Shown: positions 1 through 64,000, counted from the stretch's first letter. The stretch: DNA of 64,000 nt from a phage (GCA_025823825.1 GCA_025823825.1_4720.1); one strand, 5' to 3'. A program made the numbers and translations. The notes: a model not told the origin generated them from the sequence alone.

Positions 1-1025
1 TAGTTCAATACATTTCCTAACCCAACCTGAGCCTTGGTTACCCCATGTGGGTTATTGGTGTTGCCGGTATGGGTTGTCAACGTAGCGTTAACGTTATCGA
101 TACGCGTGCTTAAGCCATCGGTGATTGCTTTGATTGCGGCTCGTACGCCCGCTGGTGTTGTGTACAGATTTGTGGCCGTACCGGTAATGGTTGTATTACT
201 ATCAGCTACACCGTAGTTCTCAACGTTTCCGAGTCCCACCTGGGCTTTCGTTACCTTGTGTGGGTTGTTGTAGTTGCTGATGTGCGCAGCAGCACTATCA
301 CCACTCAGGTTAGCGATCATCTTACGCGTCATCGCCAACGTCATGTACAGATTTTCACCGATGGTTTCCAGATCGCTCTCGGTCGCCGTTGTGAAGTTCT
401 GAACATTCCCCAATCCAACTTGAGCCTTGGTTACCCCGTGGGGGTTATCGCGACGATTCTCGTGCTGCAGCAATGCGGTCATTGCTTTATTGAACCCTTC
501 TTCAAGCGGTTCTTTCAATGATTCGATTGCCGCCACCACATCGTCCCACGTCATTGTGTCGGTTTCGACATTATGTTGGTGGTTGATTGGTGGGAATACG
601 GAAGGAACGTCGGCAACCTTTTCCCAGAACGTAACGCGGGGATCGTAAAGGTTGTTGGCTAAAACGTTAAGAATTTGTTGTTGATCAAGTGTAAACTCAC
701 CCCCCAGTGAATAGTAGTTCAGTTGCAACTGTCCACTGAATGCGGTGTCCAACAGCATGATGGAACCGTATAATTCCAGGCCGGTCAGCGCAGCCATGGC
801 ACGGAAGGGGTGAGTGCATAAAAAGTCAACGCCTTCTTCCAGATACGCGTTTGTTTCATGGTTGTAGATCTTTAACCCATTACGGAAATATGGCGCGTAT
901 TTAGGAACGAGAAAGTTAAATCCGGTCCCCGTGGAAGGACGGACAGTGACGAGTTCTTCTGGAACCCATGCGCCATCCAAATTCCCCTGCGGGTTATACG
1001 GAAGGCGTTTAATTTCATCTGTCAT
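1..1025 (-). CDS. tail fibre protein, N-terminal ~340 aa (gene continues past window start)
   Basis: Manual translation from ATG at 1025-1023: MTDEIKRLPYNPQGNLDGAWVPEEL...; three copies of NPH[GK]VTKAQVGLGNV; absent from ORF track because the frame runs off the window edge. Confidence 0.6.
   Translation of the reverse strand, partial: MTDEIKRLPYNPQGNLDGAWVPEELVTVRPSTGTGFNFLVPKYAPYFRNGLKIYNHETNAYLEEGVDFLCTHPFRAMAALTGLELYGSIMLLDTAFSGQLQLNYYSLGGEFTLDQQQILNVLANNLYDPRVTFWEKVADVPSVFPPINHQHNVETDTMTWDDVVAAIESLKEPLEEGFNKAMTALLQHENRRDNPHGVTKAQVGLGNVQNFTTATESDLETIGENLYMTLAMTRKMIANLSGDSAAAHISNYNNPHKVTKAQVGLGNVENYGVADSNTTITGTATNLYTTPAGVRAAIKAITDGLSTRIDNVNATLTTHTGNTNNPHGVTKAQVGLGNVLN
21..450 (-). repeat. 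three ~45-nt in-frame coding repeats (approx 21-65, 211-275, 399-450) encoding the NPH-VTKAQVGLGNV fibre repeat
   Basis: Near-identical DNA segments ...gagccttggttacc(c/t)(c/t)(a/g)tgtgggtt... seen three times within the partial tail-fibre CDS. Confidence 0.7.
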
Positions 1026-1092
1026 GATGCGCCCTTTACAAGTTGTTAGTAAGTATGGGATACCCTGGGGTATCCTGTGTTAACAGCGGTAA

Positions 1093-1100
1093 AATATTAC
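1093..1100 (+). promoter_or_regulatory. AATATTAC motif about 30 nt upstream of the 1130 start (candidate phage promoter)
   Basis: aaaatattactgtaactataaaataagggggcctctccc then ATG. Confidence 0.3.
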
Positions 1101-1129
1101 TGTAACTATAAAATAAGGGGGCCTCTCCC

Positions 1130-2410
1130 ATGTATACATTGGTAAAAACTTACGGGTTACCCGTAGGTTCTGGCACGGCCTGGACAGCGCTTGAGGCGGG
1201 TGAAAGTGTCCTGAGTACGTTGTTCTCAACGTATCAAAAACTCAAGATCCAGGTCCACGAAAGCTATGCTGACCAGCAACAAGTTATTGATCTGTACACA
1301 TTTCAATCCGAGCTTCAAAACAGCAGCGATACGCTCAATGCGTGGTTGAAAGCGAAATCGGATGCGCATACCAACCTTCGTGGACAGCCCGGCGAGCTGT
1401 CGATTAAAACCCACAAGCTTTATTGTCACGACGCTATTACTGTAGGCTTTCTCCCTAAAGTCGGTAATAGTGGCTATCATCCGAGCAACGCGATCCCTGA
1501 GTCGGAACGCACTGATATCCTGTTGACGAAAGCGAATACGAATTACGAAAATATCGGCAAACACTGCTTGTTCACCGTAGGCGGTTATGTTCATCCTCAT
1601 GTTTACGGTAAAGACGTTGGTGTCTATATCCAGGGCGGGTTCAAGACGGCACAGCGCGGCCAAGAAAACGATATCGGCATGATTGATTTTAGCCGTATCG
1701 GGAGTTTGGAAATTCATGCTATCACAGAAGAGATGATTGCTGATTCCACGAAGCTCTTGCCGTATAAGGACGAGATGTATTTACGGCTACCGCGCAAGGT
1801 CGCCGAAGATGAAACCGTCGCGCTGGTGTTCGGGGGATATTTACATCTTCTTGACGATTGTTACACGATCGTTAGCGACACGACGGCGAAAATAAACTGC
1901 ATTAACATGTTTCTCTATGAACGATACTTCCGTTCCCGTAAATACCTTGATCTAACATCTCTTGGTATTCTGTTGAACGAAGAAGACCCACAGTCCGACA
2001 TTGTTGCCAATCGTTTATTGTCCGATAAAGCATTAAAAGCGTGGGTGACGCATCCTTGCAGTTTCTGGGTGTATATCAAAGCAACATCAATTCAGGTTAC
2101 GCAAGAACCTTTACCACGAAGTGGTGTACCAGGACAATATTTCTTAGGTAAGAAACCGGAAGGATTGATTCGAGCCGATCTTGGTGAGTTACCGGCTTAC
2201 GTGCAGACCTATGAAAAACCGTTATGGGTACTTCACTCGCGCTGGGGACTTCGTAAGAATATGTTGTTTGAAAATACGTTGTACAAACATACCCGCGTTA
2301 AGCGACTTAACGATACGCCTTATCTTCACCAGGTTTGGTTGGAAACGCATGCAACGTTGCAGACAGTACACAAGCTCGAATTGATCGATTCCAGTCAGAA
2401 AAACAAATAA
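1130..2410 (+). CDS. hypothetical protein (426 aa)
   Basis: Long ORF, ATG start, SD-like aaggggg upstream, AATATTAC motif about 30 nt upstream; ends at hairpin element. Confidence 0.7.
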   Translation: MYTLVKTYGLPVGSGTAWTALEAGESVLSTLFSTYQKLKIQVHESYADQQQVIDLYTFQSELQNSSDTLNAWLKAKSDAHTNLRGQPGELSIKTHKLYCHDAITVGFLPKVGNSGYHPSNAIPESERTDILLTKANTNYENIGKHCLFTVGGYVHPHVYGKDVGVYIQGGFKTAQRGQENDIGMIDFSRIGSLEIHAITEEMIADSTKLLPYKDEMYLRLPRKVAEDETVALVFGGYLHLLDDCYTIVSDTTAKINCINMFLYERYFRSRKYLDLTSLGILLNEEDPQSDIVANRLLSDKALKAWVTHPCSFWVYIKATSIQVTQEPLPRSGVPGQYFLGKKPEGLIRADLGELPAYVQTYEKPLWVLHSRWGLRKNMLFENTLYKHTRVKRLNDTPYLHQVWLETHATLQTVHKLELIDSSQKNK

Positions 2411-2415
2411 CCAAA

Positions 2416-2458
2416 CATAACCCTCCTCCAACCCATCAGGGAAGGAGGAGGGAATATG
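2416..2458. terminator. conserved palindromic hairpin element, copy 1 (between convergent genes)
   Basis: cata-aCCCTCCTCC-aaccc-atca-gggaa-GGAGGAGGG-aatatg. Confidence 0.6.
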
Positions 2459-2461
2459 CTG

Positions 2462-3367
2462 TTATGCTACATATAACGTTAGATAACCGTCGATGAGCGT
2501 ATTCATCACACTGAGTTGAAGTACGACAGCTTTACTAACATCCGTACGTACACCAAACGGGAGTGTTTTGAATTGCTCTGGATCGGCTATTACTTTCGCG
2601 TTCTGCAAGTTGAGTGGTCCAGGCATTGACGACAATACCCAGCGATCGTTGACCATAAGGCCGTCGATCTCTTCAGAGAGACCCAATTGCAGTGCGTTCA
2701 TTTCTGCGATTAGTGCCTCCGATTGCGTATCACCTGAGGTTAACGTATACCCATCGGTAAGTGACGCCAGAACACCAGCAGATACGAACCAGTTGTACGA
2801 AACAATAGCGCCTGGGAGTTTACTGCTATCTCGATCGATGATATAATTCAACCCAGCCAACATATTGTTGCGAACGAGGTTGTTGAGGTCGTTATGTCCT
2901 GAAGTTAACTCAACAAGTAATTGACCAACCCATACTTGGTTACCGGGTTTAGGTGTTATCGCAACCTGTATCGGTGACCTGGACTTATCCAGATCCGCGT
3001 CGACAATCTCGGTTTTGTTGAGAAGGATACCGTACGTCGATGCTAAGACAGGTAGGATCTCAGAGACCTTGGTTAATGCATCTAAGGTTTCGATCTCGAT
3101 GGGCCAGTGGTGCTGTCCGCCAGACCAAGTACCCAGTTTACCAAGATCGATGCGGTTATAATAGATGTCGACAGAGTTCACCAGCCCTGAACCAGGTTGG
3201 GGATGCACGGTTAACTTGCTGTTACGCTTGTACCCTGTGCTTTCAGAAGCTTCACCGATAACCAGTTTATCCAGCGTTACGCCTCGAGCATCGAAATCGC
3301 TATGCTTTCGAATCAGCCGAAAGAGGATTTCTTTCGATTCTAACCCCAGGATTTCACTGTACTCCAT
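2462..3367 (-). CDS. virion/fibre-associated protein, paralog family F member 1
   Basis: 301-aa ORF; shares YKRN..., YY(N/D)RI..., TDRWVL...NL(Q/Y)NAKV motifs with 4284-5135 and 5146-6081. Confidence 0.65.
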   Translation of the reverse strand: MEYSEILGLESKEILFRLIRKHSDFDARGVTLDKLVIGEASESTGYKRNSKLTVHPQPGSGLVNSVDIYYNRIDLGKLGTWSGGQHHWPIEIETLDALTKVSEILPVLASTYGILLNKTEIVDADLDKSRSPIQVAITPKPGNQVWVGQLLVELTSGHNDLNNLVRNNMLAGLNYIIDRDSSKLPGAIVSYNWFVSAGVLASLTDGYTLTSGDTQSEALIAEMNALQLGLSEEIDGLMVNDRWVLSSMPGPLNLQNAKVIADPEQFKTLPFGVRTDVSKAVVLQLSVMNTLIDGYLTLYVA

Positions 3368-3382
3368 TTAACACCTCTTAGG

Positions 3383-4267
3383 TTACGGTAGGATTTCTGC
3401 GCCCGTCGGGCCTGCCTTACGAGCTTCCAACGCACCAAGGTCGTATTTCAGTGTCAGCGTATCGTTGGTGGTATAAAGGTTGTGGTAAGTCGAAATCAGA
3501 TCGGTAACCTGCGCGCCGACGATTTCGTTCATGTCGAAGGTAGAACCTTGACCATCATCAGCACGAACGATTTTATCGCCAGCAGAGACCATCCCAATTT
3601 CAGAAATAACCGCGTACTCTTCACCACCTTCTGTGAGTTTAGCCACATTGAGATATTCGTTAATATCCCATGGCGTCCAAACCAAAGAGACTTTACAGCT
3701 GTAGTCGTAGTACTCCCCGGTCGCTACCAGAATTCCGGTTGTTGGAATATCCGGTCGGGCGGGGTTGAGGTTCGCGTCGGTTGGATGCCATTCGATGGTC
3801 TGAGCGACGCCGTCGACGTATTTGGTATAACGCATGGAGCGGACAACGTTATCGAAATCGATGCGACGACCGTAATAACAGATATACTTTTTACCGCTTT
3901 CCAGTGTCTCAATACGACGTAACCCAAATTTAGCGCGTTCGTCTGTGGTTAAGTCGTTACCAACCTCACGCATTACGAAAGGTTTGATTTTCCACGGTGA
4001 AAGATCGCTTGCTTCGTGAGCGATCGGCATCGAGGAAGGGATACCGTTAGCGTTGCGGATGAATTCGTGACCCTGGTTGCCGATACAGAAGTAACGTACA
4101 GCAGGATTACCCTCGGGGTAAACCTTTGATTGAATCTGAAGCTTTTCATTCAAGGTGCTGTGTTCTTCCCACGCATGAGGAAGACCGAGCGTAAGGTTAG
4201 TTTGTACTTGACCGCCGATAATCGTACGGACGATACGATCGGTAGCACGGATTTGTGTAGAAGCCAT
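3383..4267 (-). CDS. hypothetical protein (294 aa)
   Basis: Long ORF in tight tandem with neighbours. Confidence 0.65.
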   Translation of the reverse strand: MASTQIRATDRIVRTIIGGQVQTNLTLGLPHAWEEHSTLNEKLQIQSKVYPEGNPAVRYFCIGNQGHEFIRNANGIPSSMPIAHEASDLSPWKIKPFVMREVGNDLTTDERAKFGLRRIETLESGKKYICYYGRRIDFDNVVRSMRYTKYVDGVAQTIEWHPTDANLNPARPDIPTTGILVATGEYYDYSCKVSLVWTPWDINEYLNVAKLTEGGEEYAVISEIGMVSAGDKIVRADDGQGSTFDMNEIVGAQVTDLISTYHNLYTTNDTLTLKYDLGALEARKAGPTGAEILP

Positions 4268-4283
4268 GTCTTTTCCTATTTAA

Positions 4284-5135
4284 TCAGTTATATTGCATCA
4301 ACAGGATACCGCCGTAGTTCGTGCAGTAATCTTGGCTAAGCGTAACGATAACAGCGTTAGCGAACGCGGGGTTAACAGGATAACCCTGTGCGATAAGTTC
4401 TGTTGTTTTACCGGTTGCAAGCACGGTGGCTCCGTAAAGGTTGTTTTCGTCTTCACGGCCGTTATAAACCCACGGGGTTGGTGCAACGTTGTTGAATAAG
4501 CTAACCAATGCGCTTAAGTTACCACCAACTTTTAACCCAGCAAGATCGGAACGGATCGCTGTACAGTCTATAGCGTAACTGTAGACCAGTGCCTGGATAC
4601 GATTTGCGGTGTAGTACGGGAAATTGAGACCGGTCATCACCGTGGTCTTCATCATCCCCGCAATATCGTGGGCACTATCGAGAAGATAGAACGTAACGCT
4701 CCCCGTCCAAGCCAATCCGGTTGTTTTCAATTCTACGGTGTGTGGGAACGGATATTCATCGCCTCGTACAATCGGAGAATCGACGCAGCTATCCTGATCG
4801 ATAACGATACCGTACGTTGATTGAATCAGAGGGATAAGATCGTGTGTCGTTTTAACCCCGGCATCGATAGCAAGCTTCGGTTCCATCCCCAAGAAGAAGT
4901 CTTGAATAGGGATACGATCGTACCACACGTAGCTGCTTTCACGGTATTGTGCTGGTGTTACTGTTGCCGAAGGCGATACTTTCGCGCGGGTGTTCCGTTT
5001 ATACGCATGGTTTCCGTTTTCAGCAACATCCGTGATATCAAGTGCATCGAAGTTAAAGTCGAAGTCAGGATTGGCTGCCTGAATAAGTTCAGCGACCAGT
5101 ACTTTAGGACTTTTGTTTAACAATTTCTGACTCAT
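4284..5135 (-). CDS. virion/fibre-associated protein, paralog family F member 2
   Basis: 283-aa ORF; shares AYKRNT, LAWTGSV and C-terminal motifs with 2462-3367 and 5146-6081. Confidence 0.65.
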   Translation of the reverse strand: MSQKLLNKSPKVLVAELIQAANPDFDFNFDALDITDVAENGNHAYKRNTRAKVSPSATVTPAQYRESSYVWYDRIPIQDFFLGMEPKLAIDAGVKTTHDLIPLIQSTYGIVIDQDSCVDSPIVRGDEYPFPHTVELKTTGLAWTGSVTFYLLDSAHDIAGMMKTTVMTGLNFPYYTANRIQALVYSYAIDCTAIRSDLAGLKVGGNLSALVSLFNNVAPTPWVYNGREDENNLYGATVLATGKTTELIAQGYPVNPAFANAVIVTLSQDYCTNYGGILLMQYN

Positions 5136-5145
5136 TGTTTATTCC

Positions 5146-6081
5146 TTAGCCTTGTTCTTCTGGAGAACGACCCTGGAGGCTTGCGGTATGTCCGTCGACG
5201 TTGTAATAGAAAATCAATGGACCGCCAACGGCAGTACAGTAGTTTTCATCCAGACTGATCTCGATACCGTATTGGTAACCTGCTCTTGCTGGAATACGTC
5301 CGCCTAACTCACCGTTGAAAGCCACTTTAGCATTATACAGGTTATACGGTGCGACATTGTCGTCTAATACCCAACGATCGGTAGTCATTTCAGCCAGAAG
5401 ATCGGCAACCACCACATCGCTAATAACTGTACCTGTTACCAGCGAAGCCAGCAGTTCACCGTAATCAGAGGTATCACGACTGTAACTGTAAATCTCACCG
5501 CTAGCGCGTACGCCTTGACCAAAGAACTTAAGACCATCCAGCTCCTTGATCGCGATAATATCATCAAGATTCGGTACACGCGACTTCATCAAGATACGAA
5601 CGCTCCCCGTCCAAGCCAGGCAGTTAGATGCGACACGAAGCAATTGTCCGTTAACAGTATCCCAGTTAAGTTCGTCGTTGACGATTTCTTCCGCGGTAAG
5701 ACCAAGACCGAAACGTTCTTTGATGATAGGCCAGATATCACGCATCTTGGCGGCGTCTGGCGCATCGATAAGAATAGGAGCTACGTTACGCAGATACGCA
5801 CCGATGTTAATACGGTCGTAATACAGTGTCGTCGAACCTTCGTAATCGTCTAACTCGGTAAGCTTAGCGGTTGCTGTCGCCGTAATCTGGGTGTCGCGCT
5901 CATAGGCGCTTTGGTTGGTGGTTGGTGTTCCTAAAACCAATAATTCAGGGGTTAGGATATGCTCTCCGTTCTGAGGTGGGTTATCGTGGTTGATAAGACC
6001 ATACACGAGATCGGATGAGGGTAAAGAGACGTCGACCGGGTAAAGTTCGGTGTCGTCAATAGTTGTTACCGTATCACTCAC
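5146..6081 (-). CDS. virion/fibre-associated protein, paralog family F member 3
   Basis: 311-aa ORF; LYYDRINIG, LAWTGSV, TDRWVLDDNVAPYNLYNAKV shared with family. Confidence 0.65.
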   Translation of the reverse strand: MSDTVTTIDDTELYPVDVSLPSSDLVYGLINHDNPPQNGEHILTPELLVLGTPTTNQSAYERDTQITATATAKLTELDDYEGSTTLYYDRINIGAYLRNVAPILIDAPDAAKMRDIWPIIKERFGLGLTAEEIVNDELNWDTVNGQLLRVASNCLAWTGSVRILMKSRVPNLDDIIAIKELDGLKFFGQGVRASGEIYSYSRDTSDYGELLASLVTGTVISDVVVADLLAEMTTDRWVLDDNVAPYNLYNAKVAFNGELGGRIPARAGYQYGIEISLDENYCTAVGGPLIFYYNVDGHTASLQGRSPEEQG

Positions 6082-6140
6082 GGTGACCTCCTCGCCAGGA
6101 ATTAGATAAAAAAGACTTTACGATTTGCTGCGCTATCACG

Positions 6141-8621
6141 TTAAACGTCCTCGATAGGCAAAGGTTTAACAATCAAACGATTGAGCGGATTCGATAGACG
6201 CATACTGATAGGCTTATACGCAACATGATTCGTCTCACTTAGAGCCACTGATCTGAAACGACCGTTCAACCGTTTGTAAATCGGTTCTATCCAGAGACCT
6301 CGAAGATCACGTTTACGGAAACGTTGTTCGAACGGTTTGATTGGGGTTACGGTTAACCCACGCAACGACTCTGATGGCAGACGCTCACGAAGGTCGCGTG
6401 GTGCCCGACCTGGGAACGGTGCAAGCCACAAACCATCGAGCGGATTTTTACGGAAACGCAACGAGACAGGATCGCTAATGACTTGTGCCCAATATTGCGT
6501 ACTGAATCGAACGGTTTGGGTGTTCTCGTAACCACTACAATCACACCAGGTTGGTTTCGGAGGCGCTTCCAAACTTTCAACCGCCGATTCACGCCAGTTC
6601 GTCATCGGGTTGTTATCATGTACGAATTTGATAACTTCCGTAGCCTGGTTATCCGTATCATGAACGTTTGCCTGTGCCCAGTCTTCCCACAGTTCTTCAC
6701 TACCACTTACTAAACTCGAACCGAGACGAACGGCGATTTTATTTAGTGGTTTGATTGGGTCACTGTTGATTGTCTGGATAAAATGGATGGTGTAACTGCT
6801 CAATGTCTTAAGCAGCTGCAGCATTCCGTATTGAATATCCTTAAGACTGGTGACATCTTCCAAATCCTGGCCGGTGGCCTTTGTGAAGATATCGAGAGCC
6901 AGAATACCCGCCTCTTCTTGACTGATTGCGTCAAGCTCCCAATCCATCGATAAGAACCATTCCTTGTAAAGCTGTCCAATACCGAAGTCGACACCAACAT
7001 CCATGTAGAAGTTTTCAACGATTGCTTCAGCCATGCCTCGAGCTTGATAATGTTCTTGGAGCTGATACATGAACTGATGGCGACGCCAGCCCTGGTAAAT
7101 CTCGGTAACGGCGCTCAGAAACTCTTCAGTACTGACGACAGCACGCAGCGTCACTTGCTTATCCAAACACCACCAGATCAGTTTATCGGGAATGATAGCA
7201 GGATCGGTAATGCTACGGAGATGGTCGAATGTCGGTAGCGTTAACACCCTGACGTGGTTAGCATGGATCTTAGGTACTTCAATCAGCGTCATGCCCATCG
7301 AATAGTTCAGCAAATACAAGAACAGCTTGTATGCATCTTTCATCGACATCGTCATGGTATCACCCGTCACCGGGTTGGTTGTCGTTAACCGTGACTGATA
7401 CATGCCTATCGCGCTAAGATGAATCCATTCGTTCAGCAGGAAATCATACTTAGGATACAGTTCACTGTCTGTAAGGTCTTCGGCTTCACTTTCCAACACC
7501 TTGGTCGTTAAGGTATTGTTGTCATGCATCGACATCTTCTCTATCGTGCGGTTAAGCTCGGTATAATACTCCGCTTCGTTATCCCGCGCTAGAGGGAACT
7601 GTTGCTGCATCACGGTGGTGACCTTACGTCTTACCGTGCCATTACCGACGATCTCTTGAAGGTTAAGCGGTTTACGCTCCATGTAAACTGCGGGTTTTAA
7701 CGTCTGGGGTATCTCGGAAGCGTCTTGTTTGATCGAGAACGCACCGATTGGAATTCCACGATCGGTTAATACCTTTTGAATGAGCTTATCGTAGTTTTCC
7801 GTTCTGCCCATGTTTCTTTCAACGTAAGCGATGTTACGATAGAACCAGAGCATTTGGGATTCGGTCATGTATCGCTTGAATCGATCGAGACCTTGATGGC
7901 TTGCCAGATAACTCCAGATATGGAAGCTATGGGCATAATGGGTATGACAGTTTTCCCAACGAATACCTTTTATCATCTCAGGTATTTGTGTGAATAGGAT
8001 GGCGTATAGCGCAGGCCAATGAAGCATATCGACGCTCTCATATGCCGGATGTTCCCAGCGTCTGAAGTAATCGTCGATTTCTTGCTGTAAACGTGGAATA
8101 AGATTGGCCTCGCGTGACTCAACCTCTTGTGTATCGTACCAGAGAATCTCATGATTGCGTGCCGCAATTGCTTTCTCGATATCGATGGGGTTAAGGATAC
8201 CCAAGATCAACATACGTTGTTCCGGGTACCGCGCAATTAAACGATTGAAATAATCTCCACCATACGCGTATTCCCTTGCCGTCATGCGATGCCGTAACAT
8301 GTTTTCCTTGGTGAACTCGATCTCTTCGAGCGTATCCAGGGAATTTACGGTCATCATTGTCTGACAAGGATGATACTCGCCAGCGAGATTCATGTAGTAT
8401 AACCACGTGCGTGGGTCGTCCCCGACGGCCATCTGGTAGACTTCGGAAACCTTGAGGTTTAACCGTTCTGCCGTGATGTCGCTTTTAATAATCAGGGTGT
8501 CCGTTAGACGCTGCACGCTTTCCGAATAAAGCTGATAGTCAGTGTTGGACACGATCGGTCCTCCAAGGAGCCAGTGTAAATGAACGATATAAATAAAGGG
8601 CGCGTCGCCCTCGAACGTCAA
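6141..8621 (-). CDS. large hypothetical protein (~800 aa) with C-terminal triple R(F)RK-PLDGLW repeat
   Basis: Long ORF; track start overlaps the start of the divergent gene at 8580, so true start is probably GTG near 8552 (GGAGG 7 nt upstream). Confidence 0.7.
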   Translation of the reverse strand: MTFEGDAPFIYIVHLHWLLGGPIVSNTDYQLYSESVQRLTDTLIIKSDITAERLNLKVSEVYQMAVGDDPRTWLYYMNLAGEYHPCQTMMTVNSLDTLEEIEFTKENMLRHRMTAREYAYGGDYFNRLIARYPEQRMLILGILNPIDIEKAIAARNHEILWYDTQEVESREANLIPRLQQEIDDYFRRWEHPAYESVDMLHWPALYAILFTQIPEMIKGIRWENCHTHYAHSFHIWSYLASHQGLDRFKRYMTESQMLWFYRNIAYVERNMGRTENYDKLIQKVLTDRGIPIGAFSIKQDASEIPQTLKPAVYMERKPLNLQEIVGNGTVRRKVTTVMQQQFPLARDNEAEYYTELNRTIEKMSMHDNNTLTTKVLESEAEDLTDSELYPKYDFLLNEWIHLSAIGMYQSRLTTTNPVTGDTMTMSMKDAYKLFLYLLNYSMGMTLIEVPKIHANHVRVLTLPTFDHLRSITDPAIIPDKLIWWCLDKQVTLRAVVSTEEFLSAVTEIYQGWRRHQFMYQLQEHYQARGMAEAIVENFYMDVGVDFGIGQLYKEWFLSMDWELDAISQEEAGILALDIFTKATGQDLEDVTSLKDIQYGMLQLLKTLSSYTIHFIQTINSDPIKPLNKIAVRLGSSLVSGSEELWEDWAQANVHDTDNQATEVIKFVHDNNPMTNWRESAVESLEAPPKPTWCDCSGYENTQTVRFSTQYWAQVISDPVSLRFRKNPLDGLWLAPFPGRAPRDLRERLPSESLRGLTVTPIKPFEQRFRKRDLRGLWIEPIYKRLNGRFRSVALSETNHVAYKPISMRLSNPLNRLIVKPLPIEDV

Positions 8622-11489
8622 ATGAGCAATAATGACGTTGCGAAGGCACTCATGAACAAATTTGTCGCTCCTGCTCCGCAGTCACGTCTTTATAATACAC
8701 GTGATGCGGAAGGAGCGAACGGTCGTTTCGGGTTAGTTGTTCCCGACCAAATGACGATGAACACGGTTACGCGTGCGACCGCGACAAACATCGAGGATAA
8801 TAAAAACATCCTCGAGTTGTTCCCTGAACTTAAACGCGTGATGCAGATCTATGTTGCCGCGTTGACGAACCCTAACGATCTTAAGACGGTCGAGATGTTT
8901 ATCGACAGCGAAGATTTCCCCGGCAGAGTCGCAGAAATCGTTCAGCCGATGATCGATACCATCGACACGCATTTTAAGAATATCTATAAAATAAAGACGC
9001 TTATCCCTCGTATCATCGAAGACGTCTTCTTTATCAAGGGCAGTTATAACTTCGTTGTTCTGCCGGAAAGCACGCTCGACCGCGCCATTAATGGTAACGG
9101 TCAACTGAAACTTGAAGAATACGGATTTAAAGACAACCATTTTGCAAGTTGGGGGCTTCTAGGTAACGACAGTCGCAAACGCCACGAAAATCAATTACCT
9201 GCGACGGTTTCGATGGAAGATTATTTCTCGGGTGTTAATGAAACCATACCGTACGATCCTGTTGTTCGCATAGACAGCATCAAGTTTACCAATACCCTGC
9301 TTCGCGATAAGGACGGTAAATTCATTGAAGCGAAGATCGATATTCCGGATATGGTTACGGTTGTCGATAACCCAGACATCCTCCGCATGCCTATTCTGCA
9401 TCAACGTCGAGCAGCGACAGCAGTGCAGCGTGCGTTACGCGCAAACACGTTAGGAGGTAGTGGTTTGGTAACGCTGTCAGGCGATCCGACCCTAACCGCT
9501 AACCGACGTGAGCTGTCGCAAGAACAGGTTAACGAGATCTGGAATAAGCTCAACATCCAGCGCCACACCAAGGTATCGCCCGTTTACGCGCTGGCAACCC
9601 CAGATACGCTTGATCGTCAAAGCGTTGGCCATCCTGGCGTGATGCATGTACCACCTGAGGCATTAGAACCCGTACATGCGCCCGGTGATCCTGAGAACCA
9701 TATCGGGTATTTGGTTCAGTTGGATGAGTTTGGTTATCCAGTACGTTTGGTTGAAGATGCGGCGTATTACAAGCAGTTGGAAGGTCGGTTGTCGAAGATC
9801 ACCGCAGATATCGCAGGTACGTCAAGCAACGGCATGGCGAGCGAGATGATTGGTGCAGCCAAGAACATGATCCAAGGTACGTCATGTAATCAGGTAGACA
9901 TGTCGGCCTTCGTATCATCGTACGAATCGCTGATGCAACGTTACATTGTCGAACGTATCGTTAACGGTTATCTTGGCAGTGCGGTGGAGATCGGTGCGAC
10001 ATCGTCGTTTTATCTGTCGATGCTTGCTCGTAGCCTCGCTCACAAGCAGACCCGTGTTTTGTTTATTCCTCGAGAGATGGTGACTTACATCGCCTATGAA
10101 TACAACAAATACGGTATCGGTCGTTCGCTGCTTGAAAGTACGAAGATGATCTCATCGCAACGAGCCATGCTCATGGTTCAAGAACTGATGGCAAAAATCA
10201 AAAGTTCGTTGAACTATACGACGCTAAGCGTAATGCTTGAAGACACCGACAGAAACCCGGTCGATACCGTCGAACAAGCGCTGCATAGTTTCGCTCGTGT
10301 CTACCAGTCTGGTTTCCCGTTGGGTGAAACTAACCCGATGGATATCATCAACGCGTACGAACGAAGCTCGATTCGATTGAAGGTTGAGGGGAATAACCCA
10401 CGCTTCCCGAAATTGAATACAGACGTCAGTGTTGAGCAGCGTAACTATCAGTCTCCTGATAATGAGCTGATGGATCGTTACCGTCGTGACCATTTCATGG
10501 GCTTGGGTGTGTCTCCGGAGATTATCGATACTTCCTACCAATCTGAATTCGCAGCTTCTGTGATTACAGCTAACGCGATGCAAGAGAAACAGTTCACGGT
10601 TTGTCGTGAGGTGATCACGAATGGGTTATCGGACCACATCAAGAAATATACGGCATACAGTCCCGTGTTGTTGACGTCGTTACGAAACACGGTTCGTGCG
10701 AACATGTCTAAGCTTTCCCAGGCACAATTGAAGCAGCTTTTTGGTAGCGATTTCGAAAACGGTGTTATCCGTAACGTTAACGCCTATCAGGAGATTGACG
10801 ACCAATCAGCAACAATGGATCTGGATTACACTAAACCAGAAGTCCAGGAAGTTATTGCCGATGCTTATGTGTCCATGTTCTTAAACAGCCTGCGTGTGCG
10901 TTTACCGGATAGCAATGCTCGTCGCCTTGAAGATCAGGTACGTGAATATAATCAGTACAAGGAAGCGATTACTGCGCAACTTGATGATTATTTAACGCCC
11001 GATTACGTCATGGGTCTGGGTGGGGTTGATGAAACAACGCTGCAGATGATCCGCGCATGCATTATTGGTACCGCGATGCGTACGTGGGCAAAAGAGAACA
11101 ACTTCAATCAGGAGCTGGCTGATCTCTTCAGTCTTGACGATAAGAAGAATGCCGTGCAAGATTGGAAACGTATGTCCATGGAACATATTGAAGTCATGGG
11201 TAAATGCATGGGTGATTTTGCATTGTATATTCAGAATCTGACGAAGAAGATTGAAGAGAAGATGGGAGCTCAAGCACAGGACGGTAGCGTTTCATCTGAT
11301 GGTTCGTGGTCATCCGATTCAAGTAGCGATACCGGTTCTTCTGATGACTTCGGTGGCGGTGACGATTTCGGAGATACCGATTTCGATACCGAAACGATGG
11401 AGGAAACCTCAACAGAAGAAACAACCACATCTGAGGATACGACGACCGACACAACGTCAGAAGACGATACTTCAGGTGACATTGTCTAA
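8580..11489 (+). CDS. large hypothetical virion-type protein (969 aa) with acidic Ser/Thr/Asp-rich C-terminal tail
   Basis: Long ORF, AAGGAG 9 nt upstream of ATG; C-terminus SSDGSWSSDSSSDTGSSDDFGGGDDFGDTDFDTE... Confidence 0.75.
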   Translation: MNDINKGRVALERQMSNNDVAKALMNKFVAPAPQSRLYNTRDAEGANGRFGLVVPDQMTMNTVTRATATNIEDNKNILELFPELKRVMQIYVAALTNPNDLKTVEMFIDSEDFPGRVAEIVQPMIDTIDTHFKNIYKIKTLIPRIIEDVFFIKGSYNFVVLPESTLDRAINGNGQLKLEEYGFKDNHFASWGLLGNDSRKRHENQLPATVSMEDYFSGVNETIPYDPVVRIDSIKFTNTLLRDKDGKFIEAKIDIPDMVTVVDNPDILRMPILHQRRAATAVQRALRANTLGGSGLVTLSGDPTLTANRRELSQEQVNEIWNKLNIQRHTKVSPVYALATPDTLDRQSVGHPGVMHVPPEALEPVHAPGDPENHIGYLVQLDEFGYPVRLVEDAAYYKQLEGRLSKITADIAGTSSNGMASEMIGAAKNMIQGTSCNQVDMSAFVSSYESLMQRYIVERIVNGYLGSAVEIGATSSFYLSMLARSLAHKQTRVLFIPREMVTYIAYEYNKYGIGRSLLESTKMISSQRAMLMVQELMAKIKSSLNYTTLSVMLEDTDRNPVDTVEQALHSFARVYQSGFPLGETNPMDIINAYERSSIRLKVEGNNPRFPKLNTDVSVEQRNYQSPDNELMDRYRRDHFMGLGVSPEIIDTSYQSEFAASVITANAMQEKQFTVCREVITNGLSDHIKKYTAYSPVLLTSLRNTVRANMSKLSQAQLKQLFGSDFENGVIRNVNAYQEIDDQSATMDLDYTKPEVQEVIADAYVSMFLNSLRVRLPDSNARRLEDQVREYNQYKEAITAQLDDYLTPDYVMGLGGVDETTLQMIRACIIGTAMRTWAKENNFNQELADLFSLDDKKNAVQDWKRMSMEHIEVMGKCMGDFALYIQNLTKKIEEKMGAQAQDGSVSSDGSWSSDSSSDTGSSDDFGGGDDFGDTDFDTETMEETSTEETTTSEDTTTDTTSEDDTSGDIV

Positions 11490-11513
11490 ACGGATGTAAA
11501 AAAAAAAATAACA

Positions 11514-11563
11514 CATAGTTAACCTTCTCCCCAACCCGATGAGGGAAGGGGAGAAGGGCTATG
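11514..11563. terminator. conserved palindromic hairpin element, copy 2 (convergent); A10/T10 run adjacent
   Basis: cata-gttaaCCTTCTCCCC-aaccc-gatga-gggaa-GGGGAGAAGG-gctatg. Confidence 0.6.
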
Positions 11564-11574
11564 CGCTATTTAAT

Positions 11575-11850
11575 TTATTTCGAGGTTAACCACGATTCAA
11601 TTATGGTGAGTTTGCTTCTCAGTACGCGCCAACTAGGGTGTGGTGGGATCACAGCGCCATTGTCGATTACGGTTAGCTGAACCTGGTACTTCTGTTGCAT
11701 ACGCGCTACCGTGTCGCTTATCGAGAGGAAAAGCTGGTAACGTTCATATGCCGTCAGTTCACTGTCCTGTTGAACTGCGTTGGCTGCTAACGTAATTTCG
11801 CGTAAGTCCTTTGCATCCACAGAGACGGTAATGAGTTTATATTGACTCAT
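11575..11850 (-). CDS. small hypothetical protein (91 aa)
   Basis: ORF between hairpin element and the next gene; no recognisable motifs. Confidence 0.5.
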   Translation of the reverse strand: MSQYKLITVSVDAKDLREITLAANAVQQDSELTAYERYQLFLSISDTVARMQQKYQVQLTVIDNGAVIPPHPSWRVLRSKLTIIESWLTSK

Positions 11851-11911
11851 ACGGTTTCCTTATCAACTAGGGTATTGCAAATACAATACCCACCGTCGGA
11901 CGATAAGTTAA

Positions 11912-14470
11912 TTACTGCTCTTCACGTTCCAGCAGATACTCGGAAGCGGTAATACCGTTTACCGTACGTACTGCTTTCAGACGAGTATCATCGCTCAGAA
12001 TTACAGTAACAGATTGCAGACCTTTTACTTTGGTTTCGAAGGTCTTGAACACCTGATCCAGCATACGAGCAATGCTTGGGTTGGTTGCAGCCGATGCGTG
12101 AGTGTAACCGCTCTGATTCAGCTTCAGAATCTTGGCGTTGGTCGGTACGCGAACAACAACATGTGGGCGCATCGCGAATACGCTGTGATTGAACCAGTAA
12201 GCGTCGTTACTATCTTCGTCGGTAACGATGTCTGGATTAACACGCATATCCTCGACAGCCGCATCCGCCAAACGACGTTCGATTTCATCGGCGTCCAGAG
12301 AGCCATCTTTCTCCAGTTCTGCACGATACTCACTCATGGCAACCAGATGACGTTCACGATTCGCTGCAGATTTTTCGTGAGCGGCTTTCAGGTAGTCATG
12401 CATGTTGTACAGTTCAGCCATGGAAAGACGAATGTTCCACTGACCTTCGCCATCACGATTGCAGTAGAGACACTTCAGCATGTTGACCCAGGTGTAGTAG
12501 CAATTGGCGAATTCATCTTCAATGAACTTCTGGTCCATTTTAAGATCGTGAATCAGCCAACCGGACAGTTCTCCGATATCATCAACGAAGCTAGAGATGG
12601 TGGTTTCAGAGAAGTTCTTCGGTACGATACGTTTGATCAGCTTATTGACGTCTTTGGTCATGCTATCGTTCAGGAAATGCCAGATACGCAGAGGAATGAC
12701 ATCTCGATACTGTTGCATGATCTGACGATAAGCTTTGATATCGTCGCTACGACCTTTATCAATAGACAACGCATCCAGGAATTCATGGATTGCATCCAGC
12801 TCTTTGTCGGTATAGGTTCCCAGATAGGAATTGACGGTGGCCAGGAATGCTAATGCGTCGTTTTGGTTGACGTCGGTGTTGGTCTGCTGAATGATCGCCA
12901 CTGCAGCTTTAGTTTCAGCATCCTCAACGCTTGACGCTGCGATCGCGTCGGTGACGGTAAACAGTTTCATTTCGCGCTGTTCACCGACAACGATTGGCTC
13001 ACGCTGAACCGGCTTGTTAAGACTAACGCGAACAACTTCTGCTTGCGCGATACGATCCAGTTTTGCCATTTCCTGCTCTGCCATACGACGAGCGGTTGGA
13101 TCTGATTCAAGTTCGATGTATTCCACTTCTTCCTCCGTGAGGGATGTAATGTCAACAATGGTTTCATGAAGAATTCCGTTTTCGTCGATACGTGCCCGAC
13201 GAGCGAAGTGCCTGAAGTCATACAACGTCGGCCAACGACAATTAGGCGCATAGTCTTTGGCTTTCAGACGCATCTGCATAAATTCATCATGTTGAACAAC
13301 ACGACCGTAACGCTTAGCATCTTCGGTCGCATCAATTGGATTAACGGTCTTTGTTGCCGTAGCGGAACGAGCCGTACGAACCGGTTCCGGTTTCACCTGT
13401 GCCGGTTCAGGTTGAACGGGTTTCTGCTGTCCAGCCTTAACATGCCATTCTGGCTCTTCGTACTGTTCAGCAAATTGCTCAGCCGCTGCAAAGATATCGT
13501 TGATACCACCAATATCTCCTTCAGGATTTGTCGAGTAAATCCGTGGTTGCGGTGCCTCGTAACGCGGCGCTGTAGCAGCAGGTGCCTCATCAACGTTATG
13601 ATCGTCATCACCAACATCATACAAACGGTTGAACGCACAATCCTTCGAATCAATGTACGATGGTGTTTGTGGTTGGACAACCGTAGGCCGAGGTTGTGCG
13701 CCGTATCCTGGTGTTGTTGGAGCCATACCACGCATAACTGCCGGGTTAGGTTGGTATTGTGGTTGCGGGTAGGTTCCACCATACGTGGCGTACGCAGGCT
13801 GTTGCGGTTGACCGTATCCACCACCAACCATCGCACTTGCTTGCGGCCCACGATAAGTCATCCCCATCTGCATCACCTGCTGCTTCAAACCGCGTGACTT
13901 CTGAGCGATTTGCGCTAGGCTTCCGCTTTTATTCAGCTGCGTGTACTTATTCGCGGCTTCCGGGTTAATGCGTGATAATTCGATCGCGCGATAATATTCC
14001 GGGTACTGATTAGGTTCAAAGAGCCACGTTACAAGATGATACAGCGCAACTGTGCTCACAGCAGCAGAGACGATCTGGTCGTCGGACGCGTTCTGTGGCA
14101 TCGGGTTGATGTAAGAGAACACGTTCCAACAACAGTCTTCAACAAGCGATTCCATCATCATATCGTTATTGGTATAACGTGCGACGAACTCGGTTTGTAT
14201 TTTGTCTTGCTGAGCGAAGTCTTTCAGGACATTAAAGATGGCTTGACGGATTTTGACGATCGTCGCTTCTTGGGTGATGAAGTTATAGTTCTGCTGATAT
14301 GAGGGTTGTTGGTATTGTGGTGGTTGATAGGCGTTATTCGGGTATGCGCCGTACGGCGATTGCTGATACTGTTGCTGACGAACCTGTTCAGCCGCATGAT
14401 TAATCGTGCTCGTATAAGGGTTTTCGCTATAGCCCATTTGCTGATACATGTTGTTACTGCCATTATACAT
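11912..14470 (-). CDS. hypothetical protein (852 aa) with Q/Y/P/G-rich low-complexity regions
   Basis: Long ORF; N-terminus ...QQQYQQSPYGAYPNNAYQPPQYQQPSYQQNY... and internal GGGYGQPQQPAYATYGGTYPQPQYQPNP... Confidence 0.75.
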   Translation of the reverse strand: MYNGSNNMYQQMGYSENPYTSTINHAAEQVRQQQYQQSPYGAYPNNAYQPPQYQQPSYQQNYNFITQEATIVKIRQAIFNVLKDFAQQDKIQTEFVARYTNNDMMMESLVEDCCWNVFSYINPMPQNASDDQIVSAAVSTVALYHLVTWLFEPNQYPEYYRAIELSRINPEAANKYTQLNKSGSLAQIAQKSRGLKQQVMQMGMTYRGPQASAMVGGGYGQPQQPAYATYGGTYPQPQYQPNPAVMRGMAPTTPGYGAQPRPTVVQPQTPSYIDSKDCAFNRLYDVGDDDHNVDEAPAATAPRYEAPQPRIYSTNPEGDIGGINDIFAAAEQFAEQYEEPEWHVKAGQQKPVQPEPAQVKPEPVRTARSATATKTVNPIDATEDAKRYGRVVQHDEFMQMRLKAKDYAPNCRWPTLYDFRHFARRARIDENGILHETIVDITSLTEEEVEYIELESDPTARRMAEQEMAKLDRIAQAEVVRVSLNKPVQREPIVVGEQREMKLFTVTDAIAASSVEDAETKAAVAIIQQTNTDVNQNDALAFLATVNSYLGTYTDKELDAIHEFLDALSIDKGRSDDIKAYRQIMQQYRDVIPLRIWHFLNDSMTKDVNKLIKRIVPKNFSETTISSFVDDIGELSGWLIHDLKMDQKFIEDEFANCYYTWVNMLKCLYCNRDGEGQWNIRLSMAELYNMHDYLKAAHEKSAANRERHLVAMSEYRAELEKDGSLDADEIERRLADAAVEDMRVNPDIVTDEDSNDAYWFNHSVFAMRPHVVVRVPTNAKILKLNQSGYTHASAATNPSIARMLDQVFKTFETKVKGLQSVTVILSDDTRLKAVRTVNGITASEYLLEREEQ

Positions 14471-14504
14471 TTCTTACGATCCTTTTTATTTATTCGGTTA
14501 TGTG

Positions 14505-16304
14505 TCAATCGATTATGTCACGATCGTTAATTTCTACAATTTCTTCATCGAATCGACCGACGTCTTTCTTCAATCCTGCATTGGTTGCTGCAACGTCATT
14601 TGCAATTTGTGGGGTAATGATTAACCGACCACGTTCGTCGATAGGTGCGTACATACTGAACTTCTGACGTCCGGTTGGTTCGGAGTGTGGAAGATTCAGA
14701 TAGCTTGCACAGAACGGGATGGAACCACTAACCAAACGACTCTCGTCAGCCAATGCAGCACCGCCTGCGTTTTGGCTCTGGAGAACAACATGCGTGCTCA
14801 CTTTGAACAGCATGCAATCACCAGGTGACTGAATCGATGTTGCCACTTTCTCACGTTTATCACGATTGCTCTGGATATTGAGAATCGCTTCCGTTGCAAC
14901 TTGATTTCGCAACGCCTTCTGTACATCGCGATTGGTCATCTCTTTACGGTTGTTCTGTCGTTTACCACGTTCTGTGGTTTTAAGATGGAACCCCAGTTTA
15001 AAGATGCTCTTACGCACATCCTCCATGACATATTCCAACACCATCAATTCCTTACCGAACATCGTCGTGGTATCAACACGACTCATTTCGATAGTGACAT
15101 TGTCAATCAGATACGCCATAAATTCGTAGAAGTCGTCGCAAGGAATATTTTCCTGTTTGAACTTCTTCTGCTGAATCTCGTCAACGTAAAGATCGAGACT
15201 GTCGATGTGGTGGTTTACATCACGCAACAAACGTGCATCCGCGTTGTTGTTATTAAAGATAATCAAACCGAGTAATGTACGCCAATGGTCTGGCGCATTC
15301 GCGAACTCCTCAACCGGATAGTCTTCCGGAAAACGATCGTAATAACGGTCGATGAGATACAAGAATGCACCGACAAGGCCAAGAACAATACGTTCCGTGC
15401 CTCCACGTCTTACAGCAATTTGAATATCAGGATGTTTGTAACGTACAGCGCTAGCGCTACGGCTTTTACCGCTTTTGCTGATACTAAAACCTTTAGGAAT
15501 AACCCCCATGGTGCGATAGATTACCCATTGGTCACGCGGAAAATCACGTTCAGCAAGGTTCCGTCCGGTTACGGCTTCGACACCTGCAAAACGTCGGAAA
15601 CACTCACCCACACCGTACTTCGCAAAGAGATAGTGACCCAGTGTGGTTACGCTGGTGTGGTTGATGTTGTCACCGTTCACTTTACTTTGTTTGGTAAGAT
15701 GATAGATTTGTGACCAGGGTAATGACAGGTAATGACGATAATCGATACCGGTCGGTGTATCATTGCTCAGGAACTGATACGGCGTACGTTTAACCGTGAT
15801 TTTATCACGCGGAAGCATGATGAACGCCATGTCTTTCGTGTAACTGATTACGGGGTCAGCGAGTACCGCACTGAGAATGAAGTTCGCACCACGTAGACGC
15901 ATTTTACCACCCTGACCTACCGCGGGTAATAGGAGAGGATGTCGGATAATGCAGTAGTCCTTTCCTGGTTCACGACGGTCACCTGATTCCATCGCGCCGT
16001 ACCAGCGGAATTCCAGCATCACCATAAACACATCGGAAGGCGCAAGGTCGAAGGTCAGCTTACCGCTATCCTTCCCTTTGGTTTTCTTTCCTCCGCTTAA
16101 GTAGTGGAACTGTTCGCGGGCCATACAACGACGCAGGCCATGATACACCAGATCCTTAGGTAAACTATCTTTGCTGTTCCGCCAAAGACGATCAACATAG
16201 GACTCAACATCTTGCATCTTATCGACGACGATGTTGCGTGCTATCTTCTCGTTCATCTTCGGTGCAAGCTCAGCGACAGCTTTGCAGAATCTAGGATCCA
16301 TCAC
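14505..16304 (-). CDS. hypothetical protein (599 aa)
   Basis: Long ORF; no diagnostic catalytic motif recognised. Confidence 0.7.
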   Translation of the reverse strand: MMDPRFCKAVAELAPKMNEKIARNIVVDKMQDVESYVDRLWRNSKDSLPKDLVYHGLRRCMAREQFHYLSGGKKTKGKDSGKLTFDLAPSDVFMVMLEFRWYGAMESGDRREPGKDYCIIRHPLLLPAVGQGGKMRLRGANFILSAVLADPVISYTKDMAFIMLPRDKITVKRTPYQFLSNDTPTGIDYRHYLSLPWSQIYHLTKQSKVNGDNINHTSVTTLGHYLFAKYGVGECFRRFAGVEAVTGRNLAERDFPRDQWVIYRTMGVIPKGFSISKSGKSRSASAVRYKHPDIQIAVRRGGTERIVLGLVGAFLYLIDRYYDRFPEDYPVEEFANAPDHWRTLLGLIIFNNNNADARLLRDVNHHIDSLDLYVDEIQQKKFKQENIPCDDFYEFMAYLIDNVTIEMSRVDTTTMFGKELMVLEYVMEDVRKSIFKLGFHLKTTERGKRQNNRKEMTNRDVQKALRNQVATEAILNIQSNRDKREKVATSIQSPGDCMLFKVSTHVVLQSQNAGGAALADESRLVSGSIPFCASYLNLPHSEPTGRQKFSMYAPIDERGRLIITPQIANDVAATNAGLKKDVGRFDEEIVEINDRDIID

Positions 16305-16340
16305 ACACTCCTTTCAGAAAGTTGCTTAAGCAGATTAAAG

Positions 16341-17783
16341 TTACTTTTTCGATGACGCCTTCTCAAGAATCTTGAAAAAGGTCATACCTATACCGACAAC
16401 AGCCGCGGTTATGCTTGCAGCGGCTTTCCAAACATCGACGTTACGTTGACGTCGCGCTTCTTCCGCTTCACGTTGTCTTTTTGCCTCTTCATCACGTCGA
16501 CGTATCTCAGCAGCAAACTCGTCGTGCTTACGTTTGGATTCTTCGTCTCGACGACGAAGTTCAGCGACGAATTCTTCATGTTTGCGTTTAGCCTCGTCAT
16601 CACGACGTTTTAAATCAGCTTGATAATCTTCATGTATTTGTCTACGTAGATCATCTTGACGTTTCATTTCGGCTTGGTGTTGTTCCATCCTACGTTTTTG
16701 TTCGTCTTTAAGCTGATCGAGTTCGGCTTTATGTTGTTCATCACGCAGCTTTGCATCAGCGCGATGCGCCTCATGCATCTGTGCGATAACTGCCTTGTGT
16801 TCATCCGCCATACGTCGCATTTCAGCCATCACCCCTTTAAGGGTTTCTTCTGATGCCTTACGTTCGTAGCTACGCTGGTCGAAATCATTTTTGTAGGCTT
16901 CTTTTTGGATGGGGTCGCGCCAATGCAATGCCGACTCACGTGTCGGAAAAACATTGTACTTCCACATCTCTTTTTCCAAATCTTCGACCGGTACGAAGAT
17001 GGAGTCATTATTCCCGAAGGTAACCAACATACCTGGCGCGCCTGCTCCATTCGTTGGTTTTATTTCGAACGCTTTCCCCAACACGTTAACCCATAAGCTA
17101 TACGGATTATGAAAGTCGGGCGGCGTCCAATGGATAGTGAGTTGTGTTCCGAGAATCCGGAAACCCTCTGTTTTTCCCGTCAAGCTCCGCGCGCACGTTG
17201 CGATGTAGGGGTGATCAATCCCTTTCGTAACGTGGTCTGCGCTTTTGTATTCTCCTTTAACTTTTACGATTGCCACGTTGATTTGCGCGACATAAGCAGG
17301 TTGATTAAAGTTCAACGTGTTGAGGTCAATTTGACATATTTCATCCAGCGTATCGTACCAGTCTTGCTGGTCTAATAGACGCGGCATTTTCTCTGTGTTA
17401 ACAATACGACGGATATGCGGTTTCCTTATCGCATAACCTGTGCCGTTTTTAACACGGAGTATATCCCGACGTCTACCCGCGTAGACGAAGTTTCTGAATG
17501 CACCATTCGCATTAGATACGTCATGGCTGTCAACTATTACAGGACTACGAAATTTTGAACGTCGTACGATCCTGAATGTATTGCCGTCCTCAACCCTACC
17601 AGGAATGTACTGGAACATATTGTCGGAGGTGATAACCAACACGGTATGGCCAGATTCGTTAATACATGCCCATCCTAATTCCAGGTCATATAACGGTTCA
17701 GCATAACCGTCAATGCGATAAGCGTGCGTACCATCCCACGGTTCGAACGCGGTATCACATATTGGCATGGAGGGCATCGTCAA
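16341..17783 (-). CDS. hypothetical protein with E/R/K-rich charged helical repeats and C-terminal hydrophobic anchor
   Basis: ORF; probable ATG start at 17777 with GGAGG upstream; repeats RRRDEE(A/S)KRKH(E/D)EF(V/A)AE(L/I); C-terminal AAASITAAVVGIGMTFF. Confidence 0.7.
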   Translation of the reverse strand: MTMPSMPICDTAFEPWDGTHAYRIDGYAEPLYDLELGWACINESGHTVLVITSDNMFQYIPGRVEDGNTFRIVRRSKFRSPVIVDSHDVSNANGAFRNFVYAGRRRDILRVKNGTGYAIRKPHIRRIVNTEKMPRLLDQQDWYDTLDEICQIDLNTLNFNQPAYVAQINVAIVKVKGEYKSADHVTKGIDHPYIATCARSLTGKTEGFRILGTQLTIHWTPPDFHNPYSLWVNVLGKAFEIKPTNGAGAPGMLVTFGNNDSIFVPVEDLEKEMWKYNVFPTRESALHWRDPIQKEAYKNDFDQRSYERKASEETLKGVMAEMRRMADEHKAVIAQMHEAHRADAKLRDEQHKAELDQLKDEQKRRMEQHQAEMKRQDDLRRQIHEDYQADLKRRDDEAKRKHEEFVAELRRRDEESKRKHDEFAAEIRRRDEEAKRQREAEEARRQRNVDVWKAAASITAAVVGIGMTFFKILEKASSKK

Positions 17784-17978
17784 CCTCCATCAGATTGAAA
17801 ACTATCACGCATAATACATTTCCCTTTTTCTTGTTCTTATCAAGCCGACAGCCGACGGTTTCAGCATCGTTCCTAGCGCGAGAACGACCTTACGTGTTGT
17901 CTATGCCTTATTCATCGCAGGCGTCTGTCACCTAGGTAATGTAAGCGTCAAATTTTTTCTATTCGCAACGATAAACGG

Positions 17979-18026
17979 CATAGAAACCTCCCCCAACCCT
18001 TACGGGCTGAGGGAGGCTGACTTATG
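17979..18026. terminator. hairpin element, copy 3 (3' of the capsid-candidate gene)
   Basis: cata-gaaaCCTCCCcc-aaccc-ttac-ggg-ctga-GGGAGG-ctgacttatg; irregular inner loop. Confidence 0.5.
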
Positions 18027-18115
18027 TATCACGGTGCCGGATGAATGTCCGGTGCAATGAAACCATCCGCAACGTTGTCGTCAAGAATATCATCCAACGA
18101 AGCAGCTACGGTAGT

Positions 18116-20338
18116 TCAGTTAGTCTGAACCGGCAGCTTGATGTTTTCGGTGTAGACCTTACGCAGGTTCACAACGTTAATCAGACCCAGCAGCGGGCAG
18201 TTGTTAACGAAGCGGCAGCGCGGCTGAACCATGGTTTCTTTAGAAACCTGACCGTTACGGGTAACCTGAGCAACAGATACCAGTTCCGGTACATACAGGA
18301 ACATACCGAAGGTCAGCGGATCCGGAGAACCCTGGATACCACGAGACAGGGTCACGAAGATCTTATCGCGCAGCATGACGTTCGGGTTATCTACAACCAC
18401 GAAGTTGAAGCTTACACCAACGGTACGGAAATCGCCATCGGTCTGCAGGAACTGCGGGATGTAGTTGTCAGTTGCTACTACGCAACGCGGTTTCTCATCA
18501 GCGTTGGAAGACAGCAGCTGCAGAGCTGGCTGATAACCAGACTCGGAGTACATGCGGTATGCCATCTCACGAATCACGTTCATGATCGCAGCAGACACTT
18601 CAGCACGACGTTCTGCAGTGGTGGTACCCTGAACAGATTTCTCCAGGTCCAGATTGATTTCTTCGAACCACGGACGGATCAGGTAACGACCGAAACCTTC
18701 GATCTGGATGTCACCGAACTGACGGAAGCGAGAGGTCGCAACCGCTTTCAGTGCGTCTTTGTAGCTGAACAGTTTCTCAACCATCAGGTTGTCGAAACGT
18801 GCGTTAGCAGCTTGGATCAGAACGTCCAGGTCAGCAGCGTTTTCTTCCCAATCCAGCGGACGAGGAATGGAGAACGGAGCCAGCAGGCCGATTGCGTAAC
18901 GTTCTTGCTTCATGTTGAAGTCAAGGTGCTTACCGCGCTCACGACGGTTGCTGTTGTTACGGCGGATACGCAGTTCGTAACCAACCAGTTTGAAGCTCAG
19001 GTCTTCAGCCAGTTGTTTGAACTCTTCGCTCTTACGCGGTTGTTCGATGTTGTCCTGATCAACCAGGCGATACAGTTCAGCGTTAGCGCCGTTAACACGC
19101 AGACCCGCTTTCTCTACGTTGGAAGAACCGTAAACTTCGATCGCCAGCTGAGCAGCGGATTTCGCATCGATGATGTCCTGCAGCGCTTCAGCTTTCGCAC
19201 CTTTAACGTCTTTGGTGTTCTCATCAACGAAGATGGAGTGGGTGTCGAACGCCAGGGTCATTTTGCGGAAGTCGCCTTCCAGGGATTTCTGGAAACCGTT
19301 GGTGATCAGACCAGATACGTCGAACGGTACGTAAGAGGTTTTGCTGTGCTTGGTAGATTTGATTTCTACCAGGATTTTGGTCAGCGTGATCTGGGCGTCC
19401 AGCGCGTCGGTGTTGTCGCTGTAACCGTTAGCCAGAATGCTGTCGTCTTCAGCGATACCGATCATGTCGATCAGTTTATCAACAGCCAGGTAAGACGTTT
19501 TATAAGTTACGCCTTTAATTTCGATGTCGCGCGGAGCAACGATCGTTTTATCAACGAAGTACTGCGCGTTGGCATCGTCAGCACGATAGATCGGATGCAG
19601 ATCGGTCACGTCGTTGGACAGAACGTCGTTGTACATGAACGCATCCAGCAGCGGACGACGTACCCAATCAGCCGGAGTACCGTCAGCGTTACGACGCAGG
19701 TGGTTGAACACCAGCGGGCGACGGAAAGATACGTCGTAACCGATCTGGTTCGGAGCCAGAACGATGGTGTTATACAGTTCGTTACCCATGCGGCTCAGAC
19801 GAGAAGCCTTCACGTTGAACACAACGGAGTACGGCATCATGTCACGCAGTTCTTTCTGGTCGTAGGACAGCTGAACCAGTTCTTCAGATTCGCAACCGCA
19901 GGAATCAGCAGCCATCATGACGAAGTTAGAGCTGTCAACTTCACGACCTGACGGAGTGGTGCTGATGTTCATGGAACGTGCTTGTTTAGCATATTCTACC
20001 GGGTTACCATGAGCCAGCATGATCAGTGCTGCTGCACGAGCCTGCTGTGCGTTCATGGTGAACAGCTGTTCTTCAATACGCTGCTTCTCTTCCGGAGTGG
20101 TGGTTTCGAAGCCCAGCATGGACAGAACCGGTTCTTCGGCTTTACGGATGTCGCTGCTGAAGCTCTTAACATCCATTTCGTTAACCAGTTTGTCCATGGA
20201 TTTGAAATCAACCTTAGAAGCAGATTCCATAGACAGGAAGGTGTTCTCCAGACCTTTGTCTGCTGGTTTGCTACCATTAGCGGTCAGGAACTGGCGAGTG
20301 GCCGCGACCTGTTGGCTAAGAAGGGTTTTATCATTCAT
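18116..20338 (-). CDS. highly expressed virion protein, best guess major capsid protein (740 aa); tail sheath is the alternative
   Basis: ATG start with aagga RBS; strongest host-optimal codon bias in the window (CTG/CGT/GGT/AAC); size fits jumbo-phage capsid proteins; identity not verifiable without search. Confidence 0.6.
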   Translation of the reverse strand: MNDKTLLSQQVAATRQFLTANGSKPADKGLENTFLSMESASKVDFKSMDKLVNEMDVKSFSSDIRKAEEPVLSMLGFETTTPEEKQRIEEQLFTMNAQQARAAALIMLAHGNPVEYAKQARSMNISTTPSGREVDSSNFVMMAADSCGCESEELVQLSYDQKELRDMMPYSVVFNVKASRLSRMGNELYNTIVLAPNQIGYDVSFRRPLVFNHLRRNADGTPADWVRRPLLDAFMYNDVLSNDVTDLHPIYRADDANAQYFVDKTIVAPRDIEIKGVTYKTSYLAVDKLIDMIGIAEDDSILANGYSDNTDALDAQITLTKILVEIKSTKHSKTSYVPFDVSGLITNGFQKSLEGDFRKMTLAFDTHSIFVDENTKDVKGAKAEALQDIIDAKSAAQLAIEVYGSSNVEKAGLRVNGANAELYRLVDQDNIEQPRKSEEFKQLAEDLSFKLVGYELRIRRNNSNRRERGKHLDFNMKQERYAIGLLAPFSIPRPLDWEENAADLDVLIQAANARFDNLMVEKLFSYKDALKAVATSRFRQFGDIQIEGFGRYLIRPWFEEINLDLEKSVQGTTTAERRAEVSAAIMNVIREMAYRMYSESGYQPALQLLSSNADEKPRCVVATDNYIPQFLQTDGDFRTVGVSFNFVVVDNPNVMLRDKIFVTLSRGIQGSPDPLTFGMFLYVPELVSVAQVTRNGQVSKETMVQPRCRFVNNCPLLGLINVVNLRKVYTENIKLPVQTN

Positions 20339-20487
20339 TGAAAGTATCCTTTACAGAATTAACTTATATAAGTCGGTCGATAGACCATAGCGTACACGCG
20401 TGCATGCGCCACTATAGTATCAGTAAACACTTACCGTTATTGAGGTCGTGATACAACACTAAAAATGCCGCATAACTTTTCCCTACG

Positions 20488-21108
20488 TCATAAACGACGC
20501 AGGCGATAATGGATGGAACGATTGGTGCAATATGAACGGAACAGCGGCAATTGCGCAACTTCCGCAAGACTCATATTAATTCGCAGGTGTTCAATAACGG
20601 CGCTGTAGTTATCAGCAATACGATCGCTCAATAACTCTTCTGCCAATAAAGGAAGACAATCGACAACAATCGCGATCACATCCTCATTAACATAACGCAC
20701 CCGAACACTCAACGGACGTTTGTCTGGGCTGTAAGTTGGATCCGCCAAACGTCGTTCAATATCACGCGGATAGCTCGTCAGTAAATGGTAATAACCATTG
20801 TCATAACGATTGATGTACTCGCACAGCACATCAACATTCTTCTCTGGCGGCAAACCTGTTTCGTCATAGTGATACGCAAACATACCACCAAGCAGGTTGT
20901 TAAGATGAACTGCAGGGTTCGCTTGTTCGTGTTCTTTCGTGATGAAGAAAGGCACGTTTTGAGCTGCGAAATAAAAACCTACATCATTGGGCGATAGTAT
21001 GCCGAAAAGACTTTTAGGATCTAATAACACCTGTAAGTCATCACGCGCATTTCGAATGATCGCGTGTTCTACCCAATTCGGAACGACGAGATATCGGAGT
21101 TCCTTCAT
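20488..21108 (-). CDS. hypothetical protein (206 aa)
   Basis: ORF with ATG start and agagg RBS; divergent from the gene at 21148. Confidence 0.65.
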   Translation of the reverse strand: MKELRYLVVPNWVEHAIIRNARDDLQVLLDPKSLFGILSPNDVGFYFAAQNVPFFITKEHEQANPAVHLNNLLGGMFAYHYDETGLPPEKNVDVLCEYINRYDNGYYHLLTSYPRDIERRLADPTYSPDKRPLSVRVRYVNEDVIAIVVDCLPLLAEELLSDRIADNYSAVIEHLRINMSLAEVAQLPLFRSYCTNRSIHYRLRRL

Positions 21109-22758
21109 TATGATTACCTCTTTGCAAGTATCGAAAGGATTGAGTCGATGGACCCAAAACAGATAGCCATTAAGATTATTACGTTACTGTTTCGTAATGC
21201 ACAATTGAACCATCCCGATCCCAGTACGATCGAACATGTTAAATCCGTCTTAGATAAAGTCGAACCCCCGAAAAACCATCTCGCTACAGACGTAGATAGA
21301 GAGGTTTTCAGCAACCTGATGAACACCATTCATTGGATGCTGGAACAACCGTTATCGGAACCTTTCGATAAACAACAGTTGTTACAAAGGATACGTTTAG
21401 ATTGCCTTGAACAAAGCAATCTTTACGAGATTCTTGCCGACGGACTGTACGATATCGAAGACGACGCTCATATCAGTAAGGTCTGTTCGCTCTATTACAA
21501 TGAATTACGTAATCTGATTACTCGTCGTCGTGTTTTCGAAACCTTTAGAAACACGTACATGGATATCAGTAACGGGCGACTTGGGGATAAAGAATTTTTC
21601 GATGCGATGGCGAATTTGAAATTATCGCTAGACAGTATCGAAATGGATACCGAAAATCCCGAAGAGATGTCGTGTATGATTGACGGCTTTATCGCTGACA
21701 GCGAAGACGATATCGAGAAAGTTGAACGTATGTTCGTCAAAGCGATGGAACGTAACAGTCCTGAAGGTGGATTTGTAACCGGCTGGCAAGGCTTTAATAA
21801 AATGTTGGGGTCGGTCGGTGTTTTACGTCGCGGTACCTTAGGACTGATTGGTGCAATGCAGCACCGGAACAAGTCAGGTGTGTTGTTAAAACTGTTCACG
21901 CATCTGGCATTGTACAATAAACCCCATTTCTTTTTTCCGGAGCGAGCAAAGAAAGCACTACTGATTCACTTGTCAACAGAAAACGAAGTAGAAGAAAACA
22001 CGCTTCAGATATACAAGAACATGCGAGAACAGGAAACAGGCGAATATGTCGATATTCGTAAGATTGACCCTCGCGAGGCATCACGTTATGTGTTGAAGGT
22101 GTTCAACGATGCGGGTTTCTCTGTTTGTATGCGTCGTGTTGATGGGATGAGTTATAAACAACTCGCTAATCTCATCGACCATTTCGAACGCATGGGTTAT
22201 GAAGTCATGGCGTTGTTCATTGACTATCTGAAAATGTTCTCATCGGAAGGGTTGGATAGAAATGGACCGACCGGCGCATGGCTCCAAGAACTCTTCAACA
22301 AAGTACGTAACCTCTGCAGCGTTAAACGTATTTTAGGTATGACCGTACACCAGCTGTCATCTGATGCGAAGATGCGTGCGCGTGATGGCAACGATGAAGA
22401 GTTCGTTGACCAAGTCGCGGGTTTAAGTTACTGGGATGGTTGTAAAGGGATTGACCGTGAGATTGACCTCGAAGTGATTGTTGATATCGTTAAGGAACCG
22501 GGCAAACGTCAAAGCTGGCAAGTCTTTGCGTTAGGGAAAGACCGTCAACCGGATAACGGCTCAACGAAACCTGAAGACAAACACTTCGCGATGCCATTCC
22601 AAACCATCGGGATGCTTCCTGATGATTACGGTAAGAAAGCAGTGTATTGCCGCAAGGTTGGCGGACAACCTGTCTCCGAGGGAGGTAAAGGTCCGTGGAA
22701 CAAGTTCGATGAAAACGCAGCACCGAGTAATGAATTACAATTTGACTTAGAATTTTAA
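21064..22758 (+). CDS. hypothetical protein (~536-564 aa)
   Basis: Long ORF; track start is GTG and overlaps the divergent gene, likely true start is ATG at 21148 with aagga upstream. Confidence 0.7.
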   Translation: MFYPIRNDEISEFLHYDYLFASIERIESMDPKQIAIKIITLLFRNAQLNHPDPSTIEHVKSVLDKVEPPKNHLATDVDREVFSNLMNTIHWMLEQPLSEPFDKQQLLQRIRLDCLEQSNLYEILADGLYDIEDDAHISKVCSLYYNELRNLITRRRVFETFRNTYMDISNGRLGDKEFFDAMANLKLSLDSIEMDTENPEEMSCMIDGFIADSEDDIEKVERMFVKAMERNSPEGGFVTGWQGFNKMLGSVGVLRRGTLGLIGAMQHRNKSGVLLKLFTHLALYNKPHFFFPERAKKALLIHLSTENEVEENTLQIYKNMREQETGEYVDIRKIDPREASRYVLKVFNDAGFSVCMRRVDGMSYKQLANLIDHFERMGYEVMALFIDYLKMFSSEGLDRNGPTGAWLQELFNKVRNLCSVKRILGMTVHQLSSDAKMRARDGNDEEFVDQVAGLSYWDGCKGIDREIDLEVIVDIVKEPGKRQSWQVFALGKDRQPDNGSTKPEDKHFAMPFQTIGMLPDDYGKKAVYCRKVGGQPVSEGGKGPWNKFDENAAPSNELQFDLEF

Positions 22759-22781
22759 ACACAAAAAAAGATTGTACGGTT

Positions 22782-22819
22782 CCCTCCTCCAACCCGTAAG
22801 GGAAGGAGGAGGGGTTATG
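22782..22819. terminator. hairpin element, copy 4 (convergent)
   Basis: CCCTCCTCC-aaccc-gtaa-gggaa-GGAGGAGGGG-ttatg; A7/T7 run on left flank. Confidence 0.6.
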
Positions 22820-22829
22820 ACCGCTTTGA

Positions 22830-23156
22830 TTAACTTATTGTCGTGAATTCATTAGGTGAAAATTTCCAGCCGTTCTCAGTGAGAAGCGTGTTGAGTTTCG
22901 CTGCAACGATAAGCCATGCATGCATGGCCGTTACATCGTATTGGCGATTCACTCGACGTTGGTTTTCGATATTGATTTGCTCCTGTTCGGTGATGTTTGG
23001 ATAAAGTGCGATAGCGCTAGGTTTACCCAGCGCGCTAGTCATCACCGCCGTACATTCACTGATAATGTTGTTTAAGTGGTAGTTATACACCGTTCCACGC
23101 ATGACGCGATGACGGCATTCGATAATAGCGTCGTAAATGATTTCTCGAGTAATCAT
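22830..23156 (-). CDS. small hypothetical protein (108 aa)
   Basis: ORF immediately downstream of hairpin element; tight spacing with 23163-23564. Confidence 0.5.
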   Translation of the reverse strand: MITREIIYDAIIECRHRVMRGTVYNYHLNNIISECTAVMTSALGKPSAIALYPNITEQEQINIENQRRVNRQYDVTAMHAWLIVAAKLNTLLTENGWKFSPNEFTTIS

Positions 23157-23162
23157 GATAAT

Positions 23163-23564
23163 TTAAAACATACGGTCGTTTTTAGCACGGGCGTCCATTA
23201 CCAGATCGTAGATGCCTGCGGTTCGTAAGCACTCTTCGTAGTAACGATGTGTGCCTTCCTCAGCCATCCACGATAACCCTCGGCTATCCGCAACGATAAC
23301 CAGTTTGTTATTGTTGAACGCACACACCACACGGTAGGTCGCGTTGTTATTCGGATCGCGAGTGATAAGTTCGTAAACGCCGTTAACAGGTTTACTGAAT
23401 TCACCGTTTAACGGGATGAGTTCGGTAGTACCTTCAGCAAACGTTACGTTGATCGGTGATGGATCTTTGGCGATAACAGTATATTCCACATTGTGTTCTT
23501 TACTGGTCATGATACCGAAGTAAGAACTGACAGGGGAACGCGGTACACTAAGAATATTAAACAT
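23163..23564 (-). CDS. small hypothetical protein (133 aa)
   Basis: ORF with ATG start and aagagga RBS. Confidence 0.55.
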   Translation of the reverse strand: MFNILSVPRSPVSSYFGIMTSKEHNVEYTVIAKDPSPINVTFAEGTTELIPLNGEFSKPVNGVYELITRDPNNNATYRVVCAFNNNKLVIVADSRGLSWMAEEGTHRYYEECLRTAGIYDLVMDARAKNDRMF

Positions 23565-23633
23565 AAATGTTGTCCTCTTAATTGGATTTAGATTGTTGGG
23601 TATGTGATTGGAAATGAAAACGTTGTTTCGGTT

Positions 23634-24203
23634 TTAGACGATGAGCGACCAGGTGGTAAGCACCCCGCTTGCGAATTCGAGCTTAAGACGTTTACCGATA
23701 AGTTGTTGTTGGATCATCTTCTCGGTGATGCGTCGATCTTGCTGAACCGCTTTATCAAACGCTTCTTTTGCTTCAGCTTGGTAGAAGTTCGTTTCTTCGT
23801 TTTCGTCGATCTCTTCGAGCGTATCCTCGTCGATGTCGGCAAGTTTCACTCGACCGTTTTCATCAGGTTGTTCTGCAGGTTCATTGTCATACGGCGTGTC
23901 TTTTGTTGGTGCGACACGATGTTGCAACTCGACCTGTGTTAACATGATCTCCATCTCACCATCGATAGGAATGATTTCATCGGCGCTGCCGTTTTCGGTT
24001 AGCTCTCGACTTTCCAGTAATGTCGTGGTAACAGAGAACACCTCTTCAACAGGAACCTCGTCATCGTCGATGGTGTTAACCGTGTTGCTGGTAACTTCGG
24101 CAACGACCATCAAATCAAATGCGTGAGGGTCACCTGGCATTTTGATGCCTGGAAGTTTGTTGAGGTACCAAGGATCAAGAATCATGATTTCTGGATTAAA
24201 CAT
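23634..24203 (-). CDS. acidic hypothetical protein (189 aa)
   Basis: ORF; Asp/Glu-rich middle region. Confidence 0.55.
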   Translation of the reverse strand: MFNPEIMILDPWYLNKLPGIKMPGDPHAFDLMVVAEVTSNTVNTIDDDEVPVEEVFSVTTTLLESRELTENGSADEIIPIDGEMEIMLTQVELQHRVAPTKDTPYDNEPAEQPDENGRVKLADIDEDTLEEIDENEETNFYQAEAKEAFDKAVQQDRRITEKMIQQQLIGKRLKLEFASGVLTTWSLIV

Positions 24204-24272
24204 CGTATTTTACCTTTCTATGTTAGGTGGATTGCGGATAGAAGAATCAATGCATAGGTTGATCGTTCTTTG

Positions 24273-24719
24273 TTAGAAATTATTGCCGAACTGGTTATGG
24301 TTATATGGTTGGTAGTGTCCGTAATTACCTGGGAAGCCACCATACGGCACAGGCTCCGGTTTAGGGATTTCCATGGTCGGATTTTTGGAATTGATTGCCA
24401 TCACGTAAATTGTTACGGGTGATACCGCGCGATTCATTTCGACGGCCACACGACGGATGTAGCCAACGTATGCTGTTATTGCAGGCATTAGCTTGTCCCC
24501 TTCGGTAGTTATAACGGTACCATCAGAAAGAATCTCGCGAACCGCGCACCATTTACCAAGATGAACGCCTTGCTGCGGCTTTATTCCAGTAGCGATAGAG
24601 AGATAGGTATCGTACGTCGTTTGATGATTCGGATGGCTATAGATAGATTCTGCTTTGGTTTCGTCTTTTCCTAAGTATTCGCCTTGCATGGGGGTAGGAG
24701 TTGATGAAGAATGTGGCAT
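24273..24719 (-). CDS. paralog family C member (148 aa)
   Basis: AAGGAG RBS; shares (Y)xHPxxxTTYDxYL(S/T)I...G(K/E/A)W(C/R)(A/M/I)(V/I)REI...DG(T/R)(V/I)(I/V)T with 24831-25691 and 25745-26545. Confidence 0.65.
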   Translation of the reverse strand: MPHSSSTPTPMQGEYLGKDETKAESIYSHPNHQTTYDTYLSIATGIKPQQGVHLGKWCAVREILSDGTVITTEGDKLMPAITAYVGYIRRVAVEMNRAVSPVTIYVMAINSKNPTMEIPKPEPVPYGGFPGNYGHYQPYNHNQFGNNF

Positions 24720-24830
24720 GTTCGATTCTCCTTCGAGTTGTTTGATCGATTGTTCAACTGGTACTGATTACGATTGGTTGATAACAGTAGAGCTACCGCT
24801 TAAAAACTCTACCGTTGTTTAGATACCGTA

Positions 24831-25691
24831 TTAGGATATACGGTGCATCGTCGGTGCGATTGGTCGTTGACCAAGGTAGAATGTATATCTCGGACGATTC
24901 TTCGGTGCCTGGTTTGGTTGAGGATTCTTCGAATCGATAGCTAACACATAGTACTGAAGTGTGGGGTTGAGTGTCGTCAGATAGTTTCTGATGAACTCCT
25001 TGTTTAAACTTTCAGTCGGGGTTAATACATGTCCGTTGATTGTAACGACGGTGCCGTCGGAACGTATTTCACGAACAATGCACCAGGCCCCCGCACCAAC
25101 ATCGGTAGGGATAGTCGTGCTGGGTGTGATGGTTAGATATTTATCGAAGAATTCGCAGCAAAGAGGATGCTTATAGACCGTTACGGTATCATCTCCTGGC
25201 GAGGTTCTCTCTTTTGTTACAAGATCCATTGCTGGTACGAAAGTGTTGATTTTGGCAACCTTATCGGCATCTTCGTTCGCTTCGATATAAATCTCTGCTT
25301 TACCGTACACGCTCTGAACTAAACGACGTAACTGTTCGTATGTTTTCGGTGAGGTTAGCTGCACCCGACTGAGCAGTTCATCGTACCAAGCTTCGAAGGT
25401 GCTTGTTGGTATCTTAACGTATGCCTTATTCCCGGTTTCATTTTCATCCCGGAAGATAATCGCAACGGTATCAGGCTCGTCAAGAGAGTCCAGGTAAACG
25501 ATGTGCTCGACCAACGCAGAAAATGTCTTACGTCCAATTCCCCCATAGTACGGGATTGCTGAATGAACCAGCCGCCAGTTACATGAAGTTTGGATATGAT
25601 CGAAGGCGTTGATCATGTTTTTACTATAACGAAAAATTTCAGTAAAATATTCTTTACGTTCTTTACTAAGACGTTTGTATATCTTGGTCAT
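24831..25691 (-). CDS. paralog family C member (286 aa)
   Basis: gaggag RBS; conserved C-terminal domain GAWCIVREIRSDGTVVTINGHVLTP...YYVLAIDSKNP. Confidence 0.7.
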   Translation of the reverse strand: MTKIYKRLSKERKEYFTEIFRYSKNMINAFDHIQTSCNWRLVHSAIPYYGGIGRKTFSALVEHIVYLDSLDEPDTVAIIFRDENETGNKAYVKIPTSTFEAWYDELLSRVQLTSPKTYEQLRRLVQSVYGKAEIYIEANEDADKVAKINTFVPAMDLVTKERTSPGDDTVTVYKHPLCCEFFDKYLTITPSTTIPTDVGAGAWCIVREIRSDGTVVTINGHVLTPTESLNKEFIRNYLTTLNPTLQYYVLAIDSKNPQPNQAPKNRPRYTFYLGQRPIAPTMHRIS

Positions 25692-25744
25692 TTTTGTAGC
25701 TCCTCGATTAAAGTAAAGATGAACGCGATCATTTATTATCGCTT

Positions 25745-26545
25745 TTAGTTTTTACCATTCCCCCAGCTAGGTTCTTCGTAGAAATGATGCGGATAACCAG
25801 AGTAGGAACCCATGACACAAGAGGCCGTTTCTTTTCGTGAATCGATGACCAGCGCATAAAACTGTCTGAGGTTCGACAACATAGAGAAATAAGACGACAG
25901 CACTTTTTCGTTTAACGCATCGCACGGTAAGCAGGTGCGACCGCAAAACGTCACAATACGGCCATCAGGATAGATCTCACGAATCATTCGCCATTCACCG
26001 ATGTCGACCGGCGACGGTGTAGATGTACCGCCCGTTATTGTTAAATATCGGTCGTACGTAGTACGGCATTCAGGATGAACGTAAATCGGTTGGGCATCAA
26101 TACTATCGTTTTCTGTTTGATCTTTACTCACGTATACCTCAAGGTAGATTGTTGGTAACCCGGTTAGAACGCCAGTATCACGACGTTTTTTGGTAATCCG
26201 GGGACGGATATTATCGAGCACGCCTTCCAGTTTTTCTGCGACTTCGTCAGCCGGTAATATATACCCGTATGTTGGTTCTGGGTCATCATCGTGGCTAAAT
26301 AAGATACGACAGTCGTTTTTATTAAATTCTATATCTTCAGGTGGGAAGATGATGACGCGAACCGTATGGCGTTCTGCGATATAAAATCCTTCAGGCCCCT
26401 CAGTTTTGGTAAGTGTAAAGGACCAGGATGAATGATCTTCAAGTGACGTGCCTGCCAGGAAAAAGTCCGCCCGAATTGGTGCGTTCCATTTCGCGATCAT
26501 ATTGGCGTGACCAATAACGCCTAATTTTTGATAAATATCTGTCAT
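25745..26545 (-). CDS. paralog family C member (266 aa)
   Basis: gagga RBS; conserved C-terminal domain GEWRMIREIYPDGRIVTFCGRTCLP...FYALVIDSRKE; TATATTAC-containing element upstream. Confidence 0.7.
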   Translation of the reverse strand: MTDIYQKLGVIGHANMIAKWNAPIRADFFLAGTSLEDHSSWSFTLTKTEGPEGFYIAERHTVRVIIFPPEDIEFNKNDCRILFSHDDDPEPTYGYILPADEVAEKLEGVLDNIRPRITKKRRDTGVLTGLPTIYLEVYVSKDQTENDSIDAQPIYVHPECRTTYDRYLTITGGTSTPSPVDIGEWRMIREIYPDGRIVTFCGRTCLPCDALNEKVLSSYFSMLSNLRQFYALVIDSRKETASCVMGSYSGYPHHFYEEPSWGNGKN

Positions 26546-26608
26546 GATTGTATCCTCGGTTATTAAGAGAAATTTACAGTGATAACAGTAACCGTTGTCA
26601 TCACCTTA

Positions 26609-26632
26609 GTAATATAGCCATGAAATAAACTG
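26609..26632 (-). promoter_or_regulatory. conserved upstream element with TATATTAC (candidate phage early/middle promoter) for 25745-26545
   Basis: Minus strand reads CAGTTTATTTCATGGCTATATTAC; near-identical 24-nt element at 63139-63162. Confidence 0.45.
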
Positions 26633-26652
26633 GAGTAACGCGCTTAAGACAG

Positions 26653-26697
26653 CATAGAACCCTCTCCCAACCCATAAGGGAAGGGAGAGGGAATATT
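26653..26697. terminator. hairpin element, copy 5 (tandem minus-strand genes)
   Basis: cata-gaaCCCTCTCCC-aaccc-ataa-gggaa-GGGAGAGGG-aatatt; stop codon of 26696 gene in right flank. Confidence 0.6.
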
Positions 26698-28063
26698 AAA
26701 CGGTTGGACGAACGGTGTTGTCTTTTTCTGGTGCAAGCCATAACGTGACCGTACCATGACATGTCCACTGTGGTTCACGTACAGAAGAACCTGCCATTGT
26801 AACAGCGCAATCGGTACGCATGATAACCCCGTATGCTTCGCAGAGATTGTTATCCTGCATCCACACAACTTTAGCAGGCATGCCGGGATACAACATATCC
26901 ATGTTTGCGTACTCCCACACCAACTGCATTGTCCTGCCGCGTAATCCAGCAGTATTACTTAATTCACGCCATCGGTTATCGGTTACGCGTCCCATCCCTT
27001 TCGCCACCTTCACGTTATCGCTACGTTCTTCAGTTACGTACTCGCTAACGTTTACGGTACGACTGATTATTGTATCGCCCCCTTTTGATAATGTCATTCC
27101 CTGACTCATCTGACTTGCCGAAACAAAACGCCCACCCGCATTACCTAACAACGAAGCCGCGTTATTGATGTCGCTTACCGACGCCCCTCTCGTACAGGCG
27201 ATTTCCACGTATTTGTCACGATTGATCCAGGTCTTGTCCATACCCGGAAACATATCGGCAGGATAGTTGTAAAAGATAGCCGTACGGCGACCATCAGAGA
27301 AACGGGTTTCGTCGTAGAGAGGATAAATATACAGATACGGGGATTGATAATAACAACCGACGTCCGCTGAATAAATACCGACCTGGTTCTGGATTTTGTC
27401 TACGAGATCCATTGCGTTGGTGCCATGCGGAAGAATAAGCAACTTGAACAGGTTGTCGTTATTCGGTGCAACAATGTCTACACCCTGCATTTTGAATCCG
27501 GTGTCAGCTTCGACCGCAGAAAGTATCTTGCTGAATTCGAGTCGTAACACATCCAGAACTTTCGACCCAGTATAGTTTTCACCGGTTTCTGATTGCATGA
27601 AGCTTTCAAGAACAGGATCGAACAGTTGAAATTGAAGATCGACCATTTGTTCGTAGTCTTTCTTCGAAGAATCGGTTGCGGTACGTTCGTCGTTAGCAGA
27701 CATACGACTGTCTACGGTTGTTAAACAAACCGCTCGGTAGACGTAAGCTTGTGCAGCATCGTCTACGGTTTGGCGTTGTCCGCGCATCAGGCTGTACGCT
27801 TGCACGATGATGCGCATTTTAAGTTGTTGTTGGTACGGTAAGATGTATTTTCCGTAACTGCCTGGCGGGAACTTTACAGAGATATAAAGTTCATCTCCTG
27901 CGTTACGTTCATAGTCTCGATACGTGTGGACTTGAGTCACTAAAGGAACAGACACCGTCATTGACGGCGTGATTAATTCCGCGGTGACTTTATACGCAAC
28001 AGCAACTGCTTCCTGCGCAAATGTACCGATATACCGTCCTAACGGCGTCTGTTTGTAATCCAT
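26696..28063 (-). CDS. hypothetical virion-type protein (455 aa)
   Basis: Long ORF, first gene of a five-gene run with overlapping/abutting stops and starts (26696-31912). Confidence 0.75.
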   Translation of the reverse strand: MDYKQTPLGRYIGTFAQEAVAVAYKVTAELITPSMTVSVPLVTQVHTYRDYERNAGDELYISVKFPPGSYGKYILPYQQQLKMRIIVQAYSLMRGQRQTVDDAAQAYVYRAVCLTTVDSRMSANDERTATDSSKKDYEQMVDLQFQLFDPVLESFMQSETGENYTGSKVLDVLRLEFSKILSAVEADTGFKMQGVDIVAPNNDNLFKLLILPHGTNAMDLVDKIQNQVGIYSADVGCYYQSPYLYIYPLYDETRFSDGRRTAIFYNYPADMFPGMDKTWINRDKYVEIACTRGASVSDINNAASLLGNAGGRFVSASQMSQGMTLSKGGDTIISRTVNVSEYVTEERSDNVKVAKGMGRVTDNRWRELSNTAGLRGRTMQLVWEYANMDMLYPGMPAKVVWMQDNNLCEAYGVIMRTDCAVTMAGSSVREPQWTCHGTVTLWLAPEKDNTVRPTV

Positions 28064-28065
28064 GT

Positions 28066-28671
28066 TTAACGACCCCGTTGCTGTTGTTGAATAATGAATT
28101 CTTCGATCTTCGTACCACGGAATTCGCTGTGACGAACCGCCTGAAGTTGCTCTTCAACGGTTGGGCCTGCATTGAGACCGCCGCGACGTGCGCGGTTGAT
28201 ACCGATTTTACGGCGCTGGCCGATTTCACGTAAACGTGAAGATAATCCGCTCATTTCGGTTGGGTCTTTAATGCGACCGCGTGCAACGTTCCACAGACCA
28301 CCCATGAACTCTTCGAGAATACGGCTGGCTTCGAGAGACGGTACGCGCGCGTTGGGATCGTTTTCAAGATTGTATTTAACGTATTCCGTGTGTTCCAGAA
28401 GAAGCATGAACATCTTCATGGCGTTCACGTCGGGATTTGCAATACGCATAGGAACACCACGAGAATGTTTTTCAGCAGCCTGCGGTACGGTAAGCTGTGC
28501 GGGCACCTCTTCGTTCATGGCCATATCGTCGATTTCTGCAACCCCTGAAGAGTAGACGCCGCTGACCTCATTGGTGTAATTGTCCACCATGAATTTACGG
28601 GGGATCCAGAATTCGAATTTACGTTCAAATAGACGTTTGGTTGGGGTATCTTTAACGTGTTGTAGACTCAT
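28066..28671 (-). CDS. hypothetical protein (201 aa)
   Basis: ORF with start overlapping stop of upstream gene. Confidence 0.65.
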   Translation of the reverse strand: MSLQHVKDTPTKRLFERKFEFWIPRKFMVDNYTNEVSGVYSSGVAEIDDMAMNEEVPAQLTVPQAAEKHSRGVPMRIANPDVNAMKMFMLLLEHTEYVKYNLENDPNARVPSLEASRILEEFMGGLWNVARGRIKDPTEMSGLSSRLREIGQRRKIGINRARRGGLNAGPTVEEQLQAVRHSEFRGTKIEEFIIQQQQRGR

Positions 28672-29984
28672 GGTTCAATAGCTCCTGCTCGTAACAGCAT
28701 AATAACGAACGGTGTGAAATAATAACGATCTAGCGGAGAAAGCAATGGTAATGCGTCAACCATCTGTTTCAGTGCTGGATGGCTGATCGCTTTCTCATCG
28801 ACCATATCACGTACCATACTCTCAATGATTGTCATTGGGGCTTGATTGCGATAGAAAGCCTCTGTGAAAACATAGTACGGATCGTCCGCTACTGATGGAA
28901 ATAACGGAACGCCGTCATACTCCATCGATGTAAGGTTGGTCACCAACGGATTTGTCGGTGGTGTGTTTTCAGGTACAGCCAACTCTTTACCTACGTCTTC
29001 ACCGAGCGACGTGGTCGCAGGCCACATACAGAATCGCGCCCCGCTAAAACGAATCCCACCTGCAGCCGGGTACTGATAGAAACGCTTTGTTGACAACAGT
29101 GTGAATTTCACCGTCAACCGCGCCTCGTCTTCCCGACGTCCGTCCATGACCCATTCAAAGACAGAAATTGCGTTCGCTTCCTGGTTGTCGTCTACGTTAA
29201 GGCGTCCGAAGTTCCATGATGGTTTTCCTTCAAGCGACGACCATAATTTCGTAAACGCATTAACACACCAGGGATCGTAGGTTGCCGCATCCTGACCAGG
29301 AACAAGTAGTGTGTTTAGTTCACGACTGTAGAATTCATGGTAATACGCATGACAAAGTCCCAGTGCACGACGGAGATAATCATACTTACGATTGTATTTC
29401 TCCGTTGCCATTACAGGATGTTTTCCGTGCTTTAACTGGTCTTGGTCGTATAGCGTATCCTCAACGATTTTCGCTTCCAGTTCGATAAGCTGTTTTTCGT
29501 CAAGAATACGTTGGAAGGAAATGTCGCATTCGTAAGCAGGTGCTAAGCTGATGTTCTTCGGCGTGATTCGGGTGATCGTGTACACCGCGATACGATGATC
29601 GAGACCGGAGATTAACAGCATGTTACCTAAAAGAGGAACCGATACCGCCGGAAGTATACACGTACCCTCGGATTGAAAACGTGCGGTCCCGTTGTCGTAC
29701 GACGGCGTCAATGACGACATTAACTTGATAGGGTAATGTCTGATACGGCGGTACTGCTGTTCAGCGATATCGCGGTTAGCTTGAAAACTGCTTTGTTCAT
29801 CGTCGCGACCGAGAATCTGTTCGTAATAATCGCATTCTACGGAATAACCGGATGCGTAATTCACCAGTCCGATTTGACTATTGTATTGCTCATCCACCAC
29901 CGCAGAACGATAAACATCGTCGCGAGCCTTCGCGGGTTGTTGGGGGTTGATGATGGGTTTCGCGGGCTTCTTAGCGAGCGCCAT
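28668..29984 (-). CDS. hypothetical protein (438 aa)
   Basis: Long ORF; 4-nt overlap with downstream gene. Confidence 0.75.
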   Translation of the reverse strand: MALAKKPAKPIINPQQPAKARDDVYRSAVVDEQYNSQIGLVNYASGYSVECDYYEQILGRDDEQSSFQANRDIAEQQYRRIRHYPIKLMSSLTPSYDNGTARFQSEGTCILPAVSVPLLGNMLLISGLDHRIAVYTITRITPKNISLAPAYECDISFQRILDEKQLIELEAKIVEDTLYDQDQLKHGKHPVMATEKYNRKYDYLRRALGLCHAYYHEFYSRELNTLLVPGQDAATYDPWCVNAFTKLWSSLEGKPSWNFGRLNVDDNQEANAISVFEWVMDGRREDEARLTVKFTLLSTKRFYQYPAAGGIRFSGARFCMWPATTSLGEDVGKELAVPENTPPTNPLVTNLTSMEYDGVPLFPSVADDPYYVFTEAFYRNQAPMTIIESMVRDMVDEKAISHPALKQMVDALPLLSPLDRYYFTPFVIMLLRAGAIEP

Positions 29985-31563
29985 AGCGTTTCACTCCTAC
30001 GATGGTACCGACAAGAATTCTCGGTACGAATAAACTACGATGTTTGAACCATGAAGCGGTTGTTGGGATACGTTTGATGGCTTCGATAAGCCCGATTAGC
30101 GTATAGCATCCCCGACTGTTCTTCTTAGGCCAGTACTTTTTATCTAAACCTAATACCGCAAACAGTTCATCCACCAGATTGGGATAACAACACAATGCTT
30201 CAAGTGTTTCAACCTGTAACTGACTTAAATCTAACAGTATCGCCAGACGAACGTGGTAATCACTCCGTAGGTCTAATGGATCTTTCGCTTCAAGATCACC
30301 AACGTCGGTTAATGTCCACGCGTCTCTTGCGTAGCGGTATTTGCCCTTCCAAACCTCAAGGAAAAAAGGAGACTGGTAATGACATTTTGACCATTCCGGG
30401 TACTCACGGAACCACCGAACAAGATCGGGATGGAATTCACCTTCTTCGGCTAACGAGTCCAACGTCACCAACAGGTTAGGTTGTTCAGGATCGATGGCAA
30501 GCAGCGCGGTGAAAAGCGTGCTTGATGGAAGTTCGGTTTCCACACTTGATGGCGGTAGCCATTCATCCAAATCAGGATACCGATACGCTTGAATTGATGC
30601 ACCCTGTTCAGGCAAGAACGAATCACGAAGAATGTCCTGATACTGCACCACCATACCACCACGACGCGCACGGGATTTATCACGCACCGAAAGGCTCGGT
30701 TTGTAAAGGTACTCTTCGGGGAGTATCTGTTGGTGTACTTGAACAGGATACCGTGCTACGATATGTGTTGGTGTGTCGTATGTGTATCGGTAAGAGAAGG
30801 TTGCGTTGTACGAAGAACTGTTCTCATTCTTCTCGGGTTTCGGAGCGTCGGTGAAATCAAATTGACCAGAGATCTCTTCTTGCATTTCCCTGATAACCAA
30901 TTTAACGCTCTTACCGTCACCGGCAACTGTCGTCATGGTGGTTGCACGGTTGTCGAACCCGTCTCTAAGGTATTCGCTGAACTTATCCCCGTAACCCGCT
31001 ATTGCTTCTCGGTGTGTATGAATAACTTTTAACAACATGAGAAACTGTGTAGGGATCGCATAGCTGTATTCAGCACTAAGAAAGGCGGCGACATGCTGAC
31101 TTGTCAGCAAACGTTTCATGTCGTACCACCAACGTTCGGCAGTGACCTGATCTTCGAACCGTTTGGTGATCTGCATGGTTGCAACCATCGTACTGTAAAC
31201 AGGTACTAACGATACGCCAAGGTTACGGTCTTCAAATACGGGAAGACTGTTTCGTTTGTAAACGGTATCGTACATAGAGGCTTGTTCTTCGGGGACAATA
31301 TTAAGCTCAATTTGGATAAACCCATCAGCAGGCCCTTTTACATCCTGATCAACAACTTGCGGTGGTTGCTCGTTCGCAGCGCTCATTTTAGCGTGAAGCG
31401 CTTCCCCTCGAAAAAGAATGTTCTCCCGATTATAATCCCACCCGCAAAGCTCGCTGATCTGCCGTAACACCGCGATTGCAACCGGACGTGTTACCGTCGC
31501 GTATACGTCATTGATTTTTCGATCAAGTTTAGGCATCGGTGTCGTCCTCGCTAATTTCCTCAC
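29971..31563 (-). CDS. hypothetical protein (530 aa)
   Basis: Long ORF; overlaps neighbours at both ends. Confidence 0.75.
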   Translation of the reverse strand: MRKLARTTPMPKLDRKINDVYATVTRPVAIAVLRQISELCGWDYNRENILFRGEALHAKMSAANEQPPQVVDQDVKGPADGFIQIELNIVPEEQASMYDTVYKRNSLPVFEDRNLGVSLVPVYSTMVATMQITKRFEDQVTAERWWYDMKRLLTSQHVAAFLSAEYSYAIPTQFLMLLKVIHTHREAIAGYGDKFSEYLRDGFDNRATTMTTVAGDGKSVKLVIREMQEEISGQFDFTDAPKPEKNENSSSYNATFSYRYTYDTPTHIVARYPVQVHQQILPEEYLYKPSLSVRDKSRARRGGMVVQYQDILRDSFLPEQGASIQAYRYPDLDEWLPPSSVETELPSSTLFTALLAIDPEQPNLLVTLDSLAEEGEFHPDLVRWFREYPEWSKCHYQSPFFLEVWKGKYRYARDAWTLTDVGDLEAKDPLDLRSDYHVRLAILLDLSQLQVETLEALCCYPNLVDELFAVLGLDKKYWPKKNSRGCYTLIGLIEAIKRIPTTASWFKHRSLFVPRILVGTIVGVKRYGAR

Positions 31564-31912
31564 CTCCTTGTTGTCGATATCCGGTATAATGAATCAGACT
31601 GCTCTGTAGAAGCTCTTTAACGAGCCCTAGACGCGTTTTATCTGTTTCATTGGACGTTTCCATTAATGTTTCTATTTCGTTGTTTAAAACAGCGTATAGC
31701 GCTTCTAACGGCAATCCTTGGATGATTGGTTTGATGGTACCTTCCGGTAGTGCCGCAACAGGAATCTGCACGACGGTTTCGTGTGCGGTATGTGGGTTAA
31801 TACGGCAAATATACATACCGGGTACTGAATGTCGCGGGCACGCCGCTACCAAGCATGTCTGTTGCTGCGCACCGTTAAGTGCGAGTGAAAGAAATTTTGC
31901 TTCACGTGTCAT
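31529..31912 (-). CDS. small hypothetical protein (127 aa)
   Basis: ORF starting about 47 nt downstream of a hairpin element. Confidence 0.55.
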   Translation of the reverse strand: MTREAKFLSLALNGAQQQTCLVAACPRHSVPGMYICRINPHTAHETVVQIPVAALPEGTIKPIIQGLPLEALYAVLNNEIETLMETSNETDKTRLGLVKELLQSSLIHYTGYRQQGGEEISEDDTDA

Positions 31913-31958
31913 CGCAGATTCCTGTTTGAAAGATAAGATATCACATGATGGTCGACAG

Positions 31959-31992
31959 CATAAAGCCCACCCCGAAGGGCGGGCTGTTTATG
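31959..31992. terminator. hairpin element, copy 6 (shorter variant)
   Basis: cata-aAGCCCaCCCC-gaag-GGGCGGGCT-gtttatg. Confidence 0.5.
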
Positions 31993-32000
31993 CGTACGGA

Positions 32001-35000
32001 TTACTTGTAGGCACCGCAATGGGCTTTGATGAGGAAAAGCACCGCTTGCATCGGTTTATTGAACTGTTGCCATAACGTCAATGCCGGATGGAACAGCCAA
32101 TCTTCCAGGCCGAGAACAATACCGTAGTTAACGACATTATTAACATCGTTCTCAACGTTGAGTTCGCTGTCCAGGAATTTATCGATTGAACGCAGGGTCT
32201 GCATGGCGTTGTCAGCAATAAGCCAAGCTTCATGCGCTTCACGAGCCGCACGCAGCACTGCCTCCAGTTCGCTGATAGTAGCTACCGGTAATTCCTCGCT
32301 GGTGAGGTCGTCAGAAACCGTAAACTGGCGATTGATACCGGTGTAGATCCACTGCATCAGTTTCGCTGCTTCCTCGTTCGGGTTGTTACGCGTTGTCGCA
32401 TAAGTCGCGCTCACCTTCACGATGTGTGTTTCACCAAGATACGCTTTGGAACCAATGCCTTTACGATCGCTGTCTTTCCACGGTTGTACGGTAGCGACCA
32501 TGAGCTTATCCCATTTCTGAATAGGAATACGCTTCAGACCAACAACCGATCCGGCGGATGTTTCGGACTGGTTGCTCTTCCGCACGTCGCTGAGTTCACG
32601 ATCGATAGCAACGATTAATTCACGCGTCATGTTACCAAGCATTTTGATTTCACCCAACGCAGCGATGAGCTTCTTCACATCGGTAACAGGTTCACCATCG
32701 ATGGTAAGATGACGGATGAAACGTTTCAGAATAATCCGTTCTGCTGCTGGGTTACCGCGACGCGCTTTAGCCAATGCTTGCTGCGTTTCGGCGAACAGCT
32801 TATCCCATGGAGCCGTAGCGGCGGTATAGTAACGGTGGTTGGTTTCAATCCAGTTACCGATACGGTTGACCGCGCTCTTAACGGTATCCATGAATCCTTC
32901 CATCGCAATTTCGGTAGCTTCGACGTTACCCTGGAAGTTATCAGGACCGATCTCACGTGCCGCTACCAGAATACCTTCCACCGCGCTCACCGCATGACGA
33001 CCGATAGCCAGATTTCGCTGTGCTTCTTCAGCACGCTCAACGAATTCCACTACCGCAGGATCGTCGACGATTTCCGCCTCGGCAACAACACGAGTACCTG
33101 CATCGCCTTCCAGTGTTTCGATGGTGACAACCGGATCGTTTTCACCAGCAACATCCTGATACTCTTCCTGTTTGAGATCGCCATCATCGGCCGCTGCAAC
33201 AGCGGTGAGTATACGAACGGTAACATCGCCGAGTTCTTTTGCAGCGAATCCGTAAACAGTGCATGCGGTCGTTGCAAAGTTCATCAGAGTACGTGTGCGC
33301 TGCGTGACGTAGCGTGCGCCTGATTCGTTTTCCACTTTGTCTAGATCGCGGAGTAACTGCTCGGCCGTCTCCTGAAGTTGAGTAGCTGCTTTCAGGAGGT
33401 CTTCGTCAAACAGTTTCGTTGACGCATCGATCAGCATTTCAACGCTAACGTTGGACGGTACAGCATCATCCTGCTGTTTCATGGCGCTAAGTTCGTCACG
33501 GAACTCACGAATGCCGTTTAACGCATCGTCGATGGAATATCCGAACGCTTTCACGCCTGCCATTCCAAGAGCGGCTTTCATTTCACCTGGATGCTGAACT
33601 TGCTCGCCTTCCTTGCTGTTCTTTAACTCATCGAAATATTTCTTCGACGCGTCCGCAATACGTTTACTGTCTTTAACCGCATTTACGATCTTATCGACAG
33701 ATTTCGAGTCGTTTGCGAGCAGGGTATCCAGTTTATTCCACTCAACGTCAACCTTCTTGGTGTCGCTCGGCGGAGGAAGCAGTTTCATCACTGGTGCTGT
33801 GCGTTGTTCTTTGGTCAGCTTGTTGGCCTTCTCTTCGATTTTTTTCTTATTAACACCAAAGAGATTTTTCAAACGCGCCACGAGGGCTTTTAAGAACTTC
33901 GCGACCGCTTCGTAAACCGACTTCAGAATCTGTTTAAAGCGACCCGGCTGCTTTTCCCCGTCTTCCAGATTGAGATCGCTGTTCAGTGCGACATCAAGCT
34001 GTTTGTACGATTCCATGATGTATTCGTCTTTGATTTCAGGACGAATCTCGAAGCTTTCCATCGGACCTTCAGCCGGACGGAATTCCATTTTCAGTTCGCC
34101 TTGCAGGGTAGGGTCGACAATGGCGATCGCTTCACCCTGACCATCAGCGTTAAAGCGTTCAGCGTAACGAGTACGGCGAACAATAACACTCTTATCCCCA
34201 TCAAGACGACGTACTACCATGGTGCCAGGAATGTACGGTTGTTCTGTTTCAATGACGGTTACATCTGTTTCACCCTCACCGAGAATAACAGATGCACGCT
34301 GTTCAACAACAGGAACATCTAATACACCACGGGCTTCCAGCTCTTGATGAATTTCGAACGACTCTTGTTTCAGATCTTCATCTTCTTCGTTTTCGTCGCC
34401 TTCATCATCGTCACCTTTGGTGTTTTCATCACCCTTGGTGGTTGTGTCGTCGGTGGCACCAGCGTCAGCGTCGGTGTTAGCAGGTTCTTCGGACGCAGGT
34501 TCGGTGGTGTTGTCCTCCGTGGACGACCCGTCAATGTTATCGACATCAACATCACCTTGCAGTTCTGTTTCCTGAGCAACTGCTTCGGCTTTCTGCTCGC
34601 CGGTATTACCATCATTAGCGTCGACAACAGGTTGTTCGTCAGCGACGGTATCTTCAACCTTTTCTACTTTCTCTACGACATGTTTAATCACGGTGACTTT
34701 GATGGGTTCTTCCGTTGTTTTGGTTTCTGGCGTCACCTCGGCTGCCGCAGCAGCTGTTTCAGCAACAGGTTCTGCTTTTTCCGGTTCGACGACATTACCT
34801 TTAACGCCTTCGGTGGTTTCTGCAGGTTGCGCCGTCTGTTCGATTTGTGCCGGATTGGTCGGATCGATGGCGTTAGCCGCATCCTGAATCTTGTTCTTCA
34901 GGTTGTCACGGTCAGCGTTAACGGTCGGGTCATTGGTTACTTTCGGTGCCGGGGTTTCGGTCGGCGCGTTTGCTGGATATGGGTTCTTCGGCTCTTCGCC

Positions 35001-35378
35001 AGGTGCGGTTGGTACCGCGATCAGAACGAACGGTTGAACGTCGTTACCGTCTTCCATGGTTACGCCGCCGTTACTTGGCGTGAAACGAATTCGCAAACTA
35101 CCATCAATAGGACGGGTCACAATAACAGCGCGTACGACATCTTCACCGTTCTCATCCGTGCTACGAATCACACGAACGGCGTCATCAACAGTAGCCCCTT
35201 CCTCGAGCGTATCTGATTCGATCGTCGCTTCGATGCTGTCTGGCCGTGCCGCTGTAGGTAATGCGATCACCTGCTCTTCTTTATCAGTAGAAAGCGTCGC
35301 TTTGACTTCGATCGGTGTATCGCCGCTTTCCAGGTTAAGATGCGACTTACGCATCAGATCAGCTAACGATTTTTTCAT
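32001..35378 (-). CDS. large virion/head-type protein (1125 aa), paralog family D, acidic low-complexity N-terminal half
   Basis: Long ORF; central region (...SYKQLDVALN...KQILKSVYEAVAKFLKALVARLKNLF...) resembles other family D members. Confidence 0.8.
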   Translation of the reverse strand: MKKSLADLMRKSHLNLESGDTPIEVKATLSTDKEEQVIALPTAARPDSIEATIESDTLEEGATVDDAVRVIRSTDENGEDVVRAVIVTRPIDGSLRIRFTPSNGGVTMEDGNDVQPFVLIAVPTAPGEEPKNPYPANAPTETPAPKVTNDPTVNADRDNLKNKIQDAANAIDPTNPAQIEQTAQPAETTEGVKGNVVEPEKAEPVAETAAAAAEVTPETKTTEEPIKVTVIKHVVEKVEKVEDTVADEQPVVDANDGNTGEQKAEAVAQETELQGDVDVDNIDGSSTEDNTTEPASEEPANTDADAGATDDTTTKGDENTKGDDDEGDENEEDEDLKQESFEIHQELEARGVLDVPVVEQRASVILGEGETDVTVIETEQPYIPGTMVVRRLDGDKSVIVRRTRYAERFNADGQGEAIAIVDPTLQGELKMEFRPAEGPMESFEIRPEIKDEYIMESYKQLDVALNSDLNLEDGEKQPGRFKQILKSVYEAVAKFLKALVARLKNLFGVNKKKIEEKANKLTKEQRTAPVMKLLPPPSDTKKVDVEWNKLDTLLANDSKSVDKIVNAVKDSKRIADASKKYFDELKNSKEGEQVQHPGEMKAALGMAGVKAFGYSIDDALNGIREFRDELSAMKQQDDAVPSNVSVEMLIDASTKLFDEDLLKAATQLQETAEQLLRDLDKVENESGARYVTQRTRTLMNFATTACTVYGFAAKELGDVTVRILTAVAAADDGDLKQEEYQDVAGENDPVVTIETLEGDAGTRVVAEAEIVDDPAVVEFVERAEEAQRNLAIGRHAVSAVEGILVAAREIGPDNFQGNVEATEIAMEGFMDTVKSAVNRIGNWIETNHRYYTAATAPWDKLFAETQQALAKARRGNPAAERIILKRFIRHLTIDGEPVTDVKKLIAALGEIKMLGNMTRELIVAIDRELSDVRKSNQSETSAGSVVGLKRIPIQKWDKLMVATVQPWKDSDRKGIGSKAYLGETHIVKVSATYATTRNNPNEEAAKLMQWIYTGINRQFTVSDDLTSEELPVATISELEAVLRAAREAHEAWLIADNAMQTLRSIDKFLDSELNVENDVNNVVNYGIVLGLEDWLFHPALTLWQQFNKPMQAVLFLIKAHCGAYK

Positions 35379-35393
35379 AAAGCGTTATTCCTC

Positions 35394-36542
35394 TTAAAAG
35401 TAATATTTCAGCGCCTCGCGAGAGACATCAAGCATAGCCGCTGTTGAATTCGTAAAGAACTCGGCATAGCCCACAAGCGGCACCTTGATCCACGCGGTAT
35501 ACGCTGTAAGGTATCGAGAAAGGGCTACCATAGCATCATCAGAAGCAGTAGTAACTGACAACTGACCTTGTTGACGATAAACGTCGTTAAGTTTTGCTTG
35601 TAGATTCCCTGCGATTTCGAGTAACTCGTTGGCGTACTTTTTACGATGGTAACTAACCAGCAAATCAACACCCGTATTTACAGACTCGAGTAGCACACCA
35701 ACTTGTTCTAATGTTGGCGTTGTAACCACCATATCCAGTTCAACGGACGGTACATCCTGGACTTCAAACCGTGCAGATTGAATAGCGAGGGACTGTTGAA
35801 TTGAACCAGAACCTGAGGCGGTAACCTGATCGAGTCGTAGCGTACGGTTGCCCAGTAACGTTACGTTGACGAGTTTCGATTCGTTCAGCGTACTGTAGAC
35901 TTTATGCAATAACGTATACGCATCACGGTTAATCACATCGATTAATGCGGTATCCGTCTGTTTTAAGATAATGTCGAGCGCTCTATCTAACGTATTAGCG
36001 AACTGCTTGAAGTCATCACGGAACGACGAAGACAAGAGATATTCAGCGATTGCTAAATTCTGCTTGTATAACGTATTCCCGGTTGTGAAATCGAACCCAA
36101 AACTGTTCCCATACCGTAGGTGCGGAGCCAACGTCGACGAAGCTTCGAAGCTTTGCGCGATGGGTTTCCGACCAACGGCTTTTGTGTAATGACGGCGGAT
36201 GTTGCTGAGTTCGAGTTGTAGTGCGCGACTACGATCGATAAACCGTGCGATAAACGCGGTAATGTTCCGCAACGTTGTCCAGATCGCATCGATGATGGCT
36301 TTGATGATTTTCATCGCAAGCTGATTGTACGATTCCATCGTGAGGAGATCAGCACTTTCTGTGGTATAACCGGTTGCCGGAATACCGCCTGCTTGCTGAT
36401 AAATAAGCTGGTGAATTTGTCGTTGCGTTGCTGTCTCTGGCACAGGTAATGTTTTTAACAAGCTTAACGCTTGAATCTGTCCGTCATAGGTCTGCAGCAT
36501 TGCTGGTTTCCTCAAGTTCGAGATGCGCGTCAAGATAATCAT
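35394..36542 (-). CDS. virion/head-type protein, paralog family D (~370 aa)
   Basis: ORF; likely start at the second Met (about 36500); central helical region similar to family D. Confidence 0.7.
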   Translation of the reverse strand: MIILTRISNLRKPAMLQTYDGQIQALSLLKTLPVPETATQRQIHQLIYQQAGGIPATGYTTESADLLTMESYNQLAMKIIKAIIDAIWTTLRNITAFIARFIDRSRALQLELSNIRRHYTKAVGRKPIAQSFEASSTLAPHLRYGNSFGFDFTTGNTLYKQNLAIAEYLLSSSFRDDFKQFANTLDRALDIILKQTDTALIDVINRDAYTLLHKVYSTLNESKLVNVTLLGNRTLRLDQVTASGSGSIQQSLAIQSARFEVQDVPSVELDMVVTTPTLEQVGVLLESVNTGVDLLVSYHRKKYANELLEIAGNLQAKLNDVYRQQGQLSVTTASDDAMVALSRYLTAYTAWIKVPLVGYAEFFTNSTAAMLDVSREALKYYF

Positions 36543-37785
36543 TAAGACCGTCGATGACGTCGCAGACAGTTAACAGGAATCGGGCAAAAGCAACCGCCTG
36601 GAAGCCGACGACGTTACGCGCGATACCCACACGTTGAACGATAGCGGATGCGGTGGTATCGTCGTTGTCCATCTGTTGTAGCAAACGCTCGTAAGGTTGA
36701 ATCCATTCGTCCTGGTCGGCAAGGCTTGCTTCAAGACAACGTTTAAATTCCAACTGTCGTAGCGTAGACCATAACGTACTTAATGCGTTGATGATCGCGT
36801 TGGTTCCGTCGATAACATCGTTTAACGGTAAGAAACGGAATCCGTCTTTTGCTGATTGGAAAGATACGGCTTCCCACACAACACTGAACTGCGTTCCTGA
36901 TGCGTCTTCGATGTTGTGTAATTTAAGGTAGGAAGCACCAACAGGAACGTCAACGGCCAGATCGTCTGTTCCGGTAGGTGTTAACGGCTTCTCGCATAAC
37001 GCCTCGTTGATGGCCTCGAGAATATTCTCCCAATAGGCTTCGTTTTCCGCAGCGATACCTTCTTTGTTATCCGCTGATGGTGCTTTTAGTAGCTGCATTA
37101 ATAACGGATCAAGTTGACGGTGCCATGCTGCGAGGATTCCTGTGTTCGTTACGATGTTTTCTGCGGTTTGTCGTAAATCAGCAATACTGCTTACCGCACC
37201 GCCTTTCGGATGGAGATATCGCCAGTTGTAGGGAAAGTTCTCCCAGAATGCGTTATCTTCATCGACGTCGTATTCGGAAATATTTTTCAACGCAGCCGCT
37301 TTCTTTAATAACGGCTTCACCTGACGAACGAATCGACGATAACAACGATTACAGGTATCGATCGCGTAGCGGTATAACTCGTTCATGTAAAGCCATAACG
37401 CTCGGGTTGCTTCTTTTGCGGTCTTGTCAAAACTTTCCATGTTCAGACTCATCCCGCTGGAAGTTTCCTCTTCCAGACCCTCGATGATGTGGTTTGGATC
37501 CATCCCCATCCCGGCTGCTGCGGTCGATGCGATATGTTTGATGGTGTTGATATCGCGTTCCTCGACTTCAGCCATGTTTGGGATAATGTCCAGTCTGAGT
37601 TTATTTAATGTTTGAAGGTGTTGTTCACCTTCTTTCATCACCGTGTTTGTTTCGTCGATTGAGTGAAACTGATTCTCAATATTACCGGCATCGAGAATGT
37701 TGCCAGCGATACCGAACGATTCTACAGGTTCATCATCAATCCCTTGAAACAACGATGTCATGGGTTGTTGTAACACGTTTTCCAT
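36484..37785 (-). CDS. virion/head-type protein, paralog family D (433 aa)
   Basis: ORF; INTIKHIASTAAAGMGMD... and downstream helical segment align with 37935-39224 and 39234-40574. Confidence 0.75.
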   Translation of the reverse strand: MENVLQQPMTSLFQGIDDEPVESFGIAGNILDAGNIENQFHSIDETNTVMKEGEQHLQTLNKLRLDIIPNMAEVEERDINTIKHIASTAAAGMGMDPNHIIEGLEEETSSGMSLNMESFDKTAKEATRALWLYMNELYRYAIDTCNRCYRRFVRQVKPLLKKAAALKNISEYDVDEDNAFWENFPYNWRYLHPKGGAVSSIADLRQTAENIVTNTGILAAWHRQLDPLLMQLLKAPSADNKEGIAAENEAYWENILEAINEALCEKPLTPTGTDDLAVDVPVGASYLKLHNIEDASGTQFSVVWEAVSFQSAKDGFRFLPLNDVIDGTNAIINALSTLWSTLRQLEFKRCLEASLADQDEWIQPYERLLQQMDNDDTTASAIVQRVGIARNVVGFQAVAFARFLLTVCDVIDGLNDYLDAHLELEETSNAADL

Positions 37786-37885
37786 TTGGGACTCCTACGT
37801 AGGAAAATCTTGGCGGGTGATCATGTCCGCCATTTACCTTCTGAACCGTTGATTCAGAAGTCAAAAGATAACCGGATACCAATGC

Positions 37886-37939
37886 CATAAAACCTTCCTC
37901 CAACCCAACAGGGAAGGAGGAAGGGATATAGTGGTTATG
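37886..37939. terminator. hairpin element, copy 7 (tandem minus-strand genes)
   Basis: cata-aaaCCTTCCTCC-aaccc-aaca-gggaa-GGAGGAAGG-gatatagtggttatg. Confidence 0.6.
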
Positions 37940-39224
37940 CTTTTTCGGTCGCTGCGTTGAAGTATTTCGCTGCAGCAAATACAGCATCCGCATATTGGCG
38001 TATCGAAGCGCGAAGAATCTTGGTTGACAATACCGTACTTAAACGTGCCATTTCAGAAACCGCGCCTACATAAGGACGGATGGTTTCACGATCGGCTTCA
38101 GGCAGCTTGTCAAGCATGTCGCCCCACTTCGTTTTGATTTTCATACCGTTGAGTTTAGCGGTACGCTCCACAGAACCAGCCAAAGCTTCAACCATGTGGA
38201 AATAAGAGGGGTCGATCGTACGGAACACGTTAAGATAGGAAGTCAACGCACCTTTCAGTTCGTTATCGTCTTTGAAAATGTTTGCGTTCTCTATCTCACC
38301 GGTCACCGTCGTCTCGGCTTCAACCCGAATATTTTTCACCAACGTATAGGCTTTAATCGCGTCACGTTCGTTTTCGACGGCGTCGAGACCTTGAATAACG
38401 AAACGTTTCCCACCACTTTCTGGAAAAACAACTTTATTCAGAGCGGATTTGATAGCCAGCAGGTATTTGTCTAAGATAGACGGAAGCAGAGTTAGGTCGG
38501 TGAGGTCTGCGACCTTTTTATTGATATCGGCTACTTGCTTAAACAATGAATCCATCCCGCTTGCGCTTGCAGCGAGTTGTTCGATATGCTTGCTTGCAAA
38601 CATGGCATTCGCTGATTTCGCATTAGGGAACATATTGACCATATTTTCAGTGGGCTTATCCAGTTGTTTGATATGGCGTTCACCTTTATTCACGGCGGTT
38701 GCGATGCCGACAATTTTGTTGTATGCGACGACCAGGTTCTTGAACAGCATCTGGAGCAGTTTGAACAGTTGTTCAGCGATATTTGCAATGATTACCCAGA
38801 CGGCATATAACGCTTGCGCTGCGCGCTCTTTAAAGCCTTCCAGTACAATAGCTTGCCCTTCCACCAAACGATCGTCAGCTTGGAACATGTCTTCATCAGA
38901 CATCCCCAGGTTTGCTGCTGATGTCGAAGCAATCTGACGGATAAAGGCGACGTCGCTTGCACGTGCTTCAGGGATCGTGGGTGCGATCATATACGCTGTA
39001 TCTTCCAGTGTCGCTGATGTACGCACTGCAATCTCAGCCAGTTCGCTGGATTCATCGATTGCCTCGTCGGTACGTTGAATTACCAACTCAACTTCACCCT
39101 CTTCAATTTCTGCGTTAGGATCGTTCTGCTCCGCCGGAATCGTTGCGAGGAGATCTTCAGCACTCAGTAGAGAGAGTTCGAATGCGTTTTTATTGACGTT
39201 GTCAAAAAGAGAAATGCGGGCCAT
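37935..39224 (-). CDS. virion/head-type protein, paralog family D (429 aa)
   Basis: ORF; SDVAFIRQIASTSAANLGMS...VEGQAIVLEGFKERAAQALYAVW aligns with 39234-40574. Confidence 0.75.
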   Translation of the reverse strand: MARISLFDNVNKNAFELSLLSAEDLLATIPAEQNDPNAEIEEGEVELVIQRTDEAIDESSELAEIAVRTSATLEDTAYMIAPTIPEARASDVAFIRQIASTSAANLGMSDEDMFQADDRLVEGQAIVLEGFKERAAQALYAVWVIIANIAEQLFKLLQMLFKNLVVAYNKIVGIATAVNKGERHIKQLDKPTENMVNMFPNAKSANAMFASKHIEQLAASASGMDSLFKQVADINKKVADLTDLTLLPSILDKYLLAIKSALNKVVFPESGGKRFVIQGLDAVENERDAIKAYTLVKNIRVEAETTVTGEIENANIFKDDNELKGALTSYLNVFRTIDPSYFHMVEALAGSVERTAKLNGMKIKTKWGDMLDKLPEADRETIRPYVGAVSEMARLSTVLSTKILRASIRQYADAVFAAAKYFNAATEKA

Positions 39225-39233
39225 GTTAGTTCC

Positions 39234-40574
39234 TTAACCTTTGGTATAAGCGTTAACGAGAGTATTGATAAATGAAGTCAGTGCGCGAAGATATTGGTAA
39301 GCGAATTGGTTTTCAATGCGGTTCTCTTTACCACAAAGCAGAATCGCGCGCTTAACGAGCTTAGGATAGATCTCGACATACGGTTGGTAGCTTGCGTCAA
39401 AATTCTGCTCGTTGAAGCGTTTCATGGTGATTTCCTGGATACGCTCCATGGTGCGAATTTTATTGCGAGAGAATATCTCAGAGAAAGCACGTCCGCGTTT
39501 TGTTACCATCAACAAATCTTTCGCGAACGTAAGTTGTCGAACGCTACGCAAATCGTCAGGTGTTGGTAGGACGTACGTTTCTGGATCGTTATCCCATTCA
39601 ACATCTTCAACGACAATATCCAAGTCGAGGTAACGTTTAACAGCATCGATGATATTGTCTTTTGACGCATCGAATTCTTTCAAGAAGACTGCACCGTTGA
39701 CGTAGCGGATGCGTTTCCCGGAAACCGTTGGGGTGATAACATCAGCACCTTCCACGGAACCGCGATTTTCCAGTGTCGATTTGACAGCGTGCAAGAAAGA
39801 CAGATAATCAACAGGAAGTTTTTCAACCTTATCTAAATGGAAGTCGATGATGTTTAACCCTAAACCATCAATAACTGAATAACCGTCCGATTTAAGGAAC
39901 ATCTGATTGAAGGTATCAATGTTGCTTTTCAGCGCGTCTACACCACCAACGTTGTTACGGTTAGGGAAAAGCGTCCGCCACTCCGCTTTAAACGCAACTT
40001 CTTTATTTTCCTCGTATTTGCCTTTGGGCATCTGTTCGAGGGCTGCAACGGCTTTCTGAAAATTACGTGTCTCGTCGTAAACAAGACGGGTAAGCTTCTC
40101 GAAAGCTGCTGCCAGTGTCAGGGCAATATCAACAATGATATCCCAGATCTTTTTCATGGCTTTTACAACGGTGTCCTTAAACCCTTCAACAACCAAAGCT
40201 TCTCCAACTTCAACACGATCGGTTGGAGCTAACAATGTTTCAGAGGGTAGACCCAAAGCAATCGATGCGGATTCTTGAACGTTACGAACCAATGCAACGT
40301 CGCTGTAATTAGCCGATTCGATAGTCGGGGCAACATCAAAACTGATTTCCCGTAATGCTTCAACAGCAGGGAAAGCACGATCAAGTGCATCTTCATGTTC
40401 GTCGATTGTTGCCAAACGTAATTCAACACCGTCCGCGTCGATGACCTCAGCTGTCGGTTCCGCAGCAAGCGCCTCAGCAACAATAGGATATTTTTCAAAC
40501 GCCTCAAGGCTGATATCGCCTTGCGACCCAAATAGCGGTATGTGTACCATGTGTTGTCTCCAGTAATGATTCAA
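39234..40574 (-). CDS. virion/head-type protein, paralog family D (~438 aa)
   Basis: ORF; track start is TTG, likely ATG near 40550 (MVHIPLFG...) with ggag RBS; SDVALVRNVQESASIALGL...VEVGEALVVEGFKDTVVKAMKKIW. Confidence 0.75.
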   Translation of the reverse strand: MNHYWRQHMVHIPLFGSQGDISLEAFEKYPIVAEALAAEPTAEVIDADGVELRLATIDEHEDALDRAFPAVEALREISFDVAPTIESANYSDVALVRNVQESASIALGLPSETLLAPTDRVEVGEALVVEGFKDTVVKAMKKIWDIIVDIALTLAAAFEKLTRLVYDETRNFQKAVAALEQMPKGKYEENKEVAFKAEWRTLFPNRNNVGGVDALKSNIDTFNQMFLKSDGYSVIDGLGLNIIDFHLDKVEKLPVDYLSFLHAVKSTLENRGSVEGADVITPTVSGKRIRYVNGAVFLKEFDASKDNIIDAVKRYLDLDIVVEDVEWDNDPETYVLPTPDDLRSVRQLTFAKDLLMVTKRGRAFSEIFSRNKIRTMERIQEITMKRFNEQNFDASYQPYVEIYPKLVKRAILLCGKENRIENQFAYQYLRALTSFINTLVNAYTKG

Positions 40575-40591
40575 AAGATAAACCTGAGCGG

Positions 40592-40636
40592 CATAGAACC
40601 CTCTCCCAACCCGTGAGGGAAGGGAGAGGGAATATG
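40592..40636. terminator. hairpin element, copy 8 (tandem minus-strand genes)
   Basis: cata-gaaCCCTCTCCC-aaccc-gtga-gggaa-GGGAGAGGG-aatatg. Confidence 0.6.
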
Positions 40637-40652
40637 TCAGTTTATTAACTGA

Positions 40653-41984
40653 TTATTTCTGTTCTGCGTCAGCCGGTTTCTCAGCCGTCTGGCCGCCGTA
40701 CTCTTTCAGCATTTTAGCAACGCCATCCAGAACAGCATTACCTGCCTGAACACCGTACTTCATCAGGCTAACCTGCGGGTTGATGTAGCAAGAACGTGCG
40801 TCTTTCAGTGCAGACAGCACGGTTTTAACACGCTGTTTTTCCTGAGCAGAAACTTCGCCTTTCTTAGACAGTTCAGCTTCCATATCGTCGCCGAATTTAA
40901 CGGCGTCTTTGAAGCCCTGGGATTTCTTACCGATGTTACCTTTCGCAGCCAGCAGTTTATCAGCCAGTGCTTCAACACTGTTGATCACCGCAGCCAACTG
41001 GTTCGGGGACAGTACATCAGCTTCCTGTTCCATCGCGGTGATTGCGTTATTACCGCGTTCCCAGGTAACTTTACCGTCGGTGGTTTTGAATCCCCAACCG
41101 TTCGGACCTTTCACATCAGCGATCGCAGGTGCGTTCAGTTTGTCGGTGTACTCAGTATGTGATTTAGACTTAACGAGTTCAACGAATTTATCCGCACGAT
41201 CGTCAGCCGCCTTCATTGCTTTCTCGAAGGTATCTGCGATTTTGCTTGATGCGCCAGCGATATCGGTATCGCCAATGTAACCGGTAACAGTGGTGCCCAG
41301 TTTAACTTTCGCGTTCTTCGGAGAGCCTTTACGTTTGGCGATCATTTCTTTCAGTTTAGCCGCACGCGCTTTCAGTTTGGTTGCACCGTCGAAGATACGA
41401 TCGATGAACTTCACGAAGTTGTCCCAGGTGGATTTCAGGAAGTTCTTAATTGCGGTCCACAGTTTCTGCCACCATTTTTGTTCTTCCAGGAAGATCATGT
41501 TGGTTGCATCGTAACGGGAAGCGGAACCGCCGAAGCTTTCGAAGGACGGCATGGTTTCCGGCAGTTTGAAACCGATAGTACCACACAGACGTTTCAGATT
41601 ACGCATGTGTTCCTGAGCGGTTTGTGCAGACATACCGCCGTCTTTCAGGTAGCTTTCGGTCGCAACAACGGTTTCCGTCAGTTCATCCATGGCTTCGTCC
41701 ATGGCTTCTGCGGTTTCGTCGTCTTTTGCAATTTCGATAACAACGGCATCAACCTGCTCGATATCACCACGAACTTCGATAGCCAGTTCGGTTTCAGCTG
41801 CGGTATCTTCAGCAATTTCAGCACGTTCGGTCAGTTCAGCGACAACGGTTTCATCCGCTGCTGCAGCATCAGCTGCCGGTTCTGCTTCAACGGTTGCCGC
41901 TGCATCCGGATCGATTTCAGCAGCAAGTTGAACCAGCTGTGCGTTAGATGGATTTGCGACAAGACGATCAAAAATAGAAGGCAT
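40653..41984 (-). CDS. abundant virion/head-type protein, paralog family D (443 aa), A/E-rich acidic N-terminal region
   Basis: ORF with host-optimal codon bias like the 18116-20338 gene; N-terminal propeptide-like region with many A-x-E motifs. Confidence 0.8.
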   Translation of the reverse strand: MPSIFDRLVANPSNAQLVQLAAEIDPDAAATVEAEPAADAAAADETVVAELTERAEIAEDTAAETELAIEVRGDIEQVDAVVIEIAKDDETAEAMDEAMDELTETVVATESYLKDGGMSAQTAQEHMRNLKRLCGTIGFKLPETMPSFESFGGSASRYDATNMIFLEEQKWWQKLWTAIKNFLKSTWDNFVKFIDRIFDGATKLKARAAKLKEMIAKRKGSPKNAKVKLGTTVTGYIGDTDIAGASSKIADTFEKAMKAADDRADKFVELVKSKSHTEYTDKLNAPAIADVKGPNGWGFKTTDGKVTWERGNNAITAMEQEADVLSPNQLAAVINSVEALADKLLAAKGNIGKKSQGFKDAVKFGDDMEAELSKKGEVSAQEKQRVKTVLSALKDARSCYINPQVSLMKYGVQAGNAVLDGVAKMLKEYGGQTAEKPADAEQK

Positions 41985-42049
41985 AATTTTGTTTCCTTTA
42001 CAATAAATTGCACATTAGCTAATGCGGCTTAAGTGAACCGTCAGTTCAC

Positions 42050-42712
42050 TTAAAAGCCCTTAAAACCCGGTGCCATAGGTTGCCCAAACACCGCATTCAA
42101 AGTACATATGATGTCCTGGATACCATTGTCCCAATGGAGCCAAGTACGCACCATCTCTTCGTCTGACAACGCGATATAACTCATAAGTTTACCGCTGCTT
42201 TCCAGACGTTGGTGTGAACTTAACGATTGACGATCTGACCAGTTATCAATCAGTTGTCCAGCAATCTGAACGTTTGTGTCTCGTCTACCCGTGTGAATGA
42301 ATCGTAGCGTATCACGGATAAACTCCAGACTGGTGAAGTTCAGATTTGGGTTATGGCTGTTCATTTCCACCCAATCGGTGATGGGGTACATCAAACGATA
42401 AAGGGTAGAAAGAACCTGACGCTCATATTTCCAATCATCGAGAGGAGTACCGTCGACCAAACGCTGATACAAACTAACAACGTCACGATCGTAGTTCTCC
42501 TGGCGTTTTACGCCGTTAACCGGAAATCCAAAGAACCCGGTACCGTATAACGTTAAAGGGACGTCACGAAGTGCACTCATACAGCCGCCTCTTCTTTTCG
42601 TTTGATGTCGTAACGAAGTTTCTTCAGCCTGTCTTCGTGATATTCGATCTGCTGCTGGATTTTTGGATCGTTGCCCGCATTCTGTTGCTTTTGCTTCAGT
42701 GACAAAATCCAA
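42050..42712 (-). CDS. hypothetical protein (~175-220 aa)
   Basis: ORF; track start overlaps upstream gene, probable start at internal Met near 42580. Confidence 0.6.
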   Translation of the reverse strand: MDFVTEAKATECGQRSKNPAADRISRRQAEETSLRHQTKRRGGCMSALRDVPLTLYGTGFFGFPVNGVKRQENYDRDVVSLYQRLVDGTPLDDWKYERQVLSTLYRLMYPITDWVEMNSHNPNLNFTSLEFIRDTLRFIHTGRRDTNVQIAGQLIDNWSDRQSLSSHQRLESSGKLMSYIALSDEEMVRTWLHWDNGIQDIICTLNAVFGQPMAPGFKGF

Positions 42713-43479
42713 TACTCCAGCGCTTGGGCTTCTTCTTTGGCTGCTTGTAATGATGCTTCTTCACGTTCGCTGCGCCAGATACGGAAACGGTAAACAAGCG
42801 TGTCGGTTACATCGCCGTTAGCCCACGAACCCATACGCATCGGGTCAGTATTACCCGCATTGTACAATCCGTTACCAACACCGTCTTCATCAGAAACCAC
42901 GACATCCGGGATTTTATCCAATCCAGCAAGGATCTGTTGTTTCTGTCCACATAGCACCTCGGTGGCAACGGCGAAACCGTACATATTGGCGGTCAGGTAA
43001 GCAATCTCGTTTTTGGTGAAGAACTCACCAAGTGCTTTATCACCACCCGGCATGCTTTCGCAGATGACCGTCGCACGAAGCAGCGTACGAGCGTAGCTAA
43101 CGTAGAAGCCCAGAGACTCAACAAGACGTACCAGAGCGGCTTCTTTGAAACTCAGACCGTCAGCAGCAACATCGATTTCCAGGTTTTTGTTAACGCGTTT
43201 AACAATTTCTGGAATCAGATCAACAGCATTACGTAGCGCTAAGTGAACGTTTTCTACCCAGCTTCCAGAGCGAACGCGGGTTAAACGCTGGTGCAGATCC
43301 TTATCAGCAAGTTTCCATAGGGCGCTTTCACCCTTTTGGAGAAGCGAAGCGGATGTCTCGTAGTAAGGAATCGCGGTGTTGTTGATTTCGTCACGGATTG
43401 ATTCGAGTGCGTCAGCAACACCTGTGCGTTTAAAAAGCGGCTTCAAACCGCGAATGAATTCTTTAAAATCAATTGCCAT
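42577..43479 (-). CDS. hypothetical protein (300 aa)
   Basis: ORF, ATG start. Confidence 0.7.
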   Translation of the reverse strand: MAIDFKEFIRGLKPLFKRTGVADALESIRDEINNTAIPYYETSASLLQKGESALWKLADKDLHQRLTRVRSGSWVENVHLALRNAVDLIPEIVKRVNKNLEIDVAADGLSFKEAALVRLVESLGFYVSYARTLLRATVICESMPGGDKALGEFFTKNEIAYLTANMYGFAVATEVLCGQKQQILAGLDKIPDVVVSDEDGVGNGLYNAGNTDPMRMGSWANGDVTDTLVYRFRIWRSEREEASLQAAKEEAQALEYWILSLKQKQQNAGNDPKIQQQIEYHEDRLKKLRYDIKRKEEAAV

Positions 43480-43518
43480 GAGTGAGCACCTATGCTATTT
43501 CGAAACAGGTTGCGAGTG

Positions 43519-44625
43519 TTAACGAATCTGTGGGACGTTTCCGGTACGGAGCGCCTGGAGGATCGTCAGGAGATCGGAACCCGAGGTTGACGAACTGTTG
43601 GATTTTTCCAGTTGCTTGAAGCTTACGGTGGTCCCTTGATCCAAGCTGTGGAAATAGAAGGTCACCATCTCTTCAGCTTCGTCGATGATGATCAACTGCA
43701 TTGCGAGGGCTTCAGCCATGACTTTCTGACGTGTGTTATAGTCAGATAAACGACGTCCGATCTTACGCTCGATGGCTTCCTGGTTAGCCTTAGAGATGAT
43801 ATAGGTGGAGGCGATTGCTCCAGAAGAAGGGATCTTTGTGCTCGCTGCAGCTTTTGCGGCATTGATGCGCGCAGCATTAACAGCCTTGCGGATACCCTCT
43901 TTATCCATACGTGAGATTCGTTTATGCTCACGAACCAGATCGCTAAGCAGGATCATATCGCTCCAGAAAGACAGCTCACCAGCCATCATGCGATGCCAAC
44001 GTGCTCGCCAGGTGTTCTGTGGGCCACCGATCGCTAAAATCGCTGCAAGCACTTCCGCCGGTGAACTCGCGATACGCATGCTGATGTTCAATGGCATTTT
44101 CATCGTTGCCTGACCATCGGTCAGCGTCACGGTTAAGAACTTGCCGGTGACCGCGTTCGCATCTTTGTTCAGCAATTCGATCGCTGCGTCGCTGGCTCCA
44201 ACATCGGTGCTATTTTTTTGTTTCCCCAGCAGGTTGAATCCTTTGTCATCAAGGAAAACAAGGCTTTTGCTATCCGCACTTTCCAGTGCTAATTTGACAG
44301 CCTTATCCATCAGATTAGCGTTACGATTTGGGTTCACACGACCCAGCGTTTTATCGACACTGATATTACCCACCTGCATGATGGTGTTCAACGCCAGTAA
44401 ATAGAACCCGGTATACATGTTTTCAGCGGTGCGCATGCAGTTGCCTAACGCATTGCGTGCGTCGCTATAATACAACTCACGTTCAAAGATCAGCGGTGCG
44501 ATAACGCGTGAAGGTTGTGAGAGTTCAACCAGCGAACCTGGCTGGATAAGTTTATTAACTTCGTAGACTTTAGCGATACCGGACGCAACAACGTTAACAG
44601 CGTCGGCAATTTCTGATGCTACCAT
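43519..44625 (-). CDS. hypothetical virion-type protein (368 aa)
   Basis: ORF, ATG start; divergent from the plus-strand gene pair at 44660. Confidence 0.7.
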   Translation of the reverse strand: MVASEIADAVNVVASGIAKVYEVNKLIQPGSLVELSQPSRVIAPLIFERELYYSDARNALGNCMRTAENMYTGFYLLALNTIMQVGNISVDKTLGRVNPNRNANLMDKAVKLALESADSKSLVFLDDKGFNLLGKQKNSTDVGASDAAIELLNKDANAVTGKFLTVTLTDGQATMKMPLNISMRIASSPAEVLAAILAIGGPQNTWRARWHRMMAGELSFWSDMILLSDLVREHKRISRMDKEGIRKAVNAARINAAKAAASTKIPSSGAIASTYIISKANQEAIERKIGRRLSDYNTRQKVMAEALAMQLIIIDEAEEMVTFYFHSLDQGTTVSFKQLEKSNSSSTSGSDLLTILQALRTGNVPQIR

Positions 44626-44626
44626 A

Positions 44627-45865
44627 TTGAAATCCTTATTTACAAATAAAGGAAAGAAAATGTCTAATTACTACGACCAAGCTATTCAAACCATTCAGGA
44701 GAATAATGCGTCGTTAACACCCGAAGCTGTGGAGGCAGCGGGCAATGCGGTGTTATTCACTGATTCGGATTGGGCAATAGCGCGGAAGAATATTCGTACC
44801 AGTGTCGGTCAAGGGACATACGAGGACAGTATCGCCAGACGGTATCGGAATGTGTCACCTATTCCAGGGAACAGCCCGATTCCGATTAACCGCGATCATG
44901 CCGGTATTACCTTCTTTACACGACCTAATTTACATCTTACCGACGCGAACTTAAAACGAGATCGACGTTTGTGGTCGTTACGCACGGATAACCCTAACAG
45001 TATTCAGGCTGTTGTCCGCGACTACTTGGACCCTGTGGGTGCCAGAAAGCGGAACCATCGAGGACGTGCCATCGTCGATGAGCGCAATCCATTCATAAGT
45101 ATACTGACGGACAACCTGACGGATATCAGCGGTTTCAATGACATGGAAATGCAGGTCTATCAGGGCAAACCGGGATTACGCCAAGAAACCGTTGTGATGG
45201 CTGACGGTTCAGTGGATATGTTTCAACCCTATAACCTGAACGCGACGTTCAAGAACATCATGGGTAACCCCATCATGTTCCTTCATTATATTTGGTTGAT
45301 TTACATCGCTGGTGTGCATAATGGCGAACTGACGCCAAGCCCTCAGGCCATCATTGATAATGAGATGGATTACTGGACAAGATGTTATCGTATCATCTTG
45401 GATCCGACTGGGATGTATGTTCGTTATATCTTCGCACCGACCGCGATGTTTCCTGTCGGACTACCGATTGGTAATATGGCCAACTACAGCATCGATAAAC
45501 CCTTCACGCAAGATAACGAACGTATCACTATTCCATACCAAGCGGTTGGTAACAACGCATTTGATGAGATTCTGAAGGATGAATTCAATCGACTTGTCCT
45601 GATGTTCTATTACGGTGAGAACGATACCCGTACGTTCCTTGAAGATGAGGAGTTGGTACCTATCTCACCCTACGAGCGTCGAATCATGTCGTATCGTGTC
45701 GATATGTATCCATTTATTCATCCGTTGACCTCAGAGCTTCTTTGGTTCGTACCCGCTGATGATTACAACGAATTCTATCTGGATCTTGAGCCGTCGGCGT
45801 TACCACCGGATACGTTCAGTCGCGATCTTGTCCGTACCACCATTCCGCAAAATTACGAGGGATAA
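44627..45865 (+). CDS. hypothetical protein (~400 aa)
   Basis: ORF; probable start ATG at 44660 (MSNYYDQ...) with aaaggaaag RBS. Confidence 0.7.
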   Translation: MKSLFTNKGKKMSNYYDQAIQTIQENNASLTPEAVEAAGNAVLFTDSDWAIARKNIRTSVGQGTYEDSIARRYRNVSPIPGNSPIPINRDHAGITFFTRPNLHLTDANLKRDRRLWSLRTDNPNSIQAVVRDYLDPVGARKRNHRGRAIVDERNPFISILTDNLTDISGFNDMEMQVYQGKPGLRQETVVMADGSVDMFQPYNLNATFKNIMGNPIMFLHYIWLIYIAGVHNGELTPSPQAIIDNEMDYWTRCYRIILDPTGMYVRYIFAPTAMFPVGLPIGNMANYSIDKPFTQDNERITIPYQAVGNNAFDEILKDEFNRLVLMFYYGENDTRTFLEDEELVPISPYERRIMSYRVDMYPFIHPLTSELLWFVPADDYNEFYLDLEPSALPPDTFSRDLVRTTIPQNYEG

Positions 45866-45868
45866 TAA

Positions 45869-48862
45869 ATGAGCGTAACCAACAAAGATCTTGCTGAACA
45901 GCTCAATCGCTATATGCTTTCACCTATTGAAATGCAGGCTGTTGCAAGCGATATGATCCGTTTGGCTTCTGATGGTGAATTAACCCTGGTTGATCCCAGC
46001 TGTCCGTTTGTTTATCTGCTGGAGGTTGCAACGGCGACGGCGGCGAACCAGAACGCGCGGGATGAGTCCCGTGTTCGCGAACTGTATCCAAAACTTGCGA
46101 CCAACTGGAGCCAGCTTTATCGTTGGATGTATGATGAGTCGTACGTTGGACGTTTCGCAATGCCGGGTAAAACGGAAATCATCTATTCGTTAGGGTATCA
46201 GGAAATCCTCGATCGTGCTGTAGAGATTCCCAACACCATCGCCTCCGATGATTTAAGCCGTTCTTACAGCCGTAAGTTAGTGATACCACGTACGACGGCG
46301 TTTACGGTGGCTGGGATGGATTTCGGGTTGCATTATCCCATCGAAATCCAAGTACAAGCGCACGACCAGATACGTGTCGTTTATAACACTGATAACATCA
46401 GCCCATTGCAAACCTTGGAGAGTAACCAAGTTGAGTATGGGGTTGTTCGTGTAAAAGCGGGTAAAGTGTTGGTGATGCGTATCCCGCTGTTCCAGTTTAA
46501 AACGCTGGTAAAAGATGTGCCGTTTAACAGCGTTCACGGGATGAACAGCAGCATTACCTTCGAAGATCAGTTTTACCATTGTCGTGCGTACATGTCGTCG
46601 GATAACGATACCTGGACGGAGATAGCGACAACACACAGTCAGCAGATCTACGATCCGTTAACACCAACTATCGCGTTACAAGTAGAAGGGAACAAACTTA
46701 ACTGGCGTGTTCCTGAAATTTATTTGTCTCAAGGTACGATGGATAAAAGCACCATTCGACTTGAGGTGTTGACGACGAAAGGGAAAATCAGCGTCGACCC
46801 GTCTGATTACGACGTGACCGATTGGAAAGATAACTACATCGATTTGTCACCAAAAGCTGAACAGAAATACAGTGCGCCGCTAAGTGCGTTCAACATTAAA
46901 GGGATTTATAGCGAAGGGGCATTGTCGGGTGGGCGATCTGCGTTAACGTTCGAGGAACAACGTGAACGTGTTATGGCGGGCGTGAACAAAACCAAGGTAC
47001 CGATCACGGGAACGCAGGTAGAGCTGGTGCTTCAAGATGCGGGCTATGGGATGGTGACCACCATCGACAACGTAACCAATCGTTCGTTCCTGGCAACCCG
47101 AGATTTACCGCAATTGAGCGACAGCGTGCCGCAAGCCGGTTCGTTGATGGGGTCTTTCTATACGTCAGCTGCAGCATTGGTGAAAAGTAAGTTTGTCGCT
47201 GATAACGGCGATCGTATTACGATTAAACCTGACTGCCTGTATCGTGACAGTAACGGAAGTATCACACTGTTGTCAGACGATGAAATTGACCGTATTAATG
47301 CAGGCAACTCCGATGCGAAGTTGAACGCGGTAAACAACGCCATGTTGTTTTACAGTCCGTTTCATTACGTATTAGACGCAACAAGCGATTTCGACATACA
47401 TGCTTATTACCTGGATGCCCCTAAGATCGGCACGCAAGCATTCCTCGACGCGAACGAGACAATCCCGTTAACCGCTATGGTGACCGGATACCGTCTGGAT
47501 CGTATCGCCGAAGGATATCGTCTAAGCCTCATTGTAGAAGGTAACGACGCATGGAAAGCGCTCGACGATAAAAACGTGCACATCCAGCTGGGGTTCAATC
47601 CGCGTGGTGAGGGTGATTACGCAACGATGTTAGCATCGCCTACAACCGATGAACAAGGTCGTCGTTTGTTCACTTTCGATATCACCACGAATTATGATTT
47701 TACACGAATCCTGGCCGATGATTCCACGGCGTATGAACCATATATCGCATTGACTTCGTTCTCGATGTATGAATCGACACCGCGGGATTATTGGGCATCA
47801 CTGCAGCAGTATTTGGAAATATTCCATGTGGTGACGGATTACGCGCCGGAAGATGTCGACGGTATCTTACACAGCGCTTCCGATAATTACCTGGTTAAGA
47901 AACTCACGCTTCAAAATGGGTATTGTTTCTACCGTGAACGTCTCACCGCAACCTTTGGTTATGATCTGGATGGTCTTTGGATGCGCTCACGTACGGTGGC
48001 CTCGGAGATTACGTATAAACGTTACACCGAGAACATTCCGTGGGTGTATGATGAAGATATCCCAGCGACGGATGAGACCGGTTCTGTTATCATCGAGCAG
48101 GGTGACGATGGTACGTTGTCGGTTAAATATCTGCATCGTAAAGGTGACCCGAAATTAAACAGTGATGGAAGCCAAGCCTATCGTTACTTGAAAGGCGACA
48201 TCATGAAAGATAATTACGGTAATCCGATCCCCGTCGATGAACGTGAGGTTCTGCGTAACCTGGACATGTTCTTTATTGATGCGTCGTATCTGTTAGCGAA
48301 CGATACAGACGTGATTGAGTATCGTAACGCGATTCCTACGCAGCTTATCGAATGGATCCAGAACGATATCGACACGTTCAGGAATTTCTGTTACGAAGAA
48401 ACAGAGATTTCATTGTATCCTAAGCAATCGCTGGGGTATGTGGATGTTATTGTGGAAAACGGATTGGAAACGACGCTTCCTGCCGCCCTCTCGTTCAACG
48501 TGACACTGTACTTACCAGCTAAGCAATACGCTGACCTGGATTTACGTCAAGTCCTTCAAGCGATGGTATCGAAAGTCATCAATGAATGCTTGACATCCCG
48601 TACAGTAGCTAAAGCAGAAATGATCGCGATGATTCGTGAGGAAGGAGGTGACGACATCCTGAACGTTGAAATCGATGATTTTGGACCAGGTAAGAACCTC
48701 AGTGTTTATACCGCGAAGAACGACGGTGTTCGTTGTGCGGTGAAGAAAGAGCTTTATGTGAAAGCGGATGGTATCTTGTCCGTACGTGAAGCGATCGATG
48801 TAAGTTTTGTGAAACATGCACAAAGCAACAGCACAGCGTTAGCGCAAGGCCTTCGTGTTTAA
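45869..48862 (+). CDS. large hypothetical virion-type protein (997 aa)
   Basis: Long ORF starting 4 nt after the previous stop; ends at a hairpin element. Confidence 0.8.
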   Translation: MSVTNKDLAEQLNRYMLSPIEMQAVASDMIRLASDGELTLVDPSCPFVYLLEVATATAANQNARDESRVRELYPKLATNWSQLYRWMYDESYVGRFAMPGKTEIIYSLGYQEILDRAVEIPNTIASDDLSRSYSRKLVIPRTTAFTVAGMDFGLHYPIEIQVQAHDQIRVVYNTDNISPLQTLESNQVEYGVVRVKAGKVLVMRIPLFQFKTLVKDVPFNSVHGMNSSITFEDQFYHCRAYMSSDNDTWTEIATTHSQQIYDPLTPTIALQVEGNKLNWRVPEIYLSQGTMDKSTIRLEVLTTKGKISVDPSDYDVTDWKDNYIDLSPKAEQKYSAPLSAFNIKGIYSEGALSGGRSALTFEEQRERVMAGVNKTKVPITGTQVELVLQDAGYGMVTTIDNVTNRSFLATRDLPQLSDSVPQAGSLMGSFYTSAAALVKSKFVADNGDRITIKPDCLYRDSNGSITLLSDDEIDRINAGNSDAKLNAVNNAMLFYSPFHYVLDATSDFDIHAYYLDAPKIGTQAFLDANETIPLTAMVTGYRLDRIAEGYRLSLIVEGNDAWKALDDKNVHIQLGFNPRGEGDYATMLASPTTDEQGRRLFTFDITTNYDFTRILADDSTAYEPYIALTSFSMYESTPRDYWASLQQYLEIFHVVTDYAPEDVDGILHSASDNYLVKKLTLQNGYCFYRERLTATFGYDLDGLWMRSRTVASEITYKRYTENIPWVYDEDIPATDETGSVIIEQGDDGTLSVKYLHRKGDPKLNSDGSQAYRYLKGDIMKDNYGNPIPVDEREVLRNLDMFFIDASYLLANDTDVIEYRNAIPTQLIEWIQNDIDTFRNFCYEETEISLYPKQSLGYVDVIVENGLETTLPAALSFNVTLYLPAKQYADLDLRQVLQAMVSKVINECLTSRTVAKAEMIAMIREEGGDDILNVEIDDFGPGKNLSVYTAKNDGVRCAVKKELYVKADGILSVREAIDVSFVKHAQSNSTALAQGLRV

Positions 48863-48878
48863 AACAAAATAGCGTGAG

Positions 48879-48921
48879 CATAACCCTCCTCCAACCCGTA
48901 AGGGAAGGAGGAGGGAATATG
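48879..48921. terminator. hairpin element, copy 9 (convergent)
   Basis: cata-aCCCTCCTCC-aaccc-gtaa-gggaa-GGAGGAGGG-aatatg; right flank aatatgctgttat identical to copy 1. Confidence 0.6.
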
Positions 48922-48924
48922 CTG

Positions 48925-51717
48925 TTATCTTACGTTATTGCTATTCTGTTGTTCACTGAACCAACCATACACCTTGAGATCGGTACCGTATTTCAATGCG
49001 ATATACGCATTCAGCGCAGCACAGAACAAAGACGCGAATGCCCATATCAGCGAAGGATCAACATCTTCCGTTACCACTGGGAGAGTATTATCCGGTTCCC
49101 ATGATGGTGAACTGTCCATGAACGTCGCGTACCATCCCCGCCGTTGTTCTTCGGTGGTAAAGTCGCTGTGGGGTTCCAATGCTTCTTTTGCCAGACGTCG
49201 ATATTCGAACATATGCGTTGCTAAAGCCGACGAGTTACCAGATTCGCCTTCATAGTTCGGATCCACCGCATAACAGAGTTCTGTTGAATCTAACAAAGCA
49301 ACCGCCTGTGTGATGCTGTCGGCAGTGCCTGCACCATAGAGCTCGATAGACCGCGAAAGCTTCTCACAGAACGCATTTAACGCGGAAGGATTGGACACCT
49401 GAAGGTCAAGGCCTAATGTCCACGGATAGTTACTGAATACACCCGTAAACCGTGGCATAACACCCAACAGATGCTGTCCGATTACAGCGCGGTTATAAAC
49501 AGCCCTGTTATAGACTTGAAACGCAGCCTCCAAGGCTTGGTTATAATGACGACGAAGTTCGTCACGCGAGTTGCGGAATCTGTTTGCCGCGAGACTCGTG
49601 GCTGCGACGCTACAAACATCGTAATTGGTGGACGAGAGCACAACCTCGTTAAGATCGAACGCTTCCTGTTTCAATGTTCCGCTAACAGCCACCGCTTCGC
49701 TGTTCGCTTTATCGACAACAGTACTCAAAGCGTTGATGTAACGCTTAGCCCGGACTTCCAGCCATTGTGCGATGCCGAGAATATCCACCGCAGCTTTAGC
49801 AAGATCGCGAGCATTCACGATTTCGTTCTTCAACGCCCCTAAATCTTTATTTTCAGGCGATGAGGCTTGTTGACGAATCATGCTGTTCAACATGGTAAGC
49901 AGATTATCCAACTCATGTCCACTGACCTTGTTACGTGCATCGGTAATCGGCCCTTGCAGGAATTTACGGCAACCATCGTTGTATCGAATCAGTTTATCCA
50001 CATCGATAGATTCGTTCGTGGATTCCTTGAACTGATTCTTCAATTCTTCACGGTAATCATGGATTTCACTTGCGAGATTATCGATAGTGATACCGTTATG
50101 TCCAAGAAGAACTTTATTGAAGTTACCTTTCTCGAATGCCAGAGCAAGACCTTCACGAATCTTAGCGAGTTTATCCTGATCGAGTTCACGACCGTTCGAT
50201 AGCTCTTTCACTTCCGAGCTGATTAATGCCGAAACGTTACCCAGATTGTCGGTAACCCCTTTGAACGCTCCCGACCAAATCGTTCCTGCTTCAGCGTATT
50301 TCGCAATGGTCTGAATACCGACGGTGTGCAGCGACGCTAAACGTTTCTTCGTGCCTTCGGTAAGCAGAGCGTCTTTAGCTCGCGTAAGCTGACTGTTATT
50401 AGCTTCTGCCTGCTGAATCGCTGCTTTCGCACTTCCATTACGCCAGCTCTTAACCAGCCAATCAACCAAACGTTTTAGGATATTGACGGTGTATTCCATT
50501 GTCCGCCGTAACGTTTCCCACGCGCTTTCTGCGGTATAGATGCCGTACCCTTCCATCTTCGTTGGGTCAAAGAAACCTTCCTGCATGAGATCAATACGGG
50601 TGTAGCCATCAGCAGCTTCTACTTCCGCCTGGGTTTTATCCCAGAAGTCGTCGCTCTTTGCAGCAACCGCTGTATCTTTAACGTCCAGGATGATCTGACC
50701 AACCGTTTGTGCAAACAGCAAGGCCGCACGTACCGATTGTGCGAACATCCGCTGATATTTGATTCGAACGCATTGCATCTGGGTTAGCAGATTCAGTTGT
50801 GCGATCCCATCCAAGGTGCTATCCTGAGCAAGCCCTTCGGCTTTAGCGATAACCTGTTTTACACGTTCAGCGACATCACCATACTGCTGGCAAACATCCC
50901 GCAGAATACGTGCCGCGAAGACCCCGGTACCGATATAGTTCAATAGGTCTTTTAACGACCATTCGGTCGGACAATCGGTCGGCGCAATAGGGAGTAAGCA
51001 ACCATCACCGTCCATGAATCTCTCTAATGCGCTAATATCCTGATTTTCTACGCTCATGGGGATATCGACATCAGCCGCTTGCAGATCCAGCATCTGTTGT
51101 AGGATGTTGGTATCGGCTTGTACAAGCGTCGCAAGCGCTTGGCTGTGTGCGATTATTGGTAACGCAGGTGACCATACTGCAGCAAGCTTGTCGGCGTGAC
51201 GTTGAATGGCATACCCCATATCCTCGATCACATCGGGATGCTCGATAACCCCCTGAAGCGTTTGATGTAGCTCACCGAGTTGCTGAGACAGATCGACCAT
51301 CATGGTGTTGAAGGTTTCGCCATCCTCTTTGTGGTTGTCCAGACGCTCGAGTTCATGTCGAAGCAATGTGACGAGCTGTCCGTTGCCTTCTTGCTTCAGC
51401 TTGCTTTCCATTAACGTAATGGCTTTATCGACGATCTGACACGCTTCACGAAAACCGGTTGTGGAAGGAAGCTCTGTCCATAACGCCAGCGGTTTACCGT
51501 CAAGGGCTTCCGGCATCGATAACGAAAGCATAGACAGTTGTTGACGTGATACTTGCTGTTCACGGTGTAGTGTTTCTTTTAACGCCAAGAGATCGTCAAG
51601 AAACGCGCCGTTAAGGGTGGTCGTACGCGGTGTTGAATTAATACCGTCAGTTAACGATTCAAGCACCAGGAGACCGTTATCAGCTGAAGAGAGTCCCGCG
51701 GCAAGATATTTGTTCAT
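48925..51717 (-). CDS. large virion/head-type protein (930 aa), probable paralog family D
   Basis: Long ORF; ATG lies in TTTATG right after hairpin with ggag RBS; helical central region resembles family D. Confidence 0.8.
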   Translation of the reverse strand: MNKYLAAGLSSADNGLLVLESLTDGINSTPRTTTLNGAFLDDLLALKETLHREQQVSRQQLSMLSLSMPEALDGKPLALWTELPSTTGFREACQIVDKAITLMESKLKQEGNGQLVTLLRHELERLDNHKEDGETFNTMMVDLSQQLGELHQTLQGVIEHPDVIEDMGYAIQRHADKLAAVWSPALPIIAHSQALATLVQADTNILQQMLDLQAADVDIPMSVENQDISALERFMDGDGCLLPIAPTDCPTEWSLKDLLNYIGTGVFAARILRDVCQQYGDVAERVKQVIAKAEGLAQDSTLDGIAQLNLLTQMQCVRIKYQRMFAQSVRAALLFAQTVGQIILDVKDTAVAAKSDDFWDKTQAEVEAADGYTRIDLMQEGFFDPTKMEGYGIYTAESAWETLRRTMEYTVNILKRLVDWLVKSWRNGSAKAAIQQAEANNSQLTRAKDALLTEGTKKRLASLHTVGIQTIAKYAEAGTIWSGAFKGVTDNLGNVSALISSEVKELSNGRELDQDKLAKIREGLALAFEKGNFNKVLLGHNGITIDNLASEIHDYREELKNQFKESTNESIDVDKLIRYNDGCRKFLQGPITDARNKVSGHELDNLLTMLNSMIRQQASSPENKDLGALKNEIVNARDLAKAAVDILGIAQWLEVRAKRYINALSTVVDKANSEAVAVSGTLKQEAFDLNEVVLSSTNYDVCSVAATSLAANRFRNSRDELRRHYNQALEAAFQVYNRAVYNRAVIGQHLLGVMPRFTGVFSNYPWTLGLDLQVSNPSALNAFCEKLSRSIELYGAGTADSITQAVALLDSTELCYAVDPNYEGESGNSSALATHMFEYRRLAKEALEPHSDFTTEEQRRGWYATFMDSSPSWEPDNTLPVVTEDVDPSLIWAFASLFCAALNAYIALKYGTDLKVYGWFSEQQNSNNVR

Positions 51718-51732
51718 AAAACACTCCGTTGG

Positions 51733-51764
51733 CCCAGGGGAAGGTTTTCAGCCTTCCCCTAGGG
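51733..51764. terminator. hairpin element, copy 10 (variant, directly upstream of RBS of 48925-51717)
   Basis: cccAGGGGAAGG-ttttcag-CCTTCCCCTaggg; about 13 nt from the ggag RBS of the next gene. Confidence 0.45.
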
Positions 51765-51776
51765 TTATAAACACAA

Positions 51777-54581
51777 TTAAGCTAATTTACCGAAACCGGC
51801 TTTCTGCAGTTTCTCGTTGATCAGTTTTGCTTCCGCGAAAACATAATCACGATACGCAGTCACTAACGCATCCACACGTGAACGCAAGGCTTCTTCGAAG
51901 CTATACCACGCAGCGATTTCACGAATCTGTGCGTTGATATAATCAACGGTTGAGCGAAGCTCGGTTGCGTTTTCTTGCGGGATGGCTTTCACCTGGCGAG
52001 CAACGTCATTTAAACGACGGAACTGCGTTTCGATTTCTTTAAACTTACTGTCGGCAAGTTTGCTGAATTCGTCACCGGAACGTGTAAATAACAGATAGCT
52101 GTTGCCGTCAAGTGCGGTCGCTAACTGCTGAAGTACGTTGGTGTCCGGATACACAGGAGTACCGCTTTGCAATACTTTCTCACCGAATTCCGCGAAGTCC
52201 TTCGGCGGTAAGTGCGCAGACGTTGTCAACTCGTTGAAACGGAAAGTCAGCGAATTGTCATACAGCATCCGGTACGCTTCCATGCCCTGTTTCATGGTAC
52301 CAGCCAGGTTGGCCAGACGCGGAGCAATCTCACCCTCTTTAGCGCGTTTCTGGTCTTCTAACGCCCCTTCCAGTTCTTTACACTGGTCATTCAGATACAC
52401 GATACGATCGGGACGCAGACGACGCATCTCACGAAGAATAGTATCCAGCTTACCTTCCTGGAAATAACCCAACGTTAAAGACGTACACGCTTGCTGAAGA
52501 CGATCGAAGACCGGTAAGGTCACCATCTCCTTACGGATACCATCAACAATCGCAGAAACAGCCGAAAGTTTCTGTTCTGTCGTTAATGGAACATCAGAGA
52601 CCGACTTGCTGGGCGCACCAACAACGTTACGCATTGCGTCGGTATCCTCGGTTTTATCAACCTCTTTACGAACATGCTCATCAGGAACATAAACGTTCGC
52701 ATTACGTTTCGCCTGCTTGATGGCATCGTTGGCCGCTTTTTCGGTGGCTGCTACGCTATCGGCACGTTTCTTCAAGAGTTCAATAATCCAGAGCACCAGA
52801 CGACGAATCGCAGTGTAGGCTGTCGTGATGATGACACCGATAACCGCCATCTTCATGATACCGAACGATTCCATGGTCGGCTCTAACGCCTGGTCGGGCA
52901 TATACCGTTCACGCAGCTCCAGATAGATCTGCTCATCCGGTTTGCTGATCTCGCCACGATGCGAAGTCCGATAGATGGCTTCGTCAATCTCAACAAGATC
53001 TTTGCGTGCCTGACGGTCTGTTTCGGTCAAATAAGCGCAGCCGGATACGTCGTCTTCAAAACTTTCGAACTTAAAGAAATCGACAACCATCTTGGCAAGC
53101 GCCTCTTTCTTAGCAGGATCGAGTGTCTTCGCATCTTCTTTTTGCTTATCCATTTTTTCCTTGAATTTCTCTTTGTAGTCATTCAAGGGTTTTACCGCTC
53201 TTGCTTTCAACGCGTTATAGATAGCTTTCCACTCATCGTTACGTTCGAGGACAATGAAATGGTTTTTGAGTTCGAAAGCGCGATAGCGTGCAACGAGCTG
53301 TTCTACCTGAATATGAGCGAGTTGGATATCCATTAACCAACGCGACATCGCCGAGATCAAACGGCTATAAGCGAACAACGTTTGGTAGGTTAACTTCATG
53401 TATGTTTCATACAGCTCAATATCGCCGCTCTGAATATTGGCTGTTGGATTCATTTCCTTTGTTGCCTTGAAGACCTGTTCTGCTTCTCTCAGCGTCTTTT
53501 CGAACTTAACGTCATTAAACGCAGTGAATGGTTCAGCCAACTCATGCATTTTATCGTGGAGTTCGCGGATCCAAGCTTCCTTGCTGTCGCGGATGGTGTT
53601 TTCATCATGGAGCACGGTTTGATGTTTTCGTACCCATTCTTCCACGATATCAGCAGCGGAAACAATCGGAACGCGATCTGAAATGAGCGGGACGATCGTG
53701 TGAAGCGCCCCGACACATTCTGGCGTGTCCCAGTGTTTCTGGAGTTCATCACGGAAACGGTTAATGTTTTCTAAGGTGGTACCTAAATCAAGGAAAGTGC
53801 CGCCATTATGACTCATCTGTGCAACCAGATCGGCAAATACCTTTTGTTTTTCGATGACAAAAGGAACCATCCGCATAAGCCATTCAGCAGTTGCTTTAGC
53901 CTTTTCTTTCAGGTTCTTATCAGCGATTTCCTTAAGGTTAATCGCGCTACCGTATCCAGCAAGTTCGTTGTAGACGTCGTTAAGCGTCATTTGTTTATCC
54001 AACATTTCTTTGAAACGTGGATAATCTGCACCTAACGCGTCGATGACTTCTTGGATGATGTCGTCTGTGGTAGCGATAAATTTATTTGTGCCGCCGTAAT
54101 GCTTCCAGATTTTCTGCAGCGTCTTCTTAAAGAATTCGAAGACGAATGTCCAGATACGTTTGATGAGTTCCCAGACTTTCTTCGCACCATCGACAAACAG
54201 TTTAGAGACCTTGGCAACGAATCCTTCCTGCACTAACTCAACGCCGTTACGTGATGGGATTTCCGTGAAGAAAGCATCTGGCAGTTGTTTCGGGAACGCA
54301 TCACCAAGACGCATACGCAATTCGGGTACATCGGCACGAGAAATACCACGCGTCGTTAGCTGCTCGTGAAGACGAACGTTTTCTTCACCAGAGGCTACGA
54401 ATTCGTTAACGTCAAATGAAACCAGTTCTTGATCTTCGGTGGTAACGACGCTTGAACCATCGCTGGTTTGGATGTCTTCGTCAGGGAACGCCATGAGCAT
54501 ACCGTGACGCATTTCAACCACTCCGTAATCGGTTGCTAAACCGAATTCGTTGTGATCGGGGGTAATAACTGGGATACTCAT
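51777..54581 (-). CDS. large virion/head-type protein (934 aa), paralog family D
   Basis: Long ORF; ...VELVQEGFVAKVSKLFVDGAKKVWELIKRIWTFVFEFF... aligns with the family D core. Confidence 0.8.
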   Translation of the reverse strand: MSIPVITPDHNEFGLATDYGVVEMRHGMLMAFPDEDIQTSDGSSVVTTEDQELVSFDVNEFVASGEENVRLHEQLTTRGISRADVPELRMRLGDAFPKQLPDAFFTEIPSRNGVELVQEGFVAKVSKLFVDGAKKVWELIKRIWTFVFEFFKKTLQKIWKHYGGTNKFIATTDDIIQEVIDALGADYPRFKEMLDKQMTLNDVYNELAGYGSAINLKEIADKNLKEKAKATAEWLMRMVPFVIEKQKVFADLVAQMSHNGGTFLDLGTTLENINRFRDELQKHWDTPECVGALHTIVPLISDRVPIVSAADIVEEWVRKHQTVLHDENTIRDSKEAWIRELHDKMHELAEPFTAFNDVKFEKTLREAEQVFKATKEMNPTANIQSGDIELYETYMKLTYQTLFAYSRLISAMSRWLMDIQLAHIQVEQLVARYRAFELKNHFIVLERNDEWKAIYNALKARAVKPLNDYKEKFKEKMDKQKEDAKTLDPAKKEALAKMVVDFFKFESFEDDVSGCAYLTETDRQARKDLVEIDEAIYRTSHRGEISKPDEQIYLELRERYMPDQALEPTMESFGIMKMAVIGVIITTAYTAIRRLVLWIIELLKKRADSVAATEKAANDAIKQAKRNANVYVPDEHVRKEVDKTEDTDAMRNVVGAPSKSVSDVPLTTEQKLSAVSAIVDGIRKEMVTLPVFDRLQQACTSLTLGYFQEGKLDTILREMRRLRPDRIVYLNDQCKELEGALEDQKRAKEGEIAPRLANLAGTMKQGMEAYRMLYDNSLTFRFNELTTSAHLPPKDFAEFGEKVLQSGTPVYPDTNVLQQLATALDGNSYLLFTRSGDEFSKLADSKFKEIETQFRRLNDVARQVKAIPQENATELRSTVDYINAQIREIAAWYSFEEALRSRVDALVTAYRDYVFAEAKLINEKLQKAGFGKLA

Positions 54582-55069
54582 GCATTCTCTCCTTGCAGTG
54601 CGTTAGCGAAAGCCGTTGCAAGTTGCGCAACCAGTTTCGGATCAACGCCTTCGATAACGTCAGGCAGCCCTGCGGTTTCTTGGTCACGAACAGCGGAGGC
54701 TAATAACAGCATGGTTTCAGGTGCGGTCGGCTCATGCACCATGCGGTAACGCAGGCACCAGAAGTAGCGAGCAACGTCTAACGCATCAGCCAGCCCGATA
54801 ACCAGTACCTTGTTCAGCTTATCCAGCCCTTCACGGATTTTAGGGAGATGTTCGCGAACGAAAATGCTATCTGCGGTCAGATCTTCTTTTTCAGCGAATA
54901 CCGGCATGCTGTAACCGGCGATGTAACCAGCGGCAATACTTAACGCGCGGGTCTGTTGTTCGGCTGGGAAGTCACGTACCAGGTCTTTCAGCTGAACGGC
55001 GAAATCAGAAATATTCATGTTAAATTCCTTTATAGTAAAATAGAAGAGATTAAGCGATAATGGAATCAA
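54578..55069 (-). CDS. small hypothetical protein (~145-163 aa)
   Basis: ORF; track start overlaps upstream gene, probable ATG near 55019 (MNISDFAVQ...). Confidence 0.55.
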   Translation of the reverse strand: MIPLSLNLFYFTIKEFNMNISDFAVQLKDLVRDFPAEQQTRALSIAAGYIAGYSMPVFAEKEDLTADSIFVREHLPKIREGLDKLNKVLVIGLADALDVARYFWCLRYRMVHEPTAPETMLLLASAVRDQETAGLPDVIEGVDPKLVAQLATAFANALQGENA

Positions 55070-56360
55070 GAGTCGCTGCGGTTTTGAACAGATCGCTGTT
55101 CATTGTAGAAGAAAGGACTTGCTGAATTTCTTCCTGTTTAACGGCTTTACGAACTCCAGGACGAAGGATAAGCGTAACAATCTGCATAAATGTACGGTTG
55201 TTGTTCATCGCGCTTAACGTTTCATCAATTGTTTTGATGGTATCTAACGTAGTGGAGCGTATGTCGCTAGGGAGGTCACGATCTTTCAGACGTATAATCA
55301 AATCTTGTTTGATTTTTCTGAATCGTTCCATATCGTTGTCATAGATGCTGTATGTCGGATCTAACCAAACTGCAAGCGCCATAGCAGCAACAAATATTGC
55401 CATACCAAGAATATTAACCGAGGTGAAGCTGATCGCTATCAAAATTGTCACGGCTGCATCTTTAATGAAGGAGAGCCAGAACATCGTTTTTGACTTCATG
55501 GAGTTGGTGCCATAAAGTCGAAACATTTTAGCAAGCCCGCTAACGAGATACTCCCCACTGCCGTGACGCGTAGCGAACTGATCGGCCATGAATTCGGAAG
55601 CAACGTCGGTATATCGTCCAGCGTTGTTTACATTTCTTAACTGCATCGCTTTGTTAGACACGTAAACCGTGTACCAGACACTACCGTCGTCTGAATCACT
55701 GATTTTGTCTACGTCGACGTTGGTATCCAACGTTTTGTTTAACGCTTTCGCCAGTTCGATACGTTTTACCTTATCGGTTGTTCCCAACAGTTCGCGCTGC
55801 ACGGTCATGATTGAGGCTTCGACACGAACCGTTTCCGACAATGTTTCAAGGAAGGTAAATGCGTGCCCGATTTCATGCAGCATTATGGCTGCTTTTTCTT
55901 CCGGAAGAAAGGGTTCTGTTGCTGTTAGCAATTCATACGTGATGGCAGAACGAATCTTCAATTCTTCAAAGATACCGTAAACACGACCTTTTTCTAAATC
56001 GACGTAACCGACAGGTGTATCTTTAATCTTCTTAAGGAGCGTAACACCATCAGCACCACGCATCCATAACCGGTGATAGTCTGCCAGGATTGTGTTGTTT
56101 GTCGAAATATCCGGCGGGTATACGTAGGCATTCATCTGACCCATTTTCACGTCGACCGAGAATTCGATGTTCAACCCCGTATAGCGTTTGACCATCTTGG
56201 TTAAATGACCGTCCTTGAAAACGTTTAAAACATCTTTTTTATCCAGTCCCTGTTTGCTTCTGAAGAACTCGGTCATTTCCTTGAACAAGGAACCATCCTG
56301 AAACTTGATGGCCTCCATCGTTAATTCGTCATGACCATACACGCGTTGTAGTAATGACAT
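55050..56360 (-). CDS. putative membrane zinc metalloprotease (HExxH, M48/M56-like)
   Basis: 436-aa ORF; IMLHEIGHAF motif; downstream acidic ...EFMADQFATRHG; two hydrophobic segments (...VTILIAISFTSVNILGMAIFVAAMALAVWL). Confidence 0.65.
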   Translation of the reverse strand: MSLLQRVYGHDELTMEAIKFQDGSLFKEMTEFFRSKQGLDKKDVLNVFKDGHLTKMVKRYTGLNIEFSVDVKMGQMNAYVYPPDISTNNTILADYHRLWMRGADGVTLLKKIKDTPVGYVDLEKGRVYGIFEELKIRSAITYELLTATEPFLPEEKAAIMLHEIGHAFTFLETLSETVRVEASIMTVQRELLGTTDKVKRIELAKALNKTLDTNVDVDKISDSDDGSVWYTVYVSNKAMQLRNVNNAGRYTDVASEFMADQFATRHGSGEYLVSGLAKMFRLYGTNSMKSKTMFWLSFIKDAAVTILIAISFTSVNILGMAIFVAAMALAVWLDPTYSIYDNDMERFRKIKQDLIIRLKDRDLPSDIRSTTLDTIKTIDETLSAMNNNRTFMQIVTLILRPGVRKAVKQEEIQQVLSSTMNSDLFKTAATLDSIIA

Positions 56361-56581
56361 TGTACACTCTCTAAATTTACGTAAATTTAAGGGCTAATGG
56401 ATCGGCTGGCCGCACCAATCACAATGTGTTCGTTGCTATGCAACGGCATTCATAGAAATACCTTTTGACGGTAACATCACCCATCACACCCCAAGCAATA
56501 AGAGTGGTCGGTTAAAAACAACAGAACGTGAGGATGATATAGAAATTCACCTTTTAACACCTATTACGAGTTTAGCAAGCC

Positions 56582-58333
56582 ATGAGCGAACAAGAACGAA
56601 AACCTAAGAAGAAACTGCTCGGTATTCAATGTCGACACATCAGTTATAACGAAGCGAACGATGGCAGCAAGAACGACCTCATGATCGCAAAAGAGATCAT
56701 GTTCTTTGATGACAATACGCAAGCGACGAACCTTCGCTTCTTTGAGAATTACAAACGTCCGTTTTGGGTGACGGTAGAGAGTAAACGTAAGAACAAATAT
56801 AAAAAGGAAAGCGAGAAGCTCTCGCATGTGCGTCGCTACGATGTCCGCCAAAGCGAACTGGTTGAAAAGATCAGCTCGGTACTTTATAAAAGACGTGCTG
56901 ACGATAACACCCGTTTACAGCAGCTTGCACGGAGTCCATACCTCTATGGAACGGACGTTAGCGCCAGCTGTTATTTAAAAACCCAGTACAACACAAAATG
57001 GCCGGAATACGTCGATAAATTACCCGCTTCCATTGCCTGTTTCGATATCGAAACCGACGTTGTCCACGGACACGGTAAGATCGTTTGTATGTCTATTACA
57101 ATGGGATACAATGCGATACTTTGCTATACCAAGGACTTCGTTGGTCATATTCCGAATGCCATTGAGAAAACCCATGAGAAGATTCGATATTACCTGGCCG
57201 AACGTCTGAATACCAAAGAAGATCCCCACGCATTCGAAAAATATCAGTACGATGTTCGAATCGTAGAAAGCCCGGCACAAGCGGTCATCCAATGCATGCA
57301 GAAGGTTCACGAATGGCAGCCGGATTATCTCCTTGGCTGGAATATCGCGTTCGATATTCCGCGTATGCTCCAGGCACTGAACGAGGAAGGGTATCGTCCC
57401 GAGGATGTTTTCTCCGATCCTCGCGTACCACCTAAGTATCGTATTGCTCGCTGGGTGCCACCGAAGACCGACAAGGTATCTGCTTCAGGTCGTAAAACCA
57501 ACCTTACCCTCGAGCAAACCTGGCCGATGTTTTATACGATGGCTACGTATCAGGTTATGGATGCGATGTGTGGTTATAAGTTCGTTCGTTTAGGAAGACC
57601 GGATGAAGGACGCTATTCACTCGATGCGGTATTAGAGCGAAATAAATGCCATACGAAATTAAAAGCAATTCCTGGTACAGAAGGGTTCACGGAGCTCGCC
57701 TGGCACGAAGAGATGCAAACGAACCATCAAATCGACTACGGCGTATATAACCTTTGGGATAACCAGGGTATTGAGGCGTTGGACCAGAAAACAAAAGACT
57801 ATTCGATGACCATCCCTATCCGTTTAGCGGCGTCGGATTTGAAAGATTTCAGTTCTAACCCTAAACGTATCTGCGATAAACTTTTCTTCGTTTATCTTAA
57901 CCGTGGGGAAGTCATGGGATGTACCGCTGACGACATGACCCAGGAAGAAGATAAGTGGGTTATCTCACGAGCTGGACATATCGTCACATTACCATGCGAT
58001 CTCATGGCTGACAACGGCATTCATCTCTTCTGGGATATGCCGAACCTGAGAAGTTATATCCGTCTATTCGTTGCAGACCTTGACATTAGCAGTTCATACC
58101 CAAATGGGCAGATCCTGTTGAATCTATCCAGAGCATGTGTTTTTCGTGAGCTCTCGCGCATTGAGGGCGTCTCTGACTATCAATTCAGGAAGTTAGGTAT
58201 CAACTTTATTACCGGAGGTAAAACGAACGCTGTAGACTTCTGTAGAATCGTTTATAAAGCACCGTCGATGTTTGAACTTTTAGAACATTTCGATGCGACG
58301 CGTCCAAAAGAGGAAGCGCGGACCATCGAATGA
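56582..58333 (+). CDS. family B DNA polymerase, N-terminal part (3'-5' exonuclease domain plus polymerase motif A)
   Basis: 583-aa ORF; Exo I CFDIETD, Exo II GWNIAFDIP, Exo III YNLWD, motif A-like DISSSYPNG; no motif B/C before stop. Confidence 0.7.
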   Translation: MSEQERKPKKKLLGIQCRHISYNEANDGSKNDLMIAKEIMFFDDNTQATNLRFFENYKRPFWVTVESKRKNKYKKESEKLSHVRRYDVRQSELVEKISSVLYKRRADDNTRLQQLARSPYLYGTDVSASCYLKTQYNTKWPEYVDKLPASIACFDIETDVVHGHGKIVCMSITMGYNAILCYTKDFVGHIPNAIEKTHEKIRYYLAERLNTKEDPHAFEKYQYDVRIVESPAQAVIQCMQKVHEWQPDYLLGWNIAFDIPRMLQALNEEGYRPEDVFSDPRVPPKYRIARWVPPKTDKVSASGRKTNLTLEQTWPMFYTMATYQVMDAMCGYKFVRLGRPDEGRYSLDAVLERNKCHTKLKAIPGTEGFTELAWHEEMQTNHQIDYGVYNLWDNQGIEALDQKTKDYSMTIPIRLAASDLKDFSSNPKRICDKLFFVYLNRGEVMGCTADDMTQEEDKWVISRAGHIVTLPCDLMADNGIHLFWDMPNLRSYIRLFVADLDISSSYPNGQILLNLSRACVFRELSRIEGVSDYQFRKLGINFITGGKTNAVDFCRIVYKAPSMFELLEHFDATRPKEEARTIE

Positions 58334-58382
58334 ATCAAGTATGTTGATCCTCGTTTAACAAAAAAAGAAAACGCATGCGAAG

Positions 58383-58435
58383 CCCCTCCCCCTGGCGGAA
58401 GCCGGAGGGAGGGGTGGAGGTTTTATGCGTTTTTA
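58383..58435. terminator. hairpin element, copy 11, with T-run on plus strand (terminator of DNA polymerase fragment gene)
   Basis: CCCCTCCCCC-tggcggaagccgg-AGGGAGGGG-tggaggttttatgcgttttt. Confidence 0.6.
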
Positions 58436-58879
58436 ATTATTGCTGCTGGGGTTATCGCCCGGATTATATTCGATGCTGTAGGCGACGTCGCGGTCTGTCG
58501 TATGAACGACAAGCGTGACGGGGAAATCATAATGCGCGGTTTTGTCTCGAACGAACGGGGTAAAGAGATCCGTATAACGTATTAAGTCTTCCCTGGTGTA
58601 ATCGGAAGGGAAGAAGGCATCGATGGTTATTGAATCTTCATAGAGGCGTATGATCAGCTTATCCAGAAGGTTGCTATATTGGTTAGCTGGGGTGACGTTC
58701 AGGTGACAGAAGTCACCGTCTTCTGCTTCTCGCAATACCCATACCGTGGTATCCTGTAACGTATTTTCAAGGATCTCGAAAATGCAGTTTGCTGTAAGTC
58801 TTAGTTTATTTGTTACTTCATGGTTAGGGGAATAATGCTCACGAATGTTTTTCACTGCGTCTTTGATAGAGAAAGTCAT
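58433..58879 (-). CDS. small protein, paralog family A (C-terminal DFPVTLVVH...EYNPGD motif)
   Basis: Track ORF 58433-59110 trimmed to internal ATG at 58879 (MTFSIKD...) because a separate-frame ORF occupies 58893-59186. Confidence 0.55.
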   Translation of the reverse strand: MTFSIKDAVKNIREHYSPNHEVTNKLRLTANCIFEILENTLQDTTVWVLREAEDGDFCHLNVTPANQYSNLLDKLIIRLYEDSITIDAFFPSDYTREDLIRYTDLFTPFVRDKTAHYDFPVTLVVHTTDRDVAYSIEYNPGDNPSSNN

Positions 58880-58892
58880 TGCTGCTGCTCCT

Positions 58893-59186
58893 TTAAAAGA
58901 TATCAAGCCATGAGGATGGAGGAACCAGTTCGCTGGTAAAGTAATCGCCACTGATACCACTATCATCAAAGTGACGTTCGTTGTAACACTGGACGAGCTT
59001 ACCTCCACGTTCTTTCTGATACCATCCAAGGATACTATTAAGACCTCTGTCCACGCATTCGAATGCTTGAGTAATAACATCCTCAACGACGGAGGCTGCC
59101 GTGGGACCATTGAATAGACGATCTAAGCGCTTTTTCATCGATTTGGTTTTCTCGTTCATGATTTCTTTTCCTGTTATAATCGGCAT
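58893..59186 (-). CDS. small hypothetical protein (88-97 aa)
   Basis: ORF; first ATG coincides with hairpin-flank TATG; an alternative start 27 nt in has agga upstream. Confidence 0.45.
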   Translation of the reverse strand: MPIITGKEIMNEKTKSMKKRLDRLFNGPTAASVVEDVITQAFECVDRGLNSILGWYQKERGGKLVQCYNERHFDDSGISGDYFTSELVPPSSWLDIF

Positions 59187-59227
59187 ACAACCCTTCCCCG
59201 GCCTTGACGGCTAGGGAAGGGGCTATG
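59184..59227. terminator. hairpin element, copy 12
   Basis: cata-caaCCCTTCCCC-ggccttgacggcta-GGGAAGGGG-ctatg. Confidence 0.5.
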
Positions 59228-59235
59228 CTACGTTG

Positions 59236-59664
59236 TTATGCTTCGCAATCAGCTGAAGGCGTCGCGCCTTTCTTACCAGCGATACGCCAAATCCGACACG
59301 CTGGGTAATGGTTAACCTCTAGAGAGCAAGGAATGTTATATTTCTCTTCCAGCGCATAAAGACATTTCGTTAGCTGCTCCAGCGCGTTCTCGTCGTGTCG
59401 TAACGCGTGGTGACCTAATCGATGTTGGTCGTTCTTTATATACGCCTCGAAGAGAACATGTTGGCGATGTACGCTGACGTTTACAGCCTCGAGTATAGCT
59501 TGGTCGAGCATACGACTAAAGCACATCAACGAGTCAGATACGTTTTCTCGCTTAACCAGATCGATCATGGCGGGAATATACGAATGGTCGATGTTATCGA
59601 TGACCGCTTTAGCGACGGAATCAGCAACGTTCATCTTTTTAATCCCTAGTTTGTTATTGATCAC
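59236..59664 (-). CDS. small protein, paralog family B member 1 (142 aa)
   Basis: Shares V(A/V)KAV(I/N)DNIDH...MIDL(V/I)K...EEKYNIP(C/F)SLEVN with 59671-60066. Confidence 0.6.
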   Translation of the reverse strand: MINNKLGIKKMNVADSVAKAVIDNIDHSYIPAMIDLVKRENVSDSLMCFSRMLDQAILEAVNVSVHRQHVLFEAYIKNDQHRLGHHALRHDENALEQLTKCLYALEEKYNIPCSLEVNHYPACRIWRIAGKKGATPSADCEA

Positions 59665-59670
59665 GTATAT

Positions 59671-60066
59671 TTACTCTTTGACGTCAGTTGTCGTTTCGAC
59701 ATGCTTCTCACTACTGACGTACCAGAGCAGGTACGTTGGGAAAAGATTGACCTCTAAGCTAAATGGGATATTGTATTTCTCTTCCATTTTGCAGAGATGT
59801 TCTTTAAGTAAATTTCTCGCGTCTCTGTCACCACGAACAGAGTGCCAGTCTAGTTCTTTGTTCTCCTTTACCAGGATCTCTACGATGATACGTTGCTCGT
59901 GAACCTCGGTTTTCACAGCGGCAAGTAAATCGCTGCTATCAAAACGGGTAAAACGAATGTATGAACCAGGTGTTTTTTCTTGTTTAATAATATCGATCAT
60001 GGTAGAAATGCGCGGATGATCGATGTTGTCGTTAACAGCTTTAACGATGGATTCTACAATGCTCAT
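59671..60066 (-). CDS. small protein, paralog family B member 2 (131 aa)
   Basis: Tandem duplicate of 59236-59664 by protein similarity. Confidence 0.6.
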   Translation of the reverse strand: MSIVESIVKAVNDNIDHPRISTMIDIIKQEKTPGSYIRFTRFDSSDLLAAVKTEVHEQRIIVEILVKENKELDWHSVRGDRDARNLLKEHLCKMEEKYNIPFSLEVNLFPTYLLWYVSSEKHVETTTDVKE

Positions 60067-60098
60067 TTTTTATCCTTAATGTTATCGATTTGGAAATA

Positions 60099-60866
60099 TT
60101 ACTTATTTTTGCTTTCTTTATAGACAGTTGTTACCCACGATGGGAAAGCCGGATGGAAACAGAGCGTGAACGTAACTGTCGTATCGTATTTAAACGCACA
60201 GTTCACTAACCGGGTATCTAACGTTTTCCTTAATCCGTCATCATCGTTATCGATGATGGTCATATCTCTTAATATCCCAAGCACGTTAACGCCATCGGGT
60301 GTCTGGGTTACGACAAGTCGTCGTAATGGCCCGCATGTATAGTCACGTACAAATCCTTTCTTCGGGTCCGATACCCTGTTTAACGCATCGTGATTTTTGA
60401 TGAATTCATCGGCGATACAATAGGTTTGTTCCCTTGCTTTATCGGGATCGTATTCTGCTAATAGTTCCTTCGTGTCGAACGTTATCATGTTATTATCATT
60501 CGATTCAGAAGGGAAACATAAAACTAAACGAACAGGGTATTCGTATTGATCTGTTCTTGTTTCGAAAGCATTAGCTAGACACGGCTTGTATGCCTTTGCG
60601 TCGACATTGTCCAAACATGGATGCAATAATGCATGAATAACGGCACCATCGTCAGTTAAACCGAATTCCAGAAATTGTACCCTATCAGTATCCGCTACGG
60701 TTTTCTGAAGGTACGCTTTACCGTTAACAATATCGGTATCCCACATATCGTCGTTTAACGATTCTTCAAACTTATCGAATATATGGTTTACGAGATTGAC
60801 GAGTTCATCAATACGGCACTGTTGGTTGAATTCGATTAATCGTTGAACTTTATCTTTGATAGACAT
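60099..60866 (-). CDS. small protein (255 aa), probable paralog family A
   Basis: ORF; YEYPVRLVLCFPSESNDNNMITFD resembles the family A C-terminal motif. Confidence 0.65.
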   Translation of the reverse strand: MSIKDKVQRLIEFNQQCRIDELVNLVNHIFDKFEESLNDDMWDTDIVNGKAYLQKTVADTDRVQFLEFGLTDDGAVIHALLHPCLDNVDAKAYKPCLANAFETRTDQYEYPVRLVLCFPSESNDNNMITFDTKELLAEYDPDKAREQTYCIADEFIKNHDALNRVSDPKKGFVRDYTCGPLRRLVVTQTPDGVNVLGILRDMTIIDNDDDGLRKTLDTRLVNCAFKYDTTVTFTLCFHPAFPSWVTTVYKESKNK

Positions 60867-60868
60867 GA

Positions 60869-61327
60869 TTACCCATTAGCTCCTTCTTCGTCTGGAGAGT
60901 ATTCCATCGTGTAGAATTCATAACCATCGGAAAACTTGAGTGTTAATGTAATAGGGAAATCGCACGGCATAGCTGATTTCGTAAATGCGTTATTAGCAAC
61001 ATCGGCCAACCGACGTATAGCATCAGTCCCGCTGACGCTGAACGGTAGTTGTATGTTGATAAGGATGCGGTGCTTGTAAACATGGAAAACAACGGTACTG
61101 TCAAGATAAACGCTATGGAACGGTATTGTTGGGATGCGTTCCACGATGGTAAAATACGTCCCGTCATTATCGCTATGTCCCACCGACCAAATATCGGATT
61201 TGCGTAGATTTTGTTTGAGAGATTCGATGCTTCGAGTGACGGTCTCATCAACAGGCGTGACGTAAGTGTCTTTATGCGAGTCGAAAAGTTCGTTGACGTT
61301 AGATTCGAATGAATACATTGTTGCCAT
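60869..61327 (-). CDS. small protein, paralog family A (152 aa)
   Basis: C-terminal CDFPITLTLKFSDGYEFYTMEYSPDEE. Confidence 0.6.
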   Translation of the reverse strand: MATMYSFESNVNELFDSHKDTYVTPVDETVTRSIESLKQNLRKSDIWSVGHSDNDGTYFTIVERIPTIPFHSVYLDSTVVFHVYKHRILINIQLPFSVSGTDAIRRLADVANNAFTKSAMPCDFPITLTLKFSDGYEFYTMEYSPDEEGANG

Positions 61328-61393
61328 TATTCTACCTCAATGGTTTAACCGATACGTGCCCCACCTAACAAGGGACACGTTATCGTTGATTAA

Positions 61394-61894
61394 TTACTCT
61401 TCTGTGTTTTCATTATCGGGATCGTAGTGGAATTCGAACAGCCCTGAACCGTCGTGTCCGTTGATTGTTAGTATAACGGGCATATCGAATCCTCGGACGC
61501 GCGAATGAAAACATTGTGCTAATTTTAGTTTGGCGTATGCCGCTATTTCATTGACGGCAATACACGACTCACCTGTTATACTCAGTATAACGTCGATACT
61601 AACAACGTTGTCGTGCAACGCAAAACGCCAGCGATCGATACGATTATTATCTTTATCGGTTGTCTCGTTTACGAGATAGACTTTATCGTCAACCGACAAA
61701 GCGGGACTCCAGCAACGATCGTTTATTAAATTCGCCTGGAGTTTTAGTATCGTCTGATCGATAATATCCCAACACGTAACCAGCGTGGTGTCAGGCACTG
61801 AGTAGAGAAGGGCGTGCACTTTATCCTTTATTTTAAGTGCTTCCGCAGGACGTCCGCAAATACCATGCATTTCAACTTTCTTATTCATATTCAC
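61394..61894 (-). CDS. small protein, paralog family A (166 aa)
   Basis: C-terminal FDMPVILTINGHDGSGLFEFHYDPDNE. Confidence 0.6.
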   Translation of the reverse strand: MNMNKKVEMHGICGRPAEALKIKDKVHALLYSVPDTTLVTCWDIIDQTILKLQANLINDRCWSPALSVDDKVYLVNETTDKDNNRIDRWRFALHDNVVSIDVILSITGESCIAVNEIAAYAKLKLAQCFHSRVRGFDMPVILTINGHDGSGLFEFHYDPDNENTEE

Positions 61895-61931
61895 TTCTTT
61901 CTTAATCTAAATGTTAGTTGGGGTGGGATGC

Positions 61932-62564
61932 TTACATGCTTTCTAGCATATTGACGATCATGGAACCCATACCGAAACTCGGTCTTTCACCGATGTACTC
62001 AGCAAGCTGGCGATGGACGTCTTTTGGATTTCCTTCTTCACCATCGGCATCGATGTAAACCGAAAAAGAAACCGAATCGGAATCCACGCTGATAACCAGA
62101 CGACGTTCATTGCGTTCCTTGAGCGTGTCGACGATAGATGCTTTCAGTACCGGGATCGCATTCATCGCGTGCAAGATATCTCCATCGGGTTTCGGCAGAT
62201 CGATCTTTTCTTTCAGGTCGATATTGATGTTGGTTACAATTGGGTTGAGGTCGACCTTGACGTAATCGTTAGGGTACATGCGAATAATCGCACGATCGAT
62301 ATCTGAACCGTAAAAGTCAACACGTGGCTTTAACACTTCTTTGTTTGGATCCATGTTTTCATCCATACCCGCCCGCAAGAAACGTTCTACGTTATCCAGT
62401 TCACGATAAACTGACGCTTCGATTTCTTTCAGATAGTTGGCTGCGGTTTCATGTTCTTTACGCAGCTCGTCTTTAAGGAGCTGTACGGTGGTTTCACTGG
62501 AACGAATGCTGTTCGCGAATTGGGTAATTGACATATCGAATTCCTTAAATTCTCTTGAGTTCAA
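61932..62564 (-). CDS. small hypothetical protein (~200 aa)
   Basis: ORF; probable start at internal ATG near 62534 (MSITQFANS...) with aagga RBS. Confidence 0.6.
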   Translation of the reverse strand: MNSREFKEFDMSITQFANSIRSSETTVQLLKDELRKEHETAANYLKEIEASVYRELDNVERFLRAGMDENMDPNKEVLKPRVDFYGSDIDRAIIRMYPNDYVKVDLNPIVTNINIDLKEKIDLPKPDGDILHAMNAIPVLKASIVDTLKERNERRLVISVDSDSVSFSVYIDADGEEGNPKDVHRQLAEYIGERPSFGMGSMIVNMLESM

Positions 62565-62582
62565 TTAATGATGAAAAGCTGT

Positions 62583-62612
62583 AAAAAAAAAAAAGGTGGG
62601 GCGAACCCCACC
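62583..62612 (-). terminator. canonical intrinsic terminator for the minus-strand gene 62638-63063
   Basis: ggtgggg-cgaa-ccccacc hairpin preceded on plus strand by A12, so the minus-strand RNA ends hairpin + U12. Confidence 0.75.
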
Positions 62613-62637
62613 AAAACGTCAGACACACGCGGGAAAA

Positions 62638-63063
62638 TTAATTCAGTGATGCATATAAGGCATAACGACTGTAGATCTCAACCGCCGGTCCGTTATGCGT
62701 TAACAGACCGTCTCGGCTGTAATACTGGAAAAATGAATAACGTTTGTCGAAGTGATAAACAAAAGCAATGTCTTTGCCGTCAAAACCTGTGATGCGTGGT
62801 CTGTTTTTATCTAGCAATGCTTTGACTTTTAACAGTGTTGCCGCACGTGCTTTAACGTTAGGGATCAAGCCATCACAATCGATATAAACAGTGTAACCTG
62901 TTTCAGATGTTGCGACGGTCGTATTGCGATTGACGCGGAAGATTTTTGTTTCGTATGTACTATCTTCAAGAATTGGGTTTTGTTTTTCGTATTTTCGTTT
63001 ACGCAGAAATTCTACAACGGTGATATAGTTAGCGGTAATATGCCCGGTTATAGCTTGTATCAT
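62638..63063 (-). CDS. small hypothetical protein (141 aa)
   Basis: ORF followed on its 3' side by a canonical hairpin plus T-run terminator; conserved upstream element shared with 25745-26545. Confidence 0.6.
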   Translation of the reverse strand: MIQAITGHITANYITVVEFLRKRKYEKQNPILEDSTYETKIFRVNRNTTVATSETGYTVYIDCDGLIPNVKARAATLLKVKALLDKNRPRITGFDGKDIAFVYHFDKRYSFFQYYSRDGLLTHNGPAVEIYSRYALYASLN

Positions 63064-63138
63064 CTTGACATCCTCTTATATCGGATTGGTTGCAATTGTC
63101 TTAAATAGATGATAAGATATTTTGCTCTTATCACTAAG

Positions 63139-63162
63139 GTAATGTAGTCGTGAAATAAACTG
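63139..63162 (-). promoter_or_regulatory. second copy of conserved upstream element (CATTAC variant) for 62638-63063
   Basis: Plus strand gtaatgtagtcgtgaaataaactg versus gtaatatagccatgaaataaactg at 26609-26632. Confidence 0.45.
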
Positions 63163-63184
63163 CGTTAACAAGAAATAAAAAACA

Positions 63185-63240
63185 GCATAGAAACCTCCTC
63201 CCCCATCCTTCAAGAGGACGGTGGGAAGAGGGAGAGATTA
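63185..63240. terminator. hairpin element, copy 13 (degenerate)
   Basis: cata-gaaaCCTCCTCCCCC-atccttcaagaggacggt-GGGAAGAGGGAGAG-attaaatg; imperfect stem. Confidence 0.4.
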
Positions 63241-63639
63241 AATGTCGTGGACGGCAATGCCGTTTAACCAGCAATACAGCTTAACGCGACACGGATACCG
63301 CTTCGTTGCAGCAACCATTTCATCACGTAAACGCTGGTAGATTTCATCCTGGTGTTCACGTTCAATGGGGTAATCAGCCCAACATTCGATCATGACGTCA
63401 CCATTCGTCAGAATCGTCGTACGCATCCTGTCCTGGATACGGCGGTCTTTCCCGGCGTTAGGGAAATACATTCCTTCAGTACGAATAAGGTCGCCGCAGG
63501 GCATGACTAACCATTCGTTCGTTTTGCCGGTATTCTTATAATCCATTACAGCTTGCATTGCGGTGTCAACGCTAAAAGAAACATAATTCCAAACGGATGT
63601 CCAACGATAGATTGCGGGTTGTTCGAGTGTTTCGTTCAT
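63238..63639 (-). CDS. small hypothetical protein (133 aa)
   Basis: ORF flanked by hairpin elements on both sides. Confidence 0.6.
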   Translation of the reverse strand: MNETLEQPAIYRWTSVWNYVSFSVDTAMQAVMDYKNTGKTNEWLVMPCGDLIRTEGMYFPNAGKDRRIQDRMRTTILTNGDVMIECWADYPIEREHQDEIYQRLRDEMVAATKRYPCRVKLYCWLNGIAVHDI

Positions 63640-63686
63640 GGAGTGCTTTTCCTATTTTTATTTTCTGCACAGGATAAATTCAACGG

Positions 63687-63731
63687 CATAAAGCCCTTCC
63701 CTGCCCTTATATGGGGCGGGAAGAGTTTATG
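63687..63731. terminator. hairpin element, copy 14
   Basis: cata-aaGCCCTTCCCtGCCC-ttatat-GGGGCGGGAAGAG-tttatg. Confidence 0.5.
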
Positions 63732-63858
63732 ACCGCAGTGAGAATCTCTCACGACAAGCTCACGACGATTATCGCATCACCCCGCGAGTGAGGGAGATCA
63801 GGATCACCTCCTACGTCGTAATGACAGCAATCCTGTTACGTCGCCTTAGACGTTATGC

Positions 63859-64000
63859 AAAGCGACGCATGTAACCTGCCAGATAGTTACGCGTATCGAA
63901 GTAGGCAATTTCAGGAATTGCGATATTAAGGTCGATAGCACGGATTTCAACTTGGCGACGGCTTTCATCATAGATCGCATCCATCAGACGCAGTACTGTC
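63859..64000 (-). CDS. C-terminal end of a gene entering from the right window edge
   Basis: Manual translation gives open frame ending ...NYLAGYMRRFA then TAA (plus-strand tta near 63859-63861, inside a TTATGC context). Confidence 0.4.

Follow-up and report, generated by a model that had tools for sequence, protein, structure and literature searches.

A proposed accessory early-gene island with a multiplied predicted protein fold in a Goslar-like nucleus-forming jumbo phage

We analysed a stretch of 64,000 nucleotides of phage DNA (the window), which, judged by its sequence (93-98% nucleotide identity to Goslar), is derived from a Goslar-like nucleus-forming jumbo phage (chimallivirus), a giant phage of E. 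coli. Nine of its genes, g9 down to g1 (positions 63063 to 58433), are read here as an accessory early-gene island whose products would act as early non-enzymatic binders directed at the host; taken as a whole, this reading is plausible, if slightly short of probable. The protein families, their predicted fold, their variation among relatives and the promoter-like motif at the head of the island are direct observations, whereas we infer how the proteins bind and that they are directed at the host. The run would represent a well-delimited candidate set for host-interaction or counter-defence genes.

A sequence-only reading had described ten small tandem genes in this region, and ten open reading frames, all on the minus strand, were indeed recovered between 58433 and 63639 (Table 1). 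The starts of four of them were corrected: g2 to M10 (59159), g3 to M11 (59634), g7 to M3 (61888), and g8 to M11 (62534). The array does not, however, constitute one unit of ten as had been supposed: g10 belongs to another expression class, and g8, g9, and g10 show no detectable kinship with the two families described below. Gene g10 adjoins the early island, yet lies outside it. The array is AT-richer, as had been noted, but the difference is modest (43.1% GC versus 47.0% in the window). It also borders on a DNA polymerase gene, which had been taken for a fragment; in the window, the polymerase open reading frame adjoining g1 (56582-58333, 583 aa) is unbroken, and the split copy is that of Goslar, which is interrupted by an HNH/NUMOD1 insert. 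Except for g9, the products of the island are acidic, with pI values of 4.7-6.0, and soluble.

Table 1. Genes and signals of the array (coordinates of the window; z, z-score of the RNA fold).
Feature	Position	Strand	Description
g10	63238..63639	-	133 aa; orthologue of Goslar gp076, 97.7% identical; neither family A nor B
g9	62638..63063	-	141 aa; basic, pI 9.4; 98.6% identical to Goslar gp075
g8	61932..62534	-	200 aa; acidic; 95.5% identical to Goslar gp074
g7	61394..61888	-	family A, 164 aa; 79% to its Goslar orthologue gp073
g6	60869..61327	-	family A, 152 aa; 87% to its Goslar orthologue gp072
g5	60099..60866	-	255 aa; family A domain is the N-terminal 146 aa
g4	59671..60066	-	131 aa; family B
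g3	59236..59634	-	132 aa; family B
g2	58893..59159	-	88 aa; family A fragment; in-frame chimera of two genes of family A, left by a deletion
g1	58433..58879	-	148 aa; family A; most variable slot
g10 upstream hairpin and CTTTATGCCG	63684-63730		hairpin + motif
Hairpin after g10	63183..63231 (hairpin 63194-63231)	-	followed by TTCTATGCTG at 63183-63192; -28.4 kcal/mol, z -3.76
Early-promoter-like motif CTACATTACCTTAGTGA	63131..63147	-	island head; the g9 ATG follows 68 nt downstream
Hairpin g9/g8	62583..62612	-	canonical, intrinsic-terminator-like, GGTGGGGTTCGCCCCACC + T12; z -3.53; terminator annotated in Goslar
Hairpin g7/g6	61350..61385	-	-22.6 kcal/mol, z -3.74; without U-tract
Hairpin g3/g2	59183..59228	-	-29.1 kcal/mol, z -4.30; followed by TTGTATGCCG (59181-59190), 1 mismatch
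Hairpin in the g1/polymerase gap	58369..58432	.	long, GC-rich, T/A runs on either side; -35 kcal/mol, z -3.79

Family A consists of g1, g6, g7, the N-terminal 146 residues of g5, and the fragment g2. Its members are linked by blastp E-values of 1e-5 to 2e-4 and by hhalign probabilities of 73-97% between orthogroups (g5 versus g7, blastp E 1e-5; g1 versus the N-terminal part of g5, hhalign 97%), and the motifs [FY]D[FM]P[VI]xL and EYxP are present in the alignments. The earlier outline of this family (58433-58879, 60869-61327, 61394-61888 with the start corrected, and, within 60099-60866, the N-terminal 146 aa) holds, but the g2 fragment had been missed. Family B consists of g3 and g4, which are 38-39% identical (E 1e-30) and carry both motifs quoted in support of their pairing. 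They are paralogs, but the duplication, which had been called recent, is old, as the identity is 38% and a DNA-level repeat between the two genes is not detectable. By hhalign, no relation of g8, g9, or g10 to either family was detectable; g8 and g9 show a weak, tentative similarity to each other around VYIDxDG (P 0.0013).

Families A and B probably form a single superfamily, since their profiles align with an hhalign probability of 88.8%, the predicted topologies match, and the best two PDB matches of both models are identical. The AF2 model of g7 (family A; pLDDT 76.6, pTM 0.69) has the topology aa-bbbb-a-bb, and that of g4 (family B; pLDDT 86.1, pTM 0.79) the topology aa-bbb-a-bb. Members of this group, which is defined here and uncurated, share an N-terminal SIKDxV-type helix pair and a meander of three to four strands, after which come a C-terminal helix, the strand [YF](D/N)xPhxLxh, and one closing strand. 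According to the models, one lineage-specific fold recurs in seven early open reading frames of the window (g1-g7; six intact, g2 a fragment) and in up to ~10 domains in relatives. For the link between A and B, the statistics are moderate. The C-terminal 109 residues of g5 may close with a degenerate version of the family's beta-alpha-beta motif (KYDTTVTFTLCFHP); the scores for this half of the protein (A-profile iE 0.05, B-profile E 0.035, hhalign P 0.003) are suggestive. Four columns of the alignment (L56, W62, I100, and Y157) are invariant, and an acidic/lysine triad is not conserved in it.

For both family models, the best structural matches are the T3S4 domain of the type III secretion ruler PscP (PDB 5cuk) and PA3611 (PDB 3npd). 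The modelled likeness is that of a compact two-layer alpha/beta domain over ~80 aligned residues; neither a profile match to T3S4 nor a C-terminal position in a secreted ruler protein was found. Weak BFVD matches to herpesvirus UL24 had suggested a PD-(D/E)XK nuclease fold, which we rejected because Foldseek TM-scores were 0.25-0.32 and the catalytic D...(D/E)xK residues are not conserved. The proposed profile and structure-prediction searches delivered fold models, but no known function. Families A and B have no representative in Pfam, PHROGs, NCBIfam, PADLOC, or the PDB sequences; for the ten proteins, Pfam gave nothing beyond sub-threshold noise at E-values up to 1, PADLOC gave zero families at E-values up to 0.1, and g9 had zero matches in profile searches. 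Among 1.84 billion representative proteins there are only ~14 real clusters, each with sequence resemblance to island proteins of the Goslar lineage; of 50,697 phage records, Goslar is the sole match, and other chimalliviruses lack the family. Confined to Goslar-like sequences, the protein family is, as far as these searches reach, previously undescribed.

The expression timing, for which RNA-seq had been proposed, can be taken from published Goslar data. Genes gp070-075 are in the nucleus-independent early class, with log2 ratios of ChmA knockdown to control of +1.0 to +1.3 (Sup. Table 2, 10.1101/2023.09.20.558163), whereas the flanking genes gp048-069 and gp076-093 go down by 3.6-6 log2 units, i.e. 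10- to 100-fold or more (10.1101/2023.09.20.558163). Among the latter, gp076, the orthologue of g10, belongs to the late nucleus-dependent class (log2FC -4.5 to -6.1; 10.1101/2023.09.20.558163). The early assignment covers the orthologues of g2 and g6-g9; g1, g3, g4, and g5, which have no Goslar orthologues, are putative members of the class by island position. Reads per nt, computed from the published table, are flat from gp075 through gp070, and the island orthologues are expressed at a level like that of other early genes. In virions, gp071, gp072, gp073, and gp075 reach 0.4-3.7 estimated copies (gp075, orthologue of the first island gene, ~0.5) and gp074 ~8 (Table S4, 10.64898/2026.04.21.720040). 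This range of 0.4-8 copies is that of non-virion RNAP subunits; gp071-075 are therefore not structural. Outside the window, gp070 is estimated at ~166 copies per virion, and the non-virion protein PhuZ scores ~170 (10.64898/2026.04.21.720040).

The motif at the island head has three matches in the window with at most one mismatch, versus 0.01 expected, the pattern having been derived from these same three sites. Each of the three heads an early-class cluster; an independent 50-kb stretch of Goslar contains one perfect match, upstream of the early gene gp105, and every related locus has exactly one copy, upstream of g9, and no other in those 10-20 kb. The motif CTACATTACCTTAGTGA resembles the phiKZ early TATATTAC element and is a putative early promoter. 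Each of the three early motifs is preceded, at a distance of about 40 nt, by a module of a hairpin and TTCTATGCYG, the TATG core of which matches the phiKZ late-promoter consensus (PMC4666361); we infer a possible late-promoter-type role for the module after g10.

Terminator-like hairpins had been ascribed to every gene of the array. Strong ones (z <= -3.5) occur at five of ten junctions, namely after g10, g9, g7, g3, and g1, and none was found at the g8/g7, g6/g5, g5/g4, g4/g3, and g2/g1 junctions; moreover, a consensus terminator scan, with 12 found versus 7.4 +/- 3.0 in shuffles, did not exceed expectation. The hairpin between the convergent g1 and polymerase genes is likely a bidirectional terminator that ends the island. 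Reads per nt in Goslar are flat across the g9/g8 hairpin (gp075 0.78, gp074 1.03), which indicates that early transcription is not stopped there. Transcription may nevertheless be more complex than that of a single unit, given the strong hairpin after g9 and the TATG-type elements before g9 and g2.

In the mechanism that we propose, the injected virion RNA polymerase would initiate at the motif within the first minutes, before and independently of the phage nucleus, pass the internal hairpins, and end at the bidirectional terminator beside the polymerase gene. Translation of the mRNAs in the cytoplasm of the host would give small and soluble alpha/beta proteins, most of them acidic. A fold without catalytic-type conserved residues would most likely serve stoichiometric binding of variable host (or competitor) targets, and binding would block defences or take over host functions. 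The repertoire would be reshuffled by tandem duplication, fusion of neighbours, microhomology-deletion chimeras, gene loss, and allelic replacement. The type of function suggested earlier, host takeover or anti-defence, fits the early nucleus-independent expression, the low virion copy numbers, and the high variability, but the searches revealed neither sequence nor structural resemblance to characterised anti-defence inhibitors (Acr, Ocr/ArdA-type DNA mimics, Tad, Gad, and others) or to known takeover proteins.

The comparison across related phages that had been recommended was made with eight genomes, whose polymerases are 97-99.7% identical, and revealed gains, losses, fusions, truncations, and chimeras (g2 in the window; P0158). 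The island has 7-12 genes and varies more than any other gene set in this region of the genome: its genes are 35-85% identical, with median amino-acid identities of 37-85%, compared with 98.4% for the RNAP beta subunit. Without an orthologue in Goslar, g1 shows 35-90% identity among relatives; g3 is missing in Goslar and L008, and g5 in Goslar and L009. Matching to the g4 reference identified g4 in the window, L002, and L009 and nowhere else, and a 139-aa open reading frame at its position in L011 matches no reference protein. Relatives carry an additional family A gene, Ax, ahead of g6, and in L011 Ax and g6 are fused (305 aa). In contrast, g8 and g9 are kept in all eight genomes at a median identity of ~93-94%. 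This conservation, the expression at the vesicle stage, and the copy numbers of gp074 and gp070, some products being possibly packaged or particle-associated, would suit proteins serving the phage's own early programme, i.e. the early vesicle, maturation of the nucleus, protein sorting, or control of phage transcription or translation. We consider this unlikely, since every slot of families A and B is absent from one or more viable-looking genomes, the core genes of chimalliviruses are strongly conserved whereas island genes are not, and absence of the family from all other chimalliviruses is unexpected for a core function.

The chimera g2 illustrates how the repertoire changes. Its N-terminal part corresponds to the first 74 aa encoded by a 149-aa gene and its end to the last ~14 aa of a 169-aa paralog; a deletion of 697 bp at the 9-bp repeat ATTACTTTA fused the two in frame (junction microhomology 58937-58945). 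Window and L002 are 100% identical on either side of the 697-bp gap, which is bordered by ATTACTTTA; L005 carries the same junction, and the undeleted genes are found in L002-L004, L011, L013, and L014. The persistence of such copies (also the g5 shortened to 143 aa in L008), the AT-richness of the region, the lack of homologues beyond one genus, and a raised dN/dS could speak for a mostly dispensable orphan family under weak constraint that undergoes neutral churn at a locus flanked by essential genes and tolerant of recombination, and that serves no particular function at present. The dN/dS values are 0.18-0.43 (g6, 0.40; g7 versus Goslar, 0.26 at dS 0.44) and never exceed 1 gene-wide, versus a background of 0.02; dN is 10-80 times background, and dS is elevated (0.4-1.6). 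The elevated dS would point to exchange of old alleles rather than in-place adaptive change, and the variation could be explained by relaxed constraint and recombination. Neutral churn is nonetheless quite unlikely: intact open reading frames at this dS, together with such dN/dS, signify purifying selection on each paralog, the structural-core motif is kept across paralogs that are ~20% identical, the orthologues are expressed like other early genes, and the AF2 models are confident.

Phage-phage competition offers another explanation, in which the proteins are weapons or shields (superinfection exclusion, interference with co-infecting relatives) and the paralogs track competitor targets. The HNH homing endonuclease in the adjoining polymerase gene varies by presence and absence, and its homologue in PhiPA3 has been implicated in competition between phages, so that the region may experience inter-phage conflict; in addition, the island is mosaic, with alleles exchanged between lineages. 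Island content shows, however, no covariation with the endonuclease, which is absent from the window, L002, and L014 and present in Goslar, L008, L011, and L013, and we regard this explanation as very unlikely. That the products are virion or injected structural proteins is hardly credible: Goslar does package several paralog families and gp070 is abundant, but PhuZ scores as high, gp071-075 remain at contaminant level, their early nucleus-independent expression is opposite to that of all structural genes, and Pfam matches are absent, so that the outcome which would have spoken against the earlier suggestion did not occur.

The host-directed reading can be compared with known systems. PF12699 (gp53-58) and DUF7941 (gp22/23, others) of Goslar are also lineage-specific paralog families of the same genus, and some members likewise diverge between window and Goslar (gp056 orthologue, 77% identical). 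However, they are late, nucleus-dependent, and virion-abundant (50 to ~2,150 copies per virion for gp53-58, ~580 for gp22, 2,140 for gp23), whereas the island is early and gp071-075 are essentially absent from virions; with no Pfam domain match, not late, and not stoichiometric in virions, gp071-075 were not assigned to these families. Large eukaryotic DNA viruses have multigene host-range families and gene accordions, for example K3L amplification in poxviruses and the MGF families of ASFV. In the island, too, a large dsDNA virus carries tandem paralogs that close relatives have rapidly gained, lost, fused, or made into chimeras; unlike in gene accordions, identical units are not amplified, as the paralogs are 20-39% identical and DNA repeats are not detectable, and the analogy concerns the evolutionary mode only.

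Most small genes of phiKZ are non-essential, and clusters of such genes include defence inhibitors and activators. Its small-gene clusters (e.g. gp206-216 and gp237-242) and single small genes (e.g. Tad1/gp184, Dip/gp37, and ribosome-binding gp14) likewise belong to a chimallivirus, and for many of them a function is not known; the phage can do without them or needs them under some conditions, and inhibitors of defence, activators of defence, and binders of host factors are proven among them. The island has no sequence or detectable fold relation to them, and in it one predicted fold is multiplied in tandem within a single short stretch. Early units of the phiKZ type, transcribed by the virion RNA polymerase, offer a possible parallel in an AT-rich conserved motif with TAYATTAC upstream of clusters of hypothetical genes; the motif of the Goslar lineage, a putative promoter, is longer and has its own flanks (CTAYATTACYnWRGTGA). 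The nucleus-independent expression of such units was found for the Goslar orthologues of g2 and g6-g9.

The evidence supports an accessory early-gene island made up of genes g9 to g1. It would be transcribed from a single conserved early motif and translated in the cytoplasm to give mainly one orphan, non-enzymatic fold, and it evolves as genes are duplicated, fused, lost, cut by microhomology deletion or replaced by other alleles. Among 50,697 phage records, the region matched only Escherichia phage vB_EcoM_Goslar, a nucleus-forming jumbo phage of the Chimalliviridae, with 93% identity over 71% of nucleotides 56500-64000 and 98% over the first 24 kb. According to its annotation, Goslar has the order DNA polymerase gp068, HNH/NUMOD1 endonuclease gp069, seven small hypothetical genes (gp070-076), gp077 and RNA polymerase beta subunit gp078. 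The array indeed consists of ten co-oriented genes, all minus-strand open reading frames (g1 to g10), and it is slightly AT-richer (43.1% versus 47.0% GC); gene calls in relatives show that translation of g2, g3, g7 and g8 truly begins at internal methionines. The sequence-only reading had each gene bounded by hairpins: these were found after g10, g9, g7, g3 and g1 (z -3.5 to -4.3), but the other five junctions, 2-43 nt long, contain no structure. A canonical terminator occurs at one site only, Rfam detected no RNA families, and sigma-70-like promoters are rarer than in shuffled sequences (9 versus 17.2). The original finding is real and the direction it took is reasonable; its anatomy needed correction. 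Features are listed in the table.

Coordinates of the array, its regulatory elements and neighbouring loci
Feature	Coordinates	Strand	Remark
Array g1 to g10	58433-63639	-	window
g1	58433-58879	-	family A
g8	61932-62534	-	
Canonical terminator	62595-62612		followed by T12
g9	62638-63063	-	
17-nt early core upstream of g9	63131-63147		
g10	63238-63639	-	gp076 orthologue
Hairpin + TTCTATGCYG with early 17-mer	17928-17985		
Hairpin + TTCTATGCYG with early 17-mer	26601-26659		
Hairpin + TTCTATGCYG with early 17-mer	63131-63192		
Hairpin + TTCTATGCYG, further site	40589-40598		
Hairpin + TTCTATGCYG, further site	59181-59190		
Hairpin + TTCTATGCYG, further site	63684-63693		
Second tandem paralog cluster	24273-26545	-	three genes
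Early motif of the second cluster	26601-26617		
PF12699 family, gp056 orthologue	37938-39224		
PF12699 family, further member	40656-41984		
PF12699 family, further member	32004-35378		
Endonuclease site, empty	58078-58096		window
Endonuclease insert	4579-6359		L001 (Goslar)
gp070	6682-7167		L001 (Goslar)
DUF7941 gene	11839-14121		contig L014

Family A is real: all-against-all blastp linked g1, g6, g7 and the first 146 residues of g5 at E values of 1e-5 to 2e-4, the motifs originally quoted are visible in the alignment, and profile comparisons between orthogroups reached 73-97% probability. The C-terminal half of g5 contains a degenerate motif copy with scores that are suggestive only. Family B (g3 and g4) likewise exists (38-39% identity, E 1e-30), but it is not the recent tandem duplicate it had been taken for, because identity is this low and a DNA-level repeat is missing; repeat searches gave short chance matches only, so that recent duplications are absent. 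With hhalign, the pooled family A profile matched family B at 88.8% probability (P 2.5e-6) over a C-terminal strand-helix-strand. AlphaFold2 models computed with alignments place two helices, a four-strand meander, a helix and a hairpin in family A (g7; pLDDT 76.6, pTM 0.69), and the same order with a three-strand meander in family B (g4; pLDDT 86.1, pTM 0.79). Judging from this profile match and the models, A and B probably constitute one superfamily with a compact alpha/beta fold that lacks a close solved relative. Since the conserved positions are hydrophobic-core residues and a D-P turn, the superfamily is unlikely to be an enzyme. No relation to A/B was detected by hhalign for g8, g9, g10 and Goslar gp070, a weak negative given their small orthogroup profiles. 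g8 and g9, the two conserved genes of the island, resemble each other over a short stretch centred on VYID(A/C)DG (blastp E 0.014, hhalign P 0.0013) and could be distantly related.

In a collection of 5.8 billion sequences, the family A profile retrieved 153 proteins and that of family B 29. Their contigs reach about 230-260 kb where long enough to judge; most homologues are without a name, and the named ones are labelled hypothetical, in assemblies of E. coli, Salmonella or Shigella or in phage Goslar. When 1.84 billion representatives were searched exhaustively by HMM, only about 14 clusters proved genuine; three further matches were false and due to low complexity. Profile searches with all ten proteins against Pfam, PHROGs, PADLOC and NCBIfam produced nothing above noise, nor did PDB sequences for the two family profiles, g8 and g9 (best E 0.05 to SiAga1, taken as noise). 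Beyond weak hits, the sole Foldseek match in BFVD was Goslar gp073 itself. A UL24 / PD-(D/E)XK nuclease identity proposed by weak BFVD hits was rejected, as TM-scores were about 0.3 and the catalytic residues are not conserved.

The extent of the island can be read from published expression data. Upon knockdown of the nuclear shell protein ChmA, Goslar genes form two classes, which are either unchanged to slightly up (about +1 log2) or down by 3-8 log2 (Supplementary Table 2, 10.1101/2023.09.20.558163). All of gp070-075 changed by +1.0 to +1.3 log2, whereas the flanking blocks gp048-069 and gp076-093 were strongly down throughout (10.1101/2023.09.20.558163); the Goslar island therefore comprises six early, nucleus-independent genes within late blocks, and g10, whose orthologue gp076 follows the late block, lies outside. 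Reads per nucleotide, computed from the published Goslar table, are flat from gp075 to gp070 (0.8-1.3), so that in Goslar early transcription continues through the hairpin that follows g9.

Three intergenic regions of the window, each at the head of an early-class cluster, align over about 100 nt; they precede the gp040 orthologue, the second tandem paralog cluster and g9. On the minus strand, each comprises a G-rich hairpin with TTCTATGCYG directly behind it and, after a spacer of about 33 nt, TTTATTTCAYGRCTAYATTACYnWRGTGA. The 17-nt core, which we take to resemble the phiKZ early element, has three matches at ≤1 mismatch versus 0.01 expected, the pattern being derived from these same sites. 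Two independent tests agree: a separate 50-kb Goslar stretch contains one perfect copy, 65 nt upstream of the early gene gp105, and the related loci have exactly one copy each, 65-121 nt upstream of g9 on the island strand. AT-rich conserved early motifs have been described upstream of hypothetical genes in 201phi2-1 and phiKZ. On its own, the short phiKZ octamer TATATTAC shows no enrichment (42 matches versus 47 expected); only the extended motif is informative. TATG within the hairpin-adjacent element equals the phiKZ late promoter consensus (PMC4666361). Because of this identity, the three composite modules may be stacks of a terminator, a late promoter and an early promoter.

Most of the 45 genes compared with Goslar are 97-100% identical, with dN/dS values of 0.00-0.19. 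The corresponding values are 87% and 0.40 for g6, 79% and 0.26 for g7, and 63% and 0.23 for the N-terminal part of g2; no Goslar counterpart exists for g1, g3, g4 or g5. In the eight genomes compared, the slots follow the order g10, g9, g8, g7, Ax (an extra family A gene), g6, g5, g4, g3, gp071-type, p169, g1, gp070-type and polymerase gene. A presence/absence comparison, as suggested earlier, showed that island content differs, with 7-12 genes per genome, and each slot from Ax on is absent somewhere. Ax and g6 are fused to a 305-residue protein in contig L011, and g5 is truncated to 143 residues in L008. Median pairwise amino-acid identity is 37-85% in the family slots versus 98.4% for gp078 and 97-99.7% for the polymerase; dN/dS is 0.18-0.43 versus 0.02 in the reference, and dS 0.37-1.6 versus 0.26. 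The raised dS shows that old alleles have been exchanged, in addition to a loosening of constraint. Positive selection was not detected, gene-wide dN/dS being <1 everywhere.

The history of g2 can be followed in close relatives. L002-L004 possess eleven genes, among them a 149-residue gene (Goslar gp071 type) and a 169-residue gene between g3 and g1, both of family A. The window is 100% identical to L002 on either side of a 697-bp gap, which has the 9-bp repeat ATTACTTTA at its borders. The deletion joins the first gene, at codon 74, in frame to the last ~14 codons of the second, and the independent contig L005 shares this junction. Judged by this alignment, g2 is a deletion scar. A further natural chimera, P0158, joins the 169-residue gene to g1.

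The function that fits the island best is binding to host targets, in counter-defence or takeover; genomic context and analogy with phiKZ accessory genes suggest this role, and our confidence in it is slightly below even. A more specific version appears doubtful: the island would be a cassette devoted to counter-defence or host range, with a single new fold as its building block (up to ~10 domains per genome), and every paralog would neutralise its own variant of host immunity or of a host factor in E. coli, Salmonella or Shigella. Recombination among neighbouring paralogs would swap and recut this repertoire between phages, and the cassette would act in the cytoplasm before the nucleus protects the genome. 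If so, it would parallel, in a bacterial virus, the multigene host-range families known from poxviruses and ASFV. The early expression class would also suit a phage-internal early role of the proteins, which we consider unlikely. Near-neutral churn is somewhat less probable still, and competition between phages is improbable. A structural role is scarcely credible: profile and structure searches gave no ordinary structural-protein match, and the orthologues are not stoichiometric virion components, the estimated copies per virion being 0.40 for gp073, 0.48 for gp075, 0.54 for gp072, 3.7 for gp071 and ~8 for gp074 (Table S4, 10.64898/2026.04.21.720040), which is the range of non-virion polymerase contaminants. 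Goslar gp070, an early-class gene of neither family, is present in Goslar, L008, L011 and L014 only and has no window counterpart; at ~166 copies, near the non-virion PhuZ (~170), it may be either packaged or simply abundant (Table S4, 10.64898/2026.04.21.720040). In the literature searched, no paper treats Goslar gp70-gp74 individually.

Nucleus-forming jumbo phages are thought to depend on a physical shield around their DNA; little is known of what they require in the first minutes, when no nucleus has formed yet, and against defences that act on RNA or protein. As paralogous early orphan genes are common in jumbo phages, the island is only moderately surprising; it is of value as a candidate locus with sharp limits and natural polymorphism, and for the usable early-promoter motif. 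This compact set of early genes, which near-identical genomes carry in naturally knocked-out, fused and chimeric forms, offers a ready-made comparative panel. A host-directed role would add a new inhibitor fold and explain part of the host-range differences among Goslar-like phages from E. coli, Salmonella and Shigella sequencing data; if dispensable, the island would be a safe engineering site. The 17-nt motif is directly useful for annotating early transcription units in the genus.

Neighbouring loci vary as well. The DNA polymerase gene (583 codons) is uninterrupted in the window; in Goslar, L008, L011 and L013 it is split by a 1.8-kb insert with an HNH/NUMOD1 homing endonuclease, and the site is empty in the window, L002 and L014, which amounts to a presence/absence polymorphism of a mobile element. 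In L014, a gene for a 760-residue DUF7941 protein is inserted between island and polymerase gene; this boundary is therefore also an insertion hot spot. The gp056 orthologue, of the packaged PF12699 family, is 77% identical to Goslar (dS 1.2); the values for gp058 and gp053 are 87% and 94%, those of neighbours 97-99%, and the divergence of the family members looks like allelic replacement. The second tandem paralog cluster encodes proteins of 148, 286 and 266 residues with a common C-terminal module of ~90 residues, Y.HP...YD.YL.I...G.W..REI..DG..(V/I)T..G...(A/V)IDS. It lies behind an early motif, adjoins the early-class genes gp044-047, and corresponds to ~2.3 kb missing from Goslar, which has only the 62-residue gp047 there. 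Goslar-like contigs of ~236-260 kb also occur in runs or assemblies labelled Salmonella Enteritidis, Salmonella Panama, Shigella flexneri and E. coli O157 (e.g. P0005, P0032, P0044, P0062), and a search of 5,426 complete RefSeq E. coli genomes did not turn up the island in any of them. Goslar-like phages either travel with isolates, in a carrier state or as contamination, or infect beyond E. coli.
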